DNA from: a bacterium
GTDB taxonomy: Bacteria; Fidelibacterota; Marinisomatia; Marinisomatales; UBA1611
Direction: 5' to 3'
Assembly (NCBI GenBank): GCA_018645565.1
Contig: JABGWJ010000134.1
Location: 1 to 42,316 of the forward strand
DNA length: 42,316 nt
Part shown: in pieces, positions 1 through 42,316 of the stretch
Layout of the letters: each line of letters opens with the position of its first letter
Numbering within the stretch: the first letter of the stretch is position 1
Translations under genes and position numbers: made by a program
The notes under the pieces: model-generated
Databases searched by the model: none
The model's input: the letters and a program-made list of their open reading frames with translations, nothing else
What the model was told of the DNA's origin: nothing

Positions 1-3000
1 AATAATAATGTTTTATGGGAAGAGTATACTGCTGGCTCAAATGGAAAATTTACGTTAGAGAACCGTATAATCTCTGGTAATTACAGAATTAAAGTATTTG
101 GCAACGGGCATGGTAATAATGGCGAATATGCTGGTAATGGTGGAATAAATATTACTATTAAAGATAAAGATGAGAGTCCAAAAATTAATTTATCAACAGA
201 TGGACTTAGGCCTATACTTGCTGCAAAGCGAGGAGTTCAAAGGGTTTTGGTAAGGTGGAAAGCACTTCCGCACGCAGAATCATACACTGTTTATAAAAAT
301 AATAAACCTGTAGCTGAGAAGATTAAAGAAAATAAATATATTGATAATGTTGCCCCTGGGAAATTTTATGAATACCATGTAAGAGCATGGGATTTGTATG
401 ATTTAGAGGGTCCTGAATCTAATAAAGAAAAGCAAAAATCATCATATCAGTTTCCAACTTTAAAGCCTAGCATTAAAATGGGAGCCCTAAAATCTGAAGG
501 TAGTGGGCGAATTGTTACGCTTGAATGGATTGCAATTCCAAACGTGGAAAAGTATGCTATTTACAGAGACAGTGTTTTAATATCAAAACAAGAAGAATTA
601 ACTTACATCGATTCTTTAGAATGGGGTAAAGAATACAAATTTAGTATTAATTCTATTGATCCAGATAATGATGAAGGTGCAATCTCTGAGGATGTTCTTG
701 TTGCTACTCACCCTGAAGTTTTAACGCCTGAATTGACAGCTTTAGGAAATGTTAATGCTGTAGATTTAAAATGGACTGATTTAAGTCCTGTTGCTACGTT
801 TTATAAAGTATTTCGCAACGGAAGTTATCTTGGAGATTTTGATAATCCATCTTTTTCTGATAACGTTGCTCCAGGAAAAGAATATTGTTATTCAATTTCC
901 GCAGCAGATCAATATGGTACTGAGGGTGAACAATCAACTACTGAATGTGGAAAGGGTCAGTTTGCTCATCCTTCAAATTTTTCCGCTGAAGTAATGCGTA
1001 ATACCGTTCATTTTAAATGGAAATCTGTTGAGGGGGTAAGTGGTTATCATCTTTACAGGAATGGTGAACTCATCCTTACAACTCAAGATTTCGCTTATTT
1101 AGATGAAAATTTAGAATATGATAAAGATTTTCAGTACGATATTGCTTCATATGATCAAGATGGAGACGATGGACCTATAGTGAGCGTAAAAGTACGCACC
1201 CACGAAGAAGTAACTAGTCCAATGATGAGCGGTGCTGCAGATTTAAAGCAAGTTACTTTGACTTGGAATCAACTACCATTGCGTATTGACCATGTATACA
1301 AAGTCTATAGGGATGGACTCCTTCTTGCTGACTTAACAGATACCTTTTATGTTGACATCGTAGATCCAGGGCAATATTACTGCTATAAAATAACGGCTAA
1401 AGACTCTTATGGTACAGAAGGTCCAGCTTCGAATGAAGAATGCTATAAAGTTCTAGTAAATTACCCAAAAGGCCTCACTCTAACAGGGGATGTTAAAAGA
1501 GTCTTGTTTAGATGGAAGGAGATGTTAGGAGCTGTTCAATATAATATTTATTCTCATGATAAAGATAACGGCGAAACAACTTTTATGACTAAAACAACAA
1601 GTAGTTATTACATTCATAAAGGGCTAGAGTTTGACACAGAGTATTGTTACAAAATGTCATCCTTAGATTCCGACGGAGATGAAGGTCCATTATCTCCAGT
1701 AATGTGTGGATGGGTCATGCCTCCTCCTCATTTAACTTTAATTGAAAAGTTTTTTGTAGAGCAATCTGATAACCAAATCTTAGATGGAAAAGAGGATGGT
1801 TTAATTGTCATTAAAATAGTAAACGATGGAAGAAGTCCAGCTAGAGAACTAAAACCATATTTAGAACCATTAAATTTTTCAAATACACCCTCCTTGATTA
1901 TTGATACTGTTGCGACTATTCCTGTCCTTGGAGTTGGTGATTCCATTACAATTAATTTCCCAATTTCAGCAAAATTAAAAATTGAATCTGGTGATAGAAA
2001 TTTTAACATAAGAATTAATGAATATGCAGGCATGGATTTAGATCCAGAACTCATATCTTTCCCCACATTGGCAGTTGTACCGCCGAATCTTGTAATAGCT
2101 GATTTCGCTATTGACAATGAATTTGGACATCACTACATACCAAAAAATGAAACAACTACACTCACTGTTAGATTTCAAAATTTATCAATTGGAAAAACGG
2201 ATACTGCTGTTTTAGCTTTTAGAAGAGGAGAGGGTTTTAAAAATGATTTAGATGAGATAAAGACTTTTGGCTTGGTCCCTGGTGGAGCATGGTTTGATTA
2301 TAGTTTTGAACTGTTAGCAAAAGAAGATCGGTTCACAATCTATTTTGATACATATGATTATTTTGATGTAAGAAAAACAATTCCTATTCATCTTGAAACT
2401 TTAAAACATTACAAGGGTAAAGACGATTTAAAAGCTGTCGATATTGCCATTAATGACTTTTTATCTCCTGGTCAAAAGTCAAAAGACCATCGCTTGTTGT
2501 TAGACCTTCCTGATGCTAATATGAATAGAGATATGATAGGTGTCGTGATTGGGAATAAAAATTTTTGGACTGAAAAAATTCCAGGCAATCAGTCGAGTGA
2601 AGAAGATGTCAAAATTGTAAGGCAGTATTACAATAAACTTTTTGGAATGAAAAATCACCAGATGGTGCCTTCTCAATTTTGGCTTTTTGAAAATGGAGTC
2701 ACGATCAATAACTTTAATGAAATTTTTAACCCAAATCTCGGATTTATTAGAAATAAGATTGAATCAGTAGTAGAATATTCAAACCTCGATACAATTGATT
2801 TAATGTTATACTATTCAGGAGAAGGAACTACTATCGCAGGTGAAAAATGTATTATTCCTTATGATGCTGATGAAAATAAAATTAACTCATTTTTTAAGAT
2901 AAAAGATTTATACTTAATGCTCAAAGAAATTAATAAAATTGATAATATCGGAGATATATTTGTTTTTATGGATGTTGATTTTAATAACTCGGGTTTTAAA

Positions 3001-3375
3001 CAAAACTTTAAAACTGCTGATCTAGATAATCCAAAAAAGAAAAAGAAAAAGAAAAAGAAAAAAGGAGAAGAGCCCAAACTGCCCTTTCCAATGGAGTTAA
3101 TACCCCCCCAGGGTATTACAACTTTTTACGCTGCAAATACTACAGAAAAATCTTATGATCATCCTGATGCAAAAAATGGTATATTTACTTACTATATGTT
3201 AAAAGGTCTTCGAGGTGATGCTGACAATGGTGACAAGGTAATTACCGTTGGTGAATTACATAATTATATACGTAAAAATGTTCTTGATACCACAAAAAAC
3301 CTCTACTCTAGCTTACCTCAAACACCTCAACTATTTACTGAGAATCCTGATAGAGTATTGTTGCGACTACCATAA
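1..3375 (+). CDS. Secreted FN3-repeat / paired beta-sandwich / caspase-fold (peptidase C14-like, dyad-less) protein, 5'-truncated by the window edge
   Basis: Frame 1 has no stop from base 1 to the TTG at 247 used by the ORF track, so the gene starts upstream of the window. It has at least six ~85-aa FN3-like repeats (W...Y-x-[VI]-[YF]-[RK]-[ND]-G ... Y-C-Y ... D-x-x-G-x-E-G). Two CARDB-like beta-sandwich modules follow (track aa ~495-725). The C-terminal domain has caspase-family hallmarks: IGVVIGNKNFW, LYYSGEG, FVFMDVDF, NGIFTYYMLKGLRGDADNGDKVITVGELHNYI, QTPQLF. Stop is TAA. Confidence 0.85.
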   Translation, partial: NNNVLWEEYTAGSNGKFTLENRIISGNYRIKVFGNGHGNNGEYAGNGGINITIKDKDESPKINLSTDGLRPILAAKRGVQRVLVRWKALPHAESYTVYKNNKPVAEKIKENKYIDNVAPGKFYEYHVRAWDLYDLEGPESNKEKQKSSYQFPTLKPSIKMGALKSEGSGRIVTLEWIAIPNVEKYAIYRDSVLISKQEELTYIDSLEWGKEYKFSINSIDPDNDEGAISEDVLVATHPEVLTPELTALGNVNAVDLKWTDLSPVATFYKVFRNGSYLGDFDNPSFSDNVAPGKEYCYSISAADQYGTEGEQSTTECGKGQFAHPSNFSAEVMRNTVHFKWKSVEGVSGYHLYRNGELILTTQDFAYLDENLEYDKDFQYDIASYDQDGDDGPIVSVKVRTHEEVTSPMMSGAADLKQVTLTWNQLPLRIDHVYKVYRDGLLLADLTDTFYVDIVDPGQYYCYKITAKDSYGTEGPASNEECYKVLVNYPKGLTLTGDVKRVLFRWKEMLGAVQYNIYSHDKDNGETTFMTKTTSSYYIHKGLEFDTEYCYKMSSLDSDGDEGPLSPVMCGWVMPPPHLTLIEKFFVEQSDNQILDGKEDGLIVIKIVNDGRSPARELKPYLEPLNFSNTPSLIIDTVATIPVLGVGDSITINFPISAKLKIESGDRNFNIRINEYAGMDLDPELISFPTLAVVPPNLVIADFAIDNEFGHHYIPKNETTTLTVRFQNLSIGKTDTAVLAFRRGEGFKNDLDEIKTFGLVPGGAWFDYSFELLAKEDRFTIYFDTYDYFDVRKTIPIHLETLKHYKGKDDLKAVDIAINDFLSPGQKSKDHRLLLDLPDANMNRDMIGVVIGNKNFWTEKIPGNQSSEEDVKIVRQYYNKLFGMKNHQMVPSQFWLFENGVTINNFNEIFNPNLGFIRNKIESVVEYSNLDTIDLMLYYSGEGTTIAGEKCIIPYDADENKINSFFKIKDLYLMLKEINKIDNIGDIFVFMDVDFNNSGFKQNFKTADLDNPKKKKKKKKKKGEEPKLPFPMELIPPQGITTFYAANTTEKSYDHPDAKNGIFTYYMLKGLRGDADNGDKVITVGELHNYIRKNVLDTTKNLYSSLPQTPQLFTENPDRVLLRLP
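3034..3063 (+). repeat. (AAAAAG)4-AAAAAA simple sequence repeat encoding a Lys10 tract
   Basis: Read directly: cca aaa aag aaa aag aaa aag aaa aag aaa aaa gga, in frame with the 1..3375 CDS (NPKKKKKKKKKKGEEP). Confidence 0.95.
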
Positions 3376-3433
3376 AGTATATTTATATATGGTATTAAAA
3401 TCATAAAGATTTTTTAGCTGGGTTTTGAATACA

Positions 3434-6382
3434 ATGAAATTTCTTCTATTTTTACTATTCATTATTAATATTGGTTTTGCAAAGACTGTTTCAATATCAG
3501 GCAGTATATTTAATAATGAAGCCAAACCATCTCGTAAAGCTGAAGTAGAACTTCTAAATATTTTTGATGAGGTTGTATATGTTGTGAAGACAAATCGAAA
3601 AGGAAGATTTGAGATGCTGGACGTTAACCCAGATTACTACTATCTCAATGTGAATCATCCGAAAGATGGTTCAGTAAGAATTAAAATTAACCCAAGAACA
3701 GAAAGAAATCGTGACCTTATTTTAAGATTATCTCTTCAAAAAGATAAATCTGATGTATTGGTTTACACTTATTCTAATGTAAAACCTATTTTGAAAGATC
3801 CAGTATTAAGGATTAAAGACTTGGTCTCAAATGGTGATGAAAAGTCAATCACTTTAAATTGGAAAAAGTTAAATCAGGCTGTTAAATATAAAATAATTCG
3901 AAATGGTAATGATCTTTTTGAAACATATGGAAATGCATTCATTGATTCTTCCTTATTACCTGGAGTTAAGTATTGCTATAATGTTATAGCAATAGGAAAA
4001 TATAATTTGAGAGGAGTAGAAAGCGAGTCTTCTTGCAATAGTTCTCTTACAATGGCGCCAAAAAATATTTTAGGCGCTGTTAATGAAAATAATATAACTT
4101 TAAAATGGGACAAGGTTAATGGCGCTCAAGAATATATTGTTAAACGAAATGGTCTCAATGTCGGTTTGTCTGATTTAGAGATTTTTAACGATAGTGATTT
4201 GGAATATTCTAGAAAATATTTTTATTCCATTACTTCTTTAAGCTCGATTGGAGTTGAGGGGCTTACATCAGCTCCATTTGAAATAACAACCAGAGCTTAT
4301 GTTGAGCCACCAGCATTATCATCTATTATTCAGCAAACTTCCATTAAGCTAATATGGAATGAGGTAGAATTAGCAGTGAGTTATAACTTATATAGAGATG
4401 GTGGATTAATCGGTAATATAATTGGTAATTCTTACGAAGATAATTGTTATCCAGGGGAAACACATTGTTATCAAATAACAAGCATTGATAAATACAATGT
4501 TGAGAGCGTATTGTCCGGTAAACATTGCTCAAAATTAAATTTAAAATCCCCAACTAGTTTAAACGTAATAGGTGGTATAAAATCTAATCGTTTGAGCTGG
4601 GCAGGAGTTCAAGGTGCATTTGAATATTTGATATTCAAGAGCATTGGGCAAGATTCAACTCTATATCTTAATAAAACAAAAAACACTTCTTTCTTGGATA
4701 ATGATTTAGGGTATAATGAAGATCATTGTTATGTTGTTCAAGGATATGACTCAGAAGGTGATAAGAGTGGTTTTTCAAACATCGTTTGTGGCACAACAAA
4801 TAATCCGCCACTATTAAAAATAAAGAATTTCAAGCTTATTGATGATTCTCAAAACAGTATTCTCGAATCTGAAGAAAATGGTAAGTTGAGGTTTGCTATA
4901 TTAAATGAGGGAGGTAGTCCCTCAAAAAACATAGTTGTAAAAATTGAAAACAATTCATTTGGGAACAGTTTTCTCCAATATGATTCTTTAAAATTGATTG
5001 AGGCAATAAATGTCGACGAAGCTAAATATATTGATTTTATTGTTAAGGCTGATTTAAAAGTAAAAACTGGCGATCTAAAATTTCAAATATTCGCTTTAGA
5101 TGAAAATGGTTTTAAAAATGATAAACCATTTGAATTTATCATTAATACAAAGGCGGTTGAGCAGCCAAATATAATTTTAGCAGACTATTCAATTGAAAAC
5201 AGTTTTGGTACTAATTACATTCCAAAAAATGAAATTGTTAATCTTACACTTAGAATTCAAAATGTGGGTTTAGGGCTTACAGAAAAAGTTGATTTTATGC
5301 TTATTGAGAACCATACTTTTTCAACAGAAGACTTCACAGGATTAATACAAATCAAAAAATTAAATCCTGGAGATTATCAAGACTTAGATATTGGTATAAA
5401 AAGTGAAAAAGACCAGTTTGCAATAAAGTTTAAAACAGTTGATTATCTAGATAATGAAACAGTTCATCAAGTAGATTTAGAGCTAATGAATCATTATAGA
5501 TCAAAGAAAAGTTTAATTAGTCAAGAAATTGGTGCTGTAAATAGCAATCCTTATCCAATAAAAGTTGGTGAGGTAGATGTAGAAAAAAATATTCCAATTG
5601 GAAAAAGAAATGTTAATAATATGGCTATTATACTATCGATTGATGACTACGAAGATACTGATTTAAACATAGCAAAATATTCTGGGCGAGATGGACAAAT
5701 TTTTAGGCTGTATATGCAAAATTTATTTGGAATGGACGATTATCAGCTCTATCCATCAAAAATATGGCAGATGGAGAACGGACCATCTAAGAGTGATTTT
5801 CGCAAAGTATTTGACCCTCATCAAGGTGTAATACGTAATAGAGTGATATCTTCAAGTAAATATTCAGACGTTAATTTTGTAGATATTAATGTTTTCTATT
5901 CTGGATTGGGAGTATGGTTGAATAATAAACCTTATATAATTCCGCAAGATGGTAAAAAAATTGATCCGCTTTCTTACGTAAGTATTGAAGAATTATTAAA
6001 TAGTTTATCATTGTTATCGGTTTTGAAAAACATTAGATCAATTACTGTTTACTTAGACGTTAAATATATCAACTATTTGGAGGCCTCGAAGAATTATCAA
6101 TATCCAGAATTATCAAAAAAAATATCTGTGTTATTATCTTCATCTCCAGGCGAAAATTCTCAAGAAAGTGACGATATGAAACATAGTATCTTTTCGTACT
6201 TTTTGTTTAAAGGTCTAAAAGGCGATGCAATGGGAGAAGATAACATTCTTGAATTAGGAGAACTCGCAGAATATTTATTTAGAAAAATACCGGATTATTC
6301 AGTAAACCTTAAGGAAGGTTTTTTACAAAACTCTGAATTTATCGGTTCAGATTTAAAAAGAGTCTTAATAGATTTAAGATAA
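3434..6382 (+). CDS. Secreted CarboxypepD_reg-like / FN3-repeat / paired beta-sandwich / caspase-fold (dyad-less) protein, paralog of the upstream gene
   Basis: ATG at 3434 gives a classic signal peptide (MKFLLFLLFIINIGFA-KT); the track's TTG at 3425 is an alternative start. The N-terminal region looks like a carboxypeptidase-regulatory domain (GSIFNNEAKPSRKAEVELLN...TNRKGRFEM). Four FN3-like repeats and two beta-sandwich modules are colinear with the upstream protein (PNIILADYSIENSFGTNYIPKNE vs PNLVIADFAIDNEFGHHYIPKNE). The C-terminal caspase-like domain shows MAIILSIDDY, VFYSGLG, VYLDVKY, HSIFSYFLFKGLKGDAMGEDNILELGELAEYL. Confidence 0.85.
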   Translation: MKFLLFLLFIINIGFAKTVSISGSIFNNEAKPSRKAEVELLNIFDEVVYVVKTNRKGRFEMLDVNPDYYYLNVNHPKDGSVRIKINPRTERNRDLILRLSLQKDKSDVLVYTYSNVKPILKDPVLRIKDLVSNGDEKSITLNWKKLNQAVKYKIIRNGNDLFETYGNAFIDSSLLPGVKYCYNVIAIGKYNLRGVESESSCNSSLTMAPKNILGAVNENNITLKWDKVNGAQEYIVKRNGLNVGLSDLEIFNDSDLEYSRKYFYSITSLSSIGVEGLTSAPFEITTRAYVEPPALSSIIQQTSIKLIWNEVELAVSYNLYRDGGLIGNIIGNSYEDNCYPGETHCYQITSIDKYNVESVLSGKHCSKLNLKSPTSLNVIGGIKSNRLSWAGVQGAFEYLIFKSIGQDSTLYLNKTKNTSFLDNDLGYNEDHCYVVQGYDSEGDKSGFSNIVCGTTNNPPLLKIKNFKLIDDSQNSILESEENGKLRFAILNEGGSPSKNIVVKIENNSFGNSFLQYDSLKLIEAINVDEAKYIDFIVKADLKVKTGDLKFQIFALDENGFKNDKPFEFIINTKAVEQPNIILADYSIENSFGTNYIPKNEIVNLTLRIQNVGLGLTEKVDFMLIENHTFSTEDFTGLIQIKKLNPGDYQDLDIGIKSEKDQFAIKFKTVDYLDNETVHQVDLELMNHYRSKKSLISQEIGAVNSNPYPIKVGEVDVEKNIPIGKRNVNNMAIILSIDDYEDTDLNIAKYSGRDGQIFRLYMQNLFGMDDYQLYPSKIWQMENGPSKSDFRKVFDPHQGVIRNRVISSSKYSDVNFVDINVFYSGLGVWLNNKPYIIPQDGKKIDPLSYVSIEELLNSLSLLSVLKNIRSITVYLDVKYINYLEASKNYQYPELSKKISVLLSSSPGENSQESDDMKHSIFSYFLFKGLKGDAMGEDNILELGELAEYLFRKIPDYSVNLKEGFLQNSEFIGSDLKRVLIDLR

Positions 6383-6445
6383 TATGATTTCACTACATAT
6401 AAGATATGTGGACAAGTATATTGTAAAATTTATATATTTATATAG

Positions 6446-6961
6446 ATGAATAGAGGATTTGCTATATTTCTCATTGTTTTAGTAGGCTGTGGCTTATTTG
6501 GTTGGAGAGAGTATGAACGCCAAATGAGAGAAAAAGTGTACAAGAATAGAATTAAATTAAAACTTGCTCAGCAACAACAAAAACAAGATCAATTAGAAGA
6601 ATTAGAAGGAATTGAAAAAGAGGAAAAAACAAAATTTAAAGTACAAATTCCTCATGATGGTAAACCCGAAACAAATACCTATCCAATGATTCTTGATGCC
6701 ACGAGTTCTTTTGACCCGGACCAAGGTGACCGAATAAGGTATGGATGGAAACAGTTGAGTGGTAATAAAATTCGATTAAGACCAAATTCTAGTTCTGGTA
6801 TTGTTTCATTTGAAGGCACGCCTGGAGAATACACTTTTGAACTGACTGTTTCCGATAATTATGGCATGGCTACAGTTATTACTAAAACAGTCAAGATTGA
6901 GAAAGAACCTAATCAAGCTCCAATAGTAGATTTAGAGATTAGGCAAGGAGTCACCGATTAA
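6446..6961 (+). CDS. Lipoprotein with Gln/Glu-rich coiled-coil linker and PKD-like (K319L-type) Ig domain
   Basis: Lipobox FLIVLVGC at the N-terminus. Charged linker KLAQQQQKQDQLEELEGIEKEEK. PKD-type pattern ILDATSSFDPDQGDRIRYGWKQLSGN...GEYTFELTVSDNYG...V.I. Confidence 0.7.
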   Translation: MNRGFAIFLIVLVGCGLFGWREYERQMREKVYKNRIKLKLAQQQQKQDQLEELEGIEKEEKTKFKVQIPHDGKPETNTYPMILDATSSFDPDQGDRIRYGWKQLSGNKIRLRPNSSSGIVSFEGTPGEYTFELTVSDNYGMATVITKTVKIEKEPNQAPIVDLEIRQGVTD

Positions 6962-7027
6962 TAGCTGCATAATTTTACCTCTTTGACTCTTCATTAAGCT
7001 CTATTACTCTATACTTAATTTATAATT

Positions 7028-7981
7028 TTGAAAAATAGTTACTATTCCCTTGGCATTGACATTGGAGGTACAAACACTGTATTTGGTGCTATATCACACG
7101 ATGGTCTTATATTAAAGAAAGATTCAATTTTGACAAATGCAGATCAAAATCCTGTCCATTTATTTGATAAAATTTTTGAAAGAAATAAGGTTTGGACAAA
7201 AGAACTTGATAATCGATACTTCTTTAAAAACATAGGCATTGGTGTTCCTAATGGTAACTATTTCACAGGCATGGTTAAAGATCCACCAAACTTAGGTCAG
7301 AAATGGCAAAATTTAGATTTAGTTAAGTTTGTAAAAAAATATTATGATATCCCTGTAAAAATTACAAATGACGCAAATGCTGCAGCCTTGGGAGAAAAAT
7401 CTTTTGGAGTTGCAAAAGAAATGAAAAATGCTGTAGTTGTTACTCTTGGTACTGGTTTAGGTAGCGGATTAATTATTGAAGGTAAGGTGTTTTACGGTCA
7501 TGATGGTTTTGCTGGGGAATTAGGTCATATTATCATTGACCCGAAAGGTCGTATTTGTGAGTGTGGAAGGCAAGGATGTTTGGAAATGTATGTTTCTGCG
7601 AAGGGGTTAAAACACACGATTGATGATTATTTATCTCGCTATCCAAACGATAAAACATTATTAAATCTGCAAGTAAATAATTTTGATGGAAAAAAGATGG
7701 ATGAAGCATTTGACGCTGGAGTAAATATAATTCAAGAAATCTATGAGTTTACGGGTAATATACTCGGCCAAGGTCTTGCTCAAGCTTCCACAATTCTTTC
7801 TCCTGAAGCGTTTATATTTTATGGAGGATTAAGTAATGCAAAACATCGAATACTTAAATTTGCAAAACAGTCAATGGATGCTAATCTATTAAGCTTTCAA
7901 AAAAATAATATAAAAATACTTTTATCTGAATTACCTGATGGTGAGGCAGGCATCATTGGTGCTTCTTGTTTACATCAATAA
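7028..7981 (+). CDS. ROK family sugar kinase (glucokinase-like)
   Basis: N-terminal ATP-binding LGIDIGGTN, DANAAALGE, and the ROK zinc motif GHIIIDPKGRICECGRQGCLE. TTG start; no in-frame ATG upstream. Confidence 0.85.
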   Translation: MKNSYYSLGIDIGGTNTVFGAISHDGLILKKDSILTNADQNPVHLFDKIFERNKVWTKELDNRYFFKNIGIGVPNGNYFTGMVKDPPNLGQKWQNLDLVKFVKKYYDIPVKITNDANAAALGEKSFGVAKEMKNAVVVTLGTGLGSGLIIEGKVFYGHDGFAGELGHIIIDPKGRICECGRQGCLEMYVSAKGLKHTIDDYLSRYPNDKTLLNLQVNNFDGKKMDEAFDAGVNIIQEIYEFTGNILGQGLAQASTILSPEAFIFYGGLSNAKHRILKFAKQSMDANLLSFQKNNIKILLSELPDGEAGIIGASCLHQ

Positions 7982-8001
7982 TTTTTTAGCTAAATAGTAT
8001 A

Positions 8002-10083
8002 TTACTGAATATCCCCATTAGGGTCTGTTTTTAAATGTAAGATTTTACTTATTCCATTTAAGCTAGTTTCCCCAGTTACTATATATCCGTTATCTTTCGT
8101 TTGATTAATACTTTTAAAAACGTCTACGCTTTCACTACCATACAGTTTTTCCCAAAGTTGATTACCCTGAGCATCATAACAAGCCAACCAGCCTTGATAA
8201 TTATTATTGTTTAGATTTTTTCCAACAACAATATAATTTCCCATGTGATTTTCAATCATATCTAATGCGAAATTATTTCCAGGTATTGATGTTAAAAAGT
8301 TTTGTTCACCATTAGTGTTTGTATTAATAATCCAAGAATTACCACTTTCTTGGTTATTATTATCAGACGAATATCCACAAAAAGTATAGCTTCCATCAGA
8401 TGAATGAATTAATCTTTTTGGATAATCATATATGTCCAAATCCCAAGTTTTTGTCCAAAGTGTATCACCGTTGCTAGATATATTGGTGTCGAATTGTGAT
8501 AATAAAATATTTGATGGAGCGTTAGAAGAGGATTGAGCTAATGATGCAAGAATTACGTAACCATTATCTACTTCAATTATAGATTTCCCATTTTCTATAG
8601 TTCTTTGTGATTGTGGGGCAATTGAAATGTTATACTGATTGTCAATATTACCTAATTGATTAATTTCTAAAATTAATATATCTGGGTGTTGTGCATGATA
8701 CTGCCCAACGATAATATATCCATTTTCAGATGATAATATTATGTCGTTAACCTTATCAAGACCATACGCAAGATTCTCTCCTTCTGAATCGTACCCAATG
8801 ATTGAATTCCATAGTTGAGTACCATCTTGCATCGTTTTTGTTATTCTTATATCAGTATCTTGATTATTGTTAACTATTGTTGATACAAAAACATATCCAT
8901 CATTATCCTGTGTCTCAATTATTTTTACAGGCGTCTCGTCTTGGCTATAATTGTAATAGGTAGATGAAGTTAATATTCCATACCTATTAACACTTTTTAA
9001 CACAATATCACTATTATCCTTTGCAATGATTCTATAATCTTCAGCAGTTGTTTGGATGCCATAGAAGCCGCCAATCGATTCAGCATCGGAACCATAACTT
9101 TGTAAAAATGTAAAGTATATTGGTGTAGCTGATTGCATATTGCTAAATACCTCATATTCCCAATCATCAATTATCGAAACCATAAAGTAATAGGTCGTCC
9201 CATAATCATTTTCAATAAACAAATAGCTTGTATCTTGGCTACTATACGAAGTGTAAATAGCTACTTTATCACTCATGCTAGCATCTAGAGATCTGTAAAG
9301 TTTATAGCTCTTAAAATCTGATGATTGATAGCCTGACCATTTTATTGTGAGCTCATTACCAAAAGAGTCGATCGAATCTAATGAAACTGATTGAGGTATA
9401 GGTCTTACAGTATTTGACATATAACCACCTTTTGTACTCTGATTAAGAGTATCATAAACAATTATTCTGAAATAATTACTTACATGTGGATCAAAGTCAT
9501 CGATAGAATAACTAGAAACAGATTTAATAAAGACACTATCAATAAGAGTATTATTTGAAGTATCATTAATTCCAGAATATAGTTCATATTTTAAGAAATC
9601 TGAATCAGGTGACTCATTCCAAAATACTTGCATTGATTCTTCATCATATATAATTGATGTGATATTGATGGGTAATGGTTTTGGGTCTAAAGAAGATATA
9701 AAAACACTGCTTTTTGAGGAATAATTAAATGAGTCTGAAACAGTTATGTAGAAATAGTTTAGAATCAAAGGATCTACATCTTCTAAAAAATAAGTTATGC
9801 TTTTTACATCGTTGGTGCTAAAGATGAGTGAATAGTCACTTTCATTTGCTACTGTTGAGTGATAAAGGTCATACTGATTAAAATCTGTAGCATTTGATTC
9901 TTCCCAAGAAATATCAAATCCAGCATTATTAAATACTACGGATTCAATCTCAATTGTATCTGGAATAGATAAAGTATTATCAATAGTATAGTCAACGGGA
10001 GGACTCTCAGTACAATTATCATCACAATCACAAATACTTACCGATAGTGAGACTGGCCCATCCGGAAGTTCGTTAGTATTCAA
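8002..10083 (-). CDS. Cell-surface protein: three FN3-like repeats plus C-terminal beta-propeller-like repeats (body of an interrupted lipoprotein gene)
   Basis: Three repeats carry W-x-[EG]-S-x-x-S-D-F-x-x-Y-x-L-Y. The C-terminal half has six units of the type [DN]-G-[YS]-[IV]-[IV/F]-x-G ... G-x-x-L-W (SBBP / PQQ-like propeller pattern). The ORF as tracked has no signal peptide; see the next feature. Confidence 0.75.
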   Translation of the reverse strand: MNTNELPDGPVSLSVSICDCDDNCTESPPVDYTIDNTLSIPDTIEIESVVFNNAGFDISWEESNATDFNQYDLYHSTVANESDYSLIFSTNDVKSITYFLEDVDPLILNYFYITVSDSFNYSSKSSVFISSLDPKPLPINITSIIYDEESMQVFWNESPDSDFLKYELYSGINDTSNNTLIDSVFIKSVSSYSIDDFDPHVSNYFRIIVYDTLNQSTKGGYMSNTVRPIPQSVSLDSIDSFGNELTIKWSGYQSSDFKSYKLYRSLDASMSDKVAIYTSYSSQDTSYLFIENDYGTTYYFMVSIIDDWEYEVFSNMQSATPIYFTFLQSYGSDAESIGGFYGIQTTAEDYRIIAKDNSDIVLKSVNRYGILTSSTYYNYSQDETPVKIIETQDNDGYVFVSTIVNNNQDTDIRITKTMQDGTQLWNSIIGYDSEGENLAYGLDKVNDIILSSENGYIIVGQYHAQHPDILILEINQLGNIDNQYNISIAPQSQRTIENGKSIIEVDNGYVILASLAQSSSNAPSNILLSQFDTNISSNGDTLWTKTWDLDIYDYPKRLIHSSDGSYTFCGYSSDNNNQESGNSWIINTNTNGEQNFLTSIPGNNFALDMIENHMGNYIVVGKNLNNNNYQGWLACYDAQGNQLWEKLYGSESVDVFKSINQTKDNGYIVTGETSLNGISKILHLKTDPNGDIQ

Positions 10084-10359
10084 GCTTATTTTAACTGGTT
10101 CATTGTTGATATTTCCTAATATCTCGCTTAAAGGTATATCTATTTTTAAATCATTAATATTTATTTCAACGCCGCATATACCATCAGGATCACTGGCATC
10201 AATACCTAATGTTACAATTTCATTACATGTTGCCCCATCCTGGGGGAATGTTATTACTCAGTAACCGGGTTTATCTTCAATACGCCATTTACAAGAATGC
10301 AAGAAAGTAAGAGCGAGCATTAATACACTTAGTTTTATTATTTGAATTTTTAGAATCAT
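10084..10359 (-). other. In-frame 5' extension of the 8002..10083 gene: lipoprotein signal peptide ORF (ATG 10359) ended by TGA at 10258..10260, then 58 further open in-frame codons
   Basis: Hand translation of the minus strand gives MILKIQIIKLSVLMLALTFLHSCKWRIEDKPGY-TGA-VITFPQDGATCNEIVTLGIDASDPDG...KISL(TTG 10083)NTNELPDG. The offsets 10359-10083=276 and 10260-10083=177 are both multiples of 3. The ATG lies 5 nt after the upstream OMP gene stop (10365..10367). Confidence 0.65.
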
Positions 10360-10364
10360 ATTAA

Positions 10365-11768
10365 TTATTTAAATGTTTTATTAACTTGGAAACCAAATCT
10401 TAATTTTTGATCATGATCGTCAATGCCAATATCCTCAGCAATTGCTGTTCTATGTAAATGATGTAAATTTGAAATAGATAAATCAATTTCTATTGAATTA
10501 ATAGAATACTGAATTCCCGTCTTAAAGCCAGTTTTAACTCCAGATGAAAGTTTTTTTTCTGTGATTTGGTTCGATAAATTACCATAAAACTGAATATTGT
10601 CTCTATAAAACCAATGCAACCCTGATTGGGCAAACCAAATATCCCACGGGTAGCCTTTAGGCTTTAATTTTGTATCAACTAAGTTTACATGAATAAAAGT
10701 AGGAGCTAATGAAAATATTATGTTTTGTTTTGATTTATATTCAAAAATAATTTGATTTAAAAAACTGAGTTTATCGTAGTCATCAAAAATTACAGGTTTG
10801 CCAGGATGCGTGCTGATTACAGATTCATAAATAATATTTATCGGATAGTTTAAATTTTTAATTAATCTATTTAAATAATTTGTTCTAAAAGAAAGGTCAG
10901 ATGTGTTTAAAAAATTGCTATTTGAAATTTCAATAGTTAAAAAGTCTTTTATACCATATCCTAGTGTAAGTCTTGATTGCTGACTAATTGTTGAACCAAA
11001 TCTATTTTCTAGTTGAAGCTTGACTACATTCTCAGGCAAAAGTAGTTTGGAATCTGTGTCAATCTGTCGAGCCTCTTTATTATCTTCAGCCTTCTTTTTT
11101 GTTCTTTTTTTAACCTTATATATAGCTGACATATTGAAAGTATTATTTTTATAATCAAGAGAATCTATTAATGTTTTTTTCACATCTGTCATTCCTAAAA
11201 AGTAAGAGGCTCTGAATCCAAAATTATTATTTAGCATATAGTCTGCGCCAATGTGGAAACCAACATCAATATCAAAATCTTTGGGCTTAAGCTTAAGTTC
11301 ATCTGACTGGCTACTATTATAGTCTGTAAACTTTAACTTTGTAAGTGAAATTCCTCCTAGGGAGCTACCAAATTGTAAACCCATAAAAGAATTAATCTTG
11401 CTAGTATGTGATATCGGGTAGTAGATATGAGCAGATAAATAATTAAAAACCTCATAGCCGTCGATATTAATTTTGTAATCTACACCACCAATATTTAGTA
11501 GTGTATTGTCCTCTAATTTAGAACCTCTTTGAAGGTAACTAGCCCCAGCAATAAATCGACTAATTGGATATTCAAAGCCAATGTTAAACCCACTTCGAGA
11601 GTTTATATTGATACGATCATTAATAGTGTTATCATTGTATTTAATTTGTGAAGAATTAACCCCACCAAAGATCGTCAAATTTCTCTGTGCGTAAAGAGAC
11701 GATACTAAAAGAATGGTTATAATATTTGATTTTACTAGATTGAAAAAAAAGCCCAAGATTTTTATCAT
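10365..11768 (-). CDS. Outer-membrane beta-barrel protein with two modules (OMP_b-brl-type porin-like module + DUF5777-like module) joined by a Lys-rich linker
   Basis: Signal peptide MIKILGFFFNLVKSNIITILLVSSLYA-QR. Module 1 (aa ~27-218) has alternating beta-strand patterning typical of small OM barrels and ends ...FNMSAIYKV. The linker is KKRTKKKAEDNKEARQ. Module 2 (aa ~245-467) has an ENRFG...RLTLGYGIKDFLTIEISNS start and a C-terminal LRFGFQVNKTF aromatic beta-signal. Confidence 0.75.
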   Translation of the reverse strand: MIKILGFFFNLVKSNIITILLVSSLYAQRNLTIFGGVNSSQIKYNDNTINDRININSRSGFNIGFEYPISRFIAGASYLQRGSKLEDNTLLNIGGVDYKINIDGYEVFNYLSAHIYYPISHTSKINSFMGLQFGSSLGGISLTKLKFTDYNSSQSDELKLKPKDFDIDVGFHIGADYMLNNNFGFRASYFLGMTDVKKTLIDSLDYKNNTFNMSAIYKVKKRTKKKAEDNKEARQIDTDSKLLLPENVVKLQLENRFGSTISQQSRLTLGYGIKDFLTIEISNSNFLNTSDLSFRTNYLNRLIKNLNYPINIIYESVISTHPGKPVIFDDYDKLSFLNQIIFEYKSKQNIIFSLAPTFIHVNLVDTKLKPKGYPWDIWFAQSGLHWFYRDNIQFYGNLSNQITEKKLSSGVKTGFKTGIQYSINSIEIDLSISNLHHLHRTAIAEDIGIDDHDQKLRFGFQVNKTFK

Positions 11769-11791
11769 AGTTTTAGGTAAAATTGTTAATG

Positions 11792-11865
11792 TAGCGGAGG
11801 AGGGATTCGAACCCCCGACACCCGGATTATGATTCCGATGCTCTAACCAACTGAGCTACTCCGCC
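11792..11865 (-). tRNA. tRNA with CAT anticodon (elongator tRNA-Met; lysidine-modified tRNA-Ile2 not excluded)
   Basis: The minus strand reads GGCGGAG TA GCTC AGTTGGTTA GAGC A TCGGA ATCATAA TCCGG GTGTC GGGGG TTCGAAT CCCTC CTCCGCT A. This folds as a 74-nt cloverleaf with anticodon loop AT-CAT-AA. It lacks the initiator features: no C1xA72 mismatch and no triple G-C in the anticodon stem. Confidence 0.85.
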
Positions 11866-11986
11866 ATTAAAATACTGATAGCTGACAGTGATATTAATTA
11901 TCTATATTTAAAAAAACTAATGATAGAAAAACAAAAAATTGATTATTTGAAGCCATAAATGCATAGTAAATTTTATGATATTTTAG

Positions 11987-13342
<1,356 letters not shown>

Positions 13343-13346
13343 ATTT

Positions 13347-16319
13347 CTAGATTCCAGAGGAATCTTCTTCGTCCATTATCTCTATCGTTTCTGGTTTAGG
13401 AATTATTACCTTTCCTGTTCCAGATAGTCCATCTATAATAGAGCGGAATGGCTCTTTAAATTGATACCAGCTAATATAATTTTTCTCTTCTTTAGGATGA
13501 TTTTTTTCTAGCCATTTTGAATTTAGAAAATCATTTTTATTTTTGTGGTCAATAGTTAAATAGCCAATATGAAGGCTAATAATATTTTGGAAAAAATGAC
13601 TACCAAATGATGGGTCAACTGGAAAATCTTGATGTCCTAGCTCTAAAATCATTTTTGTATTTGATATTTGTTGCCAATTTATTGGTACGCCCAACCATGG
13701 GTCTGAAGAACCCCACCTACCAGGGCCAACAAGAATATAAGGCCTGTTTTTTTCCATTTTATTATTAAAAAATTCTATTTCTTTAGCTATATCAAGCGAT
13801 TTTGAAGGATCGTACTTATCGGGAGATAAGTATAATAAATCTTTTATTTGGTTCGTCGAACCATTTCCTAATGTTATGTGACTAGATGCAAAAATATCTC
13901 TTTTTCTGAAGCTTTCTTCGTCAATAGCCTTATTTGTTGATATCAGCATGGGTTTTATTTGTAATAAGTAAAATTCAGAAGGTTCATTTTTTCGCATATT
14001 TACAGCAAACTCTATTTCAACTGGGCATCCGAGAGCTTGTTTCCCAAGTATAAGTAATTCATTTAGTATCTCACATAAAGGTATAATCTTCCAATCAAGA
14101 ATTGGAGAAAAATTAACTACCCTTGTTCCCTTATAAGATAAAGAATTTCTAAGAATGTTATCATCTGAAGTGATAACTCCTCCTAGCCAGTCTAATGACT
14201 TGTCTATTTCAGCTTTTGAAAGGTTAAGAAGCTTCAAGTCATTTTTTAATTTAAAATTGGCGCCATCCATTTCGAGTGAATAAAAACTTGATTGGGAATT
14301 TACTAAGGTTGATTTTATTGTTGAAAACTGAGGTTTGATGGCAGGGTATTTTGGAGAGATGCCAAGGCATTTTCCGCCGTCTACAATAGTTTTACCAAAA
14401 CCAAGCGCTAAATAGCATACTCCTTCATCTCTCTTCATATATGAAACGGGATAAAAATTTATACTCTTTAATACGCCACTAAATGTTGGGTAAAATCTCC
14501 CCCCAGCGTATTCTTGCCCAGCAATTTCCATTAAAATCACTGCCATTTTTTCTTCTTCTGTTCGATGTGCACTATTTGCAAAATATGATTTTGATTCAAT
14601 ATAAAATATTGATGCGAAAACTAATTTTATTGCATCAATTAATTGATTTATACGGTCTTTAAATATTGCTTGGTTATTTGGTAACATAAATGTTGAATAT
14701 GCCCCAGATAGAGGTTGGTATTGTGAGTCTTCTAACAGACTAGAGGACCTGACGGCTAGAGGATAATTACAATTTTTTAAAAATGCTTCTACCTTAAGTG
14801 TTAGCTCCATAGACAACCGGCTTTTCAAAAACATTGTCTCAACATCTTTATTATTATTAGCCTTTAAGGCATTATCCCAAAGTTTATTATCTTTCATAAA
14901 ACGATCAAATTCTTCTGTGCCGATTATTGCTGTCTTTGGAATTTTTACATTTATGTTTTTGAATTTATTATTTATGCCTGACTGAATTATCATATCTTTC
15001 GCAAATGCTAAACCGCGTGCCTTACCACCTAAAGACCCTCCGCACATTTTATAGAACCTAGAACTTTTACCATTTTCAGGAGAAAAGTCAGATACTTCAC
15101 CAAACTTATGTTGTTGCTTTAAATTATTGATTTCTTCAATAATCATGGCTCTTATATCTTCTTTGTTAGAAAATTTTTGAACATTAATCTTTCTAAGTTG
15201 TGTTGCTAAATCAAAATTGGATCTAGCAGCAACCCAATTTGAAAAGTGGTTGCTTTTACCATGTAAAATAATGGTTGCTATTGGCACTGTTTTTATGCCT
15301 TCAATTAGATCTTCAATGTTCGTTGCTTTTAGTAATCCATTACCTTGATTATCCTTAAAAATAAAATCACCAAATCCAAAATTGATTAGCATGAAATTTC
15401 TTAAATCATTTAAAAGTGTGTTAGACTCTTTATGTAAAAAATCAGTTCCTAACTCTTTCGCTAATTTTCTATTAGAATTATCTGTTGATTGTAGCATTAT
15501 CGGCATCGACGGATGCTTTTCTCTGATAGATTTTGCAAATCTAGCTCCAGCTTTTGAGTCTTTTTTTCCATTATTCAAAAATTTAACATCTGATATTATT
15601 CCAACAATATTATCGCCATATTTATTCGAAAATTTTTCAGCAGTTTCAAAATTTGGTGTAAGTAATACTTTGATTCTTCCTCTTAAGTGCATTGATTTAT
15701 AAGTAGAACTAAAAGTTTTTTTCATAAGGGTTTTTGTAAGAGAAACTATCTCCCGATAAATAAGTGGAAGCAGTATTGAATACATTCGAGGGGAGTCTTC
15801 AATAAGAATTATTGCGCGCACATTACCTTGAATAATATCTTTTTCAGCATTTTTCCTATCTTCAACATATTTAATGATTGCTGGAAAAACGGAAGCGTCA
15901 CCTGACCATATAAAGATTCTGTTAATTGAACTCGGTGAAATTCGTGGAGTGAATTGTTTTATTTCTGTTTCATCAAAAGCTAGTAAGATTACTGGCATAT
16001 TCGGATATTTCTTTTTTATAGACTTGCCAAGTGAAATCGGATCAGTATCTTCAATTCTTAGCATAACAATTACTAAATCAAAATTATTTTTTGATAAATC
16101 GTTCATTGCTGAAGCTGCCGTAGAGGATCTAGTCACTCTAGGAGCATAATTAAAATTCATCCCGATGTATTCTGTCATAATTTGTTCAGTCAATCCGCCA
16201 TCCTCTTCAAGTATAAAAGCATCATACGGGCTAGCGACTAATAGAATTTCATGAACTCTGTGTACCATCAGCTCATTAAAATTATCGCTATGACTAATAT
16301 TGAAAGAGTTTTCTTTCAA
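13347..16319 (-). CDS. Pseudo-receiver + receiver (REC) + PEP/pyruvate-binding (PPDK_N ATP-grasp) domain protein of unknown function
   Basis: REC-like 1 is aa ~23-125 (HEILLVASPYD..., DLVIVMLRI). REC 2 is aa ~168-300 (AIILIEDSP, GIISDVKF, PIMLQS, FLHKES). PPDK_N-type motifs are CGGSLGGKARGLAF and ...PVEIEFAVN...FYLLQIKPM. The conserved C-terminal module has GPGRWGSSDPWLGVPINW. TTG start at 16319; an alternative ATG is at 16268. Confidence 0.8.
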   Translation of the reverse strand: MKENSFNISHSDNFNELMVHRVHEILLVASPYDAFILEEDGGLTEQIMTEYIGMNFNYAPRVTRSSTAASAMNDLSKNNFDLVIVMLRIEDTDPISLGKSIKKKYPNMPVILLAFDETEIKQFTPRISPSSINRIFIWSGDASVFPAIIKYVEDRKNAEKDIIQGNVRAIILIEDSPRMYSILLPLIYREIVSLTKTLMKKTFSSTYKSMHLRGRIKVLLTPNFETAEKFSNKYGDNIVGIISDVKFLNNGKKDSKAGARFAKSIREKHPSMPIMLQSTDNSNRKLAKELGTDFLHKESNTLLNDLRNFMLINFGFGDFIFKDNQGNGLLKATNIEDLIEGIKTVPIATIILHGKSNHFSNWVAARSNFDLATQLRKINVQKFSNKEDIRAMIIEEINNLKQQHKFGEVSDFSPENGKSSRFYKMCGGSLGGKARGLAFAKDMIIQSGINNKFKNINVKIPKTAIIGTEEFDRFMKDNKLWDNALKANNNKDVETMFLKSRLSMELTLKVEAFLKNCNYPLAVRSSSLLEDSQYQPLSGAYSTFMLPNNQAIFKDRINQLIDAIKLVFASIFYIESKSYFANSAHRTEEEKMAVILMEIAGQEYAGGRFYPTFSGVLKSINFYPVSYMKRDEGVCYLALGFGKTIVDGGKCLGISPKYPAIKPQFSTIKSTLVNSQSSFYSLEMDGANFKLKNDLKLLNLSKAEIDKSLDWLGGVITSDDNILRNSLSYKGTRVVNFSPILDWKIIPLCEILNELLILGKQALGCPVEIEFAVNMRKNEPSEFYLLQIKPMLISTNKAIDEESFRKRDIFASSHITLGNGSTNQIKDLLYLSPDKYDPSKSLDIAKEIEFFNNKMEKNRPYILVGPGRWGSSDPWLGVPINWQQISNTKMILELGHQDFPVDPSFGSHFFQNIISLHIGYLTIDHKNKNDFLNSKWLEKNHPKEEKNYISWYQFKEPFRSIIDGLSGTGKVIIPKPETIEIMDEEDSSGI

Positions 16320-16383
16320 AAGATGAATAATTTTAATTTTTGTATGTTTAATTCCACTTTAAACCTTATACATTGTTTTGTAG

Positions 16384-16392
16384 TGATATAAT
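16384..16392 (+). promoter_or_regulatory. Possible extended -10 element (TGaTATAAT) upstream of pgk
   Basis: tgatataat was read at 16384..16392 in the 161-nt divergent intergenic region, 89 nt upstream of the pgk ATG. There is no good -35. AT-rich background makes chance hits likely. Confidence 0.25.
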
Positions 16393-16480
16393 TAACTAAA
16401 ATAAAGCTTAATTTAATCAACATATACAATACTATAATACTTTCTAGCCAAGTTAAACTCTAAATTTATACTACTTAATA

Positions 16481-17668
16481 ATGCTAAGACCTCTAAAGTC
16501 TTTTGATATAAAAGGACAAACTATTTTAGTCAGATTGGATTTAAATGTTCCAATCATAAATGGTATCATTCAAGATGACTTCAGAATTAAAGCATGTCTA
16601 CCTACAATTAATTATTGTTTGAAAGAAGGTGCTTCCGTTGTAATAATGTCGCATTTAGGAAGGCCAGAAGGAATTTACAGCGACGACTTAAGCTTAATTC
16701 CGATTGGCGAGCATCTTGCATCATTACTCGAACTGCCAATAAAATTTTCTAAAGACTGTATTTCTCAAGATGCAATCGACACTTCATTGTCTTTAAAACC
16801 CGGCGAAGTGCATTTACTTGAAAATTTGAGATTCTACAATGAAGAAATTCAGAATGATTCCGTATTCTCTAACAAGCTTTCAAAACATGGAAGGCTCTAT
16901 ATTAACGATGCTTTTGGTACCGCGCATAGAGAGCATGCGTCCAATCACGGTGTTGTTGACAATTTCAAAAACTTCGGTATAGGATATTTGTTTGAAAGAG
17001 AAATGAAGTATTTAAGGGACGCTATTAATAAACCTAAAAAACCTCTAGTCTTAATTCTAGGAGGTGCAAAAGTATCAACCAAATTAGAACTAATAGACAG
17101 ATATGTGCATCAAGCTGATTCAATTATCGTTGGAGGTGGAATGGCATTTACATTTTTGAAAGCCATGGGCTACAATGTTGGTAGCTCTCTAGTGGAATCA
17201 AAAATGATAAGTCAAGCTAAGAACATTTTGGAAACGGCAAGGAAAAGCGGAAAAAAAATAATTCTACCGAACGATGTTGTTTGTTCTGATAATATAAACG
17301 CATCTTCAAATGGAAGTGTAATTAGTGTTCGTGATATACCTGATGGTATGATGGGGCTAGATATAGGACCTAAAACTATAGAAAAATATTCTAACATATT
17401 AACCTCAGCTAAAACAGTATTATGGAACGGTCCGATGGGTGTTTTTGAAAATAAGTTTTTTGAAAATGGTACTAAATTGATTGCAGAAAAGTTAGTTCAA
17501 ATAGTATTGGCTGATTCAACTGTTATTGCTGGTGGCGGAGATACAGCATCTGCACTCAGGCATTTTAAACTTGAAGAAAAAATCTCTCATGTTTCAACAG
17601 GTGGTGGATCTTCTTTAGAGCTAATGTCAGGAAATCAATTAAAAGCAATAAATAAATTGGAGATATAA
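16481..17668 (+). CDS. pgk: Phosphoglycerate kinase
   Basis: RLDLNVP, MSHLGRPEG, and GGGDTA near the C-terminus. Typical 395-aa length. Confidence 0.95.
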   Translation: MLRPLKSFDIKGQTILVRLDLNVPIINGIIQDDFRIKACLPTINYCLKEGASVVIMSHLGRPEGIYSDDLSLIPIGEHLASLLELPIKFSKDCISQDAIDTSLSLKPGEVHLLENLRFYNEEIQNDSVFSNKLSKHGRLYINDAFGTAHREHASNHGVVDNFKNFGIGYLFEREMKYLRDAINKPKKPLVLILGGAKVSTKLELIDRYVHQADSIIVGGGMAFTFLKAMGYNVGSSLVESKMISQAKNILETARKSGKKIILPNDVVCSDNINASSNGSVISVRDIPDGMMGLDIGPKTIEKYSNILTSAKTVLWNGPMGVFENKFFENGTKLIAEKLVQIVLADSTVIAGGGDTASALRHFKLEEKISHVSTGGGSSLELMSGNQLKAINKLEI

Positions 17669-17673
17669 AAAGT

Positions 17674-18420
17674 ATGATTAATCCTATAGTCGCAGGTAAT
17701 TGGAAAATGAATAAAACGCCATCTGAGGGGAAAATATTTTCTGAAAAGATGGTTGAAAAATTAGGTTCTAAAAGTAGTGTGGATGTAATAGTATGCCCGC
17801 CATTTACTGGCTTGAGCAGCTTGGTCATATCTACTAAATTCCATTTAGGAGCACAAAACTGTCACTTTGAAGATAGTGGTGCTTTCACTGGAGAAATATC
17901 AACATCTATGTTGCTTAATTGCAATGTTGAATATGTTATTTTAGGGCATTCAGAAAGAAGATCAATTTTTCATGAAAAAAATAATGACATTGGTAAAAAA
18001 GTATCTAAGGTTTTAAGTGATGGTATGAAGCCTATTTTGTGCGTTGGGGAAACGATAGATGAATTAAATAAAGGGTTAGCAAAACAGACAGTTCGGCGTC
18101 AATTGAAATTGGGACTGAATGATGTAAATTCATTAAATAATATAATAATTGCGTATGAGCCAGTATGGGCAATTGGTACAGGTTTGACAGCTTCTGTTGA
18201 AAAAGTTAGCGAAATTCACTCTTTTATACGAACTACTTTGAAAGATTTATCCTCTGAATCAGAAAGTAATAATGTTCCAATTATTTATGGTGGTTCAGTA
18301 AATTCTGGTAATGCAGATGAGTTAATTAATGCTCATGCTGTTAATGGCTTTCTAATTGGTGGTGCGAGTTTAGATGTTGATAAATTTGTAGAAATCATTA
18401 ATATTGTTGACAAAATTTAG
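17674..18420 (+). CDS. tpiA: Triosephosphate isomerase
   Basis: VAGNWKMN, ILGHSERR, IAYEPVWAIGTG, YGGSV. Confidence 0.95.
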   Translation: MINPIVAGNWKMNKTPSEGKIFSEKMVEKLGSKSSVDVIVCPPFTGLSSLVISTKFHLGAQNCHFEDSGAFTGEISTSMLLNCNVEYVILGHSERRSIFHEKNNDIGKKVSKVLSDGMKPILCVGETIDELNKGLAKQTVRRQLKLGLNDVNSLNNIIIAYEPVWAIGTGLTASVEKVSEIHSFIRTTLKDLSSESESNNVPIIYGGSVNSGNADELINAHAVNGFLIGGASLDVDKFVEIINIVDKI

Positions 18421-18433
18421 GAGTATTTTTTAA

Positions 18434-18775
18434 ATGATTGGATTTTTAATTGTAGTACACACTATTGTTAGTATTTTGCTAGTATCGTTAGTTTTGATGC
18501 AAGCAAGTCAGGGGGGCGGTCTCTCTGGAACTTTTGGCGGTCAAGCTGCTAGCTCAATTCTTGGCGGTCAAGGTGCAGGTAATGTCCTAAGTAAAATTAC
18601 TGGATGGTTAGCCGCGATATTTATTGGCTTAGCGATTTTAATAAGCATAATGAGTGGTCCAAATGAGGATAGTAGCTCCTCATTAGTAAAGAAAGCTGCT
18701 GAAGAAAACCCTATACCTGTAGAGCAAAACTCTCCTCAGCTTGAAGAAAAACAGCCTGTATTAGATTTAGAGTAA
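18434..18775 (+). CDS. secG: Preprotein translocase subunit SecG
   Basis: Two TM helices flank the Gly-rich loop QASQGGGLSGTFGGQAASSILGGQGAGN. It sits in the conserved position after tpiA. AGGAG is upstream. Confidence 0.85.
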   Translation: MIGFLIVVHTIVSILLVSLVLMQASQGGGLSGTFGGQAASSILGGQGAGNVLSKITGWLAAIFIGLAILISIMSGPNEDSSSSLVKKAAEENPIPVEQNSPQLEEKQPVLDLE

Positions 18776-18806
18776 AATACTTAATAAAAATAATTATCAA
18801 TACTAT

Positions 18807-18890
18807 GCCGAAGTGGTGGAACTGGTAGACACGCAGTCTTGAGGGGGCTGTGAGGGTAACCTCGTGCCGGTTCGAGTCCGGCTTTCGGCA
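18807..18890 (+). tRNA. tRNA-Leu (anticodon GAG), class II with long variable arm
   Basis: GCCGAAG TG GTG GAACTGGTAGA CAC G CAGTC TTGAGGG GGCTG TGAGGGTAACCTCGT GCCGG TTCGAGT CCGGC TTTCGGC A. The anticodon loop is TT-GAG-GG. A T8 run follows at 18893..18900. Confidence 0.9.
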
Positions 18891-18977
18891 CATTTTTTTT
18901 AAAATTATAATTAATTTTTCTGTTTGTTCCTCTTTGCCATTTTCATTACTTAAGAGTAGATTTAAAATCTAATCTTT

Positions 18978-20165
18978 ATGGTTTCAATAATAAAAATGAA
19001 TAAAATCATTGTATCGCTAATAATTGTTTTGACTACTTTGGGGTTTTCCCAGAATACAACTATCCTTTTTTTAAGAGATGGGTCTATTATACAAGGTACT
19101 ATTACTCATGAAAAGCCTAATAAAATTTTTCTTAAAACCGATATGGGCTTTATTCAAATAAAACCTGAGGATATTATCGGAAGAGAAGATCTAGCAAAAA
19201 AAGGTGATTTAACCTATATGTCTGATCAGATAGAATTCGTTAGACGGTATGTTGAAAGCTTATCAGGGAAAACAGTTTCATGGAAAGACTCTCTGCAGAA
19301 TAATATCGAAAATCTATACCAAATATATAGAGGAGTTGAGATTTTACAACAAGAATTTGAAGCAGATTTATTGCGGCTTCATACTAAGGAACAAGAAAAA
19401 ACAAAACAATTGCTTGAAATTACTCATGATATAGTTGAGCATGAGGTTGATATATCATTAAATAGGCAAAATATTGGCTTAGTAGGCGATACTATTTCTA
19501 ATATCAATAATGGCTTGGCAATTGCTGAGAATAATTTAGCGAAAAATATAAATCAAACTTATGTGTTATCTGGTTCGACAGCTAATATGATGGATGATAT
19601 TGATGGTGTATCAAATGAAATTATAAATAACAAAAGTCAAATAGATATTATGTCTGGTTCTGTAGCTAATTTATATCGCGAAGTTCAAAGAGTAGAAAAA
19701 TCATTCGAGTTCATAAATCGATCAATTAAGGAGAACAGAGGATCAATCGGTCTTAATCAAGAATCTATAAATGCAAACCATAATGCTATTATTGAATTAG
19801 GAAATTCCTTTGAAGAGAAGATTGATGCTCTTCATGATTCTTTGAAGGTTTCACAAAATGAATTGGTAAGCACTATGGAGCTATTATGGAAACAAAATAA
19901 AAAATCTGTAACGGACATTAATGATACTTTTAATGATAGTCTTTATAATGCTAATAGAAAGATTAAAAAAATTGATACAAAAGTTGATGATATCGATAGC
20001 GATTTAGAAATCTATATCACAGAACTCAAAGCATCTATCGAAGCTATAAATAAAGCAATAGCTGTTATTAATGGTAATATTAATGGAATTGAAAATAGTG
20101 TAAACGGTGTAAGTTCAAAATTAGAATCACTATCCACTCAAGTTTCCAAAATCAAGAAAAAGTAG
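18978..20165 (+). CDS. Secreted coiled-coil protein with small N-terminal beta domain (hypothetical)
   Basis: Signal peptide (MNKIIVSLIIVLTTLGFSQ; an alternative ATG is at 18996). A ~50-aa beta-rich segment (ILFLRDGSIIQGTITHEKPNKIFLKTDMGFIQIKPEDIIG) precedes ~300 aa of Asn/Ile/Ser/Glu-rich heptad-like sequence. No enzyme motif seen. Confidence 0.6.
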   Translation: MVSIIKMNKIIVSLIIVLTTLGFSQNTTILFLRDGSIIQGTITHEKPNKIFLKTDMGFIQIKPEDIIGREDLAKKGDLTYMSDQIEFVRRYVESLSGKTVSWKDSLQNNIENLYQIYRGVEILQQEFEADLLRLHTKEQEKTKQLLEITHDIVEHEVDISLNRQNIGLVGDTISNINNGLAIAENNLAKNINQTYVLSGSTANMMDDIDGVSNEIINNKSQIDIMSGSVANLYREVQRVEKSFEFINRSIKENRGSIGLNQESINANHNAIIELGNSFEEKIDALHDSLKVSQNELVSTMELLWKQNKKSVTDINDTFNDSLYNANRKIKKIDTKVDDIDSDLEIYITELKASIEAINKAIAVINGNINGIENSVNGVSSKLESLSTQVSKIKKK

Positions 20166-20205
20166 ATATTTATAAAATTCATTATAATTATATAGTCAAT
20201 GATTA

Positions 20206-20757
20206 ATGTATAAATCAATTATTCAATTCTTTTTAGTCCTTCTATTTTTTACGAATTTATATTCTCAAAACATAGAGTTAGAAATAATAAAAATTAATAC
20301 GCATATAGAAAGAAATGAAATAAATGAAGCTGAGGCTAAATTAAATAAAATTCTATCAATAGATCCTTCATATGCTCCTGGATATGTATCCTTTTCAAAA
20401 ATTTGGTTATGTCGTGCAAATATAAACAAAGCGACTGAGCATGCAAACTTAGCGGTCAGAATTGATGAGGACTTTAGATCCTGGTGGGATGAAATAAATA
20501 ATTTTAGAACAAAAATTAAGACAGGTACCTCGAATGTCCATAAAAAAAATTATAAGAGCGCAATAGAAATATTCTCTAGCTTATCAAGAAAATATCCTAG
20601 ATACCCTGAGCCTTTGTATTTATTAGGTTTGGCTAATTACAAACAAAAATCATTTGAAGAAGCAGCTAAGTTTTTTAAACAATCAATAGATTTATACCCA
20701 AATTACAATAAAGCTCAAAAAGCTTTGAGTAACGTCAATAAACGTATTCGCAAATAA
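20206..20757 (+). CDS. Secreted TPR-repeat protein (short paralog)
   Basis: Signal peptide MYKSIIQFFLVLLFFTNLYSQ and TPR-like helices. It shares DEDFRSWWDEINNFRTKIKTG...YPRYPEPLYLLGLANYKQKSFEEAAKFFKQSIDLYPNYNKAQKAL with the next gene. Confidence 0.7.
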   Translation: MYKSIIQFFLVLLFFTNLYSQNIELEIIKINTHIERNEINEAEAKLNKILSIDPSYAPGYVSFSKIWLCRANINKATEHANLAVRIDEDFRSWWDEINNFRTKIKTGTSNVHKKNYKSAIEIFSSLSRKYPRYPEPLYLLGLANYKQKSFEEAAKFFKQSIDLYPNYNKAQKALSNVNKRIRK

Positions 20758-20784
20758 TTATAAACTTTAAAAGGAAGAATTAAG

Positions 20785-22080
20785 ATGTGTAGGGTTTTAA
20801 TATATTTAGTATCAATAATACCATTCTTGGCCTTGGCTCAAGACCCAGAACAGTTGCTTATCCAAGCTAATCAAAAAATGGCTTCTGGTGAATTAAATAA
20901 GGCTGATTCGTTATTAAAAGAATCTCTTAAAGTAGACCCTTCTTTTGCGCCAGCTCACATAGGATTATCAGAACTGTTTCTTCGAAAAGGTGACTTAAAT
21001 AAAGCAAATGCTTCTGCAACAAAAGCTGTTCAAATGGACGAAGAATTTAGATCTTGGTGGAATGATTTGAATGATATAAGAACTAAGATCCAAAATGGTA
21101 AACGTAATGTTCAGCAAGGTCAATTTGAAATAGCAATGCAAGAATATCAATCAATAGCTGATAAATATCCTTATTTTCCAGAAACTCAGTTTTATATGGG
21201 ACTTACAAAATTTAGACAGAAAGATATCGAAGGAGCCGCTTACCACTTTAGTGAGGCCTTAAAAATTTATCCTGACCATATGAAGGCAAGGAAAGGCCTA
21301 AATAACGTTACTAAACAGTTATTAAACAATGGAAATAAGGCTTACAAAAGAGGTGATTTAGATAAAGCTACTAATTACTATCAAAAAGCAATTAAGTATG
21401 ATTTAGGCTTTTATTTAGCTTTTTATCAGCTTGGTGTATTAGAGAAAAAAATTGGAAACTCCGAAGAGGCAATTTCATACTTTAATAAGGCTATTAAGAT
21501 AAAACCTGATTTTCATAAGGCTTGGTTTACATTAGGTACTGCTTACGAAGTAGATAATAATTTAGATTCTGCTATTATAAAATATGAAAAAGCAATTGAG
21601 CTAAACCCTGGTTATACAAAAGCTTACAGCAATCTTGGCAATATAAGATTGATTAGAAAAGAATATGAAGAAGCAAAGAATATATTATTGACTGCTATTC
21701 AAATTGACCCCACTTATTCAGATGCCTATTTAAGGTTGGGTGTGGTTTATGCTGAACAAGAATTATTTGTTGAAGCCTCTGAACAGTTTAAAAAATCTAC
21801 TGAATATGATGAAAAAAATTATGATACTTGGTTTAGATATGCCTCATCACTTAATTCTACTGAAAGATTTAAAGAAGCATCAATTTCCGCTCAAAAATGT
21901 ATAGATCTTAAGTCAAAGTTCGGAGGTGGATGGTATGAAAAAGGAGTGGCAGAATTTAAAAGTGGTAAAAAAACAAGAGCGTTAAAATATTTTGAGGAAG
22001 CAAATAAAGATAGAGATTGGCGAAAGCTTGCTCAGAGAAAAATTGATGAGATAAATAATCCGACAAAATATCAAAAATGA
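20785..22080 (+). CDS. Secreted TPR-repeat protein (long paralog)
   Basis: Signal peptide MCRVLIYLVSIIPFLALAQ. The N-terminal ~170 aa are paralogous to the preceding gene (DEEFRSWWNDLNDIRTKIQNG...). These are followed by canonical 34-aa TPRs (AIKIKPDFHKAWFTLGTAYEVDNNLDSAIIKYEKAIELNPGYTKAYSNLG...). The TGA stop overlaps the next ATG. Confidence 0.75.
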   Translation: MCRVLIYLVSIIPFLALAQDPEQLLIQANQKMASGELNKADSLLKESLKVDPSFAPAHIGLSELFLRKGDLNKANASATKAVQMDEEFRSWWNDLNDIRTKIQNGKRNVQQGQFEIAMQEYQSIADKYPYFPETQFYMGLTKFRQKDIEGAAYHFSEALKIYPDHMKARKGLNNVTKQLLNNGNKAYKRGDLDKATNYYQKAIKYDLGFYLAFYQLGVLEKKIGNSEEAISYFNKAIKIKPDFHKAWFTLGTAYEVDNNLDSAIIKYEKAIELNPGYTKAYSNLGNIRLIRKEYEEAKNILLTAIQIDPTYSDAYLRLGVVYAEQELFVEASEQFKKSTEYDEKNYDTWFRYASSLNSTERFKEASISAQKCIDLKSKFGGGWYEKGVAEFKSGKKTRALKYFEEANKDRDWRKLAQRKIDEINNPTKYQK

Positions 22081-22784
22081 GTCTTTCAAATAATATACCA
22101 ATTAAAGGAGTTATCTTTGATTTAGATAATACATTGCTTGATTTTATGAAAATGAAGCAAGTAGCTGTTAAGTCTGCCATTCGCGGTATGATTGAAGCAG
22201 GTATGGTTATAAATGAATCAAAGTCTTTTGATGACATTATTGCACTTTATGAGAAAATAGGTTGGGAAAATCAAAAAGTTTTTGATGTTTTCTTAGAGAA
22301 AAAAATAGGGTATGTTGATAATAAGTATCTTGCTGCTGGTGTTGTCGCTTACAGGCGCGCACGAGAAGCAAATTTATTGGCTTACCCAAATGTAAACAGA
22401 ACCTTAATTGACCTCACAAAGTTAGGGGTGAAGCTTGCAGTTGTCTCAGATGCTCCGAGTCGTGAAGCTTGGATGCGAATATATTATTTAAACTTACATC
22501 ATTTTTTTGATGCTGTTATTACATTCGATGATTCTGGAGAAAGAAAACCTTCATCTGTACCATTTGAAATGGCTTTGAAAAAATTAAATCTTGAACCGAA
22601 ATCTAGTTTAATGATTGGCGATTGGCCTGAAAGAGACGTTGTCGGAGCAAAAAAAATTGGCATGCGAACTGCTTTTGCTGTTTATGGAGATACCTTTGGC
22701 ACTAAAAACTCTGGTGCTGATTGGGACATAAATGATATTTCTCAGCTTACTTCAATAATTAGAGAAGTTAATAAAGTTGTCTAA
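22077..22784 (+). CDS. HAD superfamily hydrolase (subfamily IA-like phosphatase)
   Basis: Motif I VIFDLDNTL, motif II VVSDAPS, motif III K...MIGDWPERDV. Confidence 0.8.
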   Translation: MSLSNNIPIKGVIFDLDNTLLDFMKMKQVAVKSAIRGMIEAGMVINESKSFDDIIALYEKIGWENQKVFDVFLEKKIGYVDNKYLAAGVVAYRRAREANLLAYPNVNRTLIDLTKLGVKLAVVSDAPSREAWMRIYYLNLHHFFDAVITFDDSGERKPSSVPFEMALKKLNLEPKSSLMIGDWPERDVVGAKKIGMRTAFAVYGDTFGTKNSGADWDINDISQLTSIIREVNKVV

Positions 22785-23139
22785 CTTTTTTACCGGAGTT
22801 GACATCGTCGATGTTGATAGGATTAAAATTTCATCGGATAAATATAAGAATAGATTTTTAGATAAAATTTTTTCCAAAAATGAACAATCTTATTGCAATT
22901 CAAAATACAATTCGCACATTCATTATGCTGGAAAATTTGCAGCTAAAGAAGCAGTAATGAAGTCAATATACTCAAGCGGAGAAAATAAAAATATAAGCTT
23001 CATTTCAATAACTATACTAAATGATGAAAATGGAATCCCTGAAGTTTTTATAAATGGTTTTAAGAAAAAGAACATAAAAATTTCTATTTCCCACACAAAC
23101 AATCAAGCCGTCGCTTTTGCGATTTTTATCAATGAATAG
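22777..23139 (+). CDS. acpS: Holo-[acyl-carrier-protein] synthase
   Basis: GVDIVDVDRI, FAAKEAVMKS, ISISHTNNQAVAFAI; ~120 aa. TTG start overlaps the HAD gene end by 8 nt. Confidence 0.85.
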   Translation: MSNFFTGVDIVDVDRIKISSDKYKNRFLDKIFSKNEQSYCNSKYNSHIHYAGKFAAKEAVMKSIYSSGENKNISFISITILNDENGIPEVFINGFKKKNIKISISHTNNQAVAFAIFINE

Positions 23140-23205
23140 TATTATAAATATTATGAATGAAAAAATATTAGTTTCTTTAATTAGTATAGAGGTTGAAGAA
23201 TATTA

Positions 23206-23565
23206 ATGAATTCTCAAAAATTCAGTATACTGACTGTTTTTTTTCTTTTTTTAATGATTATTTTATCTTCAATTGAAGGAAGCAGTATACCGCATTCGTA
23301 TATTTTTACTTTTGATAAATTAATTCATTTTGTTGAATACTGTCTATTAGGGATCTTTCTTATCTACATGTTTTCGGGTGCATCAAAATATCCTATTTCT
23401 GCTGGCTTAATAGCAGGTGTATTTTATAGTTTCATAGACGAACTTTATCAATCTACAGTCTTTGGTAGAAGCTCAAGTATTTTTGATGTTATCGCTGATG
23501 TTGTTGGATTAATATTTAGTGTCTTCATTGTCAAATTCGTATTTAAATCATATCGTTATGATTAA
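23206..23565 (+). CDS. VanZ-like family membrane protein
   Basis: Four predicted TM segments with DKLIHFVEYCLLG and DELYQ...GRSSSIFDVIADVVG patterns typical of VanZ-like proteins. Confidence 0.6.
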   Translation: MNSQKFSILTVFFLFLMIILSSIEGSSIPHSYIFTFDKLIHFVEYCLLGIFLIYMFSGASKYPISAGLIAGVFYSFIDELYQSTVFGRSSSIFDVIADVVGLIFSVFIVKFVFKSYRYD

Positions 23566-25159
23566 TCGTCTTCTAATTAAAGATTTCGCAATTATTGAAG
23601 AAGTAGTGATTGACTTTTTCCCAGGATTAACTGTCATCACTGGAGAAACAGGGTCAGGAAAGTCAATTATTCTTGAGGCTATTTCTACTGTCGTTAATGG
23701 AAAAACGTCTAAGACAATGGTGAAATCTGGTTCTACTCAAAGTGCCGTTGAATTGAATTTTGATAATAAAATTTATAGGAAAATCATTAGTAAAAACGGT
23801 CGCACTAAATCTTATTTAAATGGTTCTGCAAAAAGTATTATTGGTTTGAAAAAAGATTTTGGTTATCAAGTTGAATTTCATGGCCAAAATGATCAGCAAT
23901 TAATTTTGAAAAGTGAAAGTCATATAGATTATTTAGACTACTATTGTAATAATCAGCATCTCTTAACTGAAATAAAAGATGTGTATGATAAGCTTGAAAA
24001 AAATAAAAAAATCTTAAAAGACCTTGATAAAAATTTATTAATGTATGCTGAAAAAAAAGAATTACTCAATTTTCAGTTAAATGAAATTGAGCTTTCAGAT
24101 TTAAAAAATGATGAAGATATAATGCTTCACGAGGAATATAGAAAATTAAATAACCAAGAAAAACTAATAAACACCTTTAATGTAGTCCAAAATGCTTTAA
24201 ATGATTATGATAATGGTATGATATCGCATCTCACAAACATTTTGGGCGAAATAAACCAATTAGTTAAATATGATAAATCTACAGGTGATATTTCTAGTAC
24301 AATAAAATCTATAATTTTACAACTGCAAGAGGTCGGAATAGATATTGAAGGTAGGCTTTCAGAAGGTGAGTTCGATAAATCTAAATTACCGCAAATTGGA
24401 GAAAGAATTGGCGTAGTCGAAAGTTTGAAGCGGAAATACGGTGGTTCTATAAGTTCTGTATTGGAATATAAAAAGCAGATTAAAAAAGAACTCGATAGTC
24501 TTTTTTCTATCTCAAAATCAAACACTGAACTAAAAAATGAAATTCAAAATCTAGAGCAAGCTTATTTTGAAAAAGCTCATCTTCTTTCAAAGATTCGGTC
24601 TTCAAAAACAAAAATATTAGCATCCTTGATTGAAAGCTCGTTGGGTGTCTTAAACATGCCTCATGCAAAGTTTAAAATTAATGTTTCAAGTATTAAAGAT
24701 GATGATAGTTTCATAAAAAGTGAAGGAGTTTCTGTAAGATATACTTCTAAAGGCATAGACCATATAGAATTTCTTTTATCGTCTAATCCTGGAGAGCCTC
24801 TAAAGCCTATGGCAAAAATTGCATCAGGAGGTGAAATGTCACGAATAATGCTTGCAATAAAAACTGTATTCCAGGATAAAAATCCTGTAGCTACATTAAT
24901 TTTTGATGAGATTGATACCGGCATATCTGGTGAAACAGCAAAAAAAGTATCTAACCATTTAAAACAATTATCGAAACACAAACAAATAATATGTATTACT
25001 CATCTTCCTCAAATTGCTATGCAGGCTGATAATCATTTGCATATATCAAAGTCTGTAATAAATTCAAATTCTACTTTGGTTAAAGCTGAATATTTAAAAG
25101 GTAAGATAAGCAGTGCTATTATAAAAAATTTATTCATTGGTGATGAGGTAACTTTATAA
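23558..25159 (+). CDS. recN: DNA repair protein RecN
   Basis: MINRLLIKDFAIIEE start (the track ORF begins earlier at 23519, inside the VanZ-like gene). Walker A GETGSGKSIILEAI, a long coiled-coil middle, signature SGGEMSRIMLAIK, Walker B LIFDEIDTGISG. Confidence 0.9.
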   Translation: MINRLLIKDFAIIEEVVIDFFPGLTVITGETGSGKSIILEAISTVVNGKTSKTMVKSGSTQSAVELNFDNKIYRKIISKNGRTKSYLNGSAKSIIGLKKDFGYQVEFHGQNDQQLILKSESHIDYLDYYCNNQHLLTEIKDVYDKLEKNKKILKDLDKNLLMYAEKKELLNFQLNEIELSDLKNDEDIMLHEEYRKLNNQEKLINTFNVVQNALNDYDNGMISHLTNILGEINQLVKYDKSTGDISSTIKSIILQLQEVGIDIEGRLSEGEFDKSKLPQIGERIGVVESLKRKYGGSISSVLEYKKQIKKELDSLFSISKSNTELKNEIQNLEQAYFEKAHLLSKIRSSKTKILASLIESSLGVLNMPHAKFKINVSSIKDDDSFIKSEGVSVRYTSKGIDHIEFLLSSNPGEPLKPMAKIASGGEMSRIMLAIKTVFQDKNPVATLIFDEIDTGISGETAKKVSNHLKQLSKHKQIICITHLPQIAMQADNHLHISKSVINSNSTLVKAEYLKGKISSAIIKNLFIGDEVTL

Positions 25160-25161
25160 AT

Positions 25162-26409
25162 ATGGAAAAAATTCTTATTAAAGGTGGAAAAGAGCTAAGT
25201 GGTGAAGTCGTAATAAGCGGTGCAAAGAATGCCGTTTTACCAATCATGGCGGCAACTTTATTATGCCCCGGTAAATTTAGGATATCCAATGTTCCAGATT
25301 TAAAAGACACTAGGACTATGATGAAGCTCCTTGATATCGTCGGTTCCGAGACATCATTCAGAGATAATAGCTTAGAGATTGATTCATCTAACGTAAATAA
25401 TCCCGAAGCACCCTATGACTTAGTTAAAACAATGAGAGCTTCTTTTTACGTTTTAGGTCCTTTAATCTCTAGGTTTGGTCGAGTTCAAGTTTCTCTTCCG
25501 GGTGGTTGTGCTTGGGGACCTAGACCAGTAGATTATCATTTAAAAGGGCTTGAGAAACTTGGAGCCAAACTTGATCTGAAAAACGGAAATATTTTAGCTG
25601 AGGCTGATGAGCTAATAGGTGCTGATATTCATTTTGAATTTCCATCAGTTGGAGCAACAGGAAATTTAGCTATGGCTGCCGTTTGCGCTAAGGGTACAAC
25701 TAGATTGTATAATTGTGCTAAAGAACCAGAGATTACTCAACTATGTGAATTCTTAAATGAAATGGGAGCAAATATTGAGGGTATTGGAACTGATATGCTT
25801 ACAATTATGGGTGTGGCGGATTTGCATCCAGCGAATATTAGAATAATACCTGATAGGATTGAGGCGGGTACTTTTCTTATGGCAGGAGCTTTAAATGGCA
25901 CAATAAAAGTAAACAATGTTATTCCAGATCACTTAAAAAGAGTTACAGATAAATTGACAGATGCAGGCTGTAAACTTCAAATAGATAAGAACTCGATATC
26001 TATCTCATCTCCAAGAAGTATAAAATCTGTTGATATGACTACAGCTGTTTACCCTGGGTTTCCAACCGATCTTCAAGCGCAGTGGGTTGCATTAATGTCT
26101 TTGTCAGAAAGTTCATCGATTGTTACAGATACGGTATATCACGATAGATTTAGTCATATTCCTGAACTTTCAAGGTTAGGTGCTAATATAAAGGTTGATA
26201 AAAATACTGCATTTATTAGAGGTGTTAAACAATTAGTGGGTGCACCAGTTATGTCTACAGATATTAGAGCTAGTGCTTCACTCATCATTGCTGCTTTAGC
26301 AGCTAGTGGTAAAACTGAGATTAGTCGTGTTTACCATATCGATAGAGGCTACGAGAAAATTGAGAAAAAATTTTTAGGACTAGGTGCTGAAATGACTAGG
26401 GAGTTTTGA
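25162..26409 (+). CDS. murA: UDP-N-acetylglucosamine 1-carboxyvinyltransferase
   Basis: ISGAKNAVLPIMAA, active-site loop LPGGCAWGPRPVDYHL (Cys retained), YHIDRGYE. Confidence 0.95.
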   Translation: MEKILIKGGKELSGEVVISGAKNAVLPIMAATLLCPGKFRISNVPDLKDTRTMMKLLDIVGSETSFRDNSLEIDSSNVNNPEAPYDLVKTMRASFYVLGPLISRFGRVQVSLPGGCAWGPRPVDYHLKGLEKLGAKLDLKNGNILAEADELIGADIHFEFPSVGATGNLAMAAVCAKGTTRLYNCAKEPEITQLCEFLNEMGANIEGIGTDMLTIMGVADLHPANIRIIPDRIEAGTFLMAGALNGTIKVNNVIPDHLKRVTDKLTDAGCKLQIDKNSISISSPRSIKSVDMTTAVYPGFPTDLQAQWVALMSLSESSSIVTDTVYHDRFSHIPELSRLGANIKVDKNTAFIRGVKQLVGAPVMSTDIRASASLIIAALAASGKTEISRVYHIDRGYEKIEKKFLGLGAEMTREF

Positions 26410-26481
26410 TTGACAATAAAGGCTTTTATTTTGAGTAAAATAATGTATTTTTTAAACATAAGTATAGATGGTATATAATTA

Positions 26482-27834
26482 ATGAAAGTAGTAATTATTG
26501 GTGCAGGTGAAGTTGGCTTTCATGTTGCTAAAGCTCTAAGTGAAGAGAACTATGATATTACAATAGTTGACATTGATTCAGAAAAGTGTCAAAGAGCGAC
26601 AGAAAACCTTGACGTTATTGTAGTTGAAGGCAATGGTGCCAGCCCTAAAGTTTTATTAGATGCTAAAGTATGTGATGCTGATTACGTCTTGTGTCTCACA
26701 AAAGTAGATGAGATAAATTTAATTGCTTCTCAACAATCTCACGAGCTAGGTGCCAATAAAATCATTGCAAGGCTTAGAGATCAGCAATATTCATCAAGAG
26801 ATAGTATAATTAAACCTGAAAAATTTGGTGTTGATATGGTTATTCACCCTGAATACGAGGTTTGCCGAGAAATAATTCAATTAATGAGGTATCCTTATGC
26901 TGTTCAAGCTAGAAGTTTCGAAGGTGGCCGATTGACCATGGTTGGTATAAGAATCGATAGATGGAAGAAGCTATTACTTGATAATAAAACCTTGTCAGAA
27001 ATTTGTAAGACAACTGATAGGTTTAGATTTACAGTGGTTGCTGTATTAAGGGATAACGAATCAATTATGCCTTCCTCGGATTTTAAGTTTCGTGAAGGTG
27101 ATATCGCTCACTTTGTTTTGAAATCTAAAAATATTGATAGATTGCTTGACTTATTAAATATAACTAGTTCTGTATCAGATAATATTATGATTGTTGGTGG
27201 TTCAAAAATTGGAAGAACATTAGCTGCTCAAATATCAAAAGATTATAATGTTAGACTTATAGATTATGATAGGCCAAAAGCCGGAAATATATCAACAAAA
27301 TTAGAAGATGTTATGGTTGTTTATGGTGATGGAACAGATGTTGAATTTTTAAAAGCAGAGAACATACAAGAAGTTGATACTTTTATTGCAGTTACAGAAA
27401 ATGAAAAGACTAATTTAATTTCTGGAATGTTAGCAAACCACCTGGGAGCAAAGCAAAGTATAATTCATGTTGTTAATACTGATTATATGCCAACTATAAA
27501 AGAAATAGGTTTTGGTGCTGTTATAAGCAAAAATTTATCAACAGCGAATTCAATATTAAGAAAACTTCATAGTGATATTTCTGATACATCGGTCGCGGCT
27601 TTTCATGAGATTGGTCTAGATGCATTTGAATTGCAACCAGAAGAGGGCAGTGAAATAACTACAAAAACTATTAATAGATTGAGTATTCCAAAAGATAGCA
27701 TTATAGGTATGATTAATCATCATGGAAAAATCAGCGTAGCGCATGGAAACAGTCAATTAACCGAAGAAGACATCGCTTTAGTATTTGCAAAACCTGAAGC
27801 TAGAATAAAGATCAATAAAATGTTTATGTCATGA
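26482..27834 (+). CDS. trkA: Trk potassium uptake system NAD-binding subunit TrkA
   Basis: Two tandem RCK/KTN halves (MKVVIIGAGEVG... and IMIVGGSKIGRTLA...). It is followed by trkH with an ATGA overlap. Confidence 0.9.
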   Translation: MKVVIIGAGEVGFHVAKALSEENYDITIVDIDSEKCQRATENLDVIVVEGNGASPKVLLDAKVCDADYVLCLTKVDEINLIASQQSHELGANKIIARLRDQQYSSRDSIIKPEKFGVDMVIHPEYEVCREIIQLMRYPYAVQARSFEGGRLTMVGIRIDRWKKLLLDNKTLSEICKTTDRFRFTVVAVLRDNESIMPSSDFKFREGDIAHFVLKSKNIDRLLDLLNITSSVSDNIMIVGGSKIGRTLAAQISKDYNVRLIDYDRPKAGNISTKLEDVMVVYGDGTDVEFLKAENIQEVDTFIAVTENEKTNLISGMLANHLGAKQSIIHVVNTDYMPTIKEIGFGAVISKNLSTANSILRKLHSDISDTSVAAFHEIGLDAFELQPEEGSEITTKTINRLSIPKDSIIGMINHHGKISVAHGNSQLTEEDIALVFAKPEARIKINKMFMS

Positions 27835-29300
27835 ACTTTAAACCTATATTAAATGTTCTTGGAGCATTGCTTTTTCTAATAGGTGTTACATTGTTAATAC
27901 CTATTTTAATTTCAATTTATTTTAGTGAATCAGACACACTTGGTTTTATTAATTCATTTCTAATTTGTACCTGTCTTGGTGCTCCTGTTTGGTTTTTTAC
28001 TAGGAATAATAAATCTTTAAGTAATAAAGTAGGATTTGCTGTAGTTACTTTTTCTTGGATTACGGCAGCTTTAGCTGGTGCTTTGCCATTTTATTTAACA
28101 GGTGCTATTCCAAATTTCACTGATGCTTTTTTTGAGTCTATGTCTGGTGTGACCACGACTGGAGCTAGTATTATTGGAAATCCGGCTACTTTACCAAATT
28201 TACCAAATGGTATCGAGAGCCTTAGTCACGGTCTTTTGTTTTGGAGGTCATTTATTCAATGGATTGGGGGTATGGGTATTGTCGTATTCTATATAGCCAT
28301 CCTTCCCATTCTAGGTTCAGGCGGAATACAATTATTTAAATTAGAAGTTCCAGGGCCTGTAGCTGACAAAATAAAGCCCAGATTAAGAGAAACTGCAAAA
28401 ATGTTATGGATTGTTTACCTAGGCATTACTTTTGTAAATATAATAGCTCTTGCTCTTGTTGGTATGCCAATATTCGATTCAATCTGTCATGCTTTTACTA
28501 TTATGCCTACTGGTGGTTTTTCTATAAAAAATGCAAGTATTGCATACTATGATAACTACCTTATTGAGTTCGTAATTATGTTTTTCATGCTTATAGCAGG
28601 AGTCAACTTTTCGCTTCATTATAAAGCTCTAAACGGATCGTTTAAATCTTATAGTAAAGATAGAGAATTTATAACTTATTTATTTTTAATCGTTTCAATT
28701 AGCTTTTTAATATTTTTATCAATATCGTGGAGTCAGAATAGTTATGATCTGGCTAATTTTAGGCATTCAATGTTTCAAACTATATCGATTATAACCACAA
28801 CAGGGTTCGGCTCTGCTGATTATGAGTTATGGCCTTTCTTTACGCAAGCTGTTCTTCTTTCTTTAATGTTTGTAGGTGCTATGGGTGGGTCTACAGGCGG
28901 CGGAATGAAAATAATCAGAGTTATGGTGCTTGTCAAATATGCAGCTTCAGAAACTAGGAGAATGTTACACTCGCGAGCATTAATTCCTGTTCGTATTGGT
29001 AAACAGTCGATAAATGAAGATGTTGTAAGAAATACTCTTGGTTTCTTTTTGTTCTTTGTATCATCATTCGCTATGTCTTCTATTGCTTTAACTTTCATGG
29101 GTGTAGATCTGTTATCAGCTATAGGTGCAGCCGCTTCAGCAATGGGTAATATAGGTCCTGGTTTAGGTTCTTTTGGCCCTACAGATAATTATGCTCTATT
29201 GCCTCAAGCAGGAAAATGGATATTATCCTTTTGCATGCTCCTAGGCAGGTTGGAGATTTTTACTGTTATTGTTTTATTAAGTAGAACATATTGGAAATAA
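27831..29300 (+). CDS. trkH: Trk potassium uptake system membrane subunit TrkH
   Basis: Polytopic membrane protein with repeated pore-loop motifs (SGVTTTGAS, TGGFS, ITTTGFGS, GGSTGGGMK). Confidence 0.9.
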   Translation: MNFKPILNVLGALLFLIGVTLLIPILISIYFSESDTLGFINSFLICTCLGAPVWFFTRNNKSLSNKVGFAVVTFSWITAALAGALPFYLTGAIPNFTDAFFESMSGVTTTGASIIGNPATLPNLPNGIESLSHGLLFWRSFIQWIGGMGIVVFYIAILPILGSGGIQLFKLEVPGPVADKIKPRLRETAKMLWIVYLGITFVNIIALALVGMPIFDSICHAFTIMPTGGFSIKNASIAYYDNYLIEFVIMFFMLIAGVNFSLHYKALNGSFKSYSKDREFITYLFLIVSISFLIFLSISWSQNSYDLANFRHSMFQTISIITTTGFGSADYELWPFFTQAVLLSLMFVGAMGGSTGGGMKIIRVMVLVKYAASETRRMLHSRALIPVRIGKQSINEDVVRNTLGFFLFFVSSFAMSSIALTFMGVDLLSAIGAAASAMGNIGPGLGSFGPTDNYALLPQAGKWILSFCMLLGRLEIFTVIVLLSRTYWK

Positions 29301-29305
29301 ATCAG

Positions 29306-30070
29306 ATGTTTATAAAAACTAAAATTGAAAAATTAATTGGTAGCTTAATAATTGATAGGCCTGAATCTCTTAATGCTATGAACAATAAGGTTTTAGATGA
29401 ATTAATAATGAAGGTTAAAGAGCTTATATCAGATTCTGACGTCAAGGTAATTATAGTATCTGGTGCTGGAGATAAAGCCTTTATAGCTGGAGCCGATATT
29501 AAGCTAATGCAAGGTATGGGTAAGAAAGAAGCATTAAAATTTGCAAAAAAAGGACATTTGCTTACAAGTTTAATTGAAAATTCAAATAAACCAATAATTG
29601 CTGCAATAAATGGTTATGCATTTGGAGGAGGTTCAGAGCTTGCATTATCATGCCATATAAGAATAGCTAGTGAAGATGCTATTTTTTCTCAGCCAGAGGT
29701 TAAGATAGGGTTATTACCCGGATGGGGCGGAACGCAAAGGTTGCCCAGAATAGTAGGTAAGGGTATTGCAAATGAAATAATATTAACTGGCATGAATATT
29801 TCTGCTGAAAGGGCATATGAAATAGGTCTCGTTAATGAAGTTGTAAAAAAAGATGATTTAATTTCCAATTGTAATAAAATTGCTGATGCTATAATAAGAA
29901 ATAGTCCCAATGCTATTAATGAGTCAATTAAATTAATAAATATTAGTTCAAGTTTAGATTTAAAAGCTGGGCTGGAAATCGAAGCTAAAAGGTTTTCGGA
30001 TTTATTTGAAACCGATGAAACTTTAGAAGGTTTAACTGCTTTCGTTCAAAAAAGACCACCTAAATACTAA
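29306..30070 (+). CDS. Enoyl-CoA hydratase/isomerase (crotonase) family protein
   Basis: FIAGADI, INGYAFGGGSELALSCH, QPEVKIGLLPGWGGTQRL; both catalytic Glu positions are present. I prefer the ATG at 29306 over the track's TTG at 29291, which overlaps the trkH stop. Confidence 0.85.
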   Translation: MFIKTKIEKLIGSLIIDRPESLNAMNNKVLDELIMKVKELISDSDVKVIIVSGAGDKAFIAGADIKLMQGMGKKEALKFAKKGHLLTSLIENSNKPIIAAINGYAFGGGSELALSCHIRIASEDAIFSQPEVKIGLLPGWGGTQRLPRIVGKGIANEIILTGMNISAERAYEIGLVNEVVKKDDLISNCNKIADAIIRNSPNAINESIKLINISSSLDLKAGLEIEAKRFSDLFETDETLEGLTAFVQKRPPKY

Positions 30071-30082
30071 CTAATTGCTAAC

Positions 30083-31108
30083 ATGTCTCGTTTTGTTGTT
30101 CTAGCAATTAATTCTTTCAACCATATTGAAAATAAAACAGGGAATATGCTTATACGTTATATGCAAGATGAAGTAGTAGCAATTATTGACCCTGAAAAAA
30201 AAGGCTTAACCTCAAATGATGTTATTCAAATTGGAGGTGACATCCCAGTGGTTGGTTCATTTAACGATACAAAAAAATATAGACCAGATCACCTTGTCAT
30301 AGGAAATGCTCCTCAAGGGGGAATAGTTAGTGAACAAATGCTTATTGAGATAAAAGAAGCTATAACAAATGGCGTAAATATTGTAAGTGGAATGCATGAG
30401 TTTTTATCCAAGAACACATTTTTAAAAAAACTTGCTAAGAAATCTGGTTCAAAAATTATCGATATAAGGATGCCTCCAAATCCGCCAAATTTTTCGAAAG
30501 GGTCTTGGCGTGAACGTAAGATTCCAGTGCTCTTGGTTGTAGGCACAGATTGTGATACAGGTAAAATGACAACTGCTTGGGAAATTAAAACTAGGCTAAG
30601 TGCATTGAATAAAAAAGTTAAATTTATTGGAACGGGGCAAACAGGGGTATTGCTTTCAGATGGTGTTGCAATAGATGCTGTAATATCAGATTTTATGTCT
30701 GGTGAAATGGAAAACCTTATTGATACTAGAGTAGAGGGCGATACCGACTTAATAATCGTTGAGGGGCAAGGAGCATTATCAAATTATGCATACTCCGGCG
30801 TAACTTTAGGATTAATTCATGGGTGTATGCCCGATTATTTTATTTTAACACATGATCCTAGTCGTTCAAAGGATGTAATGGGACATGAAATACCTGATAT
30901 TAATGAACTTATGCAGCTTCATATTGATCTTATGTCCCATTTTAAAAGGTCTTCATTTATTGGTATCAACCTATTAACCTTCGAAATGGATAAAAGTATT
31001 GCCAAGAAGACAATAAAAGAATTTGAATCATTATATAAACTTCCAACAGCAGATTTAATTAGATTTGGGAATTCAAATTTAATTGAATCAATTTACAATC
31101 TTATTTAA
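30083..31108 (+). CDS. DUF1611 family protein (DgcN-like; putative CoA-dependent N-acyltransferase)
   Basis: ~340 aa with the family-typical P-loop-like VVGTDCDTGKMTTAWEI and IIVEGQGAL. It directly precedes an enolase-superfamily epimerase, which is the conserved partner of DUF1611. Confidence 0.7.
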   Translation: MSRFVVLAINSFNHIENKTGNMLIRYMQDEVVAIIDPEKKGLTSNDVIQIGGDIPVVGSFNDTKKYRPDHLVIGNAPQGGIVSEQMLIEIKEAITNGVNIVSGMHEFLSKNTFLKKLAKKSGSKIIDIRMPPNPPNFSKGSWRERKIPVLLVVGTDCDTGKMTTAWEIKTRLSALNKKVKFIGTGQTGVLLSDGVAIDAVISDFMSGEMENLIDTRVEGDTDLIIVEGQGALSNYAYSGVTLGLIHGCMPDYFILTHDPSRSKDVMGHEIPDINELMQLHIDLMSHFKRSSFIGINLLTFEMDKSIAKKTIKEFESLYKLPTADLIRFGNSNLIESIYNLI

Positions 31109-31110
31109 TT

Positions 31111-32145
31111 ATGGAAATCAAATTTTGTAAAAACAGAATAAATCTTATTCACCCTTTCGGTATCTCACGAAGTTCGAATGATTATTATGATATTATATAT
31201 ATTTATATATTGGATGGAGATATTATTGCTAGAGGTGAAGCAGCACCTTCAAAACGTTACAATGAATCTATCGAATTAATCTTATCTGTTTTAAATAAGG
31301 GGTTAACCGTTCCTGAGGATTATAATTCTAGAAATCATTTATGGAATTTCTTAAAACCTCAGTTAAAAGGTATTTCATCTTTAGAAGCTGCAGTAAATAT
31401 GGCAGTTTGGGACTGGAGTGCACAAAAAGAAAAACTCCCATTATTTAACATGTTTGGTTTTAAAGACGAAATTCTTCCACAAACTAGCTATACGATTGCA
31501 ATAGGGAGTCTAAATGAACTCGATGAGCGGTTGGAAGAAAGCGAACAATGCTCAATATTAAAAGTAAAATTAGGTACTCCAGATAATGATAAAGAAATTA
31601 TTAGAAGAATTAGGAAAAAAACGGATAAATTGATAAGGATTGATGCTAATGAAGGTTGGGACTATGAAATGGCTAAGAGCATGGCATTTTGGCTCGCTGA
31701 TAGGAATGTAGAGTTTATTGAACAACCATTTTTAGCTTTAAATTTAAAAGATACAAAAAGATTAAAATCTATTTCCCCATTACCTTTGATAGCAGATGAG
31801 AATAGTATTTCATCAAATGATTTGAATGGCCTAGTTGATTGTTTCGATGGTATCAATATAAAGCTGATGAAATGTGGTAGCTTTGATGAAGCTTTGAAAA
31901 TGATAGCTCTTGCAAAAAAATTAGAATTGAAAATTATGCTTGGTTGTATGGTTGAGTCTTCAGTAGGCATTACCGCAGCAGCGCACTTATCAAGTGCATG
32001 TGATTTTATTGATCTAGATGGCAATCTTTTAATAAAAGATGATCCTTATAATGGTGTAAAAATTGAGGATGGGCACTTAAAACTCCAATCCTTAAAAGCA
32101 GGTTTAGGGTTAAACCTAAAACAAAAGAAATTTGGATTGCTTTAA
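31111..32145 (+). CDS. Enolase-superfamily (MLE subgroup) dipeptide epimerase-like protein
   Basis: KxK motif ILKVKLG. Metal ligands in IRIDANEGW, FIEQP and IADEN. Second catalytic Lys in NIKLMKCG. DxD in FIDLDGN. Confidence 0.8.
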   Translation: MEIKFCKNRINLIHPFGISRSSNDYYDIIYIYILDGDIIARGEAAPSKRYNESIELILSVLNKGLTVPEDYNSRNHLWNFLKPQLKGISSLEAAVNMAVWDWSAQKEKLPLFNMFGFKDEILPQTSYTIAIGSLNELDERLEESEQCSILKVKLGTPDNDKEIIRRIRKKTDKLIRIDANEGWDYEMAKSMAFWLADRNVEFIEQPFLALNLKDTKRLKSISPLPLIADENSISSNDLNGLVDCFDGINIKLMKCGSFDEALKMIALAKKLELKIMLGCMVESSVGITAAAHLSSACDFIDLDGNLLIKDDPYNGVKIEDGHLKLQSLKAGLGLNLKQKKFGLL

Positions 32146-32147
32146 TA

Positions 32148-32555
32148 ATGAAAATATTAGGAATTGAACACATTGGAATTGCTGTAAAAGATTTAAATGA
32201 ATCATCTTCTTTTTGGGGCAATATTTTAAATATTCTGCATTCTCACTCTGAAAGCGTCAAGTCAGAAAGCGTAAATACAAAAATTTATGATACATCTAGA
32301 GGGAAGATAGAACTTCTCACTTCTATGGAATCTAATTCTCCTATTGATAAATTTATAAGAAATCGGGGTCCAGGGGTACATCATGTATGTTTAGAAGTTG
32401 ATGACGTATATCTTGCTATAATTGAACTTAAATCTTCTGGGATTGAAGTATTAAATGATATTCCTAAAATTGGAGCCGAAGGTTTTAAAGTCATTTTTAT
32501 TCATCCAAAATTTACAGGCGGTGTTTTGGTTGAGTTAGCTGAGAGGCCAGCATAG
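32148..32555 (+). CDS. mce: Methylmalonyl-CoA epimerase (VOC/glyoxalase fold)
   Basis: IEHIGIAV, GPGVHHVCLEVDD, IFIHPKFTGGVLVELAE match the MCE pattern (His/His/Glu metal ligands). Confidence 0.8.
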   Translation: MKILGIEHIGIAVKDLNESSSFWGNILNILHSHSESVKSESVNTKIYDTSRGKIELLTSMESNSPIDKFIRNRGPGVHHVCLEVDDVYLAIIELKSSGIEVLNDIPKIGAEGFKVIFIHPKFTGGVLVELAERPA

Positions 32556-32588
32556 TTTTTTTAATTTGAAAAATAGTTTAATATTCAA

Positions 32589-34421
32589 ATGGAAAAGAAC
32601 CAAGACCAATTAAAAGCCCTTCCTGAATTACCAGGTGTTTATTCCTTTAAAAATAAAAAAAATGTAATAATATACATTGGGAAAGCAAAAAATCTTAAAA
32701 ATAGATTAAGATCATATTTCCAAAGCAAAAAAAATCAATCTTCAAAGACTGTATCTATGATGAAAAATGCAGAAAACTTTGAATGGATTATTGTTGAGAA
32801 TGAGATTGAGGCACTTCTCACTGAGGCAAACTTAATTAAAAAACATCGGCCTAAGTATAATGTTCTGATGAAAGATGACAAATCGTATCCTTATTTACAA
32901 ATTACAAAAGAACCATACCCTCAATTATTGATAACTAGAAAAATAAAAAAAGATGGATCAAAATATTTTGGTCCGTATACAGATTCTCGCAGATTGAGAA
33001 TGATATTAAAGGTTTTGCATAAAGTTTTTCCAATTAGAAGTTGCAGTTATTTTATTGATGATAATTTTATTAAAGAAAAAAAAATTTCTATATGCTTAGA
33101 TTATCATATAAAAAGATGTCAAGGACCCTGTGAAGGTTTAGTTCCTCAATCAAAATATAATAACATGATAAAACATGTTATCGCTTTTATGAAAGGTCAG
33201 ACAAATGAGATAGAAACCTATATCTTATCCAAAATGGAAGAGGCCTCTAGCAATATGCTTTACGAGGAGGCAGCATTATTTAGAGATCAATTAAAATCTA
33301 TTCAAGGATTTAGCTCTCGGAAAAGTCATGTACGTTCAACTCTAGAAGATAGAGATATTTTTGCTCTTGCAAGTAAAAATGAAATTGGGGTAGTAGTAAT
33401 TATCAGAATAAGAAATGGATTTATTTATAGTAGAGAAAAAATATCTTTGCAAAATTTGTTTTATGATGAAAAAAGTACATATAAAACTGTTATTTCACAA
33501 TTTTATATGGAAAGTAATTTAATTCCACCTGTTATTTCTTTGCCAATTAGACCTTCAAATGATCAAGAATTGCAAGAGCTTTTATCTTCAGAGAGAAAGG
33601 GAAAAGTACAATTTGAATATCCTAAAATAGGAGAGAAAGCCAAGGAACTTAGAATAACCATAAAAAATGCTGAACTTCTTTTAAATGATTGGATTTTAAA
33701 AAAAAACAAGTACAAACAATATATACCAAATTCCGTATTATCTTTACAAAGTGATTTAAGGCTTGAGGTACCGCCAAAGAATATCGAAGGTTTTGATATC
33801 TCTCATTTAGGAGGAACAGATACTGTCGCCTCAATGGTGTCTTTTATTGACGGTAAGCCTAGAAAAAAGAACTACAGAAAATTTAAAATTAAAACAGTTA
33901 ATCAAATTGATGATTTTGCATCAATTAGAGAAGTTGTTTTTAGAAGATATAGTCGACTTAAAAAAGAAAAATCTATTTTTCCTGATTTAATTCTGATCGA
34001 CGGGGGTAAAGGCCAATTGAGCATGGCGATGTCTGCTTTGAGAGAGTTAGGGCTCGATTATATACCTATAATTGGATTAGCAAAAAGATTAGAAGAGGTT
34101 TTTGTTCCTGGGAATTCTAATGCTCAAAGTATACATAAAGATTCTACAGGCTTAGTTTTATTAAAAAGAATTCGTGATGAAGCACATCGTTTCGCGGTTT
34201 CTTTTCAAAGGCAGAAAAGAAAGAAAACAACGATAGACTCTCCGTTGTTAGGAATTAGTGGTGTCGGTAAGAAAACAATAAAAAAAATATTTACTAATTA
34301 TGATGGAACTGCTGATTTAGCTAACCAAACACCCGACTCTATTTTTAAAAAAATTGGTTTATCAAAAAAAATAAGTCAAGAAATTATATCTGTATCTAAA
34401 TCGTTACAGAATAAATTATAA
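32589..34421 (+). CDS. uvrC: Excinuclease ABC subunit C
   Basis: GIY-YIG domain (PGVYSFKNKKNVIIYIGKAKNLKNRLRSYF), UVR domain, RNase H-like endonuclease (IEGFDISHLGG) and a C-terminal HhH. Confidence 0.95.
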   Translation: MEKNQDQLKALPELPGVYSFKNKKNVIIYIGKAKNLKNRLRSYFQSKKNQSSKTVSMMKNAENFEWIIVENEIEALLTEANLIKKHRPKYNVLMKDDKSYPYLQITKEPYPQLLITRKIKKDGSKYFGPYTDSRRLRMILKVLHKVFPIRSCSYFIDDNFIKEKKISICLDYHIKRCQGPCEGLVPQSKYNNMIKHVIAFMKGQTNEIETYILSKMEEASSNMLYEEAALFRDQLKSIQGFSSRKSHVRSTLEDRDIFALASKNEIGVVVIIRIRNGFIYSREKISLQNLFYDEKSTYKTVISQFYMESNLIPPVISLPIRPSNDQELQELLSSERKGKVQFEYPKIGEKAKELRITIKNAELLLNDWILKKNKYKQYIPNSVLSLQSDLRLEVPPKNIEGFDISHLGGTDTVASMVSFIDGKPRKKNYRKFKIKTVNQIDDFASIREVVFRRYSRLKKEKSIFPDLILIDGGKGQLSMAMSALRELGLDYIPIIGLAKRLEEVFVPGNSNAQSIHKDSTGLVLLKRIRDEAHRFAVSFQRQKRKKTTIDSPLLGISGVGKKTIKKIFTNYDGTADLANQTPDSIFKKIGLSKKISQEIISVSKSLQNKL

Positions 34422-34439
34422 TATTCTCATAGTCTGCCA

Positions 34440-34469
34440 TTGACGGTTCTTGTGAAAAATTGGTAAATT
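34440..34469 (+). promoter_or_regulatory. Candidate sigma-70-type promoter for uvrB (TTGACG - 18 nt - TGgTAAATT)
   Basis: ttgacg at 34440..34445, TG at 34461..34462, taaatt at 34464..34469. The ATG is at 34477, and no SD lies between. Confidence 0.3.
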
Positions 34470-34476
34470 AGTCATT

Positions 34477-36477
34477 ATGGCAGATTTTAAAATTGAGTCC
34501 TTATATAAACCTACAGGTGATCAGCCTTCCGCAATAGAAGATTTAACATTATCACTTGATAAAGGTGAACCATATACTACTTTATTAGGCATTACTGGTT
34601 CTGGAAAAACTTTTACCATGGCAAATGTTATTGAAACAATTAAAAGGCCAACTTTAATAATGTCTCATAATAAAACGCTTGCTGCGCAATTGTATGGCGA
34701 GATGAAACAACTGTTTCCAAATAATGCGGTTGAATTCTTTATAAGTTATTATGACTATTATCAGCCTGAGGCATATTTACCAGTTACGGATACTTATATT
34801 GAAAAAGATGCTTCGATAAATGAAGAGATTGACAAACTCAGGTTAAAAACAACGAGTTCATTGATGAGTAGGGAAGATGTTATAGTTGTTTCTTCAGTTT
34901 CTTGTATCTATGGCTTGGGTGCTCCAGAAGAATATATAAAAGGCTCTGTAGCTGTTTCTTGCGGTGATAATTTAGATAGAAAGCAGTTATTATCTGATCT
35001 CGTGCACATTCATTATTCAAGAAATGATCAGGTTCTTGAAAGGGGTAATGTTCGAGTGTTGGGGGATGTTATTGAAATCTTTCCAGCGTACGAAGACTTG
35101 TGTATACGAATAGAGCTATTTGGAACAGAAATTGAAACAATTTCTAAATTTGATTATTTGACTGGAGAAATAATCGAAGAAATTCAAAAAGTAGTTATCT
35201 TCCCGGCGAAGCATTTTGTTACAGATAAGGAAAAAACATTACAAGTTATTGATATGATACAAAAAGAGCTTATAGATAGATTAGAATTTTTAAGATCGCA
35301 TAATAAACTATTAGAAGCTCAACGGCTAGAACAACGTACAAATTTTGATATAGAAATGATGATCGAACTTGGTTATTGTTCTGGTATTGAGAATTACTCT
35401 AGATATTTTGCGGGAAGAAAAGAAGGTGAAAAACCATTTACTTTAATAGACTTTTTTCCCGAAAATTTTTTAACAATTTTAGATGAATCTCATGTCACTC
35501 TTCCACAAATAAGAGCAATGTACAATGGAGATCGAGCAAGAAAAATGTCTTTAGTAGAGCATGGTTTTAGATTGCCAAGTGCACTTGACAATAGACCATT
35601 AAAATATGATGAGTTTATCAAATCTCAAAATCAGATGCTTTTTGTTTCTGCTACACCATCTGACACTGAATTAGAGTTTTGTAAAGGAGTTGTTGTAGAA
35701 CAAATTCTTAGACCTACAGGACTGTTAGATCCAAAAGTCGATGTCCGTAGTTCAAAGGGTCAAATTGATGACTTAATTGGTGAAATAAGAAAAAGGTCTA
35801 AAAAGAATGAAAGAGTATTAGTAACCACCTTGACAAAAAGAATGGCTGAAGATTTAACAGATTACTTAAGCGGTGTAAATATAAAAGTGAGATATTTACA
35901 CTCTGAAATAATAAGTGTTGAAAGAGTAAAGATATTGAGAGATTTAAGGATTGGAATTTTTGACGTATTGATTGGTATTAATTTATTGAGAGAAGGTTTG
36001 GACTTACCTGAAGTAAGCTTGGTGGCTGTAATCGATGCTGATAAACAAGGATTTTTAAGGTCAAAAAGCAGTCTTCTGCAAGTAGCTGGCAGAGCTGCAA
36101 GGAACGTTGAAGGCAACGTTATCCTTTATGGCGACAAGGTAACTGATGCGATGGATAATTTGATTATAGAAACAAAAAGACGTAGAAAAGTACAAAATGC
36201 TTACAATATTAAAAATAATATTGTACCCAAGACTATTAATAAATCGATTGATGAAATTATGCTATCTACATCTGTAGCTGGATCTGCTACAGAAGATGAG
36301 ATTATATCAAAGGACCAAAACTTTGAAGACATGACATTGCAGGATCGTGAAAATATTTTATTAGAGCTAAGAAAAGAAATGATTAATTCTGCTGAAAATT
36401 TAGATTTTGAAAAAGCGGCTAAACTCCGAGATGAAATTGATAGTTTTGAAAGAAGCATGAAGGTTGGTGTTAAATGA
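34477..36477 (+). CDS. uvrB: Excinuclease ABC subunit B
   Basis: GITGSGKTFTMANVIE, YYDYYQPEAY, DESHVT, helicase motifs and the C-terminal UVR motif (FEKAAKLRDEI). Confidence 0.95.
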   Translation: MADFKIESLYKPTGDQPSAIEDLTLSLDKGEPYTTLLGITGSGKTFTMANVIETIKRPTLIMSHNKTLAAQLYGEMKQLFPNNAVEFFISYYDYYQPEAYLPVTDTYIEKDASINEEIDKLRLKTTSSLMSREDVIVVSSVSCIYGLGAPEEYIKGSVAVSCGDNLDRKQLLSDLVHIHYSRNDQVLERGNVRVLGDVIEIFPAYEDLCIRIELFGTEIETISKFDYLTGEIIEEIQKVVIFPAKHFVTDKEKTLQVIDMIQKELIDRLEFLRSHNKLLEAQRLEQRTNFDIEMMIELGYCSGIENYSRYFAGRKEGEKPFTLIDFFPENFLTILDESHVTLPQIRAMYNGDRARKMSLVEHGFRLPSALDNRPLKYDEFIKSQNQMLFVSATPSDTELEFCKGVVVEQILRPTGLLDPKVDVRSSKGQIDDLIGEIRKRSKKNERVLVTTLTKRMAEDLTDYLSGVNIKVRYLHSEIISVERVKILRDLRIGIFDVLIGINLLREGLDLPEVSLVAVIDADKQGFLRSKSSLLQVAGRAARNVEGNVILYGDKVTDAMDNLIIETKRRRKVQNAYNIKNNIVPKTINKSIDEIMLSTSVAGSATEDEIISKDQNFEDMTLQDRENILLELRKEMINSAENLDFEKAAKLRDEIDSFERSMKVGVK

Positions 36478-37442
36478 AGATTTTAGTTGTAGGTGGAGCT
36501 GGATATATTGGTTCTCATTTTGTTTTAGAGGCTTCTAGAGCTGGACACAATGTTGTCGTATTCGATGATTTATCCAGTGGCTTTAAAAATAATATAGATA
36601 CTGAAATAGACTTTTTTGAGGGTTCAACATTATCAAATAAAAATCTATCAGAAGTAATGAGCTCTAGTAGTTTTGATGTTGCAGTTTATCTTGCTGCATA
36701 TAAAGCCGCAGGTGAATCTATGTCTGATCCAGTTAAATATGCCTCAAATAATATAATTGGTGGCCTAAATTTCCTAAAAGCCTGTGTTGAGTATAGTGTA
36801 AAGAAAGTTATTTTTTCTTCAAGTGCCGCAGTTTATGGTAATCCATTATATAGTCCAATTGATGAATTGCATTCATTGAGCCCAATTAATTTTTATGGTT
36901 ATACTAAAAAAGTTATTGAAGAAAATTTGAAATGGTATAGTAATTTAAAAAACATAAGATATGCTTCTCTAAGGTACTTTAATGCTGCAGGATATGACAG
37001 TGACAAAAAAAGCCTAAATAAGGAGAATAATCCGCAGAATTTAATTCCTCTGGTCATGGAAGTAGCTGAAGGATCTCGCGAACTGCTTCAAGTATATGGA
37101 AATGATTATTCAACATTAGATGGTACAGGCGTTCGTGATTACATACATGTTACGGATTTAGCCCAAGGGCACTTAGCATCAATTGATTATTTATTTCAAA
37201 ATGATAATAACCTTACTATTAATCTTGGTACCGGGCGTGGGCACTCAGTGTTTGAAATCATTAAAATGACAGAAGCCATAAGCAATAGAAAAATTAATTT
37301 TAAAGTTTCTAAAAGAAGGGCTGGCGATCCTGATGTTGTCATAGCTTCATCTGAGAAAGCTAAACAGCTTATTAATTGGTCTCCAAGCAATTCTGATTTA
37401 AGTAATATAATTGATTCAACATGGGAAATATATAACCGTTAA
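36474..37442 (+). CDS. galE: UDP-glucose 4-epimerase
   Basis: VVGGAGYIGSH, SSSAAVYG, YGYTK (YxxxK), LRYFNAAG, VRDYIHV. ATGA overlap with uvrB. Confidence 0.9.
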   Translation: MKILVVGGAGYIGSHFVLEASRAGHNVVVFDDLSSGFKNNIDTEIDFFEGSTLSNKNLSEVMSSSSFDVAVYLAAYKAAGESMSDPVKYASNNIIGGLNFLKACVEYSVKKVIFSSSAAVYGNPLYSPIDELHSLSPINFYGYTKKVIEENLKWYSNLKNIRYASLRYFNAAGYDSDKKSLNKENNPQNLIPLVMEVAEGSRELLQVYGNDYSTLDGTGVRDYIHVTDLAQGHLASIDYLFQNDNNLTINLGTGRGHSVFEIIKMTEAISNRKINFKVSKRRAGDPDVVIASSEKAKQLINWSPSNSDLSNIIDSTWEIYNR

Positions 37443-37459
37443 AGGAGGTATTTTTTTAT

Positions 37460-38683
37460 ATGGAAATAGATTTACATCGTCTACAAAAACAATCAGGGAT
37501 AATTGGTACTTCTGAAAAAATATTTGAAGTTTTAGGTATGATAGCTCAAGTTGCTCCAGTTGATATATCAGTTTTAGTCACCGGTGAGTCTGGTTGCGGA
37601 AAAGAAGTTGTCGCACGTGGAATTCATAAGCATAGTAAACGCTCTTTTACTCCTATGGTTACAGTCAATTGTGGTGCAATTCCTGAAGGAATAATTGAGA
37701 GTGAATTATTTGGCCATAAAAAAGGTTCTTTCACTGGTGCTTCTGAAGATAGAAAAGGATATTTTGAACAGGCAAATAAAGCTACTATCTTTTTAGATGA
37801 AATTGGAGAAGCTCCGCTTGAAACTCAAGTAAAGTTATTGCGAGTACTTGAAACTGGTGAATACATGAGAGTAGGCGAATCAAAGGTAAGGTATACAGAT
37901 GTTCGGGTGATTGCTGCTACTAATAAAAATTTATCAGAATTAGTTAAGAAAGAGTTGTTTCGACAGGACCTCTATTATCGTCTGAAAACTGTTAATATTC
38001 ATATTCCTTCTTTGAGAGATAGAGTTGAGGATATTAATCCATTTGTTGAAAGATTTGCACTAGAATTTACAAGGTCAAATGAGATTTTATATCGAGGGTT
38101 TATGCCTGATGCCATTCGTAAAATGAAACAATATGATTGGCCGGGTAATGTTCGTGAATTGAAAAATTTTGTAGAAAAAGTAATGGTTCTAGAGAAAGGC
38201 GAGAGAATTACAGAAGAGATGGTTAGTAGGGAATTAGATGATGTAATTGCTGAACCTATTCCTGATAATTTAAAACTACCAATTCCAGTAGATAAATCAA
38301 CTGAACAGGCAGAAATTGATATTATTTTACGCCAATTATTTTCATTAAAACAAGATACTGAAATGATTAGAGCTATTTTATCTGTCGATAAAGACAGTTC
38401 TTTATTTGGTGTAAGTCCAATATTACCAAAAGATAATCTAAAAATAATAAATCCAGTTAATGAGAAAAATTTAGAGGTTACTGAAGACGGTCAACCTTTA
38501 ATTCGTGATGATGCTATTGGCGAGATTAGAATGAAAGATCTCGAGAAAGAGGCTATCATTCGTACATTAAGATTTTTTAATAACAATAGAAGGAAAACAG
38601 CAAGGTCCTTAGGTGTTAGCGAAAGAACATTATACAGAAAAATTGAAGACTATAATCTTGAGCCCAAGATTAAACGGAATTAA
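37460..38683 (+). CDS. Sigma-54-dependent transcriptional activator (AAA+ bEBP with Fis-type HTH) lacking an N-terminal sensory domain
   Basis: The AAA+ core starts ~15 aa from the N-terminus (IIGTSEKIFEV; Walker A GESGCGKE; ESELFGHKKGSFTGA; Walker B FLDEIGE; RVIAATN). The C-terminal HTH is KTARSLGVSERTLYRKIEDY. AGGAGG lies upstream of the ATG. Confidence 0.85.
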   Translation: MEIDLHRLQKQSGIIGTSEKIFEVLGMIAQVAPVDISVLVTGESGCGKEVVARGIHKHSKRSFTPMVTVNCGAIPEGIIESELFGHKKGSFTGASEDRKGYFEQANKATIFLDEIGEAPLETQVKLLRVLETGEYMRVGESKVRYTDVRVIAATNKNLSELVKKELFRQDLYYRLKTVNIHIPSLRDRVEDINPFVERFALEFTRSNEILYRGFMPDAIRKMKQYDWPGNVRELKNFVEKVMVLEKGERITEEMVSRELDDVIAEPIPDNLKLPIPVDKSTEQAEIDIILRQLFSLKQDTEMIRAILSVDKDSSLFGVSPILPKDNLKIINPVNEKNLEVTEDGQPLIRDDAIGEIRMKDLEKEAIIRTLRFFNNNRRKTARSLGVSERTLYRKIEDYNLEPKIKRN

Positions 38684-38685
38684 AT

Positions 38686-39249
38686 GTGATTTTAAATGAA
38701 ATAAAAATATTAATCGCTTTTGTTATAATGTTATTTGTTTTTTCTTGTGCATTTTATTCGATGTCTGGTTCATTACCACCACATATTAATACTATCTCAA
38801 TTCCACTGCTAGAAAATGAGACTGCTGAATTTGGTATAGCAGAAGATATCACTGATGGTATTCAAAATGCATTCAATGATGAAGGAATATTAAAAATAAG
38901 TAATTTAAATTCTGATTCAATACTTAGAGGATCAATTAAGAAAATAACGGATGGGCCTTATACTTTTAATAAAGAAGAATCTGTCTCGGAGTATAGATAC
39001 AAAATTGATGTTTACTTTGAATGGTATGATAATCGTGATGAGAAAATTATTTTAAAAGGTAATTTTTCTGGTTGGGGGGCATATGGACTCAGCGGAGATA
39101 TTGGTTCTGATGGCGTAGACAATGATGGTGATGGTAAAATTGATGGTGAAGATGAGGATGAATTTGGTGAGCCAAGAGATTTTGCTTCAAAGGTTGCGGT
39201 TAAGAAAATTGCACAAGATATAATAAATGATATAATGACTACATGGTAA
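38686..39249 (+). CDS. LptE-like outer-membrane lipoprotein with acidic EF-hand-like Ca-binding loop
   Basis: GTG start. Lipobox LFVFSC, then AFYSMSGSLPPHINTISIPLLENETAEFGIAEDITDGIQNAF, which resembles FCB-type LptE family proteins. The C-terminal insert is GSDGVDNDGDGKIDGEDEDEFGE. Confidence 0.5.
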   Translation: MILNEIKILIAFVIMLFVFSCAFYSMSGSLPPHINTISIPLLENETAEFGIAEDITDGIQNAFNDEGILKISNLNSDSILRGSIKKITDGPYTFNKEESVSEYRYKIDVYFEWYDNRDEKIILKGNFSGWGAYGLSGDIGSDGVDNDGDGKIDGEDEDEFGEPRDFASKVAVKKIAQDIINDIMTTW

Positions 39250-39266
39250 GGAGAAATTTACTAGAC

Positions 39267-40562
39267 ATGGAAACTGTAATAATAAAGAATTTAGGCGAAT
39301 ATTCTGGGAAAGAAGTAAAAATTAATGGATGGGTATACAATACGAGAAGCGTTGGCAAAATATGGTTTCTTATATTGAGAGATGGCTCTGGTTTACTTCA
39401 ATGTGTTGTAGTTAATGGAGAATGTGATCCTGAAAGTTTTAATTTAGAACAAGATCTTAATCAAGAAGACTCAGTTACAATTACAGGTCTAGTCAAAAAA
39501 GAACCCAGAGCTGTTGGTGGTTTTGAGCTTAGCGTAAAGACTATAACGATTGTGAATCATACGACTAATGAATATCCTATCTCAAATAAAGAACATGGTA
39601 CTGATTTTTTAATGTCAAACAGACATTTGTGGATTAGGTCTAAAAGGCAAAACTCAATTCTTAGAATTAGACACCAAATTGTAAAGTCTATAAGAGATTT
39701 CTTTGATAACAATGATTTCATTCTAGTTGATTCTCCAGTTTTTACAGGAAATGCTGTGGAAGGGACTACTACTTTGTTTGAATTAGATTATTTTGAAAAA
39801 AAAGCATATTTAACGCAAAGCGGTCAGCTTTACCAAGAAGCAGGAGCAATGGCTTTTGGTAAATCATACTGCTTTGGACCTGTTTTTAGAGCAGAAAAGT
39901 CCAAAACACGAAGGCATCTAACTGAATTCTGGATGGTTGAGCCGGAAATGGCTTATTGTAATTTGGCTCAGAATATGGACTGGATGGAATCTCTGGTTTC
40001 TTATATTATCAAAAAAGTTATCAAGGAATGTGAAAATGAATTAAATATTTTAGATCGTGATATTAAAAAGTTAGAATGTGTAAAGTCTCCATTTCCTAGG
40101 ATAACTTATGATGAAGCAGTTGGTATTCTTGAAAATAATGGCATCGATTTTAATTATGGAAAAGATTTTGGTGCTGCTGATGAAACTATAATATCTAATC
40201 AATACAAAAGTCCTGTAATGATACATAGTTGGCCAGTAGATACAAAAGCTTTTTATATGAAAAGAGATGAAAATAATAATAATCTAGCTCTTGGGGTAGA
40301 TATGATAGCTCCTGAGGGATATGGGGAAATAGTCGGTGGTGGTCAAAGGGAAGATAATATTGATATTTTAAAAGAGACAATTAGGCACCATGATTTACCT
40401 CTAAAGCCATTTGAATGGTATTTAGATTTGAGAAAATATGGCTCAGTACCCCATTCTGGGTTTGGTCTTGGTCTTGAAAGATTCGTTGCTTGGGTTTGTG
40501 GCACTACTCATATTAGGGAAACAATTCCTTTTCCTAGAACAATGGCTAGGCTCGAGCCATAA
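39267..40562 (+). CDS. asnS: Asparagine--tRNA ligase
   Basis: Class IIb with an OB-fold N-terminus. Motif 2 is FGPVFRAEKSKTRRHLTEFWMVEPE and motif 3 is GFGLGLERFV. I prefer the ATG at 39267, 13 nt after AAGGAG at 39248..39253; the track start 39243 overlaps the previous gene. Confidence 0.9.
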   Translation: METVIIKNLGEYSGKEVKINGWVYNTRSVGKIWFLILRDGSGLLQCVVVNGECDPESFNLEQDLNQEDSVTITGLVKKEPRAVGGFELSVKTITIVNHTTNEYPISNKEHGTDFLMSNRHLWIRSKRQNSILRIRHQIVKSIRDFFDNNDFILVDSPVFTGNAVEGTTTLFELDYFEKKAYLTQSGQLYQEAGAMAFGKSYCFGPVFRAEKSKTRRHLTEFWMVEPEMAYCNLAQNMDWMESLVSYIIKKVIKECENELNILDRDIKKLECVKSPFPRITYDEAVGILENNGIDFNYGKDFGAADETIISNQYKSPVMIHSWPVDTKAFYMKRDENNNNLALGVDMIAPEGYGEIVGGGQREDNIDILKETIRHHDLPLKPFEWYLDLRKYGSVPHSGFGLGLERFVAWVCGTTHIRETIPFPRTMARLEP

Positions 40563-40618
40563 GCCTTATTAACAAATTATTATATTTTATTATCTAATTT
40601 TTAATAACTAAGAATTAT

Positions 40619-42226
40619 ATGAAAATTGCGTTATGCCAAATAAATCCCACAGTCGGGGCAATTGATTCAAACAAGAACAAGATACTAGAATTTTACAAAA
40701 AAGCCTTATCGGAAAATTCAGATATTGTTGTATTTCCAGAATTAGCGATAACTGGATATCCACCTCAAGATTTATTGTTAGATGAAGATTTTATTGAACT
40801 AAATAATGTTGCAATCAATTCGCTAGCGAAGAAAGCAACTAATCCATTAATTGTAGGTTATGTTAGAAAAGAAAACAATCAAATGTTTAATAGCGCGGCT
40901 CTTTGTAAGGATGGCGAAATCGTAAATAATTATGATAAAATATTACTACCTACTTATGATGTTTTTGATGAGAGTAGATATTTTACTCAAGGTGCATGGC
41001 CAACAGTTTGGCCAATAACATATAATGGTAAAAAGGTGAAAATTGGAATTCAAATTTGTGAAGATTTATGGGATGATGGATATGATAAAAAAGTGTCTTA
41101 TTTGCAAAAACAAAAGGGTGCAGATTTTTTAATAAATATATCGGCCTCTCCATTTCGAGATAAGAAAATTAATGATAGAGAAGATCAAATAAGTCAAAAA
41201 GTAAAAGAAGTTAAAATTCCTTTTCTTTATTGCAATATCGTGGGTGCGCAGGATGAATTAGTTTTTGACGGGTCTTCTTTCGCTGTAGATGAAAAGGGAA
41301 TGTGTTTTGCAAAAAGTGAGCCATTTATCGAAGATACCCTTTATGTTGATTTAAAATCAACATCTAGGATTAAAATTAATTATAACTCAAAATACGAAAA
41401 TTATTTTAATGCTCTTACCTTAGGTATTAAAGATTATTTTAATAAAACTAATAATTATGAAGCCATAATCGGCTTATCTGGTGGAATTGATAGTGCTGTT
41501 GTTGCAGTCTTAGCTAGCCACGCTTTAGGAGGAGCGGCTGTTTATGGCGTTTCAATGCCGTCAAAGTTTAGTAGCGAACACAGCAAAAAAGATGCAGAAT
41601 TATTAGCACACAACCTAGGAATAGATTTTAAAACGATCCCAATACAAAAACTTGTTGACCGCTTTGAAAGTAGCTTAGTTGATTTTTTTTCTGGTACAGA
41701 TAGGGGAACGGCTGAAGAAAACATACAATCTAGGGTAAGAGGTAATATATTAATGGCCTTATCTAATAAATTTGGAAGATTAGTGCTTTCTACAGGAAAT
41801 AAAACCGAGTTAGCTTTAGGGTATTGTACCTTGTACGGTGATATGAGTGGCGGATTATCAGTCATTTCAGATTTAAATAAAAATGAAGTCTATGAACTTG
41901 CAAAATGGGTTAATAAAAACAAGGGTAATTGTATACCTTTGAATTCAATCGAAAAACCTCCCTCTGCAGAGCTTTCGCCTAATCAAGTTGATCCATTTGA
42001 TTATGATGTGATATCTCCATTAGTAGATTTAATTGTTCAAAAAACATATTCTAATACTGAATTAATCAATCAAGGATTTGAAGAGAAAACTATTGTAGAA
42101 ATAAAAAATAAAATCCATTTCAATGAATATAAGAGGAGGCAAGCACCTATTGGTTTGAGAGTTTCAAAAAAAGCTTTTGGATTTGGTAGGCGATTCCCAA
42201 TTGTAAATCATTTTAAGGAGAAATAA
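40619..42226 (+). CDS. nadE: Glutamine-dependent NAD+ synthetase
   Basis: N-terminal CN-hydrolase domain (VVFPELAITGY, KILLP, IGIQICEDLW) and C-terminal NAD synthetase domain (GLSGGIDSAV, STGNKTELALGYCTLYGD). Confidence 0.9.
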   Translation: MKIALCQINPTVGAIDSNKNKILEFYKKALSENSDIVVFPELAITGYPPQDLLLDEDFIELNNVAINSLAKKATNPLIVGYVRKENNQMFNSAALCKDGEIVNNYDKILLPTYDVFDESRYFTQGAWPTVWPITYNGKKVKIGIQICEDLWDDGYDKKVSYLQKQKGADFLINISASPFRDKKINDREDQISQKVKEVKIPFLYCNIVGAQDELVFDGSSFAVDEKGMCFAKSEPFIEDTLYVDLKSTSRIKINYNSKYENYFNALTLGIKDYFNKTNNYEAIIGLSGGIDSAVVAVLASHALGGAAVYGVSMPSKFSSEHSKKDAELLAHNLGIDFKTIPIQKLVDRFESSLVDFFSGTDRGTAEENIQSRVRGNILMALSNKFGRLVLSTGNKTELALGYCTLYGDMSGGLSVISDLNKNEVYELAKWVNKNKGNCIPLNSIEKPPSAELSPNQVDPFDYDVISPLVDLIVQKTYSNTELINQGFEEKTIVEIKNKIHFNEYKRRQAPIGLRVSKKAFGFGRRFPIVNHFKEK

Positions 42227-42228
42227 GA

Positions 42229-42316
42229 TTGAAGACAATAATATATAGTATCCTACTATCGGTCAATTTATTAATTGGTCAAGCGCAAAGTACAAAATCG
42301 CCCTCAGAATTTTGGT
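42229..42316 (+). CDS. Start of a secreted protein (signal peptide only; 3'-truncated by window end)
   Basis: The TTG at 42229 lies 8 nt after AAGGAG (42215..42220). Translation is (M)KTIIYSILLSVNLLIGQAQSTKSPSEFW, open to the window end. Confidence 0.4.
   Translation, partial: MKTIIYSILLSVNLLIGQAQSTKSPSEFW

Follow-up and report, generated by a model that had tools for sequence, protein, structure and literature searches.

A conserved Marinimicrobia gene pair encodes giant, putatively exported proteins whose caspase-fold domains lack the catalytic dyad

Organization of the locus

The window, the whole 42,316-nt stretch of bacterial DNA that was analysed (contig JABGWJ010000134.1), begins inside a large open reading frame, gene A. 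It is followed on the same strand by genes B and C and by a gene for a sugar kinase of the ROK family (Table 1). The coordinates given for the three frames in the first-pass annotation are confirmed. The spacers are short: 58 nt between A and B (49 nt with the TTG codon as the start of B), 63 nt between B and C, as had been noted earlier, and 66 nt between C and the ROK gene. No terminators were found in the A-B-C-ROK spacers.

Gene A is 5′-truncated in the window. Its full form is present in L001, which shows no difference from the window in the part compared (300 nt, window 1-300), and the missing part amounts to 1407 nt only. Upstream of A are DUF3228, DUF92, DUF350 and hut genes, none of them related to A-C, so the expected continuation of the locus in this direction is limited to the 5′ part of A. 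Chance is ruled out as the origin of the frames by their length, 982 and >1124 codons at 32% GC, and by the dozens of conserved orthologs.

Table 1. Features of the A-B-C-ROK locus (window coordinates)
Feature	Position	Strand	Description
Gene A	1..3375	+	3′ 3375 nt, residues 470-1593 of 1593 aa; full gene L001:5161-9942
A FN3-like repeats 5-10	211..1707	+	Repeat profile; Cys pair exactly 20 residues apart in three
A two CARDB-like beta-sandwich modules	1726..2463	+	Colinear with B sandwiches; CARDB in relatives
A pseudo-caspase (Peptidase_C14-fold) domain	2491..3372	+	Pfam 35.7 bits, cut-off 21.4; profile alignment to active relatives
A Glu (GAA) at catalytic His column	2821..2823	+	SGEG vs SGHG; invariant in A orthologs examined
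A Asp (GAT) at catalytic Cys column	2977..2979	+	DVDFNN vs DACFSG; invariant in A orthologs examined
A 10-Lys run	3034..3063	+	(AAAAAG)n-like DNA; insertion between Cys strand and next strand
Gene B	3434..6382	+	982 aa; start ATG, alternative TTG at 3425
B four FN3-like repeats	3806..4804	+	Repeat profile; conserved Cys pair 20 residues apart in three
B two CARDB-like beta-sandwich modules	4811..5503	+	AlphaFold2 model, pLDDT 93
B pseudo-caspase domain	5576..6379	+	Leu 5906-5908 at His column, Lys 6062-6064 at Cys column
Gene C	6446..6961	+	171 aa; hydrophobic N-terminal anchor 6458-6508, charged linker, PKD 6686-6871
ROK-family sugar kinase	7028..7981	+	Always the next gene after C

The proteins A and B are colinear paralogs (29% identity over 910 aa, E = 2e-120), as was proposed in the first-pass annotation. 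B is composed of a signal peptide, a CarboxypepD_reg domain, four FN3 repeats, two CARDB-like modules and the pseudo-caspase domain. In full-length A the signal peptide is followed by CarboxypepD_reg, four FN3 repeats, a second CarboxypepD_reg, six further FN3 repeats, two CARDB-like modules and the pseudo-caspase. The FN3 arrays seen earlier are thus recovered with the repeat profile, which counts ten units in full-length A, six of them within the window. Orthologs of B (37-99% identity) are 980-1012 aa long, with a 1096-aa form in a single lineage.

The AlphaFold2 model of B residues 460-982 (pLDDT 93) contains two all-beta modules and the caspase-fold domain. Foldseek matches of the sandwiches are tandem Ig-like proteins, for example RbmA and intimin D00-D0. 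CARDB (PF07705) is matched in the orthologs and in the active relatives, which together with the model supports the pair of CARDB-like sandwiches suggested before.

The C-terminal domains belong to the caspase family and lack the dyad

The C-terminal domain of A passes the Pfam threshold for Peptidase_C14 (Table 1). The Pfam search gave no match for that of B, which is joined to the family via an exhaustive search with an A+B profile and via structure. The profile retrieves thousands of C14 proteins, aligned end to end, within 21,959 clusters, 148 of which are at E <= 1e-30. The MALT1 caspase domain is the first-ranked Foldseek match of the B domain overall (E = 3e-9), with matches at YYAGHG and LDMC in the alignment. 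TM-scores are 0.63-0.67 for caspase-7, and 0.60-0.67 to the target for caspase-7 and caspase-9. The stand-alone model of the A domain is poor (pLDDT 50), and the fold evidence from modelling therefore concerns only B. These results uphold the assignment of the domains to clan CD.

Among the best 150 of the 21,959 clusters, the active-site columns hold His in 137 and Cys in 135 of the 152 aligned sequences, and about 90% of the closest relatives carry SGHG and DACFSG. The catalytic dyad is missing from A, B and all orthologs examined, so its loss, reported earlier for the two copies in the window, extends to these orthologs. The two columns are occupied by Glu and Asp in the A orthologs examined and by Leu or Tyr and Lys, Arg or Thr in those of B. 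The SG oxyanion/turn motif after the Cys column is lost as well and reads NN in A. Since both His and Cys are gone from the orthologs examined, A and B should be unable to cleave; judged from sequence, they are Peptidase_C14 homologs and not peptidases. Hence, the non-proteolytic role suggested in the first-pass annotation is a sensible reading. The replacement residues of B differ among orthologs and are therefore not functional in themselves.

Two residues ahead of the Cys column, A and B share an invariant Asp. A second Asp, that of the RDA motif, never varies in B and is either Asp or Asn in A. We take these two residues to be the equivalents of TbMC2 Asp95 and Asp211, as mapped by motif position. 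The pseudo-caspase domains are under purifying selection at the sequence level. In B, it is the domain with the highest mean pairwise identity across 25 orthologs (0.54-0.56 vs 0.37-0.53 in the other domains); in A, its identity is 48-54% at depths where DUF3228 shows 56-58% and ROK 43-51%. The caspase domains of A and B are 29% identical, no closer to each other than either is to active relatives (up to 33-34%), so that one or two losses of catalysis are both possible. They have a derived insertion, PS[QK]xW, in common. Every A ortholog has a Lys-rich run, which B lacks; the position of the run corresponds to the p20/p10 linker (L2 loop) of caspases.

Export of A and B and anchoring of C

Signal-peptide-like N-termini are found in A, B and their orthologs. 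Cys pairs exactly 20 residues apart within FN3 repeats comprise 8 of the 9 Cys of A and 6 of the 7 of B and recur in distant orthologs; the pair in A probably forms a disulfide. We infer Sec-dependent export of A and B, which as disulfide-stabilised envelope proteins would reside in the periplasm or on the surface. The C-terminal end of both proteins is the last strand of the caspase fold. No T9SS C-terminal domain (PF18962/TIGR04183, PF13585/TIGR04131) was found in A, B or C at E <= 0.1, and Type IX secretion cargo was rejected on this ground. Profile searches detected no SLH, autotransporter, LPXTG or other surface anchor or outer-membrane sorting signal. Of the S-layer or adhesin-type apparatus envisaged earlier, export is thus supported, whereas a signal for sorting to the outer membrane or the surface was not found. 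A Por_Secre_tail protein is present in one Marinimicrobia locus.

The K319L-like PKD domain of C scores 33.8 bits (cut-off 27), and the motif FGW[RK]EY after the lipobox position is conserved. The lipobox LVGC occurs in the window and in L023, but its Cys is missing from the orthologs L020, L022 and L026. Therefore, the PKD part of the earlier description of C as a PKD lipoprotein stands, while a bacterial lipoprotein family was rejected; C is more likely a membrane-anchored PKD protein, held by a predicted signal anchor.

Conservation of the gene order

The order A-B-C-ROK is found in 9 of 9 distinct Marinimicrobia lineages sampled, with B identity down to 40%. The three genes therefore co-occur, as the module proposed in the first-pass annotation requires, and are not scattered singletons. 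We note that the neighbours of A-B-C are housekeeping genes which are syntenic too, so the conservation of the order partly reflects general chromosome stability in the lineage. The ROK gene is probably co-transcribed with A-C, given that it always adjoins them and no terminator was found before it. In one lineage, envelope lipoprotein genes (LPP20-like, CsgG/LpoB-like) are inserted within the cluster. A caspase-like protease of anti-phage defence was considered and rejected: PADLOC models gave no match for A, B or C, and the neighbours are housekeeping genes.

Comparison with known systems

Exported caspase-family proteins (PF00656) consist of a signal peptide, a variable N-terminal part (WD40 or other), CARDB and a C-terminal caspase. 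A and B resemble them in export and in the tri-domain of two CARDB modules and caspase, which matches end to end with 120-160 bits. However, these proteins keep SGHG and DACFSG, of which A and B have lost both catalytic residues, and A and B carry CarboxypepD_reg and FN3 arrays where the relatives have WD40. A C-terminal caspase in an exported multidomain protein was regarded as unusual in the first-pass annotation, yet the active relatives closest to A and B are built in this way as a rule, and most of them have a signal peptide. In sources they are named 'caspase family protein' or 'Caspase domain', and the group is uncharacterised. One active paralog, P0230 (725 aa), comes from a Marinimicrobia contig; it has a signal peptide, two CARDB modules and a caspase with YYAGHG and LDACFSG, and is colinear with the tri-domain of B over 98% of its length.

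Pseudo-orthocaspases keep both pocket Asp residues despite the substituted dyad (Klemencic et al. 2019, PMC6426788); in TbMC2, Asp95 and Asp211 form the pocket for basic residues (PMC6426788). Like these proteins, for example Synechocystis SyOC (PMC7889975), A and B are bacterial C14 members with a substituted dyad and a retained fold and pocket Asp. The described cases are mainly Tyr-Ser or Tyr-Asn variants of Cyanobacteria and Alphaproteobacteria (PMC6426788). In A the substituted pair is Glu/Asp and in B it is Leu or Tyr with Lys, Arg or Thr; both proteins belong to another phylum and are giant exported multidomain proteins forming a conserved tandem pair. They extend the known theme as a new variant. 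MALT1, caspase-7 and caspase-9 have the same caspase/hemoglobinase fold as the B domain, but identity is only 12-16%, and they are cytosolic, eukaryotic and fused to other partner domains; death-fold recruitment domains are absent from A and B. Fibrillar adhesin-like proteins (Monzon et al. 2021, PMC8286594) are likewise exported and have long FN3/Ig-like stalks. A and B have the tandem-repeat stalk of this class, but no recognised anchor or adhesive tip was found in them, and their terminal domain is a dead protease. No characterised system with the A-B-C architecture was found in the literature searched, in line with the first-pass annotation, and in the sources A/B-type proteins go under 'hypothetical protein' or 'fibronectin type 3 domain-containing protein'.

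Proposed role and alternatives

We tentatively suggest that the dead caspase domains of A and B, derived from the protease family with two CARDB modules and a C-terminal caspase, now serve for peptide docking and as an assembly module joining A and B. This explanation builds on the homology, the dyad loss, the fold, the signs of export, the purifying selection and the conserved gene order, although the synteny of the flanking housekeeping genes weakens the last point. Dimer formation is a property of caspase-fold domains, and dead caspases associate with partners. By this analogy the two domains may join A to B; cFLIP, whose dead caspase domain acts via pairing, offers a functional parallel. 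B appears to keep both Asp of the S1 pocket that binds Lys/Arg in metacaspases. The likely ligand of this acidic pocket would be the oligo-Lys loop of A, located at the former processing linker. The stalk would be built of the FN3, CARDB and CarboxypepD_reg modules, and the membrane-anchored PKD protein C may tether the A-B complex to the envelope.

Alternatively, an exported, Lys/Arg-specific protease of the caspase family could be encoded elsewhere in the genome, with A and B as its substrates or decoys, as raised in the first-pass annotation, or as its regulators; we find this rather doubtful. Such a protease could cut the oligo-Lys linker of A, 'maturing' a pseudo-zymogen, or the dead domains could pair with the active one by analogy with cFLIP and caspase-8. 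The evidence is circumstantial. P0230 is an active, exported candidate, and the IMPDH and HutH genes on its contig, L025, fall into clusters named Candidatus Marinimicrobia. The oligo-Lys run of A lies exactly at the caspase/metacaspase processing site, and a conserved Arg is common in this loop of the active relatives (column 168, 66%). However, P0230 may or may not share a genome with A and B (GC is 37% in L025 and 32% in the window), and the active gene is unlinked to the A-B-C cluster in every locus examined. A passive role of A and B as a surface coat or adhesin (fibrillar, S-layer-like, or binding particles or polysaccharides), in which the dead caspase is a structural cap without a specific ligand, is unlikely. 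The long tandem arrays of FN3, CARDB and transthyretin-like modules, the acidic pI of both proteins (5.5-5.7), their weak similarity to FN3-type modules of carbohydrate-active enzymes, the tightly conserved length of B and the wide recurrence of A/B proteins in metagenome assemblies, Tara records included, all fit a coat. Yet none of the anchors listed above, from the T9SS domain to LPXTG, was detected, and in a passive cap one would expect neither the highest conservation of all domains nor retention of the pocket Asp.

The invariant and chemically reactive Glu and Asp of A could be read as an unconventional active site, but the variable residues of B and the loss of SG make a surviving hydrolase highly improbable, and we know of no clan-CD enzyme that works without Cys. 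The loss of catalytic residues would also be expected of decaying relics without function. This is effectively refuted by the intact frames and by the conservation of the near-constant length and of the dead domain, the most conserved region, across orthologs of 37-99% identity.

As an extension of the docking and assembly model, which we regard as a long shot, A-B-C could be a previously unrecognised, lineage-defining envelope structure of SAR406 with the dead caspases as 'pseudo-zymogen' latches. The acidified cleft (Glu and Asp of A, with the S1 Asp kept) would then capture the oligo-Lys linker of a neighbouring subunit, and this capture would drive polymerisation of the FN3 stalks. Cutting of the loop by the active exported paralog may license the polymerisation.

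The Marinimicrobia (SAR406) are an abundant group of uncultured bacteria in the ocean, and next to nothing is known of their cell envelope. Together A and B comprise about 2,600 residues, kept beside core metabolism genes across the lineages sampled, and the pair is likely a major component of this envelope. If the proposed role is true, it would clearly exemplify the conversion of a protease domain into an extracellular module without catalysis, and it would extend the pseudo-orthocaspase concept past the small proteins of Cyanobacteria and Alphaproteobacteria. The finding also draws attention to the exported caspases of bacteria, a large family that is unstudied.

A caspase fold without its catalytic dyad

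Judged from profile and structure comparisons, the C-terminal domain of the neighbouring paralogs A and B belongs to an exported caspase family and is catalytically dead. A profile of the C-terminal ~270-295 residues of A- and B-type proteins, searched exhaustively against 1.84 billion cluster representatives, matched 21,959 clusters at E <= 1e-3, of which 148 reached E <= 1e-30. The best matches outside Marinimicrobia (120-160 bits) cover the whole profile and lie at their own C-terminus. With the best matches aligned to the profile, the position of the catalytic His holds His in 137 of 152 and that of the catalytic Cys holds Cys in 135 of 152. The corresponding motifs are SGHG and DACFSG in the relatives, SGEG and DVDFNN in A, and SGLG and DVKYIN in B. 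The loss of the dyad, noticed earlier in the two window copies, extends to their orthologs: Glu and Asp are invariant in those of A, and those of B carry Leu or Tyr in place of the His and, in place of the Cys, Lys, Arg or Thr, with Asp in two sequences.

The clan CD assignment proposed for both copies is borne out by two routes. Full-length A matches Peptidase_C14 in Pfam (35 bits), together with CarboxypepD_reg (63.9 bits, two stretches) and fn3 (42 bits). B has sub-threshold CarboxypepD_reg and fn3 matches and no Pfam match to Peptidase_C14, and is placed in the clan independently by structure. From a 57-sequence alignment AlphaFold2 modelled B residues 460-982 (mean pLDDT 93) as a pair of beta-sandwiches with an alpha/beta domain after them. 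For this model Foldseek ranks the caspase domain of MALT1 first in the PDB (E = 3e-9, TM to target 0.62), with caspase-7 (0.63-0.67), caspase-9 and CED-3 among further matches; the sandwich pair resembles tandem Ig-like proteins such as RbmA. The domain of A modelled alone with 9 sequences reached a pLDDT of 50, and this model was discarded. PDB sequence searches with the A domain, an A-ortholog profile and a mixed profile gave nothing significant; MALT1 appeared weakly (E about 0.02-0.03) and was used for motif register alone. A homolog search by word index, with the domain of A as query, returned A fragments only; the active family came into view only by exhaustive search. In a quick NJ tree A and B form no exclusive clade, hence catalysis may have been lost once or twice.

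Architecture of A, B and C, and export of A and B

A and B align at 29% identity over 910 residues (E = 2e-120), in line with the colinear FN3-array paralogs described in the first-pass annotation. A repeat profile made from a single unit of B detects 4 FN3-like units in that protein; A has 10, which the second CarboxypepD_reg domain divides 4 + 6. Within these units 8 of the 9 Cys of A and 6 of the 7 of B form pairs exactly 20 residues apart, a spacing also found in distant orthologs. The paired cysteines and the N-terminal signal peptides point to an extracytoplasmic, oxidising location. Domain profile searches found no surface sorting signal in A, B or the small protein C encoded after B.

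C had been described as a PKD lipoprotein. The PKD domain stands (33.8 bits, cut-off 27); lipidation does not hold as a family trait, since the Cys of the LVGC lipobox is missing in 3 of 5 orthologs. The orthologs keep the hydrophobic segment and the subsequent FGW[RK]EY motif, and C is better described as a PKD protein with a putative membrane (signal) anchor, which may be lipidated only in the sub-lineage of the window.

Active exported relatives

The active relatives are multidomain proteins in which an N-terminus of varying make-up (WD40 propellers among others) precedes CARDB and a C-terminal Peptidase_C14 domain; a signal peptide opens most of the full-length ones. Export and the C-terminal caspase position, taken at first as a peculiarity of A and B, are therefore the norm of the clade. 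A and B differ from these relatives in having lost the dyad, in carrying FN3 and CarboxypepD_reg arrays and in forming a tandem pair. Cluster look-ups returned hardly any organism names for the active relatives.

One such relative, P0230 (725 aa), has a signal peptide, a coiled region, two CARDB domains and intact YYAGHG and LDACFSG motifs; 98% of its length aligns colinearly with the tri-domain of B. Its contig, L025, encodes IMPDH and histidine ammonia-lyase in clusters named Candidatus Marinimicrobia. Hence Marinimicrobia also encode an active exported paralog, found on L025 and not on the contig of the window. Immediately upstream of the P0230 gene are genes for a Y1-transposase-like protein and a reverse transcriptase (RVT_1) (L025:154-4517), which could indicate a mobile or retroelement context.

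Conservation, pocket and oligo-Lys loop

Among 25 B orthologs mean pairwise identity peaks in the two halves of the pseudo-caspase domain (0.56 and 0.54), against 0.37-0.53 in the FN3, CARDB and CarboxypepD_reg units. In the deepest comparisons the domain of A is 48-54% identical, the flanking DUF3228 gene 56-58% and the ROK sugar kinase gene 43-51%. The orthologs thus compared indicate purifying selection on the pseudo-caspase domain.

A and B retain the fold-defining residues of the active family. Both also have an unvarying Asp two residues ahead of the Cys column. The RDA-motif Asp never varies in B; in A this position holds either Asp or Asn. By motif position, these would be the basic-P1-binding aspartates of metacaspases (TbMC2 Asp95 and Asp211). 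Known pseudo-orthocaspases likewise keep both basic-P1-pocket aspartates (PMC6426788). A derived PS[QK]xW insertion is common to A and B and absent from most active relatives. Between the Cys strand and the one that follows it, where the intersubunit (processing) linker of caspases lies, A alone has an insertion with a Lys-rich run of ~5-12 residues; the run is found in every A ortholog. Phase variation at the underlying slippery DNA is not suggested, because the run, made of AAAAAG units, is interrupted.

Gene order, extent and age of the locus

Features of the window (aa, amino acids)
Feature	Position	Strand	Length	Remarks
A	ends 3375	+		ORF; frame already open at window start
Lys-rich run of A	3034..3063	+		10 lysines, in the insertion
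B	3434..6382	+	982 aa	ORF
C	6446..6961	+	171 aa	ORF
ROK kinase	7028..7981	+		ORF
Candidate recoded gene	8002..10359	-		the two ORFs below, with TGA
C-terminal ORF	8002..10083	-	693 aa	same frame as 33-aa ORF
In-frame TGA	10258..10260	-		
N-terminal ORF	10258..10359	-	33 aa	lipoprotein-type signal peptide
Beta-barrel protein	10365..11768	-	467 aa	OMP_b-brl_2 + DUF5777
tRNA-Met	11791..11865			after beta-barrel gene
Receiver/PPDK_N protein	13347..16319	-	990 aa	

The A-B, B-C and C-ROK spacers are 58, 63 and 66 nt long and contain no terminator-like sites; a promoter scan gave no enrichment over shuffles and is uninformative. An exact-protein look-up of B recovered 10 kb of upstream DNA, with the same contig present in many metagenomes and identical to the window over the 300 nt compared at its left end. 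Full-length A has 1593 aa and a signal-peptide-like N-terminus. Upstream of it lie DUF3228, DUF92 (opposite strand), DUF350, a hypothetical gene, imidazolonepropionase and urocanase, so that the module starts at A and does not run on upstream as had been supposed.

When GTDB genomes were scanned, B turned up in two MAGs and in one single-cell genome, the latter labelled Candidatus Marinimicrobia. The names given to cluster members are 'hypothetical protein [Candidatus Marinimicrobia / Neomarinimicrobiota bacterium]' or 'fibronectin type 3 domain-containing protein'. The co-occurrence of the paralog pair with the PKD gene, put forward earlier as a test, was found throughout: the order A-B-C-ROK is kept in 9 of 9 distinct lineages with DNA, down to about 40% B identity. 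Flanking housekeeping genes are also syntenic, which makes gene order a weaker sign of a functional link than in a shuffled genome. A-to-B identity (~27%) is below that of every ortholog pair; the duplication thus predates the sampled radiation, and on these identities the pair is ancient.

In one Marinimicrobia lineage the cluster is expanded (L021:7973-12620): B and C are separated by two genes for LPP20-like lipoproteins, and C and ROK by genes for a CsgG/LpoB-like protein, in which no lipobox is evident, and for a Kre9/Big_7 Ig lipoprotein. These accessory genes lack homologs both in the window and in the other loci, and the LPP20-like and CsgG/LpoB-like genes were rejected as core parts of the module, being lineage-specific. 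In two near-identical contigs A is one 1615-aa ORF (L026:5100-9946) versus ORFs of 255 and 1253 aa (L027:5099-9946), reflecting either an assembly error or a genuine disruption.

Neighbouring genes

The 693-aa and 33-aa minus-strand ORFs beyond ROK are parted by a single in-frame TGA. The TGA and its flanking peptides (WR[IV]ED[KQ]PGY, the TGA, then VITFPQDGATCNE) are kept in four other lineages, to 71% identity, including a single-cell genome. A small invariant hairpin, CCCC-AGGAU-GGGG, lies 12-13 nt past the TGA, and directly past the same TGA an Ig domain of the Big_7 type is encoded (29.1 bits against a cut-off of 24.1). TGA terminates 4 of the 32 genes of the window, hence the genetic code is standard. 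The gene looks like an exported FN3/propeller-like lipoprotein with a recoded UGA, possibly read as selenocysteine. An outer-membrane beta-barrel gene adjoins it. The 990-aa protein, found in the same position in several loci, has a weak N-terminal response-regulator receiver match and PPDK_N (PEP-utilising, ATP-binding). The remainder of the window encodes core metabolism and repair, with no sign of a mobile or defence island; a defence-system reading of A, B and C was rejected, as PADLOC models gave no match.

Proposed role of the pseudo-caspase pair

Dead bacterial caspase homologs have been documented before (PMC6426788, PMC3501461), and some prokaryotic caspase homologs (30 of 671 sequences) are classed as extracellular (PMC3501461). 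As far as our literature searches reach, neither the substitution pattern (Glu/Asp in A, Leu or Tyr with Lys, Arg or Thr in B) nor the giant architecture of FN3 and CARDB modules has been described, and the same holds for the conserved tandem arrangement beside a PKD partner, for the oligo-Lys linker and for the Marinimicrobia setting; the initial impression that no system of this architecture has been characterised stands within that scope.

A and B might act with the active paralog as its substrate, decoy or regulator, a rival closely related to the docking reading that follows; a passive coat or adhesin is possible as well. As the likeliest reading we suggest that the pseudo-caspase domain has been kept as a docking or assembly module, which would join A and B. 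The oligo-Lys loop of A is a candidate ligand of the retained acidic pocket, and Glu and Asp at the former catalytic positions would make the pocket of A more acidic. C may serve as the tether.

Follow-up and report, generated by a model that had tools for sequence, protein, structure and literature searches.

A predicted secreted protein of Marinimicrobia ends in a conserved pseudo-orthocaspase domain with Glu and Asp in place of the catalytic His and Cys

We analysed a 42,316-nt stretch of bacterial DNA (GCA_018645565.1 JABGWJ010000134.1:1-42316, hereafter the window) and found that the open reading frame at its 5' end encodes a large protein, protein 1, whose C-terminal caspase-fold domain carries Glu941 at the position of the catalytic His and Asp993 at the position of the catalytic Cys. 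The substituted site is maintained and has not decayed, and the domain is under strong purifying selection. Our preferred reading, which we hold to be quite probable from sequence comparison and modelling, is that the domain is a pseudo-orthocaspase without proteolytic activity, in which the former active site, now remodelled and acidic, would bind a ligand. This Glu/Asp pseudo-caspase is an undescribed form of a known kind of protein, the pseudo-orthocaspases. The features discussed below are as follows, with residue numbers counted from the visible open reading frame of protein 1.

1..3375, + strand: protein 1, its 5' part cut off by the window edge, with 1124 of about 1600 aa encoded
2536..3375, + strand: pseudo-orthocaspase (Peptidase_C14-fold) domain of protein 1, from Pfam PF00656, the AF2 model and Foldseek
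2605..2607, + strand: Asp869, at the first S1-pocket Asp position (R-D-A in active relatives), from the alignment
2821..2823, + strand: Glu941 (GAA), at the catalytic His position (SGHG to SGEG), within LMLYYSGEGTT
2971..2973, + strand: Asp991, the kept Asp of the D-x-C motif, counterpart of the second S1-pocket Asp of metacaspases, from motif position
2977..2979, + strand: Asp993 (GAT), at the catalytic Cys position (DAC to DVD), within IFVFMDVDFNN
3034..3063, + strand: poly-Lys tract of ten Lys, alternating AAA/AAG, in the loop after the former Cys strand, from the alignment
3217..3237, + strand: DADNGDK loop, invariant in the clade and conserved in active relatives too
3425..6382, + strand: protein 2, tandem paralog of 985 aa, likely start ATG at 3434, 29% identity to protein 1
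6446..6961, + strand: PKD protein of 171 aa with a hydrophobic N-terminal stretch (Pfam K319L-like_PKD)

The visible part of protein 1 consists of a partial CarboxypepD_reg-like domain, about seven FN3-like repeats, two CARDB-like Ig domains and the C-terminal pseudo-caspase domain. Since full-length orthologs are about 1600 aa long and the reading frame is open at the 5' end of the window, about 480 N-terminal residues are missing. The full-length architecture comprises a signal peptide, two CarboxypepD_reg domains, about 11 FN3 repeats, two Ig-like domains and the C-terminal caspase-like module; in one full-length ortholog of 1602 aa (L003:6128-10933) a signal peptide, CarboxypepD_reg, FN3 repeats and Peptidase_C14 were detected. 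Protein 1 is conserved across marine Marinimicrobia (SAR406) and, as judged from the signal peptides on this ortholog and on protein 2, it is a secreted protein. Its destination may be the periplasm or the cell surface; nothing akin to a C-terminal sorting domain was noticed.

The preliminary description of this DNA had assigned a caspase fold to the domain, and the assignment stands. Pfam PF00656 (Peptidase_C14) matches residues 848-1113 (nt 2542-3339) with 35.7 bits against a gathering cut-off of 21.4, and the same domain of the L003 ortholog scores 38.4 bits in Pfam. Sequence searches of the PDB with the single domain or with an ortholog profile found no caspase-family chain and gave chance matches only (E=0.4-0.75), so the fold was assigned via structure prediction. 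The AF2 model, built on a 34-sequence alignment that includes His/Cys relatives, has a pLDDT of 88 and a pTM of 0.87. A Foldseek search of this model against the PDB gave 173 matches at E<=1e-3, and all of the 50 listed belong to clan CD, among them MALT1, metacaspases 4 and 9, CED-3, caspase-9 and legumains, with query TM-scores of 0.48-0.59. An earlier AF2 run on a shallow alignment of 17 close orthologs (pLDDT 57.7) had already given clan CD matches in Foldseek, with low TM-scores. The metacaspase matches speak to the fold alone, and the closest sequence relatives are bacterial CARDB-C14 proteins, not metacaspases; identity to the His/Cys relatives is about 30%. Membership of the NCBIfam subfamily caspase_w_EACC1 was rejected, as the matches are partial and below threshold (22 bits against a cut-off of 140). 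An hhalign comparison of the A1 and A3 alignments was set aside as evidence because A3 includes the A1 sequences and is hence not independent.

To place the catalytic columns, 169 database relatives were aligned to the family profile, and a MAFFT alignment agrees with it at the dyad columns. His and Cys occupy these columns in 111 relatives (YYSGHGA and TVFLDACFSG), Glu and Asp in 25 orthologs, and Leu with Lys, Asp or Thr in the protein-2 clade. The two replacements had been read from the window in the preliminary description, and the codons are indeed as it gave them. It had also held that the non-catalytic signatures are kept, and all of them align with the His/Cys relatives: IGVVIGN with AIAIIIGIEDY, NGIFTYYMLKGLRGDADNGDK..ITVGEL with HGLFTYFLLKGLxGxADxxxDKxITxxEL, and QTPQLF with EQTPxL. 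The changes relative to active relatives extend around the former dyad, from HGAP to EGTT, from CFSG to DFNN and from KHG to xNG. A genuine His/Cys dyad located elsewhere in the domain and missed through misalignment was rejected on the profile and residue-level alignments, and we give it virtually no credence: the flanking motifs YYSG-x-G..IPYD and F-x-D-x-x-F align unambiguously at about 30% identity. The sole Cys of the domain, C950, is retained in 16 of the 25 database orthologs and replaced by Val in the other 9; the active relatives have Tyr or Phe in its column. None of the three His residues lies in a dyad column, and none is invariant. Within the domain no substitute His or Cys fits the alignment and no Cys is conserved; the dead active site proposed earlier thus survives its alignment check. 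With Glu for the general-base His and Asp for the nucleophile Cys, the domain is predicted to be unable to act as a cysteine protease.

Next, we examined conservation in species-level Marinimicrobia genomes, where 37 of 42 matching loci gave alignable orthologs with pairwise identities of 44-96% (mean 58%). Glu is found at the His position in 37/37 orthologs, encoded by GAA in 19 and GAG in 18 (synonymous turnover), and Asp at the Cys position in 37/37, encoded by GAT in 35 and GAC in 2. Invariant columns number 63 of the 330 in the domain; the unbroken invariant blocks are GEGTT, FMDVDFNN and ADNGDK, and the two that hold the former dyad are among the longest. Pairwise dN/dS of the protein 1 domain is 0.03-0.14 (pairs with dS of 0.2-0.45), which bears out the earlier suggestion that the domain is kept under selection. 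The same replacements in 37 species indicate that the pseudo-protease domain is strictly maintained. These codons and dN/dS values, together with a reading frame that is unbroken in all 37 aligned orthologs, none of which retains SGHG/DAC, contradict recent decay or a pseudogene as well as a mistake of sequencing or assembly at either codon; retention of SGHG/DAC in orthologs had been raised in the preliminary description as the check on such events. Furthermore, the window DNA is identical in contigs from four independent DNA metagenomes over 2500-3062 and 3035-3400, and at least 20 metagenomes contain the sequence with a word match of about 100%. Metatranscriptome contigs also cover the protein 1 domain, these being assembled RNA contigs in which DNA carry-over is possible. 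Pseudogene and error were therefore ruled out, and we regard the chance that either explains the two codons as negligible.

The gene directly downstream encodes protein 2, which aligns with protein 1 over 910 aa at 29% identity (E=2e-120) and contains a signal peptide, CarboxypepD_reg, FN3 repeats, Ig domains and a second pseudo-caspase domain (about 5618-6379). Two short insertions, VPSQ and xSVVEYS, are common to the two proteins. The dyad positions of protein 2 are Leu828 (5906-5908) and Lys880 (6062-6064); among its orthologs the His position is Tyr in 20, Leu in 14 and Phe in 1, and the Cys position is Thr in 23, Lys in 10, Arg in 1 and Ser in 1. Ortholog dN/dS for protein 2 is 0.04-0.12. 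Protein 2 is thus as constrained overall as protein 1 but variable at the dyad, which indicates that the identity of Glu and Asp in protein 1 is itself selected. Protein 2 follows protein 1 directly in every locus with sufficient downstream DNA and the tandem is conserved across the phylum; the gene order kept in the clade is protein 1, protein 2, an optional gene, the PKD protein and a ROK kinase. The PKD protein has the deepest RNA contig coverage of the cluster, and its hydrophobic N-terminal stretch is possibly a membrane anchor. Given the conserved synteny, protein 2 and the PKD protein are candidate partners of protein 1. A third candidate is the secreted His/Cys-type CARDB-C14 protein discussed below. 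The paralog next door, the phylum-wide tandem and the poly-Lys tract described below had no place in the preliminary description.

Pseudo-orthocaspases are defined as prokaryotic p20-domain homologs whose His-Cys dyad carries a substitution at one or both positions; they make up about 9% of bacterial caspase homologs, most without an assigned function, and 90% of those known are in Alphaproteobacteria and Cyanobacteria (PMC6426788). The protein 1 domain falls within this definition, with both dyad residues substituted and a variant conserved in its clade (37/37 aligned orthologs). Like the pseudo-orthocaspases of Klemencic et al. 2019 (PMC6426788; for example Synechocystis SyOC, PMC7889975), it is a p20-type Peptidase_C14 domain with both dyad residues replaced, a retained fold and D-x-C Asp, conservation of the variant in a clade, and a presumed non-proteolytic binding role. 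The Glu/Asp replacement differs from the dyad types named in the available text of PMC6426788 (YS, YN, YA, FS, YG, QC, HA). In Cyanobacteria and Alphaproteobacteria, home to nearly all known examples, the substitutions are of the Tyr/Ser kind, with YS and YN types. Relative to the pseudo-orthocaspases described there, the protein 1 domain is also distinct in its Marinimicrobia host, in its place at the C-terminus of a secreted protein of about 1600 aa that is rich in FN3, in its tandem with a second pseudo-variant, in its poly-Lys linker and in a first pocket Asp that is mostly Asn in the clade. Literature searches on Marinimicrobia with caspase and on orthocaspase with fibronectin type III found nothing relevant.

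The same source states that pseudo-orthocaspases retain an acidic pocket thought to bind basic substrates, with both S1-pocket Asp residues highly conserved (PMC6426788). Asp991, equivalent to TbMC2 Asp211 according to that text and motif position, does not vary in either pseudo-caspase clade (Glu/Asp or protein 2) or among the His/Cys relatives. The first S1-pocket position is Asp in 109/111 His/Cys relatives; in the Glu/Asp clade it is Asn in 27/37 and Asp in 10/37. This pocket residue is thus not strictly kept, and the pocket is not of the canonical basic-residue type. The D-x-D-x-G-D pattern of the DADNGDK loop suggests an EF-hand-like cation loop.

In sequence, the nearest relatives are secreted CARDB-Peptidase_C14 proteins of the His/Cys type, about 30% identical across the full domain; they comprise the P0175 cluster (one member labelled Candidatus Marinimicrobia) and P0035-P0061. 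They share with protein 1 a C-terminal arrangement in which C14 comes after an Ig-like (CARDB) domain, as well as the G-x-AD-x-x-DK-ITxxEL loop and the C-terminal QTP..L motif. They differ in keeping YYSGHGAP and DACFSG, in having a conserved Arg and no poly-Lys in their short linker, in an N-terminal Laminin_G_3 or WD40, and in lacking the VPSQ and xSVVEYS insertions. For a His/Cys-type relative beside a reverse transcriptase, targeting by a diversity-generating retroelement is unsupported, as no template/variable repeat pair was found in L044:1-4400.

More distant parallels are found in eukaryotes. In Trypanosoma brucei, an active paralog processes the clan-CD pseudopeptidase TbMCA4 (metacaspase 4), which the cell releases (PMC3220528), and an exported dead domain coexisting with active paralogs resembles the situation proposed here. 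By analogy, the dead paralog might be processed by, or interact with, a live one. TbMCA4 differs in being eukaryotic and lipid-anchored, with only Cys replaced (by Ser), no FN3 stalk and no poly-Lys. In vertebrates, cFLIP is a caspase-fold protein without the catalytic dyad that acts by pairing with caspase-8, and proteins 1 and 2 could conceivably pair in a similar way. The kinship of cFLIP to protein 1 is one of fold only, and it differs in being intracellular and carrying death-effector domains; proteins 1 and 2, moreover, are both dead.

From its conservation we infer that the pocket binds a ligand. The former catalytic cleft would have become a fixed polar, acidic pocket formed by Glu941, Asp993 and Asp991 together with the EGTT, DFNN and xNG changes, and it would bind without cleaving, the best candidates for the ligand being a cation or a basic (Lys/Arg) side chain. 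The domain would then sit at the tip of a long FN3 stalk as a head for recognition or regulation, and would probably act together with protein 2. In most orthologs the poly-Lys tract comprises 4-17 Lys (L036 has (KGK)n), and the region is disordered in the AF2 model. Such a Lys-rich loop may act as a built-in pseudo-substrate; alternatively, it may be a handle for the active secreted orthocaspase of the phylum or an anchor to anionic surfaces. A role of the tract as a frameshift or phase-variation switch is unsupported: length differences between species are in frame, AAG codons break the A-runs, and no indels were seen in the DNA or RNA contigs.

A different account, compatible with the ligand-binding explanation, is that the poly-Lys loop is presented as substrate or decoy to the Arg/Lys-specific secreted His/Cys-type orthocaspase of the phylum, protein 1 being processed in trans (as TbMCA4 is by TbMCA3) or titrating the enzyme. 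The disordered tract lies at or beside the linker Arg (LLAxxR|P) of the active relatives, but the gap falls in a low-similarity linker and its placement is approximate. The tract is kept in most orthologs, with a codon choice that preserves the Lys run and breaks the A-runs: AAG accounts for 54% of tract codons versus 27% elsewhere in the same reading frames (Fisher p=6e-29), and the longest A-run in the tract is 5-9 nt. A secreted His/Cys-type CARDB-C14 protein does exist in Marinimicrobia, and TbMCA4 provides a precedent (PMC3220528). However, L022 and L024 have an acidic linker and no poly-Lys, yet they keep Glu/Asp and the rest of the domain, so docking of poly-Lys into the Glu/Asp pocket is hardly the sole reason for the Glu/Asp conservation, and the account leaves the invariance of Glu and Asp unexplained. 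We consider it rather unlikely as the principal explanation.

A further alternative is a re-tooled enzyme, in which the Glu941/Asp993 carboxylate pair catalyses with or without a bound metal, as an acid/base hydrolase (glycosidase-like or of the glutamic/aspartic type) or a metal-dependent enzyme. The pair is invariant in protein 1 and the same positions drift in the paralog, and the invariant polar neighbours (Thr-Thr, Asn-Asn, Asp) are easier to reconcile with new chemistry, or with a site for a metal or sugar, than with mere loss; invariant polar residues are, however, expected equally of a binding site. In caspase-fold structures a few angstroms separate the His and Cys, which lie at the ends of adjacent strands, and such an arrangement would suit a carboxylate pair. 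Against catalysis, the domain has no match to a glycoside hydrolase or other enzyme family, and no caspase-fold enzyme with a Glu/Asp dyad was found in the papers and databases consulted, nor is one known to us. We judge a re-tooled enzyme improbable. It is likewise a long shot that Glu941/Asp993 with Asp991, Thr-Thr and Asn-Asn would form a working carboxylate catalytic or metal centre at the tip of the FN3 stalk, and just as doubtful that this centre would be, for example, a hydrolase of marine glycans or another non-peptide substrate; if true, this would make it the first clan-CD fold whose active site uses no thiol.

Returning to the ligand-binding pseudo-orthocaspase, the paralog serves as a natural control: a fixed acidic pair in protein 1 set against drifting positions in protein 2 argues for a newly acquired function at the site and not for loss alone. 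That the protein is secreted, very large and modular suggests a function outside the cell or in its envelope rather than in cell-death signalling within the cell. Marinimicrobia/SAR406 is an uncultured lineage widespread in the ocean, and we know of no experimental study of its envelope and surface proteins. The gene is conserved and, as judged from assembled RNA contigs, transcribed across this phylum. The domain of about 280 aa, confidently modelled, is a concrete and easily expressed target for the function of a dead caspase fold, and through the poly-Lys loop its possible connection with an active orthocaspase from this phylum can be put to the test.

Protein 1 is read in frame 1 from base 1 of the window to the stop codon at 3373-3375; it is cut by the 5' end of the window, which leaves 1124 residues in view. 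Complete orthologs reach about 1600 aa and consist of a signal peptide, two CarboxypepD_reg domains, many FN3 repeats, two Ig-like domains, and a C-terminal C14 domain. The Pfam Peptidase_C14 match in protein 1 covers residues 848-1113 (nt 2542-3339) with 35.7 bits against a gathering score of 21.4. The preliminary description had proposed that this caspase-like domain lost both catalytic residues (SGHG to SGEG, DAC to DVD) while its fold was kept under selection. It had correctly placed the Glu codon (GAA, 2821-2823, within LMLYYSGEGTT) and the Asp codon (GAT, 2977-2979, the second Asp of IFVFMDVDFNN).

Since PDB sequence searches with the domain gave nothing useful, homologs were used to place the dyad. 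A word-indexed search returned 19 close metagenomic homologs, and all those that span the motifs carry SGEGTT and FMDVDFNN. Among 1.84 billion representative proteins a profile search detected 13,671 relatives at E<=1e-3, and the family-profile alignment took in the top 150 representatives, the earlier matches, and both window proteins. Its dyad columns hold His/Cys in 111 relatives (YYSGHGA, TVFLDACFSG), Glu/Asp in 25 protein-1 orthologs, and Leu with Lys, Asp, or Thr in the protein-2 clade. MAFFT alignment of the domain with His/Cys relatives (about 30% identity) gave the identical residue-for-residue register, so both methods put Glu at the catalytic His and Asp at the nucleophile Cys; the non-catalytic signatures said to be well kept are common to the active relatives in the same alignment. 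A substitute dyad elsewhere in the domain was not seen: the sole Cys, C950, is Cys or Val among the 25 database orthologs and Tyr/Phe in active relatives, and none of the three His residues falls at a dyad column. Misalignment was excluded on these grounds. The domain thus falls within the definition of a pseudo-orthocaspase and outside the catalytic criteria of an active C14 peptidase, and from its sequence it is predicted to be unable to act as a cysteine protease.

A model of the domain from a shallow alignment was poor (pLDDT 57.7). After His/Cys relatives were added to the alignment the model reached pLDDT 88 and pTM 0.87, with disorder confined to a linker (about residues 160-185 of the model) that includes a poly-Lys tract. 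Foldseek comparison of the model with the PDB gave 173 matches at E<=1e-3, and the best 50 of these were all clan-CD peptidases; MALT1 paracaspase, Arabidopsis metacaspases 4 and 9, CED-3, caspase-9, and legumains were among the matches listed. Together with the Pfam score above gathering, this bears out the proposed conservation of the caspase fold.

A scan for the FMDVDFN pattern in one genome per GTDB species found 42 loci, which belong to Marinimicrobia/Neomarinimicrobiota (SAR406) wherever named, the rest being unclassified marine MAGs. In the 37 alignable orthologs (pairwise identity mean 58%, minimum 44%) the Glu941 position is invariant (37/37; codons GAA 19, GAG 18), as is the Asp993 position (37/37; GAT 35, GAC 2), and a retained SGHG/DAC was not seen in any of them. 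Of 330 columns 63 are invariant, with GEGTT, FMDVDFNN, and ADNGDK as the longest unbroken stretches; constraint on the domain, as judged from this alignment, is tightest at the former active site. Pairwise NG86 dN/dS is 0.03-0.14 across unsaturated ortholog pairs (dS 0.2-0.45), and 0.071 and 0.079 for the window against the orthologous loci L002 and L003, in agreement with the purifying selection proposed earlier. At least 20 marine metagenomes contain the window sequence at about 100% word match, contigs of four studies agree base for base over 2500-3062 and 3035-3400, and more than 15 metatranscriptome runs contain the domain. Contigs from RNA runs, which can include DNA carry-over, span the domain, protein 2, and a downstream PKD gene. 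Recent decay and sequencing error, like misalignment, are excluded because the orthologs, the dN/dS values, the independent contigs, and the alignments concur.

Protein 1 is followed by a paralog and a short PKD gene:
3425-6382, forward strand (likely start ATG 3434): protein 2, paralog of protein 1 (29% identity over 910 aa, E=2e-120)
5906-5908 and 6062-6064, forward strand: dyad positions Leu828 and Lys880 of protein 2, from the alignment
6446-6961, forward strand: 171-aa protein with a hydrophobic N-terminal stretch, a Gln/Glu-rich segment, and a PKD domain

Protein 2 has the same architecture as protein 1 with a second pseudo-caspase domain, though a Pfam C14 search of it gave no match at E<=1 despite clear homology to protein 1. 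Wherever a locus includes sufficient downstream DNA, it lies directly after protein 1, and across the clade, locus L001 included, the genes come in the order protein 1, protein 2, (optional gene), 171-aa PKD protein, ROK kinase. Two short insertions are common to proteins 1 and 2 and absent from His/Cys relatives, which suggests a single ancestral pseudo-caspase that was duplicated later. Purifying selection acts on protein 2 as well (dN/dS 0.04-0.12), and its orthologs vary at the His position (Tyr20/Leu14/Phe1) and at the Cys position (Thr23/Lys10/Arg1/Ser1). Because the protein-2 dyad varies under similar constraint, the strict Glu/Asp of protein 1 looks positively required, beyond "anything but His/Cys". 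That this pair has been converted into an active site based on carboxylates or a metal, in place of a dead protease, we consider improbable.

The synteny of the PKD gene after protein 2 is kept throughout the clade, and the hydrophobic stretch of its product is possibly a membrane anchor. A promoter-like site precedes the gene at 6409-6438, and its RNA contig depth is the highest of the cluster (82.7 vs about 20 in run X25). The PKD protein could be an anchor or partner of proteins 1 and 2.

Other residues lining the former cleft changed jointly and were then fixed: HGAP became EGTT, CFSG became DFNN, and KHG(L)FTY became xNG(I)FTY. The D-x-C Asp is retained throughout; at the position of the first S1-pocket Asp, 27/37 orthologs have Asn. 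The linker carries one further feature:
3034-3063, forward strand: poly-Lys tract (K10) after the former Cys strand, in alternating AAA/AAG codons

The tract is an insertion at or beside the conserved Arg of the LLAxxR|P linker of active relatives (gap placement is approximate). It is 4-17 Lys long in most orthologs and (KGK)n in locus L036. The two most divergent genomes (L022:10949-14293 and L024:10991-14332) have an acidic linker in its place; their protein 2 exceeds the usual length by about 120 aa (1114-1115 aa) and has YFNGLG at the His motif, and the two proteins may have changed together in this lineage. Because both genomes keep Glu/Asp, docking of the tract would not fully account for Glu/Asp conservation. 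AAG makes up 54% of Lys codons in the tracts vs 27% elsewhere in the same ORFs (about 2-fold; Fisher p=6e-29, which overstates independence as the sequences are phylogenetically related), and A-runs within tracts are 5-9 nt. This codon use fits selection for the Lys run in the protein with long homopolymers avoided. Length changes stay in frame and apparently arise when units of 6 or 9 nt slip. Both metagenome and metatranscriptome assemblies are interrupted at the tract, where unrelated low-complexity contigs pile up and depth spikes. One metatranscriptome contig (run X27) stops at 3063, where the tract ends on its 3' side, and then runs on into A residues only (a loose end of 12 nt), which could be a low-complexity assembly artefact or transcript slippage/polyadenylation.

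Two other genes in the window drew attention:
8002-10083, reverse strand: 693-aa ORF, Pfam-unmatched, beside the ROK gene and conserved in closer relatives
13347-16319, reverse strand: 990-aa protein with an N-terminal response-regulator receiver and PPDK_N (PEP-utilising, ATP-grasp)

The 693-aa ORF starts with repeated units of about 100 aa, FN3- or Ig-like, and may be another large envelope protein. The receiver and PPDK_N fusion looked uncommon.

Pseudo-orthocaspases are a recognised group: a survey of 9,994 bacterial orthocaspases counted 858 without the dyad, of which 90% came from Alphaproteobacteria and Cyanobacteria, and their fold and acidic pocket are conserved (PMC6426788). In the portion of the survey consulted the substitution types are YS, YN, YA, FS, YG, QC, and HA, with neither a Glu/Asp dyad nor a mention of Marinimicrobia (PMC6426788). 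A literature search found no paper tying Marinimicrobia to caspases, or orthocaspases to FN3. We regard the domain as a pseudo-orthocaspase that differs from those known in its fixed acidic dyad, its poly-Lys linker, its giant secreted FN3 architecture, its tandem with a drifting-dyad paralog, and its phylum. TbMCA4, an exported pseudopeptidase that is processed by an active paralog, offers a precedent (PMC3220528). A candidate active partner is present in the phylum, because a cluster of secreted His/Cys-type CARDB-C14 proteins (732 aa) has a member labelled Candidatus Marinimicrobia; the partnership would hold only where such a protein shares a genome with the pair. On three independent contigs (L044:315-4232, also L045 and L046) the Marinimicrobia gene of this type is immediately preceded by a PDDEXK_3 nuclease-like gene, two tiny ORFs, and a gene for a reverse transcriptase (RVT_1) of 349 aa. 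In L044:1-4400 a template/variable repeat pair was not found, only 51-nt repeats at 1391-1999; a retroelement or defence-type module may be linked to the caspase gene.

The loss of the dyad noted in the preliminary description is confirmed and its interpretation is supported: the domain has kept its fold under tight constraint, its gene is transcribed, and a signal peptide marks the protein as secreted. The former catalytic cleft would have become a polar, acidic putative binding pocket for a cation or basic group, and the domain may serve as a recognition or regulatory head at the tip of the FN3 stalk, probably in concert with protein 2. Three roles are conceivable for the poly-Lys loop: pseudo-substrate, electrostatic anchor, or handle for an active orthocaspase.

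Follow-up and report, generated by a model that had tools for sequence, protein, structure and literature searches.

A 990-aa protein encoded in the window, as the whole stretch of 42,316 nucleotides analysed here is termed, is tentatively interpreted as a putative receiver-gated regulatory kinase derived from PPDK, which would autophosphorylate on a histidine in the manner of VadK and act on the glutamate/2-oxoglutarate node. Its domain order is confirmed as a pseudo-receiver (REC1), a receiver (REC2), a DUF5752-like linker, a PPDK_N ATP-grasp domain and a C-terminal module, and its gene is adjacent to one for glutamate dehydrogenase (GDH). The following features are referred to throughout:

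13347..16319, minus strand: whole gene, 990 aa plus stop codon, TTG start at 16319
15840..16265, minus strand: REC1 pseudo-receiver, about residues 19-160 (Pfam Response_reg, PDB alignment)
15375..15827, minus strand: REC2, divergent intact receiver, about residues 165-315 (model topology, PleD matches, PDB profile, conservation)
15036..15374, minus strand: middle domain, about residues 316-428, DUF5752-like, small alpha+beta (Pfam DUF5752 sub-threshold)
13932..15035, minus strand: PPDK_N-type ATP-grasp nucleotide-binding domain, residues 429-796 (Pfam, Foldseek, residue invariance)
13395..13931, minus strand: C-terminal module, alpha/beta, residues 797-975, candidate catalytic domain and phospho-His carrier (model pLDDT 84, pTM 0.83)
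13596..13598, minus strand: codon of His908, the sole family-wide invariant histidine
13350..13394, minus strand: acidic C-terminal tail PETIEIMDEEDSSGI, conserved in Marinimicrobia only
12005..13342, plus strand: gdhA, hexameric-type glutamate dehydrogenase, 445 aa (Pfam ELFV_dehydrog)

Architecture, conservation and spread of the family

An earlier note, made from the sequence alone, had described the 990-aa ORF, its order of domains and a conserved C-terminal module. The ORF was recovered at 13347-16319 on the minus strand, the domain order and the module are supported, and every motif quoted is present at the residue given for it. These comprise the receiver motifs ILLVASPYD (residues 25-33), DLVIVM (81-86), ILIEDSP, GIISDVKF, IMLQS and FLHKES, the ATP-grasp motifs GGSLGGKARGLAF (427-439) and EIEFAVN...YLLQIKPM (768-791), and the C-terminal motifs GPGRWGSSDPWLGVPINW (865-882) and DPSFGSHFFQN (902-912). 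An alternative ATG start is found at Met18 (16268) and homologs of 973 aa also occur; upstream of Met18, F14 and L17 are kept in at least 90% of the sequences. At the other end of the protein, tail residues M982, E984, G989 and I990 are invariant among 68 sequences, while the ends differ in other phyla. A scan for promoters and terminators around the gene yielded no excess over shuffled sequences. Seawater metatranscriptomes contain transcripts of the gene, with a transcript depth below that of gdhA.

The first receiver is detected by Pfam Response_reg at residues 43-117 with 31.1 bits (cut-off 30.2). SPYD stands in place of its acidic pair, Met86 (codon 16062-16064) aligns with the phospho-Asp of a solved receiver, and position 86 is M, T, W or L across phyla and never D, so that REC1 is regarded as a pseudo-receiver. 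The PDB alignment and the cross-phyla residues thereby bear out the proposal that this domain has lost its acidic pocket and carries Met at the phospho-Asp position. REC2 is not detected by Pfam. In the AlphaFold model, however, both 19-160 and 165-315 follow a (beta-alpha)5 order, the full-length model matches PleD, NtrC1 and LuxO in Foldseek, and all 9 matches of a REC2 profile against the PDB are receivers, albeit with weak E-values of 0.1-0.9. The key residues of REC2 are E174, D175, D244 (codon 15588-15590, followed by a beta-hairpin insertion), S278 and K297. Their retention, claimed earlier for the window protein, extends to its orthologs: across 121 sequences, E174 is kept in 118, D175 in 108, D244 in 116 and K297 in 118, and position 278 is Ser in 112 and Thr in 4 more.

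The middle domain carries the conserved motifs NFGFGDF and H353...SNW...R366. Pfam DUF5752 (PF19027) reaches 20.7 bits at residues 331-404 of the window protein, below the 23-bit cut-off; homolog P0169 exceeds this cut-off with 25.5 bits, and PF19027 appears in the precomputed Pfam lists of many homologs. A PDB search with the middle domain returned only noise and no relative, and a literature search on DUF5752 retrieved nothing relevant. The ATP-grasp domain of PEP/pyruvate type is firmly assigned, in agreement with the earlier description, by Pfam PF01326 at residues 429-796 (E 1.3e-35) and by the presence of all catalytic residues, of which K433, R524, E530, D531, E770 and Q787 are invariant among 134 sequences. 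Its best Foldseek matches are the ATP-grasp domains of rifampin phosphotransferase (RPH, 5hv2, E 1.9e-12) and HpeI (9goj, E 4.4e-10), whereas alignment of the full model extends over 587-655 columns with PPDK, in which the His domain comes straight after the nucleotide-binding domain, and only ~390-425 with RPH and HpeI. The protein terminates 190 aa beyond PPDK_N, and a Pfam scan of its whole length at E<=1 detected neither PEP-utilizers nor PEP-utilizers_C (PF02896), in line with the reported lack of a TIM barrel; a third, substrate-binding domain (PEP-utilizers_C TIM barrel or RIF-binding domain) was not found.

Members of the family are present in at least 587 species of many phyla, and 1,962 clusters at 50% identity were counted for the family and its C-terminal module. 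With homologous clusters in excess of 3,496 and key residues conserved across phyla, the observed architecture is far beyond chance. Database labels for members include 'PEP synthase', 'histidine kinase' and 'CheY-like protein'. The NCBIfam PEP synthase score is 40.6, against an 883-bit cut-off, and the common name 'phosphoenolpyruvate synthase' is a misannotation that is corrected here. No assigned or published activity was found in family libraries or the searchable literature, so the earlier view of the family as one without an assigned activity holds there, and searches on the architecture, and on GDH together with dikinase and receiver, retrieved nothing relevant.

The C-terminal module and His908

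Two motifs characterize the C-terminal module, GPGRWG(S/T)xDPWLG and S-x-G-(S/T)-H908-F-F-x-N. Among 243 C-terminal modules, R868, G877, S904 and H908 are the four strictly invariant residues, and when 134 full-length sequences of many phyla are compared, no His of the protein other than H908 is invariant. In the predicted structure, a strand and then a loop that contains Gly precede helix 908-915, with H908 as its first residue, and the linker between ATP-grasp domain and module (793-800) has a pLDDT below 50, which is read as flexibility. The module always accompanies PPDK_N, even in REC-less paralogs of 791 aa and 909 aa.

Sequence comparisons with the swivel domain of dikinases were negative. 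The module has no Pfam or PDB sequence match, and Pfam searches of 16 modules at E<=10 did not detect PEP-utilizers (PF00391). In addition, hhalign gave a probability of 2% when 243 modules were compared with 121 PF00391 domains, a profile-profile Smith-Waterman comparison evaluated with block shuffles gave z = -0.4, and hhalign from a single module sequence returned nothing past a 14-column 'v.vDG.tG' match. An alignment by eye on the swivel domain of E. coli PpsA is collinear (LG.G hairpin, ILV..DPW, DG.tG) and pairs the GSH of the module with the TCH of PpsA; because the hhalign and profile-profile tests were negative, it is treated as not above chance. The statement that the protein has no recognisable swivel domain or GG-x-TSHAA motif is thus upheld at the sequence level by Pfam, hhalign and profile alignment alike. 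Structure prediction gave a model with pLDDT 84 and pTM 0.83, and structure searches with it against PDB and BFVD returned no significant neighbour (best E 0.02, TM ~0.35). With the module-only model, PPDK (1ggo) ranks 11 of 350,542 chains at a non-significant E of 0.17 and TM 0.35, and the weak matches include LD-carboxypeptidase, PPDK, PA-domain peptidases and GroEL. These belong to the 'swivelling beta/beta/alpha' fold in SCOP, a shared membership that is suggestive only.

From the missing swivel motif, the earlier note had concluded that the protein cannot work as a classical dikinase, which amounts to excluding a phospho-His relay. This exclusion is not upheld: H908 is invariant, lies inside DPSFGSHFFQN, a motif that the note itself had quoted, and is placed on a flexibly tethered module. 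The earlier interpretation therefore stands for the architecture, the REC2 residue set and the lack of a Pfam swivel domain and TIM barrel, and fails in its exclusion of the relay. The module always follows PPDK_N, holds the sole invariant His and sits behind a flexible linker, which makes a cryptic phospho-His carrier the more likely of the two readings, although the relay is still unproven given the negative profile tests against PF00391.

A model built on that of the earlier note, a response-regulator-gated ATP-grasp enzyme that would phosphorylate or ligate its substrate directly, with the C-terminal module as a new substrate-binding or catalytic domain and H908 as general base, is accordingly considered unlikely. 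It would explain why every sequence method fails to find PF00391 and why the module has no significant structural neighbour, and the many invariant polar residues of the module (R868, D873, E893, S904, N912) resemble an active site and exceed what a simple carrier needs, which counts against the His-carrier reading. What the direct-transfer model leaves unaccounted for is the position of the only invariant His, in a module that never parts from PPDK_N and hangs on a flexible linker, and the chemistry of related enzymes. PEPS, glucan water dikinase and PigC pass phosphate through a His. The same applies to PPDK, RPH, HpeHI and VadK, the characterised PPDK_N enzymes named in the reports consulted (PMC4844700, PMC12167813, PMC13400623).

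Genomic neighbourhood and proposed mechanism

The strongest clue to function is the adjacency of gdhA, which the earlier note overlooked together with korAB. In the window, gdhA is convergent with the gene and separated from it by 4 bp, stop codons of both ORFs included. Of 79 loci, 43 have a GDH gene within 8 kb, which in 38 of them is the direct neighbour; this neighbourhood recurs, in differing orientations, in Marinimicrobia, Bacteroidales, Flavobacteriaceae, Eisenbacteria, Elusimicrobiota, Krumholzibacteriia and Myxococcota. A gdh-X-gdh arrangement is seen in Lutibacter or Gillisia-like flavobacteria. Genes for 2-oxoglutarate:ferredoxin oxidoreductase (korAB) flank the family gene in 11 of the 79 loci, and other loci contain an aspartase/fumarase-type lyase or a GltD-like gene with glutamate-synthase-small-subunit-like domains. 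Glutamate dehydrogenase and 2-oxoglutarate form a meeting point of carbon and nitrogen metabolism, and the adjacency of gdhA in many phyla makes it probable that the protein controls this junction. The suggested partnership with GDH is drawn solely from genome context, and the convergent arrangement in Marinimicrobia, in which the two genes are not co-transcribed, counts against it. Baggio and Morrison reportedly described in 1996 a trans-acting gene downstream of gdhA in Bacteroides thetaiotaomicron; this lead was dropped, as the retrieved Bacteroidales homologs are all environmental MAGs, with no cultured Bacteroides among them. No histidine kinase gene was found in the window, which agrees with the earlier observation that a cognate kinase is missing there. 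Histidine-kinase-like neighbours (cluster 20, motif scan) occur in 3 of 79 loci, and Pfam confirms one of them as a hybrid PAS histidine kinase.

In the proposed mechanism, Mg-ATP would be bound by the ATP-grasp domain and H908 on the tethered C-terminal module would become phosphorylated, in parallel to the swivel His of all characterised PPDK_N enzymes. At the glutamate/2-oxoglutarate node, the His~P form would then target a partner, the likeliest being GDH itself, via phosphotransfer or phospho-dependent binding, with VadK and the methylcitrate-cycle enzymes as the model. An unlinked histidine kinase may phosphorylate D244 of REC2 and thereby switch the enzyme on or off, and REC1 could serve as a dimerisation or adaptor domain, comparable to the second receiver of PleD. 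To our knowledge, little is known about post-translational control of GDH in Bacteroidota, Marinimicrobia and many uncultured phyla, for which this family represents a widespread and concrete candidate regulator. Phosphorylation of H908, if it occurs, would make the C-terminal module a new phospho-histidine domain family, and PPDK-derived regulatory kinases, which we know so far only from mycobacterial VadK, would be a widespread signalling principle that can be gated by two-component input.

Two further models keep H908 as the phosphate carrier and differ in the acceptor. A small-molecule dikinase of the RPH/HpeHI type would transfer phosphate from H908 to a metabolite that is produced or consumed at the glutamate/2-oxoglutarate node and bound by the DUF5752-like domain or the C-terminal module, with the receiver only tuning flux. 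The kinship of the ATP-grasp domain with RPH and HpeI, its closest structural relatives, the strong conservation of the middle domain including H353 and R366, and the metabolic neighbours (gdhA, korAB, the aspartase/fumarase-type lyase) all fit such an enzyme; it is nevertheless quite unlikely, as Pfam, Foldseek and PDB searches found no domain like the substrate-binding domains of RPH or HpeH, a fusion with two receivers would be expected in a regulator more than in a pathway enzyme, and transcript depth is low relative to neighbouring metabolic genes. The second model, a self-charging response regulator, is improbable. Here, the ATP-grasp/His module would take the place of the histidine kinase, with H908 as phosphate donor to D244 in the same protein or dimer, in a relay driven by ATP and metabolite levels. 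A PPDK-type His is not known to pass phosphate to an Asp, response regulators are often orphans, and the REC-less paralogs retain the ATP-grasp/His core, which therefore has a function of its own. In favour of self-charging, an intact REC2 is always fused to this core in the ~1,000-aa and ~1,150-aa classes, histidine kinases are almost never found nearby, and VadK is described by its authors as functioning as a histidine kinase (PMC13400623). Should this model be true, ATP and 2-oxoglutarate/glutamate status would be coupled directly to GDH control, through a second, evolutionarily independent His-to-Asp phosphorelay with a new kind of carrier domain. Finally, a catalytically dead scaffold that merely binds nucleotides or partners would suit a protein in which one of two receivers is already a pseudo-domain, but it is highly improbable with ATP-grasp catalytic residues and a REC2 phospho-acceptor set that are invariant or nearly so across phyla.

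Comparison with known systems

The receiver-gated regulatory kinase preferred here combines elements of several described systems. Tandem receivers of the PleD type likewise present two consecutive receiver folds of which one keeps the phospho-Asp, and PleD structures match the model of the window protein at E ~4e-7; the order is reversed in the window protein, with the pseudo-receiver first, and the output domain is a putative ATP-grasp kinase instead of a GGDEF cyclase. With PPDK and PEP synthase, the protein shares a PPDK_N domain with the same catalytic set of Lys, Arg, Glu and Gln, as well as the order of a nucleotide-binding domain and, after it, a small mobile domain, which fits the long Foldseek alignment with PPDK, but it lacks the PEP-utilizers_C TIM barrel and the GGxTSHAA motif. 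The ATP-grasp domains of RPH and HpeHI are its best structural matches; both are resistance or catabolic enzymes that carry a recognisable swivel and a small-molecule-binding domain and no receivers (PMC4844700, PMC12167813). As HpeI illustrates, a His domain in a different arrangement, that of the split dikinase HpeHI, can also serve PPDK_N (PMC12167813).

A parallel in proposed function is VadK (Rv1127c) of M. tuberculosis, a truncated PPDK that consists of an ATP-grasp and a His domain and has lost the TIM barrel. It acts as a regulatory histidine autokinase, with autophosphorylation on His422, and binds enzymes of the methylcitrate cycle (PMC13400623). Both proteins join an ATP-grasp domain to a His-bearing domain in the absence of the PEP/pyruvate TIM barrel, an architecture that is analogous only, and for both, regulation of a pathway is proposed to occur through contact with its enzymes and not through PEP synthesis. 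In VadK, the His domain is a canonical PEP-utilizers domain and receivers are absent, whereas the His module of the window protein has no detectable sequence similarity to PF00391 and is preceded by two receivers and a DUF5752-like domain. The associated pathway differs as well, being the methylcitrate cycle for VadK and, as genome context suggests, GDH and 2-oxoglutarate for the family described here.

Domain organization of the 990-aa protein

The window has a G+C content of 32% and a gene order common to Marinimicrobia (SAR406) genomes. Translation of the window and Pfam searches gave the following features for the gene under study:

13347-16319, minus strand: 990-aa open reading frame (translation of the window)
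Residues 43-117: Response_reg (Pfam, barely over the cut-off)
Residues 331-404: DUF5752 (Pfam, under the cut-off)
Residues 429-796: PPDK_N (Pfam, E 1.3e-35)

The motifs quoted in the earlier note were all recovered, each at the residue assigned to it, and its reading that the swivel domain and TIM barrel are missing agrees with the Pfam scan, which returned neither PEP-utilizers (PF00391) nor PEP-utilizers_C for the 990-aa protein. No NCBIfam model fits it, the top models (PigC, PEP synthase) scoring ~40 bits where the cut-offs are 880-1300. Which codon starts translation is uncertain, the candidates being a TTG at 16319 and the ATG of Met18 (16268-16319): the annotated length of some homologs is 973 aa, whereas at least 90% of sequences conserve residues 14 and 17. 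The ortholog in AG-390-N21, the closest single-cell genome, is broken into two ORFs, of 203 and 792 aa (locus L001:6195-8582), probably through a frameshift or assembly error.

In a PDB alignment, Met86 of the first receiver, REC1, coincides exactly with the phospho-Asp of a receiver of known structure. Among 134 full-length relatives spanning many phyla the residue here is M, T, W or L, never D; judged from these sequences, REC1 is a pseudo-receiver across the whole family. The second receiver, REC2 (165-315), gives no Pfam match. In the AlphaFold model (pLDDT 76) it folds cleanly as (beta-alpha)5, beta3 being followed by an inserted hairpin; PleD, a protein with tandem receivers, is among the structural matches of the full model, and a profile of the REC2 region against the PDB returned nine matches, all nine receivers, with weak E-values. 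Its acceptor residues, described earlier as intact, are retained across phyla (E174 in 118/121, D175 in 108/121, D244 in 116/121, S278 in 112/121 plus four Thr, K297 in 118/121), so the earlier note is not refuted by the condition it set on this Asp, a lack of conservation in orthologs. The ATP-grasp domain looks competent for catalysis: K433, R524, E530, D531, E770 and Q787 of PPDK_N are invariant in 134/134 sequences, and in the structure search it came closest to the ATP-grasp domains of rifampin phosphotransferase (RPH; E 1.9e-12) and HpeI (E 4.4e-10).

The C-terminal module and its invariant histidine

Modelled alone, the C-terminal module (797-975) adopts a confident fold (pLDDT 84, pTM 0.83) behind a low-confidence linker (793-800). 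Neither Pfam (up to E<=10) nor the PDB sequences yielded a match to it. When 1.84 billion representatives were searched with its profile, it turned up in 1,962 clusters at E<=1e-3, many of the matches being fragments; in complete-length matches (~1,000 aa) it is C-terminal, and in a few longer proteins internal. At least 587 species carry it according to a genome scan, among Marinimicrobia, Bacteroidales, Flavobacteriaceae, Holophagaceae, Eisenbacteria, Fermentibacteria, Elusimicrobiota, Krumholzibacteriia, Aminicenantes, Myxococcota and Actinomycetes. PPDK_N always precedes the module, including in paralogs of 1,150-1,190 aa and in receiver-less ones of 791 and 909 aa. Only R868, G877, S904 and H908 are strictly invariant among 243 modules, and H908, the sole invariant histidine of the whole protein, opens a modelled helix (908-915) that is preceded by a strand and an S-x-G-(S/T) loop.

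The receiver-less paralogs (L035:515-2887, plus strand, 791 aa; L064:9402-12128, minus strand, 909 aa) share the PPDK_N and His-module core, with the motifs GRWGSRGDIKLG and LSFGTHFFQD, and the 909-aa protein has an extra C-terminal nucleotidyltransferase (NTP_transf_2) domain. C-terminal tails are conserved within lineages (window 13350-13394; loci L040, L044, L061, L063), ending in ...MDEEESSGI in Marinimicrobia (M982, E984, G989 and I990 invariant) and in ...PPEGFM in Flavobacteriaceae; they may be docking or autoinhibitory peptides.

The module was compared with 120 natural PF00391 domains, collected with a consensus query, plus the E. coli PpsA domain. Using hhalign, the 243-member alignment reached a probability of 2% against this set. 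A collinear resemblance between module and swivel domain seen by eye was discarded as evidence, because the profile-profile score was no better than that of block-shuffled controls (z = -0.4). By sequence, then, the module does not appear to be a hidden swivel domain. The structure search proposed in the earlier note, run with the module alone against PDB and BFVD, found no significant neighbour; PPDK (1ggo) ranked 11 of 350,542 chains at a non-significant E of 0.17 (TM 0.35). The full model aligned with PPDK over 587-655 columns and with RPH and HpeI over only 390-425; PPDK, unlike RPH and HpeI, has its His domain immediately after the nucleotide-binding domain. We conclude that the module is a new domain family; in relation to the phospho-His carrier it may be an analogue in function or a homologue at very great distance.

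The view of the earlier note, direct catalysis with no His relay, retains its premise that no swivel domain is detectable and is otherwise rather unlikely. Since, to our knowledge, all characterised PPDK_N enzymes pass phosphate to a histidine, a relay through H908 as candidate acceptor is, by analogy, more likely than none. Such a transfer is described for RPH (PMC4844700), HpeHI (PMC12167813) and VadK (PMC13400623).

Genomic association with glutamate dehydrogenase

The main new finding is a link to glutamate dehydrogenase in genome context. Of 79 loci with the gene (the window and 78 of 80 retrieved), 43 have a gene for a 445-aa glutamate dehydrogenase (GDH) no more than 8 kb away, and in 38 it is directly adjacent. 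The two genes converge in Marinimicrobia and Eisenbacteria (4-bp gap in the window); the GDH gene is upstream on the same strand in Elusimicrobiota, Krumholzibacteriia and Myxococcota, and on both sides (gdh-X-gdh, X being the gene under study) in Flavobacteriaceae. This variation in arrangement between lineages favours selection over inherited synteny. Bacteroidales often carry tandem duplicates of the gene behind korA-korB, which encode 2-oxoglutarate:ferredoxin oxidoreductase, and kor-type genes occur in 11/79 loci. Neighbours elsewhere include a cNMP-binding aspartase/fumarase-type lyase and a GltD-like fusion protein with glutamate-synthase-small-subunit-like domains. The window has no histidine kinase, in line with the earlier note, and such kinases are rare near the gene in general: neighbours resembling them by motif (cluster 20) turned up in 3/79 loci, one member being a hybrid PAS histidine kinase by Pfam.

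In the Bacteroidales tandem pairs (L029, L032, L034, L039, L043, L045, L047, L056, L060, L067, L077; about 5000-11600), often directly behind korA-korB, the first paralog, of 1,150-1,190 aa, carries an additional region at its N-terminus and the second has ~1,000 aa; the acceptor residues of REC2 and the invariant His are retained in both.

In contigs from four seawater metatranscriptomes, word depth was ~2-18 for the gene and ~40-120 for gdhA and pgk, a crude measure in which DNA carry-over is possible; the lower depth fits a low-abundance regulator. The gdhA transcript appears to end within the convergent gene (13342-13650), where depth drops from 68 to 21 to 8: a contig covering 12623-13634 (depth 68) extends ~290 nt antisense into its 3' coding region, and a terminator-like hairpin lies at 13561-13578 on the plus strand.

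Other genes of the window include the following:

247-6382, plus strand: two giant adjacent ORFs of 1,042 and 985 aa
8002-10083, minus strand: 693-aa ORF with zero Pfam matches, flanked by genes for a ROK kinase and an outer-membrane beta-barrel
37460-38683, plus strand: sigma-54 activator (Sigma54_activat and HTH_8) without a receiver or other N-terminal sensor domain

The 985-aa ORF, the one of the pair that was scanned, has weak sub-threshold Pfam matches to CarboxypepD_reg, fn3 and C2-like domains; the 1,042-aa ORF groups with it by BLASTP, and in other Marinimicrobia the pair (cluster 17) is kept beside the same gene block.

Proposed mechanism and relation to known enzymes

With the domain set, conserved residues and genomic coupling established here, we tentatively favour a receiver-gated, PPDK-derived regulatory kinase that autophosphorylates on His and acts on the glutamate/2-oxoglutarate node. 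ATP would phosphorylate H908, and the phosphohistidine would then act on a partner at this node, most likely GDH itself; phosphorylation of D244 would gate activity and REC1 would serve as an adaptor. The protein is outside the PPDK/PEPS/RPH family in the strict sense because two defining domains are absent, and its first half-reaction is most plausibly like theirs. Among the alternatives, a small-molecule dikinase is unlikely. A self-charging relay from His908 to Asp244 would use two conserved residues and is quite improbable, the module also occurring in receiver-less proteins. A pseudoenzyme, given the invariant ATP-grasp residues, is very unlikely.

A literature search found no paper on the REC-REC-PPDK_N-module architecture, and the database names of relatives ("histidine kinase", "phosphoenolpyruvate synthase", "PEP/pyruvate-binding domain-containing protein", "CheY-like chemotaxis protein") are generic or wrong. 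The closest precedent for the regulatory kinase proposed here is VadK (Rv1127c) of M. tuberculosis, a truncated PPDK that is autophosphorylated on His422 and binds methylcitrate-cycle enzymes (PMC13400623).
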